Assembly (NCBI GenBank): GCA_002269645.1
Contig: NIVC01000891.1
Span: 353,783-417,782, forward strand
Reading direction: 5' to 3'
Source: Macrostomum lignano
Lineage: Eukaryota
DNA length: 64,000 nucleotides
The position numbers and the translations under genes are program-made. Under the pieces are notes generated by a model. The model was not told the origin of the DNA. It saw nothing but the letters and a program-made list of their open reading frames with translations, and made no database searches. Shown one piece after another: positions 1-64,000 of this stretch; within the stretch, counting starts at the first letter, position 1, and every line of letters begins with the position of its first letter.

Positions 1-174
1 GGGTTTCTCTCACGAAATAAAAACCTGGCGCAAGGTGCCACTCCATCAAAGTTCGTTCGTTATTGAAAGTGTCTGGACTAAAAAAACTTTTCTTCTTTCA
101 TTAGTTCGCCCCACTAGTGCGAGCATCCTACTCCCAAGGCACTCCCAAGGCGCTCGATAAGTTTTTACTCAAAC

Positions 175-3100
175 CTGCAGGCGCCAGCACAGCAGAGTGC
201 AGCGGTGATGAGCAGCACGGAGCACTCGGCCGCCAGCACGGCGATGGTGTAGGCGTCCCGCCTGTCCTTGTCGGGCTTCGGCAGCAGCACCAGCGTGGCC
301 AGCGGCACCACGATCAGGATGACGATGAGCAGGCCAAAGAACAGGCCCTTGTGCGACTTGTGACACGTGGTGAACATCTTGAAGGATCGGACGGCCTGCG
401 GCTGGCGTCGGTGCAGGCTCAACCGATTGGAGCAGGGGGCGCCAACTTTGCGGAAGAGTTTGAAGCAGACGGCGGCTGAGATGAGGCCGTATTCTACCGC
501 GCACGGATACAGGAAGGGGCTGAGCGCGTGCGAAGAGCCGGCGTAGGTGGCCAGGGTGAGGGCGCACTCTGGAGAGGACATTATCCGAACAAGCATCTTA
601 TTTCTCTGATTCCCATTGAGGTCTATTCTCTCTCCTCTCTCCTCCCCGAGGCTCTCTTCTCGTTGCGAGTGACCTCAGATAGAGAAAGCACTGCCGACTA
701 GCGATACGAGTATCTTTCCACCCAGCCTGTTTGCTGTGCTGTGCCAGCAATAGCAAGACTCAGTCATCTTTAGGTTCACCTTTTTGCTGGCTCAATAACT
801 TGCATTACTCGTTAAACACCCCAGAAAAAGTCAACGCTTTGTCTATAGAAAACACTTTACTGATAATTATGAAGTCTCATATTAAATGAATAATTAAGAA
901 GTCTTATCCTCTGCAGCACCTGTCTGCGACGAAGAACGCAGGGCTGACCGGTTCTGCCAGTTGCGACCATCTCCGCCGGCGGAGCCGTTGCCAGCAGCAA
1001 CCGTATCAGGCTGCTGCGTCACGCTGAGAGCCATCTTCACCTCGTAGATGACCGCTTTCATCCAGATGCACAGGTTGGTGACAACCAGGTGGGCCAGAGC
1101 GAAGCGCACAGCGCTGGTGTACACTGTCACGACAACCTGCGAATTTCGGGGTGAATAGAAGTTCAGAGAGGTATAACATTGTTCCACCAGTACAAGCACA
1201 GGGGGATTTTTTCACGTCATCAAAGGACAGGTGACGTGACATGACGGGTTAATGACGTCACTCCACCAAAGGACAGTGGTTAGTGATGTCACTCCATCAA
1301 AGGACAGGGGGTTAGTGATGTCACTCCATCAAAGGACAGGGGGTTTGTGACTTCAGTCCATCAAAGTACAGGGGGTTAGTGATGTCACTCCATCAAAGGA
1401 CAGGGGGTTAGTGACGTCAGTCCATCAAAGGACAGGGGGTTAGTGACGTCACTCCATCAAAGGACAGGGGGTTAGTGACACCAGTCCATCAAAGGACAGG
1501 GGGTTAGTGACGTCAGTCCATCAAAGGACAGGGGGCTAGTGACATCAGTCCATCAAAGTACAGGGGGTTAGTGACGTCAGTCCATCAAAGGACAGGGGGC
1601 TAGTGACACCAGTCCATCAAAGTACAGGGGGTTAGTGACGTCACTCCATCAAAGGACAGGGGGTTAGTGACGTCACTCCATCAAAGGACAGGGGGTTAGT
1701 GACGTCACTCCATCAAAGGACAGGGGGTTAGTGACGTCACTCCATCAAAGGACAGGGGCTAGTGACGTCACTTGCACAAGTGTTGCAGAAGTTTTTCATC
1801 AGCACTTAAAAATCAACGTTTGTACGTTTGAGTAATATGCGACGATTCGCATGAACAATTTAGCATATCAACCACAATACCACCATATCCAAATTTCACC
1901 AGCGCATCACCCCGGCTTCTCAAATTAGCCTCCAAACAAGGACAACTTCATGGTAGATGCCCAATGCAGCCAGGTAGGCTTAAGTCGTCCTTGCCTCCAA
2001 CCAGCTACTCACCCGATGATTCTTAAACAGATGAAACGTCTGCAGCAGGATGAACAGCAGGTGCACCAGCAGCTGCAGCTGCCACATCACACTGCGACAG
2101 TCGGCGCTGCTCGGCTGTTCAACCGTGTCCGCCAGCTTGAAGGCATCGTGGATCATCACGCCGAAGCCGAAGACTGCGAGGCGCGGAGGAGATAAGGACA
2201 AACGTTTTGATTTGGCAGTGCGGCTTTAGTCAAAGGAGATCGAATGACTGCCCCAGAAGAGCATACATGTACTTGATTTACCAGGCACGGCCCACCCTGC
2301 TTCTTCAGCCGTGAATGCACAGCCTTTACTCGAAACAGGCTCGCCTACCTCGGCCCCAAACTGGATCTTTCTGACGCTTTCAGGCCTAAGGGATACCGTG
2401 CGAGCGACCATTCACGACTGGACCAACCGGACCGCAACAAACGCTGCTCTTGATCGCTAGGGGTCGGCAGAATGGGCAGCGTGACACCTCCTAAGCTGCA
2501 CCCGAACGAATCGGAGCCCCCTGCAGCAAAAGCATAGCCACATCGATAGCTCGTCTACCCTGCCGGTCCTTGAGGTATTTATTACTTGAGATTTCTTAGA
2601 AATTGAGACTTCGGTCCTGAGACTGCATCACTAGCTAGCTCAGGACACTCACTGATTGCCCCCAGCCGCAGGTAAAGATTGACTGCATCACTAGCTAGCT
2701 CAGGACACTCACTGATTGCCCCCAGCCGCAGGTAAAGGTTTATGCCTTCCACCGACACCCAGACGGCAGGCTGCGGTTCGTAGCCACCGCCAGTCGCCTC
2801 CGCCGCCTCCGCCGCCTCTGCCGCCGGCTGACCAGTGGCGGCCGCGTCAAAGCGAAGAGGCTTCAATTTCTGTTCCCTCCGCAGTCGGCCGTCACTGTTG
2901 TTACTGCTGCTGCCAGCTGCTGCTGCTGCAAGGAAAGACGGGTGCCGCTTATCTTACTGCTTTCAGTAGGCAATTCTGTATGTCATTTTTAGACTCGCAT
3001 TCGATAGAAACTTTATACTTTTTTCAATATAGAAATACGATTTCTTCAATGTCGATATAACTATGATAATTAATTACACCTGCCCTACTGGCCAGATGTG

Positions 3101-6100
3101 CAACCGACAGCTCAGTCGCAGCTATTGCGCGGCGCATCTGAAGGCTGCATACGGCTGTTCAGTCCAAGGACTGGGGGGGGGGTCGCCACACACACCCTCA
3201 ATTAGCCCAGTTAATGCTGGCACCCATTTTACAGCTGGGTGAACTGAAGCAATGCAGAGTTAAGCGCTTGCTCAAGGACACAAATTGTTCCCAGTGGGTC
3301 GAGAATCGAACCCCCAACCTTTCAGTCGTGAGTCCGACGTCCTAACCACAAGGCTACAACCCCCCTATATTGCTATAATGCCATTTGGAAAGCATATCAA
3401 ATACTCTTTTTTGTTATAAACATGGCAGTTTCACTGCTTGACCGATTTCATTTCAAAAAGATTTTGCATCGATTGTCTGAATCCTAACAATTCAGAATGG
3501 TACAGTTTAAACTTTATTGAATTTGCAGACTTTTAGAGCTGTGCGCACCCTGCTGAGACCTGCAGTGGTGGTTGCCCTGCCGAGGCCCCAGGGCTGCCAG
3601 GGGCGTGGCCTCCGCCCCGTCTGGCACGGGCAGATGCGCCGTCAGCGCCACGCGAGCCTCCGCGTCCTCCTCTTCACTGCTGCCGCTGCTGCCGCTGCTG
3701 CCGCTGCAACCGTCGGCCTTCTGAAGCGTCGCGTCGGTGCTCAACGCGCGGCGCGGCTCCTTGAACCGGTAGATCACCAGGCTGATGAAGGCCAAGAAGA
3801 CCAAGCCGGCGAAATGCATGTACAGGTAGAAAATCTGTGGGGTGCAATGGGGGCTCAACTGGGATATTTGTGCTCGGTTTACAGGTGCCAAGGACTGTGG
3901 CTTCCGCTCCTGTCTCTTGGTTGGCGCCGCTGTCTCTTGGTTAGCGCCCCTGTCTCTTGGTTGGCGCCCCTGTCTCTTGGTTGGCGCCCCTGTCTCTTGG
4001 TTGGCGCCCCTGTCTCTTGGTTGGCGCCCCTGTCTCTTGGTTGGCGCCCCTGTCTCTTGGTTGGCGCCGCTGTCTCTTGGTTGGCGCCCCTGTCTCTTGG
4101 TGGGCGCCCCTGTCTCTTGATGGGCGCCCCTGTCTCTTGGTTGGCGCCCCTGTCTCTTGGTTGGCGCCCCTGTCTCTTGGTTGGCGCCCCTGTCTCTTGG
4201 TTGGCGCCCCTGTCTCTTGGTTGGCGCCCCTGTCTCTTGGTTGGCGCCCCTGTCTCTTGGTGGGCGCCCCTGTCTCTTGATGGGCGCCCCTGTCTCTTGG
4301 TTGGCGCCCCTGTCTCTGGTTGGGCACCTCCGTCTCTTGATGGGCGCCCCTGTCTCTGGTTGGGCACCTCTGTCTCTTGGTGGGCGCCCCTGTCTCTTGG
4401 TTGGCGCCCCTGTCTCTTGGTGGGCGCCCCTGTCTCTTGGTGAGCAACGAGGACGCGAGTACACCCACCGTCTCCGTGCCTTAGGGTTCAAGCTTAAAGA
4501 ACTGAAATCCGCTATTTTAATGATTTGCCTACTAATAGTAGTTGTGAGATCCTGCGCACGTGACTAAAAATAAGATTCGAACTAATCGCGATGCCGAATG
4601 CTTCTCCGTTCGCTGGTCTGACTGACAACCCCCGAGGCAGCATCCCCAAAAAATCAATTTTTTTAGTCGCTACTTTTTAGCAGCCGCGAGGCAGTCAAGC
4701 TACTAATAGTAGGTCAATTTTTGCAGATTTTCAGTTCTCAATCAAAACAAGCCCCATCCTTCGCCAAGTAACGAAATGTCAATTGTCAAAGTGAAACCGG
4801 TTTTTGCTGCGGGAAGCCAGCGCACTGAGTGCGACTGAATCCGATTTCCGCTTTACTCCGTAATTGTAGCAGAAGTAGGAAAAAATTTCCGGATTTTCAA
4901 AAATGTTGAAGAGAAGAAAGTTTGACTAACCAGACTCCTTGCGGGGGAACAACCGTCTCAGAGATGCTCTGATAATCCATAAAAGTCCGCGATATGAGCA
5001 AATAAAACCCGAGGCTAATCCAGAGAGCTGCTCTGCTGTGTCCCTGCCCGACTCAAGTCTCCAGCCCTCCCGGCGCTGTCCCATCTCACAACGACGCTAA
5101 TAAGTACACACTCGATGCCCCTCGAGCCCCGAGAGTCGCTCACCTTCCCACTTGGGTGTCATTACCTCCGCTCGAGTCCTATCTTACTTTGCCCATCTCA
5201 GAGGAATCTGCCTCGATGTTTTCCCTGGCCAGTGGCCACTCATCAAGTTCTCATCCTGCTCCCGCTGCAACTCAGACTTCGAGCTCCGGTCTTGCGCTGC
5301 TTCAAACTCGGGGACTGTTGTTGCACTGTTGTGAGCAACTGCTGCGGGACTGCAGTTGAGCATTTGTGGGATGGAGGATGAAGAGACTTCCAGTTCAGAA
5401 GTGGATGATGAAGAGAGTTCCAGTTTGGAAGTGGATGATGAAGAGACTTCCAGTTCGGAAGTGGATGATGAAGAGAGTTCCAGTTTGGAAGTGGATTATG
5501 AAGAGAGTTCCAGTTTGGAAGTGGATTATGAAGAGAGTTCCAGTTCGAAAGTGGATTATGAAGAGAGTTCCAGTTCGAAAGTGGATGATGAAGAGAGTTC
5601 CAGTTCGAAAGTGGATGATGAAGAGAGTTCCAGTTCGGAAGTGGATGATGAAGAGAGTTCCAGTTTGGAAGTGGATGATGAAGAGAGTTCCAGTTCGGAA
5701 GTGGATGATGAAGAGAGTTCCAGTTTGGAAGTGGATGATGAAGAGAGTTCCAGCTCGGAAGTGGGGGATGAAGAGAGTTCCAGTTTGGAAGTGGATGATG
5801 AAGAGAGTTCCAGCTCGGAAGTGGGGGATGAAGAGAGTTCCAGTTTGGAAGTGGATGATGAAGAGAGTTCCAGTTCGGAAGTGGATGATGAAGAGAGTTC
5901 CAGTTCGGAAGTGGATTATGAAGAGAGTTCCAGTTTGGAAGTGGATTATGAAGAGAGTTCCAGTTCGAAAGTGGATTATGAAGAGAGTTCCAGTTCGGAA
6001 GTGGATGATGAAGAGAGTTCCAGTTCGGAAGTGGATGATGAAGAGAGTTCCAGTTCGGAAGTGGATGATGAAGAGAGTTCCAGCTCGGAAGTGGGGGATG

Positions 6101-9100
6101 AAGAGAGTTCCAGCTCGGAAGTGGGGGATGAAGAGAGTTCCAGCTCGGAAGTGGATGATGAAGAGAGTTCCAGTTCGGAAGTGGATGATGAAGAGAGTTC
6201 CAGTTCGGAAGTGGAGGATTCGGGAACACATTCAGGAAACGTTCGGGAAACAGAGGATGAGGAGAGTTCCAGATGGGAAGTGAAGTTAAATTATAATTGC
6301 AAGGAAAGCCACCCAAAATCATGAAAAAAATTGAAATCTAATATGTACATACATACATACTAGTACATAGAAAATTTGAGATTTATTTATATAGATTTCT
6401 AATGAACTTTTGACAATAATGTTTGGGCAAAAAAGGTCTGAGGAAGAGAGGATTGAGGAGAGGAGAGAGGCGAACGCGCGAGTGAGTGATCTGGAAGCGC
6501 ATCGTTACGAAAAAAATCAGCAAGAGAAAAACGAAAAAAGAGCACATCGAGCACAGAAATTGCAGGAAAGACATCTGAGCAGACTGCAGATTCACTACAG
6601 TATTCAGCTTCTGCTCTGGAACGGGAATGCCAGGGACACCTAGAGAGACAGAATCTGGAACAGAATGCCAGGGACTCCTAGAGAGACAGAGCATCTGGAA
6701 CAATGCCAGGGACTCCTAGAGAGACAGAGCATCTGGAACAATGCCAGGGACTCCTAGAGAGACAGAGCATCTGGAACAGAATGTCAGGGACTCCTAGAGA
6801 GACAGAACATCTGGAACAGAATGCCAAGGACTCCTAGATAAACAAAGAATCTGGAACGGGATGCCAGGGACTCCTAGAGAGACAGAGCATCTGGAACAGA
6901 ATGCCAGGGACTCCTAGAGAGACAGAGCATCTGGAACAGAATGCCAGGGACTCCTAGAGAGACAGAGCATCTGGAACAGAATGCCAGGGACTCCTATAGA
7001 TACAAAGCATCTGGAATGGAATTAAAGGGCTAATTAGATAAGAATGCTGTTACTTCCAGGAGTTGGAAAAGCAGAAAAGCTTGAAATCAGCAGGAGAAAA
7101 AAGAGCACATCGAGCACAGAAATTGTTCTCTCCTGGGAGAAACATTTGAGCAGCTGCAGATTCGCTATGATCATTCGAGTTGCCGGGAGTAAAATCCCCC
7201 GTTCTGCTTCAGTCCCAGCCAGGGCAAGGGGCATATCGATCCTTTTCAAAACCAGAAAAGTCTGAGCCTGGTCGATTAAGAGGCCTCAGGTCTTCCCTGC
7301 CGCTGTGAGCTCCTGCCGGACCCAATTCTCGTCTCTGTAATGTTGGCCATCCTTTTCTTTGCAAAAGCAGTACTTGTGCAGTGGTAGCGCGGGGTCTTAA
7401 GACAGGACTGAGTTCCATTACATTCCGAGCTAAGTAATTAAAATGATTAATTACTGCTTGAGATCTTCGTAGATCTGAGAAAATGGCCACTTGCCCCCGT
7501 AATCCTTCTTTGAGTTTAATTTTGAAGCCTTTAAGGCCTGAACTTGTGCCAGCCTGTACTTGTACTGCAATGTTTTTGATTGCCGAAAAACTGATTTTTA
7601 TTATAATTGATAGCGGGAATCAAGGCATTAGAGAGAGGTTAGGGAGGCAGTAGTGGCATCAGGGAGGTAGTAGTGGCATCAGGGAGGCAGTAGTGGCATC
7701 AGAGAGGGAGTAGTGACATCAGGGAGGCAGTAGTGGCATCAGGGAGGCAGTAGTGGCATCAGAGAGGGAGTAGTGACATCAGGGAGGCAGTAGTGGCATC
7801 AGGGAGGCAGTAGTGGCATCAGGGAGGCAGTAGTGGCATCAGGGAGGCAGTAGTGGCATCAGGGAGGTAGTAGTGGCATCAGGGAGGGAGTAGTGGCACC
7901 AGGGAGGTAGTAGTGGCATCAGAGAGGGAGTAGTGACATCAGAGAGGGAGTAGTGGCATCAGGGAGGCAGTAGTGGCATCAGGGAGGCAGTAGTGGCATC
8001 AGGGAGGTAGTAGTGGCATCAGGGAGGGAGTAGTGGCACCAGGGAGGTAGTAGTGGCATCAGAGAGGGAGTAGTGGCATCAGGGAGGGAGTAGTGGCATC
8101 AGGGAGGTAGTAGTGGCATCAGGGAGGGAGTAGTGGCATCAGGGAGGGAGTAGTGGCATCAGGGAGGGAGTAGTGGCATCAGGGAGGGAGTAGTGGCATC
8201 AGAGAGGGAGTAGTGACATCAGGGAGGGAGTCTCCGCATCAGGGAGGGAGAGCTCTAGTCCATCTACAGGACAAAGAGAGTCGCTTCGATTTCAGCTCGA
8301 TGTCATTTGCAATCAGTTCACCAGCCCAGTTGTCAGCTCCCATTGCTCTCCCAATCGGATTCGAGAGCCCAGCAGAGCGGACACTGGATAAGAGCGAGTT
8401 AACGTCAACGATCACAGTCAACTCAAATTAACTCAATCGACTCCAGCTGTTTAGGGAAACAGCTTTGAGTCCAGTTGATTCGGTTAAACATTTGATAAAT
8501 CCAATGAATAATCCTAGGGTTAGATTGCGAGTACACGTGCAAAAGTAAACGTACACCTCAGGGGAAAGCCAGTACAGGGACTGCTAGAGAAACAGGGAAT
8601 CGGGATGCCAAGGACTCCTAGATAAACAAAGAATCTGGAACGGGATGCCAGGGACTCCTAGAGAGACAGAGCATCTGGAACAGAATACCAGGGACTCCTA
8701 GAGAGACAGAGCATCTGGAACAGAATGCCAGGGACTCCTAGAGAGACAGAGCATCTGGAACAGAATACCAGGGACTCCTAGAGAGACAGAGCATCTGGAA
8801 CAGAATACCAGGGACTCCTAGAGAGACAGAGCATCTGGAACAGAATGCCAGGGACTCCTAGAGAGACAGAGCATCTGGAACAGAATGCCAGGGACTCCTA
8901 GAGAGACAGAGCATCTGGAACAGAATGCCAGGGACTCCTAGAGAGACAGAGCATCTGGAACAGAATGCCAAGGACTCCTAGATAAACAAAGAATCTGGAA
9001 CGGGATGCCAGGGACTCCTAGAGAGACAGAGCATCTGGAACAGAATGCCAGGGACTCCTAGAGAGACAGAGCATCTGGAACAGAATGCCAGGGACTCCTA

Positions 9101-10146
9101 GAGAGACAGAGCATCTGGAACAGAATGTCAGGGACTCCTAGAGAGACAGAACATCTGGAACAGAATACCAGGGACTCCTAGAGAGACAGAGCATCTGGAA
9201 CAGAATGCCAGGGACTCCTAGAGAGACAGAGCATCTGGAACAGAATGCCAAGGACTCCTAGATAAACAAAGAATCTGGAACGGGATGCCAGGGACTCCTA
9301 GAGAGACAGAGCATCTGGAACAGAATGCCAGGGACTCCTAGAGAGACAGAGCATCTGGAACAGAATGTCAGGGACTCCCTGAGAGACAGAGCATCTGGAA
9401 CAGAATGCCAGGGACTCCTAGAGAGACAGAGCATCTGGAACAGAATACCAGGGACTCCTAGAGAGACAGAGCATCTGGAACAGAATACCAGGGACTCCTA
9501 GAGAGACAGAGCATCTGGAACAGAATACCAGGGACTCCTAGAGAGACAGAGCATCTGGAACAGAATACCAGGGACTCCTAGAGAGACAGAGCATCTGGAA
9601 CAGAATACCAGGGACTCCTAGAGAGACAGAGCATCTGGAACGGATCCTAGGAACAGATCAGAATATTGCTATTTCTAGAAGTTGGAAATTTAGGAAAGCT
9701 TCGCTGCTGTTTCCAATCCAGAATCCTAGGTTTAGGCGTCCTAGTCTTAGTTGCTCTTCTAGACTCAGGGTTACCTCCCAACCGGGCATCCGGGAAGCTC
9801 ACAAATCCCACAGTTGAGCTGCCTCGCCAGCTTTTCTACAAAAGAAGAACAGCAGCGCCCTGATTTATGCCGCCTGCCGCAACCGGAAGCGGAACCGGAA
9901 GCAGGCGATCGAATCGGACGACTCACCTGGTCGTAAGTCTGATGTCGGAGGGTGCCGCTGGCCAGCCCGTCGCTGACGGGGATCACCACACCCAGCATGG
10001 TGAGGCTGATGCTGTACAGAATGATGAGGGAGCTCAGCACATGACGCCGTGGGCTGGCCGCACCTCCGTCCTCGACGTCCTCACCGACACCGTCGGCAGC
10101 TGGCCCGAGCGGCTTCTCAATCAAGCAGTCGGAGCCGGGCCGGGCG
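175..10146 (-). CDS. Otop: Otopetrin-family proton channel, spliced; exons 10146-9927, 3834-3549, 2925-2713, 2173-2013, 1136-920, 568-~175; continues beyond the left window edge
   Basis: Joined exons give family-like motifs LSSLIILYSISLTMLGVVIP, IFYLYMHFAGL, NLYLRLGAIIFGFG, RFALAHLVVTNLCIW, PFLYPCAVEYGLI and CHKSHKGLFFG. All junctions are GT-AG with matching phases (0,1,1,0,1). The donor of the last exon (~170-175) is uncertain. Confidence 0.9.
1245..1771. repeat. 32-bp minisatellite in otopetrin intron (~16 copies)
   Basis: Unit TCCATCAAAGGACAGGGGGTTAGTGACGTCAC, period 32. Confidence 0.95.
2621..2740. repeat. 60-bp tandem duplication spanning an otopetrin splice donor
   Basis: 2621-2680 and 2681-2740 are near-identical; each contains ACTCAC (GTGAGT on the minus strand). 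Confidence 0.95.
3175..3360 (-). mobile_element. tRNA-derived SINE with MIR/CORE-like central domain
   Basis: Minus strand reads A-box GTAGCCTTGTGGTTAG, B-box GGTTCGATTCT, then TGTGTCCTTGAGCAAGCGCTTAAC...CAGCTGTAAAATGGG, resembling the CORE segment of MIR-type SINEs (recognised from memory). Confidence 0.75.
3909..4440. repeat. 20-bp minisatellite (~26 copies), otopetrin intron
   Basis: Unit TGTCTCTTGGTTGGCGCCCC; explains the overlapping repetitive ORFs. Confidence 0.95.
5370..6215. repeat. 30-bp minisatellite (~28 copies), otopetrin intron
   Basis: Unit GTGGATGATGAAGAGAGTTCCAGTTCGGAA. Confidence 0.95.
6612..7020. repeat. 40-bp minisatellite, block 1 (~10 copies)
   Basis: Unit GGGACTCCTAGAGAGACAGAGCATCTGGAACAGAATGCCA; same unit as 8588-9640. 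Confidence 0.9.
7260..8515 (-). pseudogene. Possible decayed S1-domain (RRP5/PDCD11-like) coding fragments split by a minisatellite
   Basis: Minus strand reads GLFIGFIKCLTESTGL...*...IANDIELKSKRLSLSCR (~8515-8260) and VQAGTSSGLKGFKIKLKEGLRGQVAIFSDL (~7570-7475). S1 resemblance judged by eye; internal stop present. Confidence 0.3.
7641..8250. repeat. 20-bp minisatellite (~30 copies)
   Basis: Unit AGGGAGGCAGTAGTGGCATC and variants. Confidence 0.95.
8588..9640. repeat. 40-bp minisatellite, block 2 (~26 copies)
   Basis: Same unit as 6612-7020. Confidence 0.95.
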
Positions 10147-11489
10147 CTGAGGTGTGTGGGGGGGGGGTTAATAGGCCTGAAAAATGTACTACTCTGTAAA
10201 CTGAATATCCTGCACATGACACACGCCAGCTGTTTAATAGCTTTGCAAATATTTATATTATTCAATTCGTTAAACTTCCCATTCCTTAAACACCCCATTG
10301 CTTAGAAATCCCATTCCGTAAACATCCCAAAAAGGCACTGATAAGAGTCAGTTGCATATCAAGTATCGATATGAATGCCTAGAAGCAACTGTCTCCGTGC
10401 TGATAGCCTAATTAACATCTTATTAAGGCATTTACAGCTACCAAGCAAGCTCAGGGGCTCGGTCTACTCGTTTCAGTTTCAGAAACACCTTCCAGACAAA
10501 TGGAATTGAGGATGAGGAAGCGAATCCCCAGGCAGACTGTGCCCCCCTCCCCCCCCAGCTAATCAATGCAGCCTGGCGGAGCGCGCTTTCCATTTGGCTC
10601 TCCGTCATTGAATTTCGATGCGGCACAGCCAAGCGGATGAAGAGGGAGAGGCTGGGCCAGCGCCAGGTTCCCACCATGCAGCCTCTTGAATGTTTCATGA
10701 CTGCCCGCCCCCTTCACCTATCGGGCCGGGGCAGCTGCTGCTGTCCTTAAAAAAATTGGGCGCCAAGCGGCGGATGGCCCGGCGGATGCGGGGTGGAGAC
10801 CGCCAGCCAGCCTCTGTGCTGCATCGCGAGAGAGAGAGAGAAGCGCAGTCCGACAGCATGCCAAGGTCTTTTGTCTCCGGTGTGAATGCCCCATGCATCC
10901 CATTGTGCTGGCCTTAGGGTTTCATGTTTCTCCACCTCTCCGCCTGTCTCCGTGAGTCACAGAAGGTGCACACTGCGGAGTCGGAGCAGTGTGCTCAGGA
11001 AGCATGGCTGCTGGCTGGCTGCGGGCTGACTTGCGTGTGATCTGTGCGCAGTCCGAAGTTCTGCGGGGTCAAAGTGCACCCCTTCAGTCTGAGCTAACTC
11101 GAACGAGCAAGTCCTGGAGTGCAGTCTGTGTGCTTCCCACTCGCATTCCGGATGGCATTCCGAGAGCAAATCTAATTGAGATGCTTCGAATCTTGAGGCC
11201 CGAACAGTTTTTTTTCTTTGCCGTTGCGAGAGTTGCAGATCTCTCTGGCGCACAAGCTCACTTGGCTCGGAGTAGACAGGCTCAGATGAAGGATCGATGG
11301 AGGCTGGCATACAGCTTTAGCATTCAGCCAGCACTGCCGATTCTCCCAGCCATTCCCCAGATTGACTGCCTGTGTGCTCGGCACTTCAAGGTCCTGGGGC
11401 AGGCCGCGCGGATTAAAGTAGGGATTCCAGTTCCGCGGCTTGGGATTTTATGACGCTGAGGAAATCGGGAACGGAAGCGGCTTTGAAGG

Positions 11490-11570
11490 AGGGTTTGGAG
11501 CAGAGTGGCGCCGAAACCGTTCTCTTATGACAGATGGGTCCCGGGCTCGAATCCCGATGCGACGAAATTT
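11490..11570 (+). mobile_element. Degenerate tRNA-like (SINE head) segment
   Basis: A-box-like GGAGCAGAGTGG (11497) and B-box-like GGGCTCGAATCCC (11543); no convincing cloverleaf. Confidence 0.35.
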
Positions 11571-11606
11571 CCATTTAAGTCAGATAAAAAACCATGGCGT
11601 GCCAGT

Positions 11607-11967
11607 TTAGGAGTGAGGGTTGCCACTCTGAGAGTGAGGGTTGCCACTGTAAAGAGTGAGGGTTGCCACTCTGAGAGTGTGGGTTGTCACTGTTAAGAGT
11701 GAGGGTTGCCACACTGAGAGTGAGGGTTGTCACTGTTAAGAGTGAGGGTTGCCACACTGAGAGTGAGGGTTGCCACTCTGAGAGTGATGGTTGCCACTGT
11801 TAGAGTGTGGGTTGCCACTGTTAAGAGTGAGGGTTGCCACTGTTAGAGTGAGGGTTGCCACTGTTAGAGTGAGGGTTGCCACTGTTAGAGTGGGGGTTGC
11901 CACTGTTAGAGTGAGGGTTGCCACTCTGAAAGTGAGGGTTGCCACTCTGAGAGTGAGGGTTGCCACT
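11607..11967. repeat. 21-bp minisatellite (~17 copies)
   Basis: Unit AGAGTGAGGGTTGCCACTGTT. Confidence 0.95.
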
Positions 11968-12354
11968 TTAATAACCGGGAGCCCCTTAAAAGAGCTAATC
12001 ATCAGCCATCAATTTGTAGGCATCAAAAGCAGCCAGTTGGCTTTGCCGCCTTGCTTTTTGACCGGCAGCAACTGATCGATCAGCAACCTGAAAGCCAATC
12101 AAGGAACTGCCTGCTTTAATCAGCCTGTTGTCAGGCAGTGCACACGGGAAACTGTTGAATTGCACGCGACAGTCTGAATTTTAATTGAATTGCCTGATTT
12201 ACCTGCCGAAATCAGGTAAAAATTCTGATTTGCTTGGATCACAAACACGGGAAGACATCACACATCTGTATGATAACCCTGCCTGACCGGAGATAACCCT
12301 GCTTAGTACTCAATGCCCCCCCCCCCCCCAATAACCGGCAATACCCTGTCTGAC

Positions 12355-12808
12355 AATAAATGACCCCCAATTACCCAAAATGACCGGCAATGACCCTATC
12401 TAACACCAAATGACCCAAAATGACCGGCAATGACCCTATCTAACACCGAATGACCCAAAATGACCGGCAATGACCCTATCTAACACCAAATGACCCCCAG
12501 TGACCGGCAATGACCCTGTCTAACACCAAATGACCCCTAATGACCGGCAATGACCCTGTCTAACACCAAATGACCCCTAATGACCGGTAATGACCCTATT
12601 TAACACCAAATGACCCCCAGTGACCGGAAATGACCCTGTCTAACACCAAATGACCCAAAATGACCGGAAATGACCCTGTCTAACACCAAATGACCCAAAA
12701 TGACCGGAAATGACTTTGTCTAACACCAAATGACCCAAAATGACCGGCAATGACCCTATCTAACACCAAATGACCCAAAATGACCGGAAATGACCCTGTC
12801 TAACACCA
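12355..12808. repeat. 40-bp minisatellite (~11 copies)
   Basis: Unit AATGACCGGCAATGACCCTGTCTAACACCAAATGACCCAA. Confidence 0.9.
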
Positions 12809-12876
12809 GCTGATCCACAACGACTCAAATGTCTAGCAAGCAACTCCCAGTTGAATCAGAGAAAAGCTCAACTTAC

Positions 12877-12929
12877 AGTCTGTCATTCAAGTCGGACTCA
12901 GCAGGCGCCAGCTCCTGCGGCAGCGTCAT
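12877..12929 (-). CDS. Otop: Candidate first coding exon of the otopetrin gene (MTLPQELAPAESDLNDR)
   Basis: ATG at 12929 with G at -3 and an in-frame TGA upstream. Strong GTAAGT donor (12876-12871) in phase 2, matching the phase-2 acceptor at 10146. Confidence 0.5.
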
Positions 12930-13634
12930 CTCCAAGCGTTCGGCGGAGGCGAGCTCTCAAATCCCTTCGAGCTGCAGCGGCAGAGCAGCGACCACGAAGG
13001 AGTTGAAGGCTTTTCCGGCGGTAAAAAATTGGCAAAGCAAGACACAGCAGGGAGCAAATTGAGAAACCGGTTGAGCAGGGGGGGGGGAGCTCAGCGGCCT
13101 TCATTGGCTGGCCCAATGCTCTCCAAGCCCTCTCCGTACAGTAGCGCTTCTGTCGGAGCTAAAAGTACACCGGGTTTTTTATCCGCGCGTTCTTTGATTG
13201 TCATCCGTCACCCGAGGACAGAGTATTGGAGTTGGGAGGGGGAGCGGCGCGATGGAAGCACAGGTTGGTTTCGTGTCGGACAAGAGGCTCCAGAGTAAAG
13301 ATATCCGCGTAGATATTGGAGACCAGAGCTCACTGGAGCTTGAGAGCGTAGTGTGGTGTTCCGTTTCCCGATGCTAATCTGAGGTGCAAATCGATGCAAA
13401 GATGAGGAATGAGGCGCATGCTTACGGCGAGGGAGGAAAATTCCCATTGGCCTTTGAGGGCAGCGAAAAACACTCAAAACTGACAGGTAAAAGGGAAAGC
13501 AGAAAATAGTGGTAAGGAGAGGAAATGGAGACCAAAAGATAAAAGATTGCGAAGTAGTTGGATTAAGAGAGAGAGGGTATAGGGAAAGGGAGAGTAGGGG
13601 AGAGGGAGACGGAGGGAGAGAGATGATAGAGAGA

Positions 13635-16600
13635 GGGAGAGTACAGGAGAGGGAGAGAGGACAGGAAAGGGAGAGGACAGGAGAGGGAGAGCACAGGGGA
13701 GGGAGAGCACGGGGGGAGAGCACAGGGGAGGGAGAGCACAGGGGAGGGAGAGCACAGGGGGGGAGAGCACAGGGGAGGGAGAGAGGACAGGAAAGGGAGA
13801 GGACAGGAAAGGGAGAGGACAGGAAAGGGAGAGGACAGGAGAGGGAGAGCACAGGGGAGGGAGAGCACAGGGGAGGGAGAGCACAGGGGAGGGAGAGCAC
13901 AGGAGAGGGAGAGGACAGGAGAGGGAGAGCACAGGGGAGAGAGAGCACAGGGGAGGGAGAGCACAGGAGAGGGAGAGGACAGGGGAGGGAGAGCACAGGG
14001 GAGGGAGAGCACAGGGGAGGGAGAGAGGACAGGAAAGGGAGAGGACAGGAAAGGGAGAGGACAGGAGAGGGAGAGCACAGGGGATGGAGAGCACAGGGGA
14101 GGGAGAGCACAGGAGAGGGAGAGCACAGGGGAGAGAGAGCACAGGGGAGGGAGAGCACAGGGGAGGGAGAGCACAGGGGAGGGAGAGCACAGGGGAGGGA
14201 GAGCACAGGGGAGAGAGAGCACAGGGGGGAGAGCACAGGGGAGGGAGAGAGGACAGGAAAGGGAGAGGACAGGAAAGGGAGAGGACAGGAAAGGGAGAGG
14301 ACAGGAGAGGGAGAGCACAGGGGAGGGAGAGCACAGGGGAGGGAGAGCACAGGAGAGGGAGAGGACAGGAGAGGGAGAGCACAGGGAGGGAGAGCACAGG
14401 GGAGGGAGAGAGGACAGGAAAGGGAGAGGACAGGAAAGGGAGAGGACAGGAGAGGGAGAGCACAGGGGAGGGAGAGCACAGGGGAGGGAGAGCACAGGGG
14501 AGGGAGAGCACAGGAGAGGGAGAGGACAGGAGAGGGAGAGCACAGGGGAGAGAGAGCACAGGGGAGGGAGAGCACAGGAGAGGGAGAGCACAGGGGAGGG
14601 AGAGCACAGGGGAGGGAGAGCACAGGGGAGGGAGAGCACAGGGGAGAGAGAGCACAGGGGGGAGAGCACAGGGGAGGGAGAGAGGACAGGAAAGGGAGAG
14701 GACAGGAAAGGGAGAGGACAGGAAAGGGAGAGGACAGGAGAGGGAGAGCACAGGGGAGGGAGAGCACAGGGGAGGGAGAGCACAGGAGAGGGAGAGGACA
14801 GGAGAGGGAGAGCACAGGGGAGGGAGAGCACAGGGGAGGGAGAGAGGACAGGAAAGGGAGAGGACAGGAAAGGGAGAGGACAGGAGAGGGAGAGCACAGG
14901 GGAGGGAGAGCACAGGGGAGGGAGAGCACAGAAGAGAGAGAGCACAGGGGAGAGAGAGCACAGGGGAGGGAGAGCACAGGGGAGGGAGAGCACAGGGGAG
15001 GGAGAGCACAGGGGAGGGAGAGCACAGAAGAGAGAGAGAGCACAGGGGAGGGAGTGCACAGGGGAGGAAGTGCACAGGGGAGGGAGTGCACAGGGGAGGA
15101 AGTGCACAGGGGAGGGAGTGCACAGGGGAGGGAGAGCACAGGGGAGGGAGAGCACAGAAGAGAGAGAGCACAGGGGAGAGAGAGCACAGGGGAGGGAGAG
15201 CACAGGGGAGGGAGAGCACAGGGGAGGGAGAGCACAGGGGAGGGAGAGCACAGAAGAGAGAGAGAGCACAGGGGAGGGAGTGCACAGGGGAGGAAGTGCA
15301 CAGGGGAGGGAGAGCACAGGGGAGGGAGAGCACAGGGGAGGGAGAGCACAGGGGGGAGAGCACAGGGGAGGGAGAGAGGACAGGAAAGGGAGAGGACAGG
15401 AAAGGGAGAGGACAGGAAAGGGAGAGGACAGGAGAGGGAGAGCACAGGGGAGGGAGAGCACAGGGGAGGGAGAGCACAGGGGAGGGAGAGCACAGGAGAG
15501 GGAGAGGACAGGAGAGGGAGAGCACAGGGGAGAGAGAGCACAGGGGAGGGAGAGCACAGGAGAGGGAGAGGACAGGGGAGGGAGAGCACAGGGGAGGGAG
15601 AGCACAGGGGAGGGAGAGAGGACAGGAAAGGGAGAGGACAGGAAAGGGAGAGGACAGGAGAGGGAGAGCACAGGGGATGGAGAGCACAGGGGAGGGAGAG
15701 CACAGGAGAGGGAGAGCACAGGGGAGAGAGAGCACAGGGGAGGGAGAGCACAGGGGAGGGAGAGCACAGGGGAGGGAGAGCACAGGGGAGGGAGAGCACA
15801 GGGGAGGGAGAGCACAGGGGAGAGAGAGCACAGGGGGGAGAGCACAGGGGAGGGAGAGAGGACAGGAAAGGGAGAGGACAGGAAAGGGAGAGGACAGGAA
15901 AGGGAGAGGACAGGAGAGGGAGAGCACAGGGGAGGGAGAGCACAGGGGAGGGAGAGCACAGGAGAGGGAGAGGACAGGAGAGGGAGAGCACAGGGGAGGG
16001 AGAGCACAGGGGAGGGAGAGAGGACAGGAAAGGGAGAGGACAGGAAAGGGAGAGGACAGGAGAGGGAGAGCACAGGGGAGGGAGAGCACAGGGGAGGGAG
16101 AGCACAGGGGAGGGAGAGCACAGGAGAGGGAGAGGACAGGAGAGGGAGAGCACAGGGGAGAGAGAGCACAGGGGAGGGAGAGCACAGGAGAGGGAGAGCA
16201 CAGGGGAGGGAGAGCACAGGGGAGGGAGAGCACAGGGGAGGGAGAGCACAGGGGAGAGAGAGCACAGGGGGGAGAGCACAGGGGAGGGAGAGAGGACAGG
16301 AAAGGGAGAGGACAGGAAAGGGAGAGGACAGGAAAGGGAGAGGACAGGAGAGGGAGAGCACAGGGGAGGGAGAGCACAGGGGAGGGAGAGCACAGGAGAG
16401 GGAGAGGACAGGAGAGGGAGAGCACAGGGGAGGGAGAGCACAGGGGAGGGAGAGAGGACAGGAAAGGGAGAGGACAGGAAAGGGAGAGGACAGGAGAGGG
16501 AGAGCACAGGGGAGGGAGAGCACAGGGGAGGGAGAGCACAGAAGAGAGAGAGCACAGGGGAGAGAGAGCACAGGGGAGGGAGAGCACAGGGGAGGGAGAG

Positions 16601-17930
16601 CACAGGGGAGGGAGAGCACAGGGGAGGGAGAGCACAGAAGAGAGAGAGAGCACAGGGGAGGGAGTGCACAGGGGAGGAAGTGCACAGGGGAGGGAGTGCA
16701 CAGGGGAGGAAGTGCACAGGGGAGGGAGTGCACAGGGGAGGGAGAGCACAGGGGAGGGAGAGCACAGAAGAGAGAGAGCACAGGGGAGAGAGAGCACAGG
16801 GGAGGGAGAGCACAGGGGAGGGAGAGCACAGGGGAGGGAGAGCACAGGGGAGGGAGAGCACAGAAGAGAGAGAGAGCACAGGGGAGGGAGTGCACAGGGG
16901 AGGAAGTGCACAGGGGAGGGAGAGCACAGGGGAGGGAGAGCACAGGGGAGGGAGAGCACAGAAGAGAGAGAGCACAGGGGAAGGAGTGCACAGGGGAGGG
17001 AGAGCACAGGGAGGGAGAGCACAGAAGAGAGAGAGCACAGGGGAGGGAGTGCACAGGGGAGGAAGTGCACAGGGGAGGGAGAGCACAGGGGAGGGAGAGC
17101 ACAGGGGAGGGAGAGCACAGAAGAGAGAGAGCACAGGGGAGAGAGAGCACAGGGGAGGGAGAGCACAGGGGAGGGAGAGCACAGGGGAGGGAGAGCACAG
17201 GGGAGGGAGAGCACAGAAGAGAGAGAGAGCACAGGGGAGGGAGTGCACAGGGGAGGAAGTGCACAGGGGAGGGAGAGCACAGGGGAGGGAGAGCACAGGG
17301 GAGGGAGAGCACAGAAGAGAGAGAGCACAGGGGAGGGAGTGCACAGGGGAGGGAGAGCACAGGGGAGGGAGAGCACAGAAGAGAGAGAGCACAGGGGAGG
17401 GAGTGCACAGGGGAGGAAGTGCACAGGGGAGGAAGTGCACAGGGGAGGGAGTGCACAGGGGAGGAAGTGCACAGGGGAGGGAGTGCACAGGGGAGGGAGA
17501 GCACAGGGGAGGGAGAGCACAGAAGAGAGAGAGCACAGGGGAGAGAGAGCACAGGGGAGGGAGAGCACAGGGGAGGGAGAGCACAGGGGAGGGAGAGCAC
17601 AGGGGAGGGAGAGCACAGAAGAGAGAGAGAGCACAGGGGAGGGAGTGCACAGGGGAGGAAGTGCACAGGGGAGGGAGAGCACAGGGGAGGGAGAGCACAG
17701 GGGAGGGAGAGCACAGAAGAGAGAGAGCACAGGGGAGGGAGTGCACAGGGGAGGGAGAGCACAGGGGAGGGAGAGCACAGAAGAGAGAGAGCACAGGGGA
17801 GGGAGTGCACAGGGGAGGAAGTGCACAGGGGAGGGAGAGCACAGGGGAGGGAGAGCACAGGGGAGGGAGAGCACAGAAGAGAGAGAGCACAGGGGAGGGA
17901 GTGCACAGGGGAGGGAGAGCACAGGGGAGA
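13635..17930. repeat. 4.3-kb purine-rich 16-bp satellite with higher-order structure
   Basis: Unit GGGGAGGGAGAGCACA with variants GGAAAGGGAGAGGACA, GAAGAGAGAGAGCACA and GGGGAGGAAGTGCACA. T is almost absent from the + strand, so there are no stops and the 1000-1500 aa ORFs are spurious. Confidence 0.97.
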
Positions 17931-18788
17931 ACACAGGATACATGTAGGCAGCCAGATAAGGCACTGAGCATGTCTTTTTTACTGCACTTTTACGAGACAG
18001 CCAGTCAGACAAAGATGTCAACCTTCTAAACACTGGCCACGGCAGCATTAGCTGGTGCGGAAAAATCAATTACCGCAACTGTGTTCCATCTAGGCTGCGC
18101 TGCCACGCAATTTCAATCAGCGAAGCCACCTGCCTCAACTGCCTCTGGGCAAGGAGAGCTCAAGTTGAGCTTTCGTCACATGGAAAAGCAAATGTACCGA
18201 TGCTTGAGTTGAAAAACTTTCAATTTTGAGAGTTCTGCGATCACAGTGAAAATTTAAAACACAGACAGATAGACAGACAGAGTGAAGGACCAGAGACTGA
18301 GCATAGCAGAAGCCTGTCAGACCAACGCAGATCAAAGAGGTGAGTCCCAAATCGCAGAGGAACTCTAATTATAATTGCAACGGTCGTCAGCACACGGATA
18401 CGGGCCGTAGATCCCAGATGAAAGCCGTCACCGCATGCGCGAGGTTGGAGATGGGGCATCGAGTAAAAAAGGGAGCCGAGGAGATGCAAAGAAAAGTTAG
18501 CACTGACCAGCACGGATTACGAGCTAACCAGCAGTAGAGCTTGTACTGAACGTCAGACCATACTCGTACTTACAGGCCTTACTATGAAGCATACAGGTAG
18601 CCGGGGGCTGCATTAAACAGACATGGCAGTCACGTGAATTTCCAAATGCTTTGTTCTAAGACCGACAAGCCTTTCAAATTGATTAGCTTTTGCAATTGGC
18701 ATTTAAATTTTACAGTAACAATATGTGCAATGTAAAAAATGAAATTCGCCTACCTGTTTAACAGACTGAGGAGTCAGTGACGGCTCTG

Positions 18789-19520
18789 GCTGACACCCTA
18801 AAACCGGCAATGATCCAGAGTCCGACACCTAAAACCTATCAAGACCCTGTCTGACACCCTAAAACGGATGGAGACCCTGTCTGACACCCTAAAACGGATG
18901 GAGACCCTGTCTGACACCCTAAAACGGATGGAGACCCTGTCTGACACCCTAAAACGGATGGAGACCCTGTCTGACATCCCATAACGGATGGAGACCCTGT
19001 CTGACATCCCATAACGGATGGAGACCCTGTTTGACACCCTAAAACGGATGGAGACCCTGTCTGACACCCTAAAACGGATGGAGACCCTGCCTGACACCCT
19101 AAAACGGATGGAGACCCTGTCTGACATCCCATAACGGATGGAGACCCTGTCTGACATCCCATAACGGATGGAGACCCTGTTTGACACCCTAAAACGGATG
19201 GAGACCCTGTCTGACACCCTAAAACGGATGGAGACTCTGTCTGACACCCTAAAACGGATGGAGACCCTGTCTGACACCCTAAAACGGATCGAGACCCTGT
19301 CTGACATCCCATAACGGATGGAGACCCTGTCTGACACCCTAAAACGGATGGAGACCCTGTCTGACACCCTAAAACGGATGGAGACCCTGTCTGACACCCT
19401 AAAACGGATGGAGACCCTGTCTGACACCCTAAAACGGATGGAGACCCTGTCTGACATCCCATAACGGATGGAGACCCTGTCTGACACCCTAAAACCGATG
19501 GAGACCCTGTCTGACACCAA
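18789..19520. repeat. 30-bp minisatellite (~24 copies)
   Basis: Unit GAGACCCTGTCTGACACCCTAAAACGGATG. Confidence 0.95.
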
Positions 19521-20519
19521 AAAGCCGCAATGACCAAACCATAGGATAAGAATTAACTAAGAAAAAGATAATTAAGAAATCAAGAAAAGAAAATGATTAA
19601 AAAAAGGCAAATTCACTGCTGATGACATGCACTCAAGTGCACTGGAGTTCTGAAAGCAAATAAAGTACAAGTACATAAAAGAGTTTATTCTATCTGCTCA
19701 AAATCTAATCATTTACGCATCGGTGCACAATATCTCATAGGCTATATATAAAATATAAACAGAACAATAAAAAAGTTAAGCAAGCACAAAGAAGGGCTTC
19801 CCTGGTTGTCGGAATTTCGGTGAAGATAAACAACGCTAAACAACACACAGAAGAGCCCTCTCCGTCATGCAGTTCAAGTAGTAATGTGCGAGTAAACAAG
19901 GCTTAATAATGAAAAAGCTAAGAAGCGCAAGGAGGCTGCAGGATGAAGATTGAGTAACAGTCACCAAATGGTCCAAGCCAACCGCATCAGAAATGATACA
20001 CAGGAAAACAACTGGTCCAGTTTTGAAAGCACAGACAAAGATTCGCATTATCGATATTGGAAAACAATTCAACTAAGCAAATAGGAGAACCCTGCTTCAG
20101 TCTATCATAAAGAACTTGGAAATACAAAAGCAGAAAAACAGTTTGAGAAGAACAGCACGGTGCTTGACAGCCAGAAGCAGCTTAAAAGTTCAGTATAACT
20201 TATCAAGTCATAAACTTAACAGCCGTTTAGCACCAAACAATTTTATCCAATTGATTGATTCATTAATTTTTCTGACGCATATAACCTCTAGACAGTTTTC
20301 AATAACCAAAAACCAGAGTTAATAATCGCATTTAGCAAAACATGATTAACTATAAAATTATATATTATATTAACGCAGAAAAACTTACAGGCCGAAACGC
20401 CGACTAGACACAAAACTGTATCGAAAGTTGAGCATAATAATTTCTTGGTAAAACTAATTTTGCCAACTCTAGGAAGTTAGCTTAGAGTGAGCTTCACTTT
20501 CAACCGGAAATCACTTTAG

Positions 20520-21120
20520 CAACAGAATAGCAACGCCATGGCAACAGCATAGCATCGCCATGGAAACAGCATAACATCGCCATAGCAACAGCATAACATC
20601 GCCATAGCATCGCCATGGCAACAGCATAGCATCGCTATAGCAACAGCATAGCATCGCTATAGCAACAGCATAGCATCGCTATAGCAACAGCATAGCATCG
20701 CTATAGCAACAGCATAGCATCGCTATAGCAACAGCATAGCATCGCTATAGCAACAGCATAGCATCGCTATAGCAACAGCATAGCATCGCTATAGCAACAG
20801 CATAGCATCGCTATAGCAACAGCATAGCATCGCTATAGCAACAGCATAGCATCGCTATAGCAACAGCATAGCATCGCTATAGCAACAGCATAGCATCGCT
20901 ATAGCAACAGCATAGCATCGCCATAGCAAAAGCATAACATCGCCATAGCAACAGCATAGCATCGCCATGGAAACAGCATAGCATTGCCATGGCAACAGCA
21001 TAGTAACACTATAGCAACAGAACAAAATCGCAGTACAAAGAACATAGCATAGCCTTAGCAACAGCATAGTAACCCTATCGCAACGCCATAGCAACACAGC
21101 TTAGCATCACCATAAAAACA
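20520..21120. repeat. 22-bp minisatellite just downstream of the MARK stop codon
   Basis: Unit ATAGCAACAGCATAGCATCGCT; homogeneous core with degenerate edges. Confidence 0.9.
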
Positions 21121-21182
21121 GCAAAGCGTTCAAAAAACTATAAACCACTCTGTTGCTACGGTGTTGCCATGGCTCGCAAGCC

Positions 21183-28259
<7,077 letters not shown>

Positions 28260-28327
28260 TCAAGATGGAGAGTTTTGCGTGAAAAAACCGACCAATTCTA
28301 AGTACTAAAGAAGCGGATTCTTAAAAA

Positions 28328-28700
28328 ATGAGGGGCGGATTCTCAGGACTGAGCGGGCGGATTCTCAAAAACTTAGGAAGCAGATTCTCAAGGACTGAGA
28401 GGTGGATCAGGGGCAGATTCTCAAGGACTGAGAGGTGGATCAGGGGCGGATTCTTAAGGACTGAGAGGTGGATCAGGGGCAGATTCTCAAGGACTGAGAG
28501 GTGGATCAGGGGCAGATTCTCAAGGACTAAGAGGTGGATCAGGGGCGGATTCTCAAGGACTGAGAGGTGGATCAGGGGCGGATTCTTAAGGACTGAGAGG
28601 TGGATCAGGGGCGGATTCTCAAGGACTGAGAGGTGGATCAGGGGCGGATTCTCAAGGACTGAGAGGTGGATCAGGCAGGGACAGATTCTCAAGGACTGAG
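28328..28700. repeat. 33-bp minisatellite (~11 copies)
   Basis: Unit GGATTCTCAAGGACTGAGAGGTGGATCAGGGGC. Confidence 0.95.
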
Positions 28701-30197
28701 CCAATGTAAAATGAATTGCTATCAATGCAGAAATTAGCAAAAGAGCTTACTGGATTTTTAACAAAGCCTTCATGCACAGTGCCCAGCATCTTAGTGCCAG
28801 ATGACATTCAAATAGAATGTGGCGGAATTCAATTAGCCTCCTAAGCTATTGAAATCAAAGCAAGGTTTGAATTATTGCTACTTTGTTACAACAATGCTTG
28901 CACTCACAGCTCACTTTAATAGCTTCATTTTAAAGACTGAAAAATGTTGAGGCATTTTGAAAATAATCAGATTTTCATAAATACTATTGTTTTCATAAAT
29001 ATTATAAATAAAGTAATAGATATAGATATTTACCCTGCAATTTTGACAACTGTCTGTATACAATGATACAATAAGATAGCTATTATTAGCATTAGAATTA
29101 TAGCTAGTGATATGTTTAATTTTCTATTATTATTAGATCCTAATTTAGAACTTCATCAGATAAAATACAAAGTTGGTACTTATCAAGGAAAAATTCATCT
29201 ACTATTCATATTTTTCAAATTAAGAAATTTTTATCTATATCTATACCATGGTGTCTAATTTAGGTTGTATAGAACCATAAATCTTGGCAAGAGGCACAGA
29301 TAGAAACTAAATATACAAAAAATTAGCAATTCAGATATACTAAATAAAATGGTTTACTAAAACTAAAAAATACCAAGCAGGTGCCAATATGGTTGCCAAA
29401 TCATATTGCTATAACTGATAATATGGCACTGCTTGGTAATGCTCATTAACTATCTGACTTGCATTGCATATCTGGACACTTAACATCTATTGCACTCATT
29501 GCCAATGTACTTAGTGAGGAGTCCATTGTGATCAAAATTGTATATAGACAGACAGACAGTTTTGATTTTTATAGGTATAGAATATCCCAATAAAATGGCC
29601 AAAAAGTGCAACAACCCAGCAATCTAAAAACAATATAAAAGTTCAATTCAAAGCCTTAATATATAATATATCTATTATAACATGAAATCATTAGATACTT
29701 CTAGTTATTTTATTATTTTCCTTTGTATTTATATTATTTGTTGCATTGTATCAACTCTTTTCTGTTTACTTTAAGAGAGCTCTTTTTAATTATATTATTT
29801 TTAAGTTCTTTTATTTTAAGAGAATATAAGACTTCAACTGATAGCCAAACCAGCCTTTATATTATCTTGAAAATGACCCATGGCAACATGGTGCCTACAA
29901 TACTGGTATTAGTACAATGCGATCAAACCATTTCAAGCTTTAGCATATAGATAGATAGAAAGATGCAACATGCCATGCGTGCACCACTTCACTTTTACCA
30001 ATCCTTGTTACATTTGACACAGACAATCTTCAACTATTTTGACACAATCATGTACAATTTTGAGTCTCTATGTGCTATGTGCTTTTAAATTTAGGCTGCT
30101 TTTGTTAGCATGGCAGCCACCCCAACCTCTACTTGTCTCTCTTTCTTAATCTAGGCCCAATGTGTAAAGACGTCTATACTCCCAGTACCAGAACCAG

Positions 30198-30561
30198 CTG
30201 GGTTTTTTTTTTGCCCAAGACAAGGTGCGAAATCGCACCTTGTGCCAAATTTCAAGGTGCAATTTTAAGGCTCAGAGTGGAATTTTTCTTGAGTCTTGTT
30301 TCAGACAACTAGGAATGTATATTTTAGGCCCCCCCTAATATCTTATATAAGGCTATAGCTAGGCTATATCGCCTATACGACTTAATAGGATTTAAAGAGT
30401 TATTTTGTTTCATATTTTAAGGCAGTGCATGAAAAATAGCTTAAGCATGGTTAAGCCTTTAAAGAAAAATGGTAATAAGACCGCACCTACTTTTTTAATT
30501 TCAGGGTGCGATTTTAAAATTTAGGGTGCATATGCACACTCTGCGCACAAAAAAACCCTGG
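30198..30561. mobile_element. hAT-like MITE, ~364 bp
   Basis: Termini CTGGGTTTTT... and ...AAAAACCCTGG; 8-bp direct repeat AGAACCAG at 30190-30197 and 30562-30569. Confidence 0.55.
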
Positions 30562-30805
30562 AGAACCAGTACCAGAACCAGTACCAAAAAATAAAATACA
30601 AAATACCAGTAAAAAAACGAAAAATAACCAAGAAAAATGTCTAAAATAGTAAAAAATCAACTCTAGCAATTATTATAAGCGTTACCACAGCGTTCAACAT
30701 ATTTCGTTTCAGCGAATTACATTACAGCATAACTTAATGCCTATTAAAATGCCGATTTGAAAACTAAAAGTATGTCGCAGGTGCTGCCCCTGGTTTTAAT
30801 AATAT

Positions 30806-31065
30806 GGGCCTTTTCATATTACCAATTCCAGAACCAGAATCGGTTCGGAATTCCAAGAAAAACAGCAGTATAACTATTAAACTCTGTTAATATTTGACTG
30901 CTTTAACAACCTAACTTAGCACAATTTTTCACTTTCTTTTTGGCGATTGTCATTCAATAATAAAAAGTTTATAGCACGTATCTCCCTCTAGTTATGGAGA
31001 CAAAAAGTTATACTTCACAAATTGGTTCTGGTTCTGGAACCAGAGCAAGCAATATGAAAAGGCCC
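30806..31065. mobile_element. PIF/Harbinger-like MITE, 260 bp
   Basis: Perfect 15-bp TIR GGGCCTTTTCATATT / AATATGAAAAGGCCC with a 3-bp TAT duplication on both sides. Confidence 0.75.
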
Positions 31066-32888
31066 TATTTCTTTACTCATTCAATTTAATAGACATTTAT
31101 TAACTTTCAAAATTTGGTGCTTTTCCTTTTACGATAAGTGCAAGCCGTATTTTTTTGTTTTCCCATGTAGGGCCAAGTTACCGAGAATTTTGTCACGCAC
31201 CCCATCCCGCAATGGGATATTTTAATCTCCACCCCGTGCCAACTTGCTATCCCTCCGTTTGCCTTTTTGCGTACCACATTTAATTGCATGTTTTTTCATT
31301 ACTCTGCCGTCGCTGGACCAGACGCGTTTCGTATGCTTTCCTTAATCTGGTCCAGCGGCAAACTTTGCTCACGTTTACTTATAAAATGTGCGTCTGTTTG
31401 TGTTTTGGTTTAACTGCCTCCTCCTCCACCACCTCCTCCTCCACCTCCTCCTCCTCCTCCACCTACTTTCCCTCCGTTTTGACGCGTTAGTTTAATTCTG
31501 TACTCCTTCTGCTTACTCTCTTAGTTTTATTTCATTTTAATTAATCGTCGCACCGCGGCCCGCCGAAGCTCATCCTCGTCAGTAATAATAATCTATTCAT
31601 CCTGCTCAATAAATCCCAGCAAATAAAGAAATAATATCGATTCAATTCATTAATACATTAATAGTTGACTTTAAGCCGTAGCCTATCTTGAATCTTTTGC
31701 CCGTGGGGCGTAAAATAACCAAGTTTCCTCAGCTAAAGAAAAGCTCCGAGACTTATCCGTTCCGTAATACGTAAATTACGGTGGTGGCAGCTCTACCCTA
31801 CTGGAAGTAATAAGCTCAGCAAAACGACACATTAATTACGGTGCCTACATTTCCGGTGTTTTCATCGCTTTGAACGACCGCGCCGCTACACGACCGCTCC
31901 GCTACGAGTACGACTACCCTCCCCCCGGACTTGAGGACCCCGGCTGTCGGAGTAAAAGGAGAAGATTACGTTGTGATTCGCCTGCGCGAAATTTCCGGCT
32001 TTACTCGTGCGAACGCAACGCCACCGGGTTTACACGAAAACCGGCCAACTTTCAACTTTGTCAATTCTTCTCCACCCCCACCTCAAGTAAAACACCGAAA
32101 TTTAACATTCTAGCTAAAAAACCTTAAAACAAATATAAATAAAACTAAAAAATCTACCAACAATTGTTGGTGATGCCATAGATACAATATAAATATACCA
32201 AAAAACTGTACATGTAATATGTTCAATTCCTGTAAATTTTTCACCAAAATTACTTTAGTTTACTTCGGCAGGAATCATTGTGAGTACGAAGCTGAAAACT
32301 GAGATCTGGAAGGAAACATTATCAATCTAGAAGCCTACAAGACGCCAAGGCTCCATCTGTTCGAACTTACAGACTCTTGAATGCCCCCCTCAGTCCATTA
32401 TCCCCTCTCAGACGGCAGGGCGCTGTGTGTTGCTTCTGTTGCGGCACTGCCATTTGCGACTTGTTAATGCTTGAAATTAGTTGTGGTAAATTTGATAATA
32501 GGTCTTTGTACGAAGTTGTCGCTTTTGTTTATTTTGTTTGATTTGCCTTTTGTCAGACGTTTTCGGTGTCTTTTTTTGTAATACTTTTATCTTTCGTCTG
32601 ATGCTGTCAATGTCCTCTGTTCCGTCTTCTGTCTGTTTTTATTCCCTCTTAGTCCCTGTTCGCCGCACTAAACCCCGTCTGTAAGTCCCCAATTCTTATG
32701 TGGTTAGTCTCATGGTATGAAAGAGCTTTACGCTTAGATCTGCCCGATTGAATGGATCGTCCAATAAGGATGCTTCTGCTTAATTCCATGGACGACGATT
32801 CCTCATTGCTCACTCCATATATGCAGCTGCTTTCATTGTTGTCCAACTTAAACTCGCCAACATAGCTTTCTGTCTTGTCTTTCAAATC

Positions 32889-34715
32889 ATGAGTCTCTTC
32901 ATTCGCATTTGCCTACTGGCTGCTCTTGTGTTGCTTTGTGACGGAACGCACAATCGGCGCATATCGTTTCTGGATTTGTCCAAAAAATTGTTTCAAGAGT
33001 ACAGTGACGAAAGTCTTAGAAAGTCCTTTCGCTGCCCATATGGTGCTTGCGGGCAAATACTTGCAAAAATCTCAGCAAAAAATAGTTTAGAAAATCGTCG
33101 AATTGTATGGCTATTCTACCAAAGGAAGCTCGTTGGAGGTAAGTCAACTATACCGACTAAATCTAGTAACAAATTTTCTATTCCAAATGATAGGAGGAAA
33201 CCTTCTTTTGTTGCTGGGAGGAGTGCTGCTTCTGTTGCTGGGAGGGGTGCTGCTTCTGTTGCTACGAGTGCTGCTGGTGTTGCTGGGAGGAGTGCTGCTT
33301 CTGTTGCTGCGAGGAGTGCTGCTTCTGTTGCTGGGAGGAGTGCTGCTTCTGTTGCTGGGAGGGGTGCTGCTTCTGTTGCTACGAGTGCTGCTGGTGTTGC
33401 TGGGAGGAGTGCTGCTTCTGTTGCTGCGAGGAGTGCTGCTTCTGTTGCTGGGAGGAGTGCTGCTTCTGTTGCTGCGAGGAGTGCTGCTGGTGCTGCTGGT
33501 GCTGCTGGTGTTGCCTGTGTTGCTGGGAGGAGTGCTGCCGGTGTTGCTGGTGCTGCTAGGAGGGCTGGTGCTGGGAGTGATGATGTTGGGAGTGATGCTG
33601 CTGGGAGTGATGATGTTGGGAGTGATGATGCTGGGAGTGATGATGTTGGGAGTGATGATGCTGGGAGTGATGCTGCTGGGAGTGATGATGTTGGGAGTGA
33701 TGCTGCTGGGAGTGATGATGCTGGGAGTGATGATGTTAGGAGTGATGATGTTGGGAGTGATGCTGCTGGGAGTGATGATGTTGGGAGTGATGCTGCTGGG
33801 AGTGATGATGTTGGGAGTGATGCTGCTGGGAGTGATGATGCTGGGAGTGATGATGCTGGGAGTGATGCTGGTCGGAGTGATGCTGCTGGGAGTGATGCTG
33901 TTGGGAGTGATGTTGTTGTGAGTGATGATGTTGGGAGTGATGCTGCTGGGAGTGATGATGCTGGGAGTGATGATGTTAGGAGTGATGATGTTGGGAGTGA
34001 TGCTGCTGGGAGTGATGATGTTGGGAGTGATGCTGCTGGGAGTGATGATGTTGGGAGTGATGCTGCTGGGAGTGATGATGCTGGGAGTGATGATGCTGGG
34101 AGTGATGCTGGTCGGAGTGATGCTGCTGGGAGTGATGCTGTTGGGAGTGATGTTGTTGTGAGTGATGATGTTGGGAGTGATGCTGCTGGGAGTGATGATG
34201 TTGGGAGTGATGATGCTGGGAGTGATGATGTTGGGAGTGATGATGCTGGGAGTGATGCTTGTCGGAGTGATGTTGTTGTGAGTGATGATGTTGGGAGTGA
34301 TGCTGCTGGGAGTGATGATGTTGGGAGTGATGATGCTGGGAGTGATGATGTTGGGAGTGATGATGCTGGGAGTGATGATGCTGGGAGTGATGCTGGTCGG
34401 AGTGATGCTGCTGGGAGTGATGCTGTTGGGAGTGATGTTGTTGTGAGTGATGATGTTGGGAGTGATGCTGCTGGGAGTGATAATGTTGGGAGTGATGATG
34501 CTGGGAGTGATGATGTTGGGAGTGATGATGCTGGGAGTGATGCTTGTCGGAGTGATGTTGCTGGGAGTGATGCTGTTGGGAGTGATGATGTTGTGAGTGA
34601 TGTTGGGAATGATGCTGGTCGGAGTGATGATGCGGAGAGCAGTGATGCTGTGAAGCAATTTCATTATTTGAATTTTATTATTAAGTTGTCTTTTGATAGG
34701 TGGCAAAAAATATGA
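32889..34715 (+). CDS. Candidate secreted protein: signal peptide, Cys-containing N-terminus, then RSAASVA and GSDD[AV] repeats; alternatively a 250-bp first exon followed by an intron minisatellite
   Basis: 608-aa ORF starting MSLFIRICLLAALVLLCDG with A at -3. A perfect donor GGAG|GTAAGT at 33138/33139 could end the exon before the repeats. Confidence 0.35.
   Translation: MSLFIRICLLAALVLLCDGTHNRRISFLDLSKKLFQEYSDESLRKSFRCPYGACGQILAKISAKNSLENRRIVWLFYQRKLVGGKSTIPTKSSNKFSIPNDRRKPSFVAGRSAASVAGRGAASVATSAAGVAGRSAASVAARSAASVAGRSAASVAGRGAASVATSAAGVAGRSAASVAARSAASVAGRSAASVAARSAAGAAGAAGVACVAGRSAAGVAGAARRAGAGSDDVGSDAAGSDDVGSDDAGSDDVGSDDAGSDAAGSDDVGSDAAGSDDAGSDDVRSDDVGSDAAGSDDVGSDAAGSDDVGSDAAGSDDAGSDDAGSDAGRSDAAGSDAVGSDVVVSDDVGSDAAGSDDAGSDDVRSDDVGSDAAGSDDVGSDAAGSDDVGSDAAGSDDAGSDDAGSDAGRSDAAGSDAVGSDVVVSDDVGSDAAGSDDVGSDDAGSDDVGSDDAGSDACRSDVVVSDDVGSDAAGSDDVGSDDAGSDDVGSDDAGSDDAGSDAGRSDAAGSDAVGSDVVVSDDVGSDAAGSDNVGSDDAGSDDVGSDDAGSDACRSDVAGSDAVGSDDVVSDVGNDAGRSDDAESSDAVKQFHYLNFIIKLSFDRWQKI
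33207..34650. repeat. Compound repeat: ~24-bp GCTGGGAGGAGTGCTGCTTCTGTT-type block, then 15-bp GGGAGTGATGATG(C/T)T array
   Basis: Direct inspection; unit lengths are multiples of 3. Confidence 0.9.
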
Positions 34716-35322
34716 AAATTAGGCAGAGTCAGAAGAATTATGCTGCACTCACGCGGAGTGCAGCATCATGGTGGCTAGATACGTTGAGGGAAAACTATCG
34801 AAGCTATTGCTCTGCTAGTGAACAGGGAAGTAATTGTGTGTTGAAATTCAAAAATCGCTATGTGAACTTTCCGTGTTCCAAAAGGCAAAACCCAAAATAC
34901 TTTTTTAAAAAAGTCGCTTTTTGTCAGCACGCTGGTTGCGAGATCGTTCACGATTTCAGAATTTCCAACGTACCCACCTCAAATCAGCCAGTGGAGGTAG
35001 CCTACTGAGTCCCATTTTAGAAAACGATTACTTTCACTTAATCTATATTGATTTGAACACAAAGCAACTTGCAGTCTTAGACACAAGGCCAATTAGGAAC
35101 AGCAACATAACAAATCGATACATTGAGCTTTAGCACAGGTTCATTAACACGGCCCAAGTAAAGATGTGCGTTCCGAGTGTTCAAGGAAAATATAGGAATA
35201 AATCGATGCTAAGATCCATTCAAGCAGATGGCTACAACTGTGGAGTCTTTGTGTGCTTGTACGCAAAAGTATTGATCACATCTAACGATAATGAATTCAG
35301 GTCTTTGTGCTTTCCAACTTAG
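34700..35322 (+). pseudogene. Decayed Ulp1/SENP-like (peptidase C48) cysteine protease
   Basis: Frame of ORF 34921 reads SPILENDYFHLIYIDLNTKQLAVLDT...* (TAG 35131)...IQADGYNCGVFVCLYAK...* (35322), giving His, Asp, Gln and Cys motifs in C48 order. The upstream WWLDTLRENY...KYFFKK segment is in another frame. Confidence 0.65.
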
Positions 35323-35398
35323 AGGCAATTTTTGTAACAAAGCAAGAACCCATATTTGGGAATTTTTCTTTGACTTTCACCGGCTTTGTGCGAAAACA

Positions 35399-36103
35399 TT
35401 GTTGTAAATACTCGTCTGCGTATTTGGCATATAGTATCTGAAATTGTAAATACTCGTCTGCGTATTTGGCATATAGTATCTGAAATTGTAAATACTCGTC
35501 TGCGTATTTTGCATATAGTATCTGAAATTGTAAATACTCGTCTGCGTATTTTGCATATAGTATCTGAAATTGTAAATACTCGTCTGCGTATTTTGCATAT
35601 AGTATCTGAAATTGTAAATACTCGTCTGCGTATTTGGCATATAGTATCTGAAATTGTAAATACTCATCTGCGTATTTGGCATATAGTATCTGAAATTGTA
35701 AATACTCGTCTGCGTATTTGGCATATAGTATCTGAAATTGTAAATACTCGTCTGCGTATTTGGCATATAGTATCTGAAATTGTAAATACTCGTCTGCGTA
35801 TTTTGCATATAGTATCTGAAATTGTAAATACTCGTCTGCGTATTTTGCATATAGTATCTGAAATTGTAAATACTCGTCTGCGTATTTGGCATATAGTATC
35901 TGAAATTGTAAATACTCATCTGCGTATTTGGCATATAGTATCTGAAATTGTAAATACTCGTCTGCGTATTTGGCATATAGTATCTGAAATTGTAAATACT
36001 CGTCTGCGTATTTTGCATATAGTATCTGAAATTGTAAATACTCGTCTGCGTATTTTGCATATAGTATCTGAAATTGTAAATACTCGTCTGCGTATTTTGC
36101 ATA
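35399..36103. repeat. 42-bp minisatellite (~17 copies)
   Basis: Unit ATTGTAAATACTCGTCTGCGTATTTGGCATATAGTATCTGAA. Confidence 0.95.
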
Positions 36104-36983
36104 TACGCTCGTATAGTATCTGATTTCTTACATTGAAAATATTATATTTGTAATACATAATATATAAGATCTTGCGTATATTATATAATATTCGAAATAC
36201 ATAATATCTCAAATTTTCTATATAACATCCAAATATTTATTATCTATAATATTCAATATCTTCTGTATAAAATCATGACATAAACTAGCTAACATAACCC
36301 TAGATGAAATCGTCATGCCATTTCTTAGCAGATCTGTCTGGAGCTTCTCGCTACGTTCTTGCAAGAACGTAACAGATCTGCACTATTTAAATATATAGGC
36401 AGAACTTACAAGATCTGCAGGAAGATCTTGCACGGTCTGCACGAGCAGATCTTAGGAGATCTGGGCAGATCTTGTAAGATGTATTAAGCTTTACCAATTG
36501 AATGCATTGTCCGTCTTATCAAATCTTCCCAGATCTGTTTAGTAATCCATTTATAAAACCCCAATGCACTAATTTAATTCCAATAAAGAACACGAGTTAT
36601 GACAGGACTTTCTTATTTTTTTCTGCACTTTTAGTATTGTGCTAGTAAGCTGCCAGAACAAAAGCAAATGTCATTGAACAATCAAAATAAAGTAGACATA
36701 TTTATTTGTGAAAATGTAAACAAATACACATATATGCTCATGAAATAAAACTTGTATGCACAAGGGAAATAGCACAAGCAAAAAATAAGTCAGCTTCAAA
36801 ACAAAAGTTAAGCACACATTCAATAGAAAAAATACTAATGGTACAATGGACTAATAAAATTAGGGTGAGCAATACTTTTAGAAACTAAAAAATAGAAGCA
36901 GAAACATTTGAAAAAAACCAGGTGCATCTTTTACTACAATGTACAATTAAATTGGTTTGCAAATAATTGAAACTGAAAGAGTC

Positions 36984-37171
36984 CAGTACTGAACATACAT
37001 GCGCAACTTTGGTAATCATCCGGCCGTTTCTATTGGCAACACACACATGTAAGTCGCTATTGGCTGAGAGCAGTCACGTGACTACTATTCCGTCCAATAG
37101 CGACTTACATGTGTGTGTTGCCAATAGAAACGGCCGAGGGAATCCCAAAGTTGCTCCCAAGCATGGTACTG
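36984..37171. mobile_element. Palindromic MITE-like element, 188 bp, with a perfect 43-bp inner inverted repeat
   Basis: CAGTAC...GTACTG ends, degenerate outer arms, perfect arms 37021-37063 and 37094-37136. Flanks AAAGAGTC and AAAGATTT may be a degenerate 8-bp TSD. Confidence 0.6.
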
Positions 37172-38527
37172 AAAGATTTTAAAGTCAATATTGCTAGAAA
37201 GCTTACTTTGTTATCAATAAAAGTAGGTCTATAAGAGCTCTTAGTAATACTTAAGGGCTCTTTATCATGTTGCATTTTTACTTTAGGCTGGCTTCATTTT
37301 TTCTTTTAGCAATCATAGGATGCTTGCCACTTTGCCACTTGGTATAAAGACAAGCTTGGAACCCATAAGTAGCGATGCCATATTGACCATGTAAAGTAGC
37401 AGCAATGAAAGGGAAAATTGTAGTAAAGTTCTGGGATTTTAAACATTAATATTCAATTCAAAATAACTAAAATATAAAACAAATATCGTTGTTATGTTTT
37501 TAAATAGTCAGAGTAATAACTTTTGTAAAAGTTCTTTGGTCTAATTAAATTTAGATCTATGTTTTTCTTCTATTCTATATTTTTCATATTATTTATCTAG
37601 GCCTATCTAGTATAAATACTTTTAGATTTTGCTATGCCTATCTATATTCTTCAAATAGTAGGTCAAGGCTTAAGATAACTTTCTAACAACCATAAGCCTA
37701 TATTTAAGCATCCAGGTTTAATTCTAATTCATAAAAACTATACCCTATATAGCAATTACAATTTTTAGTAGAGAAGGGCCTTTTTTATTATAAAAATAAA
37801 AATAATAAGCCTAGTTATAACACTATTTACTAAAAATAGAAATTACACTCTTAACCTAAGTGTTTAAAATCAAGGAGGGATTAAAACCAAGTTTTACAGA
37901 TATGTCAGTCTACCTATTTATAAATCTAGATAAGCATATATAAAACAAACAAAAACAGAATAGACCTATTTAATTAAGATTTACTTACTAGCTAGGTCAC
38001 TAGAACTAGCCTAGCCCTAGCCTAGGGGCTAGAACTAGGTATGTATATATAAATATAATATAATGAAATGCAAAAGACTACAAAAAATACTGATCTATGT
38101 ATGTAACTGAATTTCTGAATTATTAATGGATTAATGAATTATTAATGGACAACATCACTAGGTCTAGACATGCATTCTGTTTCTATTAAAGCATAGAACA
38201 AAGTCATAGGCCTAGGCCTACTCATACTTATAGGCCTGGGAGTAGGAAACAAGCCTAGATATATATATGATATAGATATATATATAGCATATCATACATT
38301 TTATAGTCAGTCTGTCAATTATGTCAAATTTTTTTAATTGATGACGCGATCTGCTCTTCATTTAAAGCCATAGCTATACTTAATCAAAAAAGTTATTATG
38401 GCTAAAAAAGTAAAAAATAGTGATACTATACTATGAAACAATTTAAGGAATTAAAAATTACGTATTCGGCTAAGTCAAAAGAAAGAACTGAGATGGATGG
38501 ATAAATTGCAAGAGCGAGAATTCAAAC

Positions 38528-41500
38528 TATAAGGGTCCACTGGGTCTCCCTAAAACACGCCCCGCACCGCCCTGCAGCGCTACACATTAAAACAAATTGG
38601 ACTATAACTGAAGACACTTAAAAATGCGTTTTCTGTTATGCTTTAAAGTTTTTATTAAATTTAGTTTTTTTACCATGAAATATAAAATTCGGTGAATAAT
38701 AAATGATATTTATAATAATATTAATAAAAAAATAATAATATAATTTAATAATGGAAACGAGAATATAAAAAAAAATTAATATTTATAATAATAATTAAAG
38801 ATATTTATTCCATTACTCTTACAACGAATAGTGTTCTTTGCAATCAAATGCTGCATTGACAAAAAATGTTGTAATGTGTAGCGGTTCGGGGAGGTGCGGT
38901 GCGTGTTTTAGGGAGACCTGGGTCGGGTGTGTATAAAAGCTGGCACTGGCACATTGGACACATTGGACACCCCTTTTTATAACAAAATTAGATATGAAAA
39001 TGCAGAATAAACTTGCGGAGTTACTTTTAAATAATTTAAAAAAAATGATAATATTAGAAATGACATCCTTGCTTTCGTGATAGATGATTTGTTAAATATT
39101 CTTTGTATTATCGTTTTTTGTACATGTTTAATTTGGCATTCGATTTTTTAAAATAATCGCACATGTATGCAAAAACTGCAGCTTGCAATGCTATTACACT
39201 GTGATTTTACTACCCCGAAGGTTCTGTACTACAGGCGTACCGATTTAATGCTAAATATGCCTGATATATAAAATGATCAAACTAATAGTCAGAACTCAAT
39301 TTTCCATAAAATGATGAAGCATTCTGCTCTTATCAAAAAACCACAACTTATTTTGTTAGGATTACTTCATGAAGAACGAACTTTGGATATTCCAAGTTGC
39401 AAGTATTTCTATATTAAAAAAGTAAATACATTGGCAGATTATTTGATGAAAAAATTGCACCCAAAAAGTTTTTTTACTTTGTAAGATGATGATTAAATTG
39501 ATAATTTCCAAGCTTCTTCTTTTATTAGTTCAATTACTTTTTCTATGATTTCAACCAACAAAAAAGGAATAGCTACTCAGTGAAAGTTCAAATTACAGTC
39601 TCTTCTTTATATACAATCCTTGTAAGAAAACCTTTTATTATGAATAATTTGCCAAGTCATGATATTTAAGAAATTGTGCTAATCATTTAAATTATGAGTT
39701 AAAAAATGCAAGCATATAAGTAAAAAATCTACCTTACAGACCAAGAAGTCTTTTTACTGAAAAGTTATGTGACGCTTTGAATAAACAACATATAAACCAT
39801 CTTCACATAACATTTATTGTCATTTATTTCAGGCCTAAATCCTTTAGCACATAAATATTCTGCACGTATGTTGCAGGGTATACTTCCTTCTTCTAAAATC
39901 CTACAAATGCCACAAAGTTTTAATAGGCAGATTTATTAGTATTGTTTATATTAATATTTCTATATTTATGAGAAGTGTCCCAATAAGAACAAGTTCCCAA
40001 TCAGTAAAACACTATTTTTTAATTCTAATGTCCAAAATTATGGCATTCTAAGGGACCAAGTGATAGGTTTTAAGCTACTATTAGCACCTGCATGATTTAT
40101 TTATTTAATACCTACACATTCCTTAATGTCTATAGTTCGCCTAATTGCCTAATTGCTAACCCTAATTCTAGCCTTCTTGGCTTACAATTTTGCGTCTTCA
40201 CAGCATATTATTCAATTCAAGCCCTACTAATTTTATTAATTTTATTAGCCTCTCTTAATTTTATAAAATATTAATTTTCTTTAGTGTAACTGCTCCAAAA
40301 ATTTAAGTGGTGTGCCAAAACACCACTTGCATCATTACAGCCCTGTCTATAATTTTTTTGTGCTAATTAGTTGACCACTTTCAATAATTTTCTTGGGTCA
40401 AGAGTGTGATATATGCATATTGCAGCATGCATTTTTTAAAGAATCCCTAATTTTATACAAGGAATCATATATATTTACAGAAAGTTAGCTCTTAGAGTAG
40501 AGATAAAGTACATAAGACTATTAATAGCAACTTTTCATACAATTGCTTATGGTAATGATTTCTATTGTTATGAAGTTACAAATAAATAAAAAGTTACATT
40601 GCATTTAAACTGTACTTTATGAGTTGTAAGCCTTTTAACTCAGAGTGCATTTCAATTGCTTTAATATACATTGCTAGATGTTATTTAGCATTTCTTTGTT
40701 ATTTATCATTTAACTCATTGCATTGTTTAATTGCTAATTTCATTTGCTCAGCTGCAATATTTATAACTTTTTTATTAATGCCAATGTTTGTTATTCTTTT
40801 TCTCCCCATTTTTAGTGTTTGTGGTATTCTTTTGTCAAATTTTAATTTTTCAGCTGTATCTATCTTTACAAAAAATTGTACCTGTAAACTTATGTTTTTT
40901 TGCTTACAATGGTACTGTACTAAATTAATTTATTTCCTTGTTAGATTCTCTAAATTGAAAAAGTAATGCACTGCTTTATTATCATCCATATTGAATATTA
41001 AGGAGTTAGTATTCCTTCCTTGAAAAAGATTCTAGAGTTGGATTCTATTTGATAAGAGAATAAATAATTTATTGAGTTTAAATGTTTTTAAAACATTAAT
41101 TAATTGCATTTTGATGGAAATCACAAATTAAAAAGTTATTCGTTTTTTTATTTAAGACACGAGGGATTTTAAAAATCCATATTAACAGCAAATCAAACAT
41201 TAACATTATGGGAGAGAGAGAGAAGGATTAGATTCACTTTCACCATTGCTGTTGATTTATGGAAAGGCAGTAAACAAGCCAGAGCAGCTGCAAATTGTCA
41301 AATATGCCATGTCCGGCTATAAAATTCTGCAACTAGTCTGCTGCTCACTTTTTCCAACGTTTATTGAGAACAAGAAACGGCATTTAATGTTTCTATGTTT
41401 TCTGTAAGTGCACCAACTAGGTAAATGAAAATGACGTACCGAAAGTAGTTCGACAATAAAGCAAGATAAGAAATGAATTTAAATGTAGAATAAAACTTGT

Positions 41501-43025
41501 TGATACTACCAATCTCATGGTTGTTAGAAGTATATGAAAAAGTGCAATTATAAATAAATATTTACGTTTTTATTCGAAAGCCAAAGTTTGTTTATTCAAG
41601 CAAAACAACAATCAAAACTCGATTTTTGTTAACATAAGGGGTGTCCAATGTGCCAATGGTGCCCTGCTTTTATACAGACCCATAGAGGACCCGGGTGGGT
41701 CCTCTAAGAGAGGCTAATAAAATTAGTAGGGCTTGAATTGAATAATATGCTGTGAAGACTCAAACTTGTAAGCCAAGAAGGCTAGAATTAGGGTTAGCAA
41801 TTAGGCAACTATAGACATTAAGAAATGTGTAGGTATTAAATAAATAAATCATGTAGGTGCTAATAGTAGCTTAAAACCTATCACTTGGTCCCTTAGAATG
41901 CCATAATTTTGGACATAAGAATTAAAATATAGTGTTTTACTGATTGGGAACTTGTTCTTATTGGAAAACTTCTCATAAATATAGAAATATTAATATAAAC
42001 AATACTAATAAATTTGCCTATTAAAACTTTGTGGCATTTGTAGGATTTTAGAAGAAGGAAGTATACCCTGCAACATACGTGCAGAATATTTATGTGCTAA
42101 AGGATTTAGGTCTGAAATAAATGACAATAAATGTTATGTGAAGATGGTTTATATGTTGTTTTTTCAAAGCGTCACATATAAATTTTCAGTAAAAAGACTT
42201 CTTGGTCTGTGAGGTAGATTTTTTACTTATATGCTTGCATTTTTTAACTCATAATATAAATGATTAGCACAATTTCTTAAATATCATGACTTGGCAAATT
42301 ATTCATAATAAAAGGTTTTCTTACAAGGATTGTATATAAAGAAGAGACTGTAATTTGAACTTTCACTGAGTAGCTATTCCTTTTTTTGTTGGTTGAAATC
42401 ATACAAAAAGTAATTGAACTAATAAAAGAAGAAGCTTGGAAATTATTAATTTAATCATCATCTTACATAGTAAAAAAAACTTTTTGGGTGTAATTTTTTC
42501 ATCAAAAAATCTGCCAATGTATTAACTTTTTTAATATAGAAATACTTGCAATTTGGAATATCCAAAGTTCGTTCTTCATGAAGTAATCCTAACAAAATAA
42601 GTTGTGGTTTTTTGATAAGAGCAGAATGCTTCATCATTTTATGGAAAATTGAGTTCTGACTATTAGTTTGATCATTTCATATATCAGGCATATTTAGCAA
42701 TAAATCGGTACGCCTGTAGTACAGAACCTTCGGGGTAGTAAAATCACAGTGTAATAGCATTGCAAGCTGCAGTTTTTGCATGTGCGATTATTTTAAAAAA
42801 TCGAATGCCAAATTAAACATGTACAAAAAACGATAATACAAAGAATATTTAACAAATCATCTATCACGAAATCAAGGATGTCATTTCTATTATTATCAAT
42901 TTTTTAAACTTAAAAGTATCTCTGCAAGTTTATTCTGCATTTTCATATCTAATTTTGTTATAAAAAGGGGTGTCCAATGTGTCCAATGTGCCAGTGCCAG
43001 CTTTTATACACACCCGTCCTCTATG
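38528..43025. mobile_element. Foldback non-autonomous DNA element with ~1.3-kb inverted arms (38924-40257 and 41705-43016)
   Basis: The arms align as reverse complements from CGGGTGTGTATAAAAGCTGGCAC to ...AGCCTCTCTTA, around a ~1.45-kb AT-rich spacer with no recognisable coding sequence. Confidence 0.85.
38544..38917. mobile_element. MITE, 374 bp, ~45-bp imperfect TIRs, 4-bp CTGG duplication
   Basis: GTCTCCCTAAAACACGC...GCGTGTTTTAGGGAGAC; CTGG at 38540-38543 and 38918-38921. Confidence 0.75.
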
Positions 43026-44518
43026 TTCAGAACTGCGGAAAGAATATTTAAACAAATTCATTTACTGTTGGCTGCCAGAAGAACAACTAAAATAAATACA
43101 AATCATTAAAAAAACGTAATTACTATTATGTTAAATATTTTGTGGAAAAAAAACAATTCAGACACTTTTCAAAACTGGTCTGTACAGATCTGCAAGAACT
43201 GATCTGACAAGATCCAGCAGAGAAATGTGAAAATATACGAAAGTCTTTTTTCTGATATACAGTTGGAAATTTTGTTTTCTCTTTACCTAATAAGTATTTT
43301 CTAAAAAATCACGAATGTTTTTTACGTACCAAAAAATAATAAATGGCTTGCAAAGATTTGTAAGATCTTGTAAGACAAAAGCAGATACAGATCTGCTAAG
43401 AGATTTAAGTCAAGGACTTCTAGACTAACAGGACGTAAAACTCAAAGATCGTGCAATTTTTTAGAGGCCACGATTTCCTGGAAAAAATACACTGCGGAGA
43501 TAGGAAAAAATCAGTTTTTTGTCACAAAAGCAGTGATTGTATTTGATCTGGGGCAGTGAAGACTACCATTCTTTTAATTTAACATGCACAACATGTTACT
43601 CTATTATATTTTCATATAGCTGTGTATTGAAGTTTTCATTTTCATGTTGTTTTTACTTCATTTCATATGCCCAAAGTTGCAAATACTCACAAGTGGCATT
43701 AGCCAAACTTTTTGTGCTGTTCCTTTTTTGAATCAAGTATATTTGTAATAAAAACTGTGCATGTAGGTACTCTTAATCTTTTATTGTACGGTTAGTAACT
43801 ATACTAGGCCTACTAGTATTAGTTATACCTGTCTACTATTACTACTAGGTATAATGTCTAAGAGTTATGAGTCTAAGACCTATCAAAGATTCTTGAAAAT
43901 TAGGCTTTATATATGGAATCACACATCCTTTTATTGGTAAAATAGGCCCTAACTAAAATGACTGAATACAAGGCATGTTTGTCTTATTCATTTTCTTGCC
44001 TAATGAATAATGATATTTGATCTATGGATTCCAAAATCTTCTTAATAAGTGTGGCATACTTACATTTACAATTTATAGGCCTAATTTATTTCAGTTTTTT
44101 TATTTTTTTAAACATGATTCTAGCTAAAGAGAAGAAAGAAGAGAGAAATAAAAATGGTAATATCTATCTATCTAAATCATTAATATAATAATAATATGCA
44201 ATTATGATTTTTATAAATGAAGGACTTTCAGTGACCTTATAGTTTAACTTATTAAATCTATACCCCCTATAGTAAATAAAAACTAATTGAGCTATTAACT
44301 ATAATAGTAACTCTTATATCATAATATATATTTCTAGTAGTACTTAGAATAGAATCTAAAGCAATATTTTGAAATTTGATTTTCATTAAAAGTTTAAGTC
44401 AATTGATTAAAAGTTTGCTATATCTCAAATGAAAACATAAATCTATGATTATTTTTTTTGTTTTAGACTACTTGTAAGATAGCTAACCTTAAATTTTCTA
44501 ATACAAAATTTTTCAGCA

Positions 44519-47500
44519 ATGACAAGAAAATGTTGTATCCCAGGTTGTAATAGTAACTATAAAAGTGGTGAAAAAGCTACTGTTTATGCATTTCCAAAAG
44601 AATCCAATGAGTATGGACTTTGGGTACAAGCCATTCCAAATAATTTAAAGGTAAATAAAGTTTTAAATGTTTTGTTAAAAGAATCAAATAATTTTTTTGT
44701 TAAATTACCAGATATTTGATTATTTTTAATTGCTATTTTTTAATTTGTTTTAAATGTACACCAATCTATACACCATAGGTACAGAATCCATCGAAATTCA
44801 TGGGTATCTGTCAAAAACACTGGCCTGAAGGAGCACCCATGAAGCAAGTAAAGCGTTTTGCCCGACCTAAGCATCCACCAAGTATTTTTGCGACTACACC
44901 TAAGTCAGCCATGCAGCTTATTTGTGCAAGTAAGTAAATTTTTTGCTTAACTGAACCCCTTGTAATCTTTGAATTTGATATTTACTTGTGGTTCAACACC
45001 AATTTTTCTAGGCAATTCAAGGAATGCCACCCAGCGTGGTGTACTTTTAACCCAACGTGGTCAGTTTAAAGACGAGTTGGAGCCATTTAATGAAGCAGAC
45101 AGAATAGGTTCTTGGCCTACCTTTACTCAAAAGGCTCCTACTCTTGAGTTCGTCTCAAATGGACAATGGTTATTGCAGCTGAATGAGTCTGAAGTGCATT
45201 TTTATATTATTCAAGATCGGAAAATCCAAGCATCCCTGATGGTTCAGGACAATTTTTGCGTGAATGCATACCGCTCTAATACCCCAATCAGTGTGTCACA
45301 ATTTTTGGGATTTCAACATCGGCTTGAGCGGTTTAGCCAACTTGAAGCAGTGCAAAACTATATCAGGCATGCTGATCTCGACACAACCAGCGAATTCAAT
45401 TCTCATCTGAAGGCAATCAGCGAGTTGTGTGAGGGAAATACTCGCCAATCTTTCCTGGTTCGTCAACTTTCCCTTAGTCATTCTGATCCAAAGGGAGTGC
45501 GCTACATGTCACAAGATATTTTAGAAGCTGCTAAGTTGTATTTTGCTGGTCGCAGCGGTTATCGTGCTACCCGAAGCATTTTATGCATCCCTCATCCTAT
45601 TACACTGAAGCAGCATCTTGGTGGACTAGGAAACGTCGGCACAGATAATGATTGCCAAAAAATTATCCAAACCCATTTGGAACGGTGCACACCACTACAA
45701 CGATGCTGCTCAATTATATTCGACGAAGTGTATGTGAAGCCATCTCTGCGTCTGAGTGGTTCACATGCAGTTGGATTTGCAGAGGATTGCTCAGACAAGT
45801 TGGCGCGAACGGTTCTGGCTATAATGATTAAACCGTTTATGGGAGCGGATGCTTTTGTGGCCCGTCTCATACCTATTTATAGCTTGCAGCCTCAGTTTCT
45901 GCACAGCCAACTGCTGCACCTGATCCGAATTATTCATCTATGTGGTGGCACGGTGATAACTTTAATTTGCGATAACCACTTTATCAATAGGCGCTGCTAT
46001 GAATTTTTTCGAAGAGATTCTCCGGATCAATTTGATGAGGCTTGGCGAGTCGCTAATCCGGCCGACACATCAATTCCTTTGTTTCTGATTTACGATACCG
46101 TGCACATTTTAAAGAACATACGAAATAATTGGATCACGCAAGGACATAAAGAGCTCCAGTTTACGCCAGAATCTGGTGGTCCGTCACTTATTGCCAAATG
46201 GAGCCACCTTGTCGAACTTGAGGAGACCTCACGTGGAAATATTGTGCGTCCTACTACTCTGAGTCCGACGGCGTGTAACCCATCTGCATTAGAACGCCAG
46301 AAGGTGAATCTTGTGCTAGACGTTTTCAGCGAGAAGACTGTTGCAGCACTCCGAGTTATTGACAGATCAAGTACAGCCGAGTTTATTGAAATAGTACTTA
46401 ATTTTTGGAAAACGGTCAATGTGAAGTCTCCAAATTCGCATATCAGACTTTTTGACAAGTATCGGGCCCCGATTACATCTACAGACTCTAGTAATCTGGT
46501 GAATCTAATGAAGTTTTCTGACATGGTGGAACGCATGCCAGGCGGCCGGGGTGCCACTCGCGCGCGTTCACTGACGACGGAGACTAAAAAAGCTATCATT
46601 CAGACAGTACACGGCTTAGTTGGTATCAGCAACTATTTGCTATCGAAATGCGGATTTGCGTACGTGCTGCTGGGTAAGCCTATTCACATGACTGTAATTC
46701 CGTGTTTGGTAGCGCTATTTTTTGTGTCAGCGGCGCTATTAGAGTCGCACTAAATGAAAATGATCAAAATTTTAGCGTGCGCTAAATTTGCAGCAGCAAA
46801 GCGACACCAAATAACCAAGTTTAATTTGATGTAGGGATTCCTAAATCAATTTTGGTGATTTTTTAGATTAAACTGTGCCAAATGATTCCTCAAACCATAT
46901 CTAATTCAACCATCATATTCAAGGTGAACTTCAATCGGACCGATTGGAGGGCGAATTCGGGGTATACCGACAGAGTCACGGCGGATGCTACTACATATCA
47001 GTAGACCAGATCCTGTCTAGTGCTCGCCTCCGTCGCATGCAGCTTTACAGCAAGCTGCAAGTGTCGACTGCAGACACTCGCGAGCATCAACAGTCGTTGT
47101 GTTGTTCCGCCGGGATGACAGATGCCGACATGGATGCTATGGACGGGCTTCCAGATAAAGTGAACAATATTACGCAGGAAGAACAAGCATCTTTGTATTA
47201 CGTCTGCGGATATATTGCTTTCAAAGATAGCCTTGATTCTCCGTACGATGGGCCAAGCACCTACGATAATTCCTGCGAATTCGCATCAATGGTGTCGCGT
47301 GGCAGGCTAAAACATCCTCCAGAGTGGTTGCTACTTTTTTCCTTTTTTGCTACTCGTTTTTTTGCCACACTAATTCCAGATGCGTCAATAACACAGCCAA
47401 AGCATTTGCTACAATCTATGACGCGTTTTTTGATGTGCCAATTGAGACTGCTTTATTGCAACGCATCTCGAAGAGACTAACGAACATATTTTTTTAAGGG

Positions 47501-47576
47501 GCTCGTTAGACGAGACTCAGAGCCTCAGAGAGAAACGAGCTCCACCGCACGTCGGCTGCGCAAGTTGAATCCTTAA
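44519..47576 (+). CDS. P-element superfamily (THAP9-like) transposase; exons 44519-44650, 44779-44929, 45012-46673, 46924-~47576; two homopolymer frameshifts in the last exon
   Basis: Spliced THAP zinc finger CCIPGC...FP...W...CQKHW...PSIF. Catalytic-type motifs IIFDE, ICDN, YDTVHILKNIRNNW and QSDRLEGEFGVYRQ; C-terminal SRGRLKHP. GT-AG introns with phases 0,1,1. Confidence 0.9.
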
Positions 47577-47891
47577 CAGATTTTTTGGAGATTTTACAAT
47601 CATTTTACAATTTGTTTTTTATTTTCCAGTTTGCTGTTTGCTTTTTCAGCCTGAATCCTTTGCTCATAACGTTGCTCGTTGCTCATAACGCTATAATTTC
47701 TATATTCCCTTTTTTGTTTACTATTTTCCCTTCTATCATAGTTTAAAGTTATACATGTACGCTTGCATTTTCAGCCCAAAAACCTTCATAAATTTATTTT
47801 TGTCTAACTTACATTTTTGTAATACTTCGGGTGTGTCATATTATTAAGTAGCTAATGTCAATGTCACTACCAGAGCAGATTCACTTGCCAT

Positions 47892-48023
47892 CAGTGGCGC
47901 AGCCAGGGGGGCCCGGGCCCCCGAAATTTACCCCCCCCCATTCGGAGAAAAAATTCTAAACCCCCTCCTCTGGGTGTTAAATGCTCCACCCCCCCCCCGA
48001 AATAATGTCTGGCTGCGCCACTG
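47892..48023. mobile_element. GC-rich hAT-like MITE, 132 bp (second copy 61233-61369)
   Basis: TIR CAGTGGCGCAGCCAG / CTGGCTGCGCCACTG; no clean TSD seen. Confidence 0.75.
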
Positions 48024-49807
48024 CTCATCACCATCCAGCCAGAAAATCCGAAACCACCTTACAGTTAGTTGTGCGACCGTGCATTGTCTATCTGCCACAG
48101 AAGCTCGTCCAGGTGAATCGTGAATTGTGGACCTGATTAGAGCGTGCGACTTGTCGAGATTCATGGTGATTTTTGTTCGCTGCGTAGACGAGTTTTCAAC
48201 GCGTATGCGTTGCGCTGGCTATAGCTATCGGCTTAACGAATTATTGCCGTAGGTTGGGCCATAAACATCCAATGCATGTCTCGATTGCACTGGTATCGAT
48301 TCACTATCACTAAGAAACTTTGCAGCTGCTCTACATGCACGCGAACACCCGACACACCCAAAATAATGACACACCCGAAATAACTCACCCGCATTTGATG
48401 TAGAGATACATTCTGAAAAAATAATGTTGGTCTTCCACAGAAAATATCGAGCGCTTGATATTGTCTGGTCTTCCAGTTTTGTCTAAATAAGCTCTTTATT
48501 ATTGGTGCACATTGTTCTGTAACTGTTTACTGCATTCATTTAAGCAAGTTTTCTACAAGCTAAAGTACTTTTGTGCTGCTTGATAATTGCAATGCCAGGA
48601 CCAAAACTTCAAAGGCATGGTCAAGAGAAAAGGAATCAGAGCGCCACAATACGCTCACCGAAAAATGTTTGCAGCAATTAGAGCACAATTTGCATAACGT
48701 TAATGTATAAGATTCTTAAGATTTCTAGACCTATACTGCTAGAGTTTACTAAAACTTTTATAGCACATCGTACCATATCAGATAGTCTAGGATGAAAAAT
48801 TCCTGATAACTGAGCTAGCTACTAGTTGAGCCGCAATCGATTTCGATAATCGGCCTCCAAAACTCTCCATCATTTTCAGTGACCTCCAAGTCAAAACTGT
48901 TGACTACGCACTCAGTATTTAGCTGTCAGTTTACTGCATACATTTATATACTATACAAAACTGCATTTTATTTACTCAATGTTTCTCTTGTATTTGCCTG
49001 TTATGAGCTGAGCATTTTACCAGCCTTTATTACTTATATTTTCGGCATAGCGCATCTTTGTGCTGGGTTTCATTTTTGTGCATATGAAAAGAAGTGTTTA
49101 AGAAACAATTATATTTTTTATATAATATCAGTATGTATACAGAATATATCTATTCATTTCTTTTTTAATACTTTTTAATACACATAATATATATTATAAT
49201 CAGCAAAAATTCCTTGCAAGTAAAATTATGAAAAGTTCACATTGTACAGGAGAGAAAAAAAGTTTTGTCTGTTAATTTTACTCAAATAAAAGTGAAGTTC
49301 TTCACTTTGGGAGTTAATCAATATGAAAGACAATGCCAGCAAAAATGAAAACTGTACCAATGAGTGTGGAGAGCCAGTGTCAGCCAGCAAGCAGTTGAAT
49401 AACCGCAGTCACATCTTGAAGCAGTGCACAATAGATCAGCATCAATGCTTGATGTTGTCTGGTTAGCAGCCAGAGCATAGCCATCTTTTGTATGTTGACA
49501 GCCAAACCAATTGCTGCCACAAAAGCAACCAGCCTGCCTAGCTTCCTAGGGACAAGTGGGCTGGACATAGAACACCTTGCCAGTCATTAGGTTGGACAAA
49601 TATGAAGCATTGGCCAATACAAAGCATGGTAGATAGGCTTAGAAGGTAGATAAGAGACCAGGAAAGTAGTTCAGGCTTGTTGCTAGTGGCTGGAAGAAAG
49701 AAATATTAAAAGGTGAACTACTCAGGTTTAATGTAAAAATGGATGCTGGTCAAAGATATACAAAAGTTATTTAAAATTATATAAGGCATTAAATATATTT
49801 GGCAACT

Positions 49808-50562
49808 TGTCGTAGGGCACTTTTATTATTTTCTAAATCCCACCGCTATCGCCAAATTTGTTGCAGGGATAATTAACTATTATAAACTATTCCACCGATG
49901 TCACCAAGTTGTTGTAGGGGTTTGGCTATAATTCTAGAATTTCATTATATTAGCTTATTGGATTCGTTATGAGCTACTAAAATACGGCGTAACTGAGGTA
50001 AGACTATGGGCTTTCACGTAAGCACGGATTGCCCTGGTAGCGCGCAGTGCCCGAGCGGCAAGACACTGTTCAGCTAGGGGGAGAGGGGGAAAGACTAAGT
50101 CCTAAAGCAGCGTCCTCCAATGGATCGAGGTTGCCCGGTGAATTTCAATTTCCTCTTACGGATTTGCTCTTGTCAGGTACGACTTTCTCATTGGTTGTTC
50201 AATTCGAATATTACTAATGGGATATATCTCCCTTTTCTATTGGCTCTACGCCTCTGCTCTTTGCAGGTACGCAATTGGCTCTTAGACTACTCGTCTTTTT
50301 CTCTTGGTAATTTCTACCTTCTGTCCAATGAGCATTCGCTCTTAGTTTTCTAGCAAATGAAGGAAGGCTTGAAACACTTCTTCAATTTTATAGGCAATTC
50401 GCCTATGAACCAGAAGGTGTAAAACTTCGGTTGCCTCTCTGGGCACAAAATTCGCTTCTATTTATACTAAAATTGGGGTGGGGAACAAGACGCGTTTAAA
50501 CAAAGTTCTAAAAATATACGTTTCCATAGTAAAGGCGGGAATTTAAAACTTGGCCTCTCTCA
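49808..50562 (-). repeat. 3' LTR (755 bp)
   Basis: Matches 58540-59295 apart from one G in a run (only difference noticed); several CCAAT/ATTGG boxes. Confidence 0.95.
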
Positions 50563-51070
50563 ACTGGCTTCCCTAAGGATAATTTTCGAATGGTAAAAAA
50601 AATAAAAAGTGAGAAAATTATTCTATTTGATACAATGAGTAGTCTATAACGCACGCCTAACAAAAAATGCAACATAATGTGAGTATTAATGGAATATAAA
50701 AGCGCGAAATTAGGTGCACAGAAAATGTGACAGTCATAAACTAAATACGGAAAGTGTGAACTAAATATGGATGCACGCACAAAGTTCAAACAGTTATGGT
50801 GAATAAAACGGTGTAGATGATAAAACAAATGTGAAGTGGTTTTAATGAGTAAGCAAAAACACAAAGTTAGACAGTAGTAATTAGATAAGCAATTTTATAG
50901 ATAGCACAATAAAAAAATGGAGCACAAATGCCAGCAAATATATGAATAAGCAGAAGGCTACGCAATTTTATTAAAGGATGAACGCACACTACTAATTTGT
51001 AAAATTTTTACGATAAATTGCAGAGGCAGAATTATATTGCAAATGTTAATATTTGGCAAAGTCACCTGTA

Positions 51071-52432
51071 TTAGTTCATATTAAACTCCTCTGGTAACCC
51101 ACGCTCGTCCGTCCAGCCGAGAAGATCTCCCATCCAGCGTACTTCGATACGCAGGAGGATCCCGTAATACGGGTGGCCCGCCTGCTGAAGCGCGTGGAGA
51201 GTGTAGGCGACCGCTCGTCGCCATGCCGCAATTGCTTGCTCGGGCGTGTAGCTGCTCATCAACATCTGTAGTACTGGCCGAATATGCGCCCGTTGCGGCA
51301 GAGCGCGGTCAAGACGCACGTTGGCAATTCGCATCAAATAAGCCTTGATGAGGGCTATCATTCGCTTAAAGTGCGCATGGCGGCCTTCGGGTATTTCAGC
51401 CAGAGCCCGGCTCAAGTTGGCACCGAAGTCATTGACATCAGCCGGGCGAGGGAACTGGCTCGATTGTGGTTGAACTTGAAATTGCGCCTGGTTCGCGTCC
51501 ATGCCGCAAGCAGCGTTTGATGATGGAGGCACCGTTAATATCGGCTGCGGTGGTTGCTGTGACTGTGGCGCTGGCGACGGCTGCTGCGGGGGCTGCTGCG
51601 ACGGCTGCTGAGCTGGCGACGGCTGCTGTGAGTGCGGCGCTGGCGTCAGCTGCTGCGGGGGCTGCTGTGACAGCTGCTGAGCTGGCGGCAGCTGCTGTGT
51701 TGGCGCTGACTGCGGCGGACGACGCTGAGGGCGCTTCCGCGGAGCAGGCTGCCGCTGGCGGCTTGAGTGTGCTGTCGCCTGTGTCGGCTGTCGCTCTTGC
51801 AGCGGGGTCCGCGGCAGAATCCGCCGTACAGCCGGGCCGAGCCGCATCATTATAGTGGAGCGCGCCTCTGTTGGACGCCGAGCCATTGCCGTGGCGCTCG
51901 CCTCTGGTGCCTTCGCAGCCTGTCGCCGCAAAATAGCAGCCCGATTCTCAGCTGCCTGTGGCACCGGAATCTTTGAAGGGGCTGCTCGCTTAGGCTGTGT
52001 GGGCGCTTGCACTGGCGAGCCGACCCTTTTTACGACAGATCGCAGCCGGCCTCCAGGCTTCGATGGTTGCGTAGGCTGTCGCTCGGGCGCCTCCAGCTCT
52101 TGACCATCATTGATGGGCGGCCGCTTCGGGACCGTACTGCGATTGTCAACTTCTGCAGTTGCTGCCGTGGTGGCGCTCGTGCCAGCTGCCTCACTACTGC
52201 CAGTGTCGGCTGTTGCTTCCGTGTTTGCCATGCCGGCCGCTCTGCTGTCTATTTCGACTGTTGTGCTTGTCACTTCGACTGGTGCGTTAGCCATTTCGGC
52301 TGCTGCATTCGCCCTTTCGGCTGGTTCGTTGGCCCTATCGGCCGTAGTACTATCAAGTCCATCGAACGTATCAAATGGATCCTCAATATCGAGTAATTCT
52401 CTAAGCCACGAAAAATCCTCTTCTTCACTCAT
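51071..52432 (-). CDS. Extra ORF3 of the Gypsy element (453 aa), function unknown, not env-like
   Basis: Intact ATG-to-stop ORF between pol and the 3' LTR, same sense as pol. Acidic N-terminus, A/T/Q/P-rich middle, ~120-aa non-repetitive C-terminal region; no signal peptide or TM stretch seen. Confidence 0.75.
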   Translation of the reverse strand: MSEEEDFSWLRELLDIEDPFDTFDGLDSTTADRANEPAERANAAAEMANAPVEVTSTTVEIDSRAAGMANTEATADTGSSEAAGTSATTAATAEVDNRSTVPKRPPINDGQELEAPERQPTQPSKPGGRLRSVVKRVGSPVQAPTQPKRAAPSKIPVPQAAENRAAILRRQAAKAPEASATAMARRPTEARSTIMMRLGPAVRRILPRTPLQERQPTQATAHSSRQRQPAPRKRPQRRPPQSAPTQQLPPAQQLSQQPPQQLTPAPHSQQPSPAQQPSQQPPQQPSPAPQSQQPPQPILTVPPSSNAACGMDANQAQFQVQPQSSQFPRPADVNDFGANLSRALAEIPEGRHAHFKRMIALIKAYLMRIANVRLDRALPQRAHIRPVLQMLMSSYTPEQAIAAWRRAVAYTLHALQQAGHPYYGILLRIEVRWMGDLLGWTDERGLPEEFNMN

Positions 52433-52497
52433 TGCTCTTCCGAAATTCTCGGTCTCTCTGGAAATCTGTGGGGCTTCCGGGGCGTCAGGGGTCTTGC

Positions 52498-52695
52498 TTA
52501 TATAAGCCTCTCCGGGGAGGGGTCCCGGGAGAGGGATCGTGGCCTCCGATTTGCTTAGACAAGCAAATTTCCAAATAACGCGCTCTCATTGGCTCTCCGC
52601 ACTCAATTCCTTTCTTCCAATGGGATTGCTTCCTCACGCCTTCGCGCCTGTGCGCGCCTTCCTTCTGCTTCCCGTCTCTCAATAGGTCAGATTGG
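52498..52695 (-). promoter_or_regulatory. Putative internal promoter for ORF3
   Basis: TTATATAA at 52498-52505, ~65 nt upstream of the ORF3 ATG; GC-rich tract; CCAAT boxes at ~52588, ~52617 and ~52691. Confidence 0.45.
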
Positions 52696-54301
52696 GCAAT
52701 AGGCGCCACACTGTAATCAGCCTTTTCAGATAGCACGAGCATCTGTTCGGGGGCTTGATCTGACTACGAGTGTTGTACCTCTTCTCGGGCCTAGCCGCCT
52801 CTTCGGTAATCTCGTTTGCCTCTTGCTCAGTTTCGAGCTCTTCTCTTTCTTCCTCTTGCATTGGCTCTGCTTCCTCTACCTCACTGCCTTCTTCCTCAAA
52901 GATCTCACTATCAGACTCACTTGATGCTTCATCCTCGCTTTCTCTTTCTGACTCTGAGTTATCATTGTCTCGGAGATTGCATTGCCAATTCAGGCGGTCT
53001 TCATCTTCTGACTCTTCAACTTCTTCTATCTCTTCCCTCCGGGGGTGGCTTCCCTTAGCTTGTGCTTCTGCGGTGCCGCGCTGGCTTCCCTTAACTTTAG
53101 GCTCTCTCGTAGCTTTATCTGACTGACTGGCGGCAATCTCTTTAGCTGAATTTGGTACTACTGCTAAATTATCTCTATGCACTAACAGCTCCTTTCCTAT
53201 TAACTTTCCTTCTTCCTCCTTCTGTACTTTAAATACTACCTCTGAGATCTGCTTTAATACTCGATATGCTGATCTTCGCTGTCTATGGAATTTATGCGAC
53301 TCCTCGTTATCTAGCTGCGGGTTATTAATAAGCACTAAACTTCCTAACGGTACTTCTTTTGGCTGTTTGCTAGTTTCAGCGGCGGTCTGTCTTTGGTTTA
53401 TCACCTTCTCCAATTTCTCTTTTACGAGTTTCTGTGCGACAATTAGTCTTTCGGCATGTTCGGCAACATAGGATGGATAGCCTGCGTAGTGCTTTGGGTC
53501 CTTGATCTGATTGTCCATAGGTAACACAGCTTCCCTTCCAAATAACAGGAAATGGGGTGTGAAACCTGTTGTCTGATTGACACTGGTTCGGACAGCAACT
53601 AGCGCAGCTGGAATCATCAGATCCCAGTTATTGTGGTCTTTCTTGATAAGGCAGGTAATAATAGACTTTATCTGTTTATTGAACCTCTCTACCAAGCCGT
53701 TGCTCTGGGCATGATAGGGGGTAGTGAATGTCTGTTTGACATTATAGAGTTCACAGAAAGCCTTGAACTGTCTGCTGGAGAATGTTTTACCATTATCAGT
53801 ATGAATCCAGTGGCACTGTCCGTACTCACTGAAGATTCTCTCCTGCAGGATTTTAATGACAGTGTCTGATTTCTGGTTGCGGATTGGGAAGGCAAAGGGG
53901 TATCGCGTGGTGCTATCAACCACTGTGAGCACATATCGATGCCCTCTTCTACTCTGCTTGGATATTGGCCCGATTATGTCAATATGGAGGCGGTGAAATG
54001 GCTCGCTAATAGGGAAGGATTGGATGGGGGCTTGGACCTTATGTCCTCGTTTGCTTTCCAGGCAGGGTATACATTCAGAGATGTACTTCTCAACTGCCGT
54101 GGTCAGACCGGGTCTCCAAAATCTCTCGCGGACTTTTTGGATGGTCTTGTCTCTGCCTAAGTGTCCAGCTAGTGGGCTATCGTGGAGATCGCCAAGAACT
54201 AGTCTGTCTAATGACTCTGGCAAGACAACCTTCCATTTTTCGTCCTCTTTCACGATTAACAATTCGTTTTCGATTCTCATAGCCTCGTAGGCTTTGCACA
54301 T
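52679..54301 (-). CDS. pol: Pol part 3: integrase (HHCC + DDE) with acidic C-terminal tail, no chromodomain
   Basis: LHDSPLAGHLG...CIPC, HIDIIGP, TDNGKTF and NGLVERFN motifs; separated from part 2 by a 1-nt shift in the G5 run at 54315-54319. Confidence 0.93.
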   Translation of the reverse strand: MCKAYEAMRIENELLIVKEDEKWKVVLPESLDRLVLGDLHDSPLAGHLGRDKTIQKVRERFWRPGLTTAVEKYISECIPCLESKRGHKVQAPIQSFPISEPFHRLHIDIIGPISKQSRRGHRYVLTVVDSTTRYPFAFPIRNQKSDTVIKILQERIFSEYGQCHWIHTDNGKTFSSRQFKAFCELYNVKQTFTTPYHAQSNGLVERFNKQIKSIITCLIKKDHNNWDLMIPAALVAVRTSVNQTTGFTPHFLLFGREAVLPMDNQIKDPKHYAGYPSYVAEHAERLIVAQKLVKEKLEKVINQRQTAAETSKQPKEVPLGSLVLINNPQLDNEESHKFHRQRRSAYRVLKQISEVVFKVQKEEEGKLIGKELLVHRDNLAVVPNSAKEIAASQSDKATREPKVKGSQRGTAEAQAKGSHPRREEIEEVEESEDEDRLNWQCNLRDNDNSESERESEDEASSESDSEIFEEEGSEVEEAEPMQEEEREELETEQEANEITEEAARPEKRYNTRSQIKPPNRCSCYLKRLITVWRLLPNLTY

Positions 54302-54306
54302 TTGCT

Positions 54307-55413
54307 TTAGCAGCGGGGGTCGGTTCTCTGGGGCACTGGGATTTCAACTTTCGCACATTTCCATTGCACGAGGGTTCGGATCGAGGGGTCCTCTCTCTGG
54401 GCTTCAACGATTTGGTCACGCTTCAGGGGGACTGGGAGGTAGTCAGTCAAGAGCTTATCGACTCTTCGTACCTCGCTCTCTCGTTCGTGTCTGGACATTA
54501 CAGAGATTTGGCTCGATTGCGCAAGGCTCAAGCTCAGTGGCTCCAAATTGTTATCCTGAACACAATTACAAGGGGCAGAGGGCTGGGGGACTGAATGGCA
54601 CGGGGGCTGGGCGGCTAAATGGTTCAGCGAGAGGGGGGTTGGGGCAGGGCAATCGGGTATTGAGTCCTCAACTGGCGGCTGGGCCTGGCTTGTACAGCTG
54701 TCCTCTGCCTTTGCCTTCTGACTCAGTTCGGCCAATTTGGCTCTGTTGGGGAAGGGAAATTCTGGGTTGGCATTATCGCCTTGAATCACCAATTCAGTGT
54801 TTGATTTATCACTCTGGCCTGTTTCGGCTGTCTCAGCGGGTCTCCTGGACAAGCTGTCCGCGTTGGTATGCTTGGCGCCACTTCTGTGTTCAATGTCAAA
54901 TTGGAACTCAGTCAGGCGCTCAATCCAACGTCCTAAGATACCCTGGGCTTCAGTCTGCCGTAGCAACCAGAGGATTGCTTTATGGTCAGTTCGGGCAAGA
55001 AATCTTTTTCCGATCAAATAGAAACGAAAGTGTCTCATAGCGTCTACTAGTGCTAACAACTCTTTTCGAGTGATAGGGTAGCGCTTTTCCGACTCTTTCA
55101 TTGCGCGGCTAAAATACGCAATAGGCCTTTCGATACCATCGGACTGGATCTGGCCTAAACAGGCCCCAATCCGTCCTTCACTGGCATCGGTATCCAGAAC
55201 CATTTTGACATTTTCGTCATCTACGAATTCAGGATACGCAAGCACCTCTGTTGACATCATGCGCTGTTTTAATGATTCAAAAGCCTTATCATGCACATCT
55301 GTCCACTTTGCTGAGAAATTTTGCACTCCCTTTCGGGTGAGCTGAAACAGTGGATGCGCGGCTTCAGCATAGTTTTTTACGAATCGACTGTAATAATTAC
55401 ACAGTCCTAGAAA
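54307..55413 (-). CDS. pol: Pol part 2: RT connection and RNase H
   Basis: FLGLCNYYSRF, LDTDAS, PIAYFSR, KELLAL, TDHKA and NADSLSR motifs. Confidence 0.92.
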   Translation of the reverse strand, partial: FLGLCNYYSRFVKNYAEAAHPLFQLTRKGVQNFSAKWTDVHDKAFESLKQRMMSTEVLAYPEFVDDENVKMVLDTDASEGRIGACLGQIQSDGIERPIAYFSRAMKESEKRYPITRKELLALVDAMRHFRFYLIGKRFLARTDHKAILWLLRQTEAQGILGRWIERLTEFQFDIEHRSGAKHTNADSLSRRPAETAETGQSDKSNTELVIQGDNANPEFPFPNRAKLAELSQKAKAEDSCTSQAQPPVEDSIPDCPAPTPLSLNHLAAQPPCHSVPQPSAPCNCVQDNNLEPLSLSLAQSSQISVMSRHERESEVRRVDKLLTDYLPVPLKRDQIVEAQREDPSIRTLVQWKCAKVEIPVPQRTDPRC

Positions 55414-57487
55414 GCTGCAGCTCTTTCACCTCTTTCGGTTTGGGCCAGCTTTTGATCGCTTCGATCTTTGCTTCGTCAGTTCGAATACCATCTCTACCTA
55501 TCACGTGGCCTAAATATTTTAGCTCTCTATGGAACAAATTGCACTTTTTCGCTCTAAGCTTTAATCCGGCATTGATTAGTCTCTGGAAAACTTCTTTCAA
55601 ATGAGACAAATGGTCTTCGAACTGCTTTGAATAAGTGACAATATCGTCAATGTAGGACATAGCAAACTTGTGCTGAATTCCAGCAAGTACTAAGTTCATT
55701 AGCCTCTGAAAGGTACCGGGGGCATTGGATAATCCCTGTGCCATCACCTGGTACTCGAACTGTCCTCTAGTCAGGGTGGAGAAAGCTGTCATGAACTTAT
55801 GTTCTTCCTTAATTGGGACCTGCCAATAGCCTGAGTTAAGATCGAGGCTGCTGAAGAATTGGCTTCCTGTGAGATTAGAGAAGGTTTCTTGGATGTTTGG
55901 GAGAGGGTAGGGGAAATAGTTCACTCGCGAGTTTAACACTCGGAAATCGCTGACAATGCGAATGGTGCCATCTTTCTTTGGCACGATGACTAGTGGGGTG
56001 GAATAGGTGGAATAGCAGGGACGGATGAGATTTTTCGCTAGCATATCGTCTAGCTGGGCGTCAACCTGCTTTTGGAGATGGGGAGGAATTCGGCGGGTAG
56101 GGATTCTCACAGGGGTCTCGTCTTTCAAAGAAATTTCGTGGGTCACTAAATGAGTTAGCCCCATATCGAGGTCATTTTGAGAGAAAGCTTCTCGGTGTTC
56201 TTTTACTAATGCTACTACTGCTGCTCTCTGTTCAGTAGTCAATTCAGGACCAATGCTAATTTCACTCACCCACTCTTCTTCAGTGGCTTGAACTTGATTG
56301 ACACGGGCTGAGTCTTGTACTTCTGCTGCTGCTTGCTGATCTGATGTCGGCGGCGGCAAATAGAGCAGATCCTTGGCCTTCACGGGCTTAGCGAGCCCTA
56401 CCAGTGCAGATTTGGGCAACTTGACTTCAACGGGGTGCCGATTCACAATTTCGACGACTGCGGTGCCCTGCTGCATGGTGACCAGAGTCGGGATCATTTC
56501 GATCGTTAGCTCTTTGGCTCTTACGCCATCTCCAATCGTTTCTATGGTCATTGGGGCGCCATAGTTAGCTTCGGCATTTTTCGCCATTCTTACTGGAATG
56601 CGCAGTGCGCTGTTCGCAGGGATAGTTGCCTTTTCTTGAGTGTACACTCTGCAGACTCGTACAGGCATGTGCGTGTACTGCATAGGTATACAGGCTCCTT
56701 CTTTCAGGATCAGCATCCCTTTTGTCAAGTGAATGCTTTCGCACTGCTCAAGAAAGAACTCCATTCCCAAAATGTTGTCACATTCGTGGCCACACAATAG
56801 GAATGTTATTTCAATTCGAATGTCTCCAAACTCAACAGCAACGGAAATTTCTCCTTCTAGCTGTACTGTGGCTCCGTCAAAAGTAGATACTCTTCTACTT
56901 GTACTTTTAATTTGCTCAGGCTTGAAAATTTTAGACCAGACTGACTTACTCAGGAAATTATTGCTAGCTCCAGTATCTAGCAGGAAGTCAATCTCTTGGC
57001 GATTGATGTTGCCTACTACGATTGCTTCGTAGCTCTTGGGGCTGATTAGCTCGAGTTTGGCATTGGCTGGAGTCTTCTTGGATTTGCGGCGGCGGTTTCG
57101 ACGCGACTTCTTGGGCTTGACTGTCATCGGCGTGATGACTGAGGTCTCGGCGGCTGACACATTGGGCGAAGTAAGCAATTGGGATGCTGCGGCGGCAGAT
57201 GCGGGTGCTGCAGCAGCGGGTGCTGATACTGTAGACATAGATGATGCAGGCATAGTAGACGCAGTTGGTGCAGACATAGTGGACGCAGTTGGTGCATTTC
57301 GCATAGATACAGGGTGCATTTTCGCATTGGGTGCATAAGCATTTCGCTTGCGCCTTTTTACAAGTTGCCATCCTCCGTTTGCTGTATCACAAGCGGGTTG
57401 GCGGGGATTTTGGGAGGCCTGCATTTCGCTTGGGGCTCTGCTTGAGGGACGTGGCCTCGACTTCCGACCCTCGCCATTCAGTTTCCC
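55397..57487 (-). CDS. pol: Pol part 1: linker, aspartic protease and reverse transcriptase, entered by -1 frameshift
   Basis: LLDTGAS, YSTPLVIVPKKDG, SDFRVLN, LDLNSGYWQ, QGLSNAPGTFQ and YIDD motifs. The frame breaks at ~55415 (LQ|SFLGLCNYY). Confidence 0.93.
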   Translation of the reverse strand, partial: GKLNGEGRKSRPRPSSRAPSEMQASQNPRQPACDTANGGWQLVKRRKRNAYAPNAKMHPVSMRNAPTASTMSAPTASTMPASSMSTVSAPAAAAPASAAAASQLLTSPNVSAAETSVITPMTVKPKKSRRNRRRKSKKTPANAKLELISPKSYEAIVVGNINRQEIDFLLDTGASNNFLSKSVWSKIFKPEQIKSTSRRVSTFDGATVQLEGEISVAVEFGDIRIEITFLLCGHECDNILGMEFFLEQCESIHLTKGMLILKEGACIPMQYTHMPVRVCRVYTQEKATIPANSALRIPVRMAKNAEANYGAPMTIETIGDGVRAKELTIEMIPTLVTMQQGTAVVEIVNRHPVEVKLPKSALVGLAKPVKAKDLLYLPPPTSDQQAAAEVQDSARVNQVQATEEEWVSEISIGPELTTEQRAAVVALVKEHREAFSQNDLDMGLTHLVTHEISLKDETPVRIPTRRIPPHLQKQVDAQLDDMLAKNLIRPCYSTYSTPLVIVPKKDGTIRIVSDFRVLNSRVNYFPYPLPNIQETFSNLTGSQFFSSLDLNSGYWQVPIKEEHKFMTAFSTLTRGQFEYQVMAQGLSNAPGTFQRLMNLVLAGIQHKFAMSYIDDIVTYSKQFEDHLSHLKEVFQRLINAGLKLRAKKCNLFHRELKYLGHVIGRDGIRTDEAKIEAIKSWPKPKEVKELQLSRTV

Positions 57488-58443
57488 TGATTCGGGTTTC
57501 TTGGCGGAAATCGGTGCTGGTTGGGTCTAGCCGATGGTGGCTGAGACTGCGCTTGGAACCTGGGGCGCTGGTTCATTAGCGGGGGTGGCTGTGGCTGATA
57601 CGCCCTGGGCTGATATCGCACAGGCTGGGGCTGAGGAGCCATTTGCTGATAACGTACAGGCTGAGGCTGTACTACAGCAGGCTGATAGTGCATTGGCTGA
57701 GTAGCCATTGGCTGATACGCCTGCACCTTCTCTTTGCGGCTTTCTGCCTGTAGCTCCTGAATGAGTTTTCGCTGCTTTTCCAGCTCCTCTTTCTGCTTCT
57801 TGACAATTTCTGTCAGACTCTCCTTCTCCCCTTCTTCATCTTTCATCACTCTTACTCCGTTCTTGTGAGACATGTGCCAAGCAGCTTCAATGCGCCTCAA
57901 CATGCGCCTAGCTTCCTGCAAGCTAGCTGGCTGCGCAAAAATCAGTTTCTCCCTTGTATCTGAGGGGATTCTGACACCTTTTATGAATTGTTCTACCACC
58001 TCCTCTTCTCGTTGCTCGGCATTCATGTTTGGGAATGCTCGGCTTGACAGCTCTATCAGGGCATCCGCGAACATGTCGGTCGCCTCATTTCTTCCCTGCA
58101 TCCTTCCCCTAAATTCTTCACGGAACTCGGAAGCACTTCCTAGCCTACCAAATCTTTCTACAAGCCTATCCTTGAACTCCTCGTAGGTCAGCTCTTCTGG
58201 CAAATTCAATCGCTGAACTGCAGCGAAAGCAGTGGACAAGTCCAAATTAGCTACTAACTCAGTTTTCCTATTGGCTACGTCTATTCCTTCGGCGTCACAT
58301 CGCTGATCAAAGGCTACCAGCCAGATTCGGATGTCTTGGCTGGGGGTATACTTCTGAATTTTAATATGTCTCATGGGCCCTAGTTCTAATCTATTCCTCA
58401 ACTCTTCTGCTAATAGTCCAATAGCATCGTTGATTGCTGCCAT
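57478..58443 (-). CDS. gag: Gag (321 aa), no CCHC knuckle, ends QGN* at a GGGAAAC slippery site
   Basis: First ORF after the PBS; helical capsid-like region (WLVAFDQRC...FRGRMQGRNEATDMFADAL...QFIKG) and a Q/P-rich tail. Confidence 0.88.
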   Translation of the reverse strand: MAAINDAIGLLAEELRNRLELGPMRHIKIQKYTPSQDIRIWLVAFDQRCDAEGIDVANRKTELVANLDLSTAFAAVQRLNLPEELTYEEFKDRLVERFGRLGSASEFREEFRGRMQGRNEATDMFADALIELSSRAFPNMNAEQREEEVVEQFIKGVRIPSDTREKLIFAQPASLQEARRMLRRIEAAWHMSHKNGVRVMKDEEGEKESLTEIVKKQKEELEKQRKLIQELQAESRKEKVQAYQPMATQPMHYQPAVVQPQPVRYQQMAPQPQPVRYQPRAYQPQPPPLMNQRPRFQAQSQPPSARPNQHRFPPRNPNQGN

Positions 58444-58524
58444 GGCTTCCGAGTCTATAATTTCTCTTTGTCAATTCGACTTTTTCAGCAATATCGGGTC
58501 TTTTCACCGGATCTCGATCCCTTT

Positions 58525-58536
58525 CCGCTGCCACCA
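58525..58536 (-). promoter_or_regulatory. Primer-binding site complementary to the 3' end of tRNA-Leu
   Basis: TGGTGGCAGCGG is the complement of ...CCGCTGCCACCA, the 3' end of metazoan tRNA-Leu(AAG/TAG) as recalled. Confidence 0.85.
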
Positions 58537-58539
58537 AGT

Positions 58540-59295
58540 TGTCGTAGGGCACTTTTATTATTTTCTAAATCCCACCGCTATCGCCAAATTTGTTGCAGGG
58601 ATAATTAACTATTATAAACTATTCCACCGATGTCACCAAGTTGTTGTAGGGGGTTTGGCTATAATTCTAGAATTTCATTATATTAGCTTATTGGATTCGT
58701 TATGAGCTACTAAAATACGGCGTAACTGAGGTAAGACTATGGGCTTTCACGTAAGCACGGATTGCCCTGGTAGCGCGCAGTGCCCGAGCGGCAAGACACT
58801 GTTCAGCTAGGGGGAGAGGGGGAAAGACTAAGTCCTAAAGCAGCGTCCTCCAATGGATCGAGGTTGCCCGGTGAATTTCAATTTCCTCTTACGGATTTGC
58901 TCTTGTCAGGTACGACTTTCTCATTGGTTGTTCAATTCGAATATTACTAATGGGATATATCTCCCTTTTCTATTGGCTCTACGCCTCTGCTCTTTGCAGG
59001 TACGCAATTGGCTCTTAGACTACTCGTCTTTTTCTCTTGGTAATTTCTACCTTCTGTCCAATGAGCATTCGCTCTTAGTTTTCTAGCAAATGAAGGAAGG
59101 CTTGAAACACTTCTTCAATTTTATAGGCAATTCGCCTATGAACCAGAAGGTGTAAAACTTCGGTTGCCTCTCTGGGCACAAAATTCGCTTCTATTTATAC
59201 TAAAATTGGGGTGGGGAACAAGACGCGTTTAAACAAAGTTCTAAAAATATACGTTTCCATAGTAAAGGCGGGAATTTAAAACTTGGCCTCTCTCA
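58540..59295 (-). repeat. 5' LTR (756 bp)
   Basis: Followed on the minus strand, after 3 nt, by the PBS. Confidence 0.95.
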
Positions 59296-59657
59296 AACTC
59301 AACTAATATACTAGTAATTATATAGCTACAAGTATAGCCATATTGTTTAAAAAAATTGAAGTTGATTTGAGAAAATCTAAAAAAAAGCTTCTACTAAAAC
59401 AAAAGATGAAATAATTCAATTAAGAATTTAAAAAATTAAGGATATCAAATTTATTTTTGTAAAAAAAGTTAATCATTATTATATTAAAATAAAGAACAAG
59501 CTAATAATATAACAACTAGCTAATCAGTGGAAACTTTAAGGGAGTGACACAGGACATGTATAGTGTACCTTGTTAGGTTTAATTTTTTAAATGGAAAATG
59601 CATCATAAAATACATGTGCCTTGGTAATCTAAAAAAACAAATAATATAATATGTACC

Positions 59658-59838
59658 CAGTGGCGCAACCAGGGGGGGGCGGTCGCCCCCCCCCCTTAGG
59701 CGGGGGACCGAAAAAAAATCAAAGGGGGGACCAAGCGAATTTTCGCCAAAAACAGAGCCACCCCTCCGCCGCCCCCCTCCCGGGACTTTACCCTCAGAAT
59801 CCGCCCCCCCCCTTGAAAAATTTCTGGTTGCGCTACTG
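59658..59838. mobile_element. hAT-type MITE, 181 bp (duplicate at 63515-63705)
   Basis: TIR CAGTGGCGCAACCAG / CTGGTTGCGCTACTG with a perfect 8-bp TSD TATGTACC. Confidence 0.9.
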
Positions 59839-60460
59839 TATGTACCTTTTGTAATACCTTAGTTCTATATAGGTACAAACTAAAAGCAAATAATAAATTA
59901 TATATAGTTACTTAATGGCCAATGATTCAATAAATTTAAATATCTTACGGTACTATAAATTAAAAACATTTTTTTCAAAGTTTATATAATTTATTATATA
60001 AATTAAAATATCTAACTAATTCAAGAAAAAAGCTTTTCAAATTTGTAATATAATAATGATATTGGCCTTTAAAATGAAAATTATAAATGAATTAATTATG
60101 TTTTTTATAGATACCTAGTAAAAGTGGTACATAGTGGCCTATTTTTGTGATTAAGTCTATTCTTCTCAAATCTTAGGTCTAGTCTAAAATATAGGCCTCG
60201 CTTAAAAACTGATAATACAACTTTCTCAAGCCTAGGTAAAAAAACAATATGAAATTACACATAGGAAATCTATATATTATGAAACTAAAGAATCATTGTC
60301 TAAATTTAATTACTTTTTAGCCTAGATAGATAGCCTAGATAGGTGATGGTCTAGTTCTAGGTGTAGCCAGAAATGGGTATAGCCAGGAATTTCCTATGGT
60401 CTGGGGGATACAAAAGGTGAATTTTCTGTGGGGGATTCACCAAGGTAAAAGTGCTCACAT

Positions 60461-60838
60461 GATGCCGACATGGATGCTATGGACGGGCTTCCAGATAAAG
60501 TGAACAATATTACGCAGGAAGAACAAGCATCTTTGTATTACGTCTGCGGATATATTGCTTTCAAAGATAGCCTTGATTCTCCGTACGATGGGCCAAGCAC
60601 CTACGATAATTCCTGCGAATTCGCATCAATGGTGTCGCGTGGCAGGCTAAAACATCCTCCAGAGTGGTTGCTACTTTTTTCCTTTTTTTGCTACTCGTTT
60701 TTTTGCCACACTAATTCCAGATGCGTCAATAACACAGCCAAAGCATTTGCTACAATCTATGACGCGTTTTTTGATGTGCCAATTGAGACTGCTTTATTGC
60801 AACGCATCTCGAAGAGACTAACGAACATATTTTTTTAA
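60461..60838 (+). pseudogene. 5'-truncated duplicate of the P-transposase C-terminus
   Basis: Matches 47121 onward but has 7 T instead of 6 T at FSFF, which restores CYSFFCH...RLTNIFF. Confidence 0.85.
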
Positions 60839-63800
60839 GGGGCTCGTTAGACGAGACTCAGAGCCTCAGAGAGAAACGAGCTCCACCGCACGTCGGCTGC
60901 GCAAGTTGAATCCTTAACAGATTTTTTGGAGATTTTACAATCATTTTACAATTTGTTTTTTATTTTCCAGTTTGCTGTTTGCTTTTTCAGCCTGAATCCT
61001 TTGCTCATAACGTTGCTCGTTGCTCATAACGCTATAATTTCTATATTCCCTTTTTTGTTTACTATTTTCCCTTCTATCATAGTTTAAAGTTATACATGTA
61101 CGCTTGCATTTTCAGCCCAAAAACCTTCATAAATTTATTTTTGTCTAACTTACATTTTTGTAATACTTCGGGTGTGTCATATTATTAAGTAGCTAATGTC
61201 AATGTCACTACCAGAGCAGATTCACTTGCCATCAGTGGCGCAGCCAGGGGGGGCCCGGGCGCCCCGAAATTTACCCCCCCCCATTCGGAGAAAAAATTCT
61301 AAACCCCCCTCCTCTGGGTGTTAAATGCTCCCCCCCCCCCCCCCGAAATAATGTCTGGCTGCGCCACTGCTCATCACCATCCAGCCAGAAAATCCGAAAC
61401 CACCTTACAGTTAGTTGTGCGACCGTGCATTGTCTATCTGCCACAGAAGCTCGTCCAGGTGAATCGTGAATTGTGGACCTGATTAGAGCGTGCGACTTGT
61501 CGAGATTCATGGTGATTTTTGTTCGCTGCGTAGACGAGTTTTCAACGCGTATGCGTTGCGCTGGCTATAGCTATCGGCTTAACGAATTATTGCCGTAGGT
61601 TGGGCCATAAACATCCAATGCATGTCTCGATTGCACTGGTATCGATTCACTATCACTAAGAAACTTTGCAGCTGCTCTACATGCACGCGAACACCCGACA
61701 CACCCAAAATAATGACACACCCGAAATAACTCACCCGCATTTGATGTAGAGATACATTCTGAAAAAATAATGTTGGTCTTCCACAGAAAATATCGAGCGC
61801 TTGATATTGTCTGGTCTTCCAGTTTTGTCTAAATAAGCTCTTTATTATTGGTGCACATTGTTCTGTAACTGTTTACTGCATTCATTTAAGCAAGTTTTCT
61901 ACAAGCTAAAGTACTTTTGTGCTGCTTGATAATTGCAATGCCAGGACCAAAACTTCAAAGGCATGGTCAAGAGAAAAGGAATCAGAGCGCCACAATACGC
62001 TCACCGAAAAATGTTTGCAGCAATTAGAGCACAATTTGCATAACGTTAATGTATAAGATTCTTAAGATTTCTAGACCTATACTGCTAGAGTTTACTAAAA
62101 CTTTTATAGCACATCGTACCATATCAGATAGTCTAGGATGAAAAATTCCTGATAACTGAGCTAGCTACTAGTTGAGCCGCAATCGATTTCGATAATCGGC
62201 CTCCAAAACTCTCCATCATTTTCAGTGACCTCCAAGTCAAAACTGTTGACTACGCACTCAGTATTTAGCTGTCAGTTTACTGCATACATTTATATACTAT
62301 ACAAAACTGCATTTTATTTACTCAATGTTTCTCTTGTATTTGCCTGTTATGAGCTGAGCATTTTACCAGCCTTTATTACTTATATTTTCGGCATAGCGCA
62401 TCTTTGTGCTGGGTTTCATTTTTGTGCATATGAAAAGAAGTGTTTAAGAAACAATTATATTTTTTATATAATATCAGTATGTATACAGAATATATCTATT
62501 CATTTCTTTTTTAATACTTTTTAATACACATAATATATATTATAATCAGCAAAAATTCCTTGCAAGTAAAATTATGAAAAGTTCACATTGTACAGGAGAG
62601 AAAAAAAGTTTTGTCTGTTAATTTTACTCAAATAAAAGTGAAGTTCTTCACTTTGGGAGTTAATCAATATGAAAGACAATGCCAGCAAAAATGAAAACTG
62701 TACCAATGAGTGTGGAGAGCCAGTGTCAGCCAGCAAGCAGTTGAATAACCGCAGTCACATCTTGAAGCAGTGCACAATAGATCAGCATCAATGCTTGATG
62801 TTGTCTGGTTAGCAGCCAGAGCATAGCCATCTTTTGTATGTTGACAGCCAAACCAATTGCTGCCACAAAAGCAACCAGCCTGCCTAGCTTCCTAGGGACA
62901 AGTGGGCTGGACATAGAACACCTTGCCAGTCATTAGGTTGGACAAATATGAAGCATTGGCCAATACAAAGCATGGTAGATAGGCTTTAGAAGGTAGATAG
63001 AGAGACCAGGAAAGTAGTTCAGGCTTGTTGCTAGTGGCTGAAGAAAGAAATATTAAAAGGTGAACTACTCAGGTTTAATGTAAAAATGGATGCTGGTCAA
63101 AGATATACAAAAGTTATTTAAAATTATATAAGGCATTAAATATATTTGGCAACTCAACTAATATACTAGTAATTATATAGCTACAAGTATAGCCATATTG
63201 TTTAAAAAAATTGAAGTTGATTTGAGAAATCTAAAAAAAAAAGCTTCTACTAAAACAAAAGATGAAATAATTCAATTAAGAATTTAAAAAATTAAGGATA
63301 TCAAATTTATTTTTGTAAAAAAAGTTAATCATTATTATATTAAAATAAAGAACAAGCTAATAATATAACAACTAGCTAATCAGTGGAAACTTTAAGGAGA
63401 GTGACACAGGACATGTATAGTGTACCTTGTTAGGTTTAATTTTTTAAATGGAAAATGCATCATAAAATACATGTGCCTTGGTAATCTAAAAAAACAAATA
63501 ATATAATATGTACCCAGTGGCGCAACCAGGGGGGGGCGGGGGGGGGCGGTCGCCCCCCCCCCTTAGGCGGGGGACCGAAAAAAAATCAAAGGGGGGACCA
63601 AGCGAATTTTCGCCAAAAACAGAGCCACCCCTCCGCCGCCCCCCCTCCGCGGACTTTACCCTCAGAATCCGCCCCCCCCTTGAAAAATTTCTGGTTGCGC
63701 TACTGTATGTACCTTTTGTAATACCTTAGTTCTATATAGGTACAAACTAAAAGCAATAATAAATTATATATAGTTACTTAATGGCCAATGATTCAATAAA

Positions 63801-64000
63801 TTTAAATATCTTACGGTACTAAAATTAAAAACATTTTTTTTCAAAGTTTATATATTTATTATATAAATTAAAATATCTAACTAATTTCAAGAAAAAAGCT
63901 TTCAAATTTGTAATATAATAATGATATTGCCTTTTAAAATGAAATTATAAATGAATTAATTGTGTTTTTTATAGATACCTAGTAAAAGTGGTACATAGTG
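60461..64000. repeat. Copy 2 of the tandem duplication unit, with empty Gypsy target site; runs off the window
   Basis: Starts abruptly inside P-transposase exon 4; reads GGC-AACT-CAACTAAT at 63148-63162. Confidence 0.9.

Follow-up and report, generated by a model that had tools for sequence, protein, structure and literature searches.

Structure of the element and of ORF3

The window, the whole 64,000-nt stretch of Macrostomum lignano DNA that was analyzed, holds a young, complete Ty3/Gypsy LTR retrotransposon with LTRs, a primer-binding site (PBS), a polypurine tract, and a target-site duplication, and with the coding order gag, protease, RT, RNase H, and integrase. A third gene, ORF3, has the integrase frame on one side and the 3' LTR on the other. 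The features are listed below by window position and strand.

58540..59295, minus: 5' LTR, from the pairwise match to the other LTR
58525..58536, minus: primer-binding site, which we take to be of the leucine-tRNA type
57478..58443, minus: gag, 321 aa, weak Retrotrans_gag match
52679..57424, minus: pol (protease, RT, RNase H, integrase), three frames, breaks near 54310 and 55400
52433..52600, minus: predicted internal promoter, TATA word at 52497-52504 (72 nt ahead of the ATG), CCAAT at 52588-52592
51071..52432, minus: ORF3, 453 aa, non-env third gene, ATG to stop
52358..52432, minus: acidic amphipathic N-terminal segment, residues 1-25, fitting activation-type and class 1d export-signal patterns
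51914..52087, minus: stretch of conserved motifs in the middle of the protein (residues 116-173), comprising PxRxxT[RQK]P, a basic-SVV word, and a helix predicted at 161-173
51074..51436, minus: C-terminal five-helix domain, residues ~333-453, net charge +5, no known family or fold
50563..50575, minus: polypurine tract, adjoining the 3' LTR
49808..50562, minus: 3' LTR, from the pairwise match to the other LTR
49804..49807, no strand: 4-bp target-site duplication, second copy at 59296-59299

The LTR pair has 0 mismatches and 1 internal indel over 755 aligned bases. An empty version of the insertion site lies at 63151-63154, and one contig from a public run spans the site and joins across it without the element. 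The empty site comes from a local duplication (47121-49807 vs 60461-64000), which is either a tandem duplication or assembly redundancy. Two PBS-like words inside the LTR, at 49848-49859 and 49900-49911, recur at the corresponding positions of the other LTR; they lie 52 and 104 nt from the LTR 3' end, and each resembles an older LTR end. Such words, found in 4 of the 29 LTRs checked, suggest a possible stepwise extension of the LTR. The window also contains a P-element/THAP9-like transposase gene (44519-47580) with Pfam TNP-like domains and apparent introns, as well as a 16-bp G/A-rich tandem array of ~250 units and a foldback-like inverted repeat with 1.2-kb arms (13570-18300 and 38921-43019).

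A preliminary description of this DNA had proposed an uninterrupted 453-aa frame in the env position with no signal peptide or transmembrane segment, an acidic N-terminus, a disordered middle, and a helical C-terminal domain of no recognized family, all of which held up. No stop-free frame as long as ORF3 was obtained in 2,000 base shuffles (longest, 327), and overlapping plus-strand frames at 51520-51855 and 52113-52505 were treated as shadows of ORF3. By hydropathy, neither the signal peptide nor the transmembrane anchor of an Env was found, and no hydrophobic segment was detected in ORF3 (best 19-residue Kyte-Doolittle mean, 0.66) or in 27 homologues (maximum, 1.11). The N-terminus has 11 D/E within 30 residues, with a helix at residues 8-13 predicted by AlphaFold2 at low confidence. 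The linker was likewise modeled with low confidence apart from one helix at 161-173, and the C-terminal domain was modeled as five helices with a pLDDT of 90 and a pTM of 0.85. Every ORF3 allele has three parts: a helix at the acidic N-terminus, a linker rich in Pro and Gln whose repeats vary and which contains short conserved motifs, and the domain. Where charge was examined, 23/23 proteins had the acidic helix, the Pro/Gln-rich linker, basic words, and the basic folded domain (net, +1 to +9).

Two further points stood in part. The basic patch RKRPQRR is present but is not conserved as such; the conserved middle features are instead PxRxxT[RQK]P (29/32 proteins), short KR[PAQ] words, and the helix at 161-173. 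The intactness of ORF3 had also been set against a broken pol. The window pol does lie in three frames, but a single frame spans ORF3 in 3 and pol in 2 of 9 close copies, and contigs from public runs differ by an indel from the window at one pol break in 4/4 runs and at the other in 2/2 covering runs. The breaks are therefore copy-specific or assembly errors, and because either gene is broken among the sister copies, the contrast carries no weight.

Distribution, selection, and allele exchange

Pfam gave no match for ORF3 or for 27 domain homologues, and a PDB sequence search with ORF3 gave none either (best E, 0.064, on a coiled stretch). No match to the window ORF3 was found in a search of 5.8 billion sequences, and among the longer proteins of that set the domain profile retrieved only two Macrostomum records. 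Against 1.84 billion representatives, the profile gave 7 matches, consisting of 5 Macrostomum records, 1 weak repeat, and 1 protein of another assembly that is ~36% identical to the nearest M. lignano ORF3 allele. For the domain fold, Foldseek found no match above background in PDB and BFVD, the best VIA-align Z (7.3) was inside the helical-bundle background, and the ESM Atlas gave no match; such empty searches do not prove a new fold. No fusogen family (Pfam) or fold match above background was found, and no homology to Tas was found in Pfam, the 1.84-billion library, PDB, or BFVD. ORF3 was not found described in the literature, and Repbase/Dfam, subscription journals, unread supplements, or an earlier classification paper cited in PMC12801592 may catalogue it. 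A Gmr1/Osvaldo cluster of M. lignano is given in PMC12801592, in whose text no match to the term "ORF" was found.

The domain and RT trees were built with rows from the M. lignano genome, in which the C-terminal domain has at least 150 matches. The domain was listed downstream of RT in 96/109 copies with RT identity of at least 75%; among the 13 copies with no listed domain, 7 were checked, of which 2 carry the domain and 5 have no LTR pair in the stretch, and 2 further copies sit at contig ends. A sister lineage (~62% RT identity) has its own ORF3, whose product combines an acidic helix with a C-terminal domain that is likewise helical; this ORF starts 2-5 nt past pol with an acceptor-like sequence ahead (judged by eye). 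Its domain, with 83 genome matches, aligned to the ORF3 domain over 109 columns (pairwise E, 4.5e-4; probability, 33%) and is a probable, though not certain, distant homologue. In a second sister lineage (L120-L125 and L128; 60% RT identity), near-identical RTs are accompanied by one or the other of two small non-env ORFs, of 245-279 aa and 175-199 aa with RG-rich tails, and these had no match to Pfam or to the ORF3 domain.

Nei-Gojobori counts were made on 37 chosen pairs. The domain dN/dS was 0.07-0.29 among element pairs with measurable dS, dS being saturated in the rest, and in five pairs third codon positions were 41-48% identical vs 83-94% at first and second positions. The C-terminal domain of ORF3 is under purifying selection. 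Conserved across families, with dN/dS far below 1 and no env or host-gene match, ORF3 is well supported as the functional non-env accessory gene that had been proposed. The RT dS was, unexpectedly, 0.03-0.24 between elements whose ORF3 domain dS was saturated or at least 1.5. Gag was 98-100% identical between elements with ORF3 domains only 43-60% identical, and elements whose ORF3 alleles differ strongly have gag-pol and the 3' LTR part in common. Across five pairs, identity was 90-98% in the 400 nt ahead of ORF3, 85-94% in the first 200 nt of the LTR, and 69-74% in the domain DNA. Flanks this similar around divergent domains point to old ORF3 alleles being swapped as a cassette while gag-pol was homogenized. 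We infer from these sequence comparisons that balancing or frequency-dependent selection may act on the alleles; small-RNA escape as the driver is a guess.

Gene content was tabulated for 54 loci picked from match lists (a non-random sample), of which 35 have gag and pol, 12 a short divergent gag only, 4 pol alone, and 3 neither. The 12 pol-less elements are mostly 5-6 kb, with LTRs 98.6-100% identical and ORF3 kept. Their gag is ~191-197 aa, with a Cys/His motif at its end in 7/8 aligned, and an 11-nt motif was found in 12/12 of them and in none of the other elements examined. All ten that were placed in the domain tree fall in the clade without the window element. Several have ORF3 and LTR in common with an autonomous element, and in some the ORF3 is near-identical to that of the autonomous partner (dS, 0.01-0.04), so retention of ORF3 could reflect recombination hitch-hiking.

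The domain also occurs alone at a single fixed locus of the host, as a 118-aa intronless ORF (records BOX15_Mlig026206) on three contigs with matching flanks (G000: C846, 44212-44568; C3012, 52820-53176; C2203, 58541-58897; loci L071-L073 and L077-L082). No gag, pol, or LTR pair was found within 20 kb, and a nearby exon is presumably ETS-like. The ORF is 39-42% identical to the element domains and lacks the last conserved residues of the domain. It retains the promoter motif, a TATA word, and the 11-nt motif of the pol-less type, from which we conclude that it derives from a pol-less element. One contig covers it, in 1/4 runs guessed to be RNA. The three copies are too similar for selection to be measured, and the ORF is, on its sequence, possibly a domesticated gene. 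Five other identical copies of the domain (L045, at G000:C862:30301, and C1600, C3925, C4040, and C4932) are possibly a second fixed remnant; in 10 kb at L045, neither gag nor pol nor an LTR pair was found.

Promoter region, U3, and N-terminal signals

TATA words were found 57-111 nt ahead of the ORF3 ATG in 11/20 families, and CCAAT boxes upstream of ORF3 in the sub-clade of the window element. No canonical TATA word was found in three tested families of the L050-L070 sub-clade or in L070. The region upstream of ORF3 in the other main clade has a 23-nt motif that also lies just ahead of the host linker-histone H1 gene and has 248 exact genome matches vs 0 for a control. The same motif is the core of several unrelated minisatellites with 28-41 bp units and up to 17 exact copies (L103-L111, L113-L115, L118-L119; L112:3208-4093). 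On these grounds it is read as a host motif and was dropped as a candidate element-specific binding site.

The 7-9-mers common to the ORF3 promoter of a family and its own U3 were not in excess (ratio, 1.02-1.07; p, 0.32-0.36), and extension to the whole LTR gave a single nominal p of 0.037 among 6 tests. Tas-type response sites can be degenerate. Among the 37 pairs listed, U3 could not be aligned (score, ≤0.18) in any of the 17 with RT identity of at least 94% and domain identity of at most 55%, and domain identity was at least 72% in all 10 with a U3 score of at least 0.75; the rank correlation of U3 and ORF3 divergence was not significant (p, 0.085). This co-divergence may be mechanical, since U3 is physically linked to the 3' end in reverse transcription. 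The word TTGTTT[AT]A was seen in U3 (first 260 nt of the LTR) of 17/20 families (L039-L096 and the window), a count made without a chance control, and some U3s have what we take to be STAT-like and E2F-like words. No run on record as RNA holds the window stretch; in the four runs guessed to be RNA, contigs span pol as well as ORF3 and are uninformative on start, strand, and level.

In the N-terminal helix, the activation-type pattern hydrophobic-xx-hydrophobic-hydrophobic was found in 17/23 proteins vs 6.2 expected and was missing in six proteins of one sub-clade. The class 1 export-signal pattern was found in 14/23, including the window protein, vs 3.3 expected by shuffling, and was missing in 9/23. 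As the rows are related, these counts are not independent. Judged by such patterns, the helix would be about equally compatible with a signal for nuclear export and with an activation motif.

Candidate roles and comparison with known systems

The reading we favor, tentatively and at a little under even weight, is that the ORF3 protein may work inside the nucleus to switch on transcription of its own element at an early stage, by analogy with foamy virus Tas, ORF3 being a lineage-wide accessory gene under selection in a Macrostomum Ty3/Gypsy clade. It is favored for the position of the gene, the predicted internal promoter, the activator-like architecture, the divergence of U3 with ORF3, and the retention of ORF3 in pol-less elements. 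A short ORF3 mRNA would be made from the predicted internal TATA/CCAAT promoter. The folded, mildly basic C-terminal helical domain would target the element, at U3 or internal-promoter DNA, directly or via a host factor, and the acidic N-terminal helix and Pro/Gln-rich linker would recruit co-activators, giving a feed-forward switch for full-length gag-pol RNA. Pol-less partners might keep ORF3 because it activates themselves and their helpers, and the domain-only copy of the host, having no acidic end, might compete with ORF3. A much less probable extension is a three-way conflict resembling that of complex retroviruses, in which ORF3 would be the Tas-like switch of autonomous elements, pol-less gag and ORF3 parasites would wake their helpers, synonymously recoded old alleles would evade small-RNA silencing, and the captured activator-less domain would serve the host as a dominant-negative repressor. 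The preliminary description had likewise suggested a transactivator or an anti-silencing factor; conservation and selection uphold its accessory gene, and the assigned function stays conjectural, as the helix also fits an export signal and no family-specific site shared by promoter and U3 was found.

The strongest competitor, unlikely in our estimate but to be taken seriously, is a shuttle protein of the Rev/Rex/CERV kind, in which the N-terminal helix would be an export signal or a UAP56-binding helix and the basic domain would bind element RNA, licensing export of unspliced genomic RNA. The excess of class 1 patterns and the basic words in the ORF3 middle agree with it, and CERV of Caenorhabditis elegans Cer1 provides a Ty3/Gypsy precedent (PMC10309623, partial text). 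It has to accommodate the proteins in which the class 1 pattern is missing, and an allele-specific RNA target would be confined to the ORF3-3'UTR-U3 block, because gag-pol and the 3' LTR part are common to elements with divergent ORF3. Within the sequence and structure databases searched, no sequence or fold link to CERV was seen. A family-specific anti-silencer, either VANC-like or a shield against piRNA repression, would keep the element chromatin open with no direct activation. Old divergent alleles kept and exchanged while gag-pol is homogenized, with the low RT dS given above, would be expected under such conflict, and known TE anti-silencers are family-specific (PMC6719617, partial text); we nevertheless consider it improbable, as pairwise counts show purifying and not positive selection on the domain, and no chromatin- or RNA-binding fold match and no repeated family-specific target motif were found.

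We give a similarly low weight to ORF3 as a motif-rich hub that steers the cell cycle or another host process, or as a particle-associated Gag cofactor. Short linker motifs are conserved, a DEN[EA]xP-like one being common to the sister lineage, the promoter motif also occurs at the histone H1 gene, and gag and ORF3 are exactly what pol-less elements retain. The motif meanings are putative, however, and near-invariant Gag beside strongly divergent ORF3 domains argues against a tight Gag-ORF3 interface. A decayed env, a neutrally carried captured host gene, or a chance GC-rich frame is already largely refuted and very improbable, despite the env position and the domain-only copy at a host locus: ORF3 has no hydrophobic segment, third codon positions are far less identical than first and second positions in the pairs compared, homologues are limited to Macrostomum records and one other assembly, and the element-derived motifs upstream of the host copy indicate that it came from the element.

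Whether ORF3 is the retrotransposon's own activator or an export factor is directly testable in M. lignano, a model animal with transgenesis and RNAi, in which ORF3 constitutes a new protein family; its fold is predicted with confidence and found no match. Natural experiments on TE-host and TE-TE conflict are provided by the elements that lack pol, by the swapping of ORF3 alleles, and by the truncated copy fixed in the host. Regulatory accessory genes mark complex retroviruses, and there are few reports from invertebrate LTR elements, CERV being the clear case in the literature examined. Plant TR-GAG elements are pol-less LTR elements that retain gag; those of M. lignano differ in their extra accessory gene, in having LTR and ORF3 in common with autonomous partners, and in their animal host.

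Foamy virus Tas/Bel1 resembles ORF3 as an accessory gene adjoining the 3' LTR with an internal promoter (predicted for ORF3) and feed-forward activation (proposed for ORF3), and its DNA binding and activation have been shown (PMC3185757, partial text). It differs in that no sequence or fold match links the two, the element of ORF3 is an env-less invertebrate retrotransposon, and activation by ORF3 is argued by analogy. CERV, needed for export and not for transcription of Cer1, likewise belongs to a novel protein family, is an accessory protein encoded by a Ty3/Gypsy-type element, and has candidate signals for import and export, but it is a 517-aa spliced product with exons common with gag, three folded domains, and a Cys-rich loop (PMC10309623, partial text), whereas ORF3 is a gene of its own at the 3' end and has a single small helical domain. 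A conserved extra ORF between pol and the 3' LTR is also found in bdelloid rotifers (PMC5408684, partial text) and among the additional ORFs of plants (PMC7264820, partial text); the rotifer ORF3s are GDSL esterase, DEDDy nuclease, or membrane proteins (PMC5408684, partial text), and M. lignano ORF3 is none of these, with no family match. Oikopleura Tor elements have a third gene after pol with an internal promoter, which encodes a transmembrane Env (PMC4402516, partial text). VANC of Arabidopsis VANDAL is a TE-encoded accessory protein with family-specific divergence like that of ORF3, but it belongs to a DNA transposon and acts on DNA methylation via repeated motifs (PMC6719617, partial text); no such motif or homology was found for ORF3. 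A third gene other than env is of a known kind; what appears to be new is the ORF3 protein family, together with the pol-less elements, the exchange of alleles, and the truncated copy in the host.
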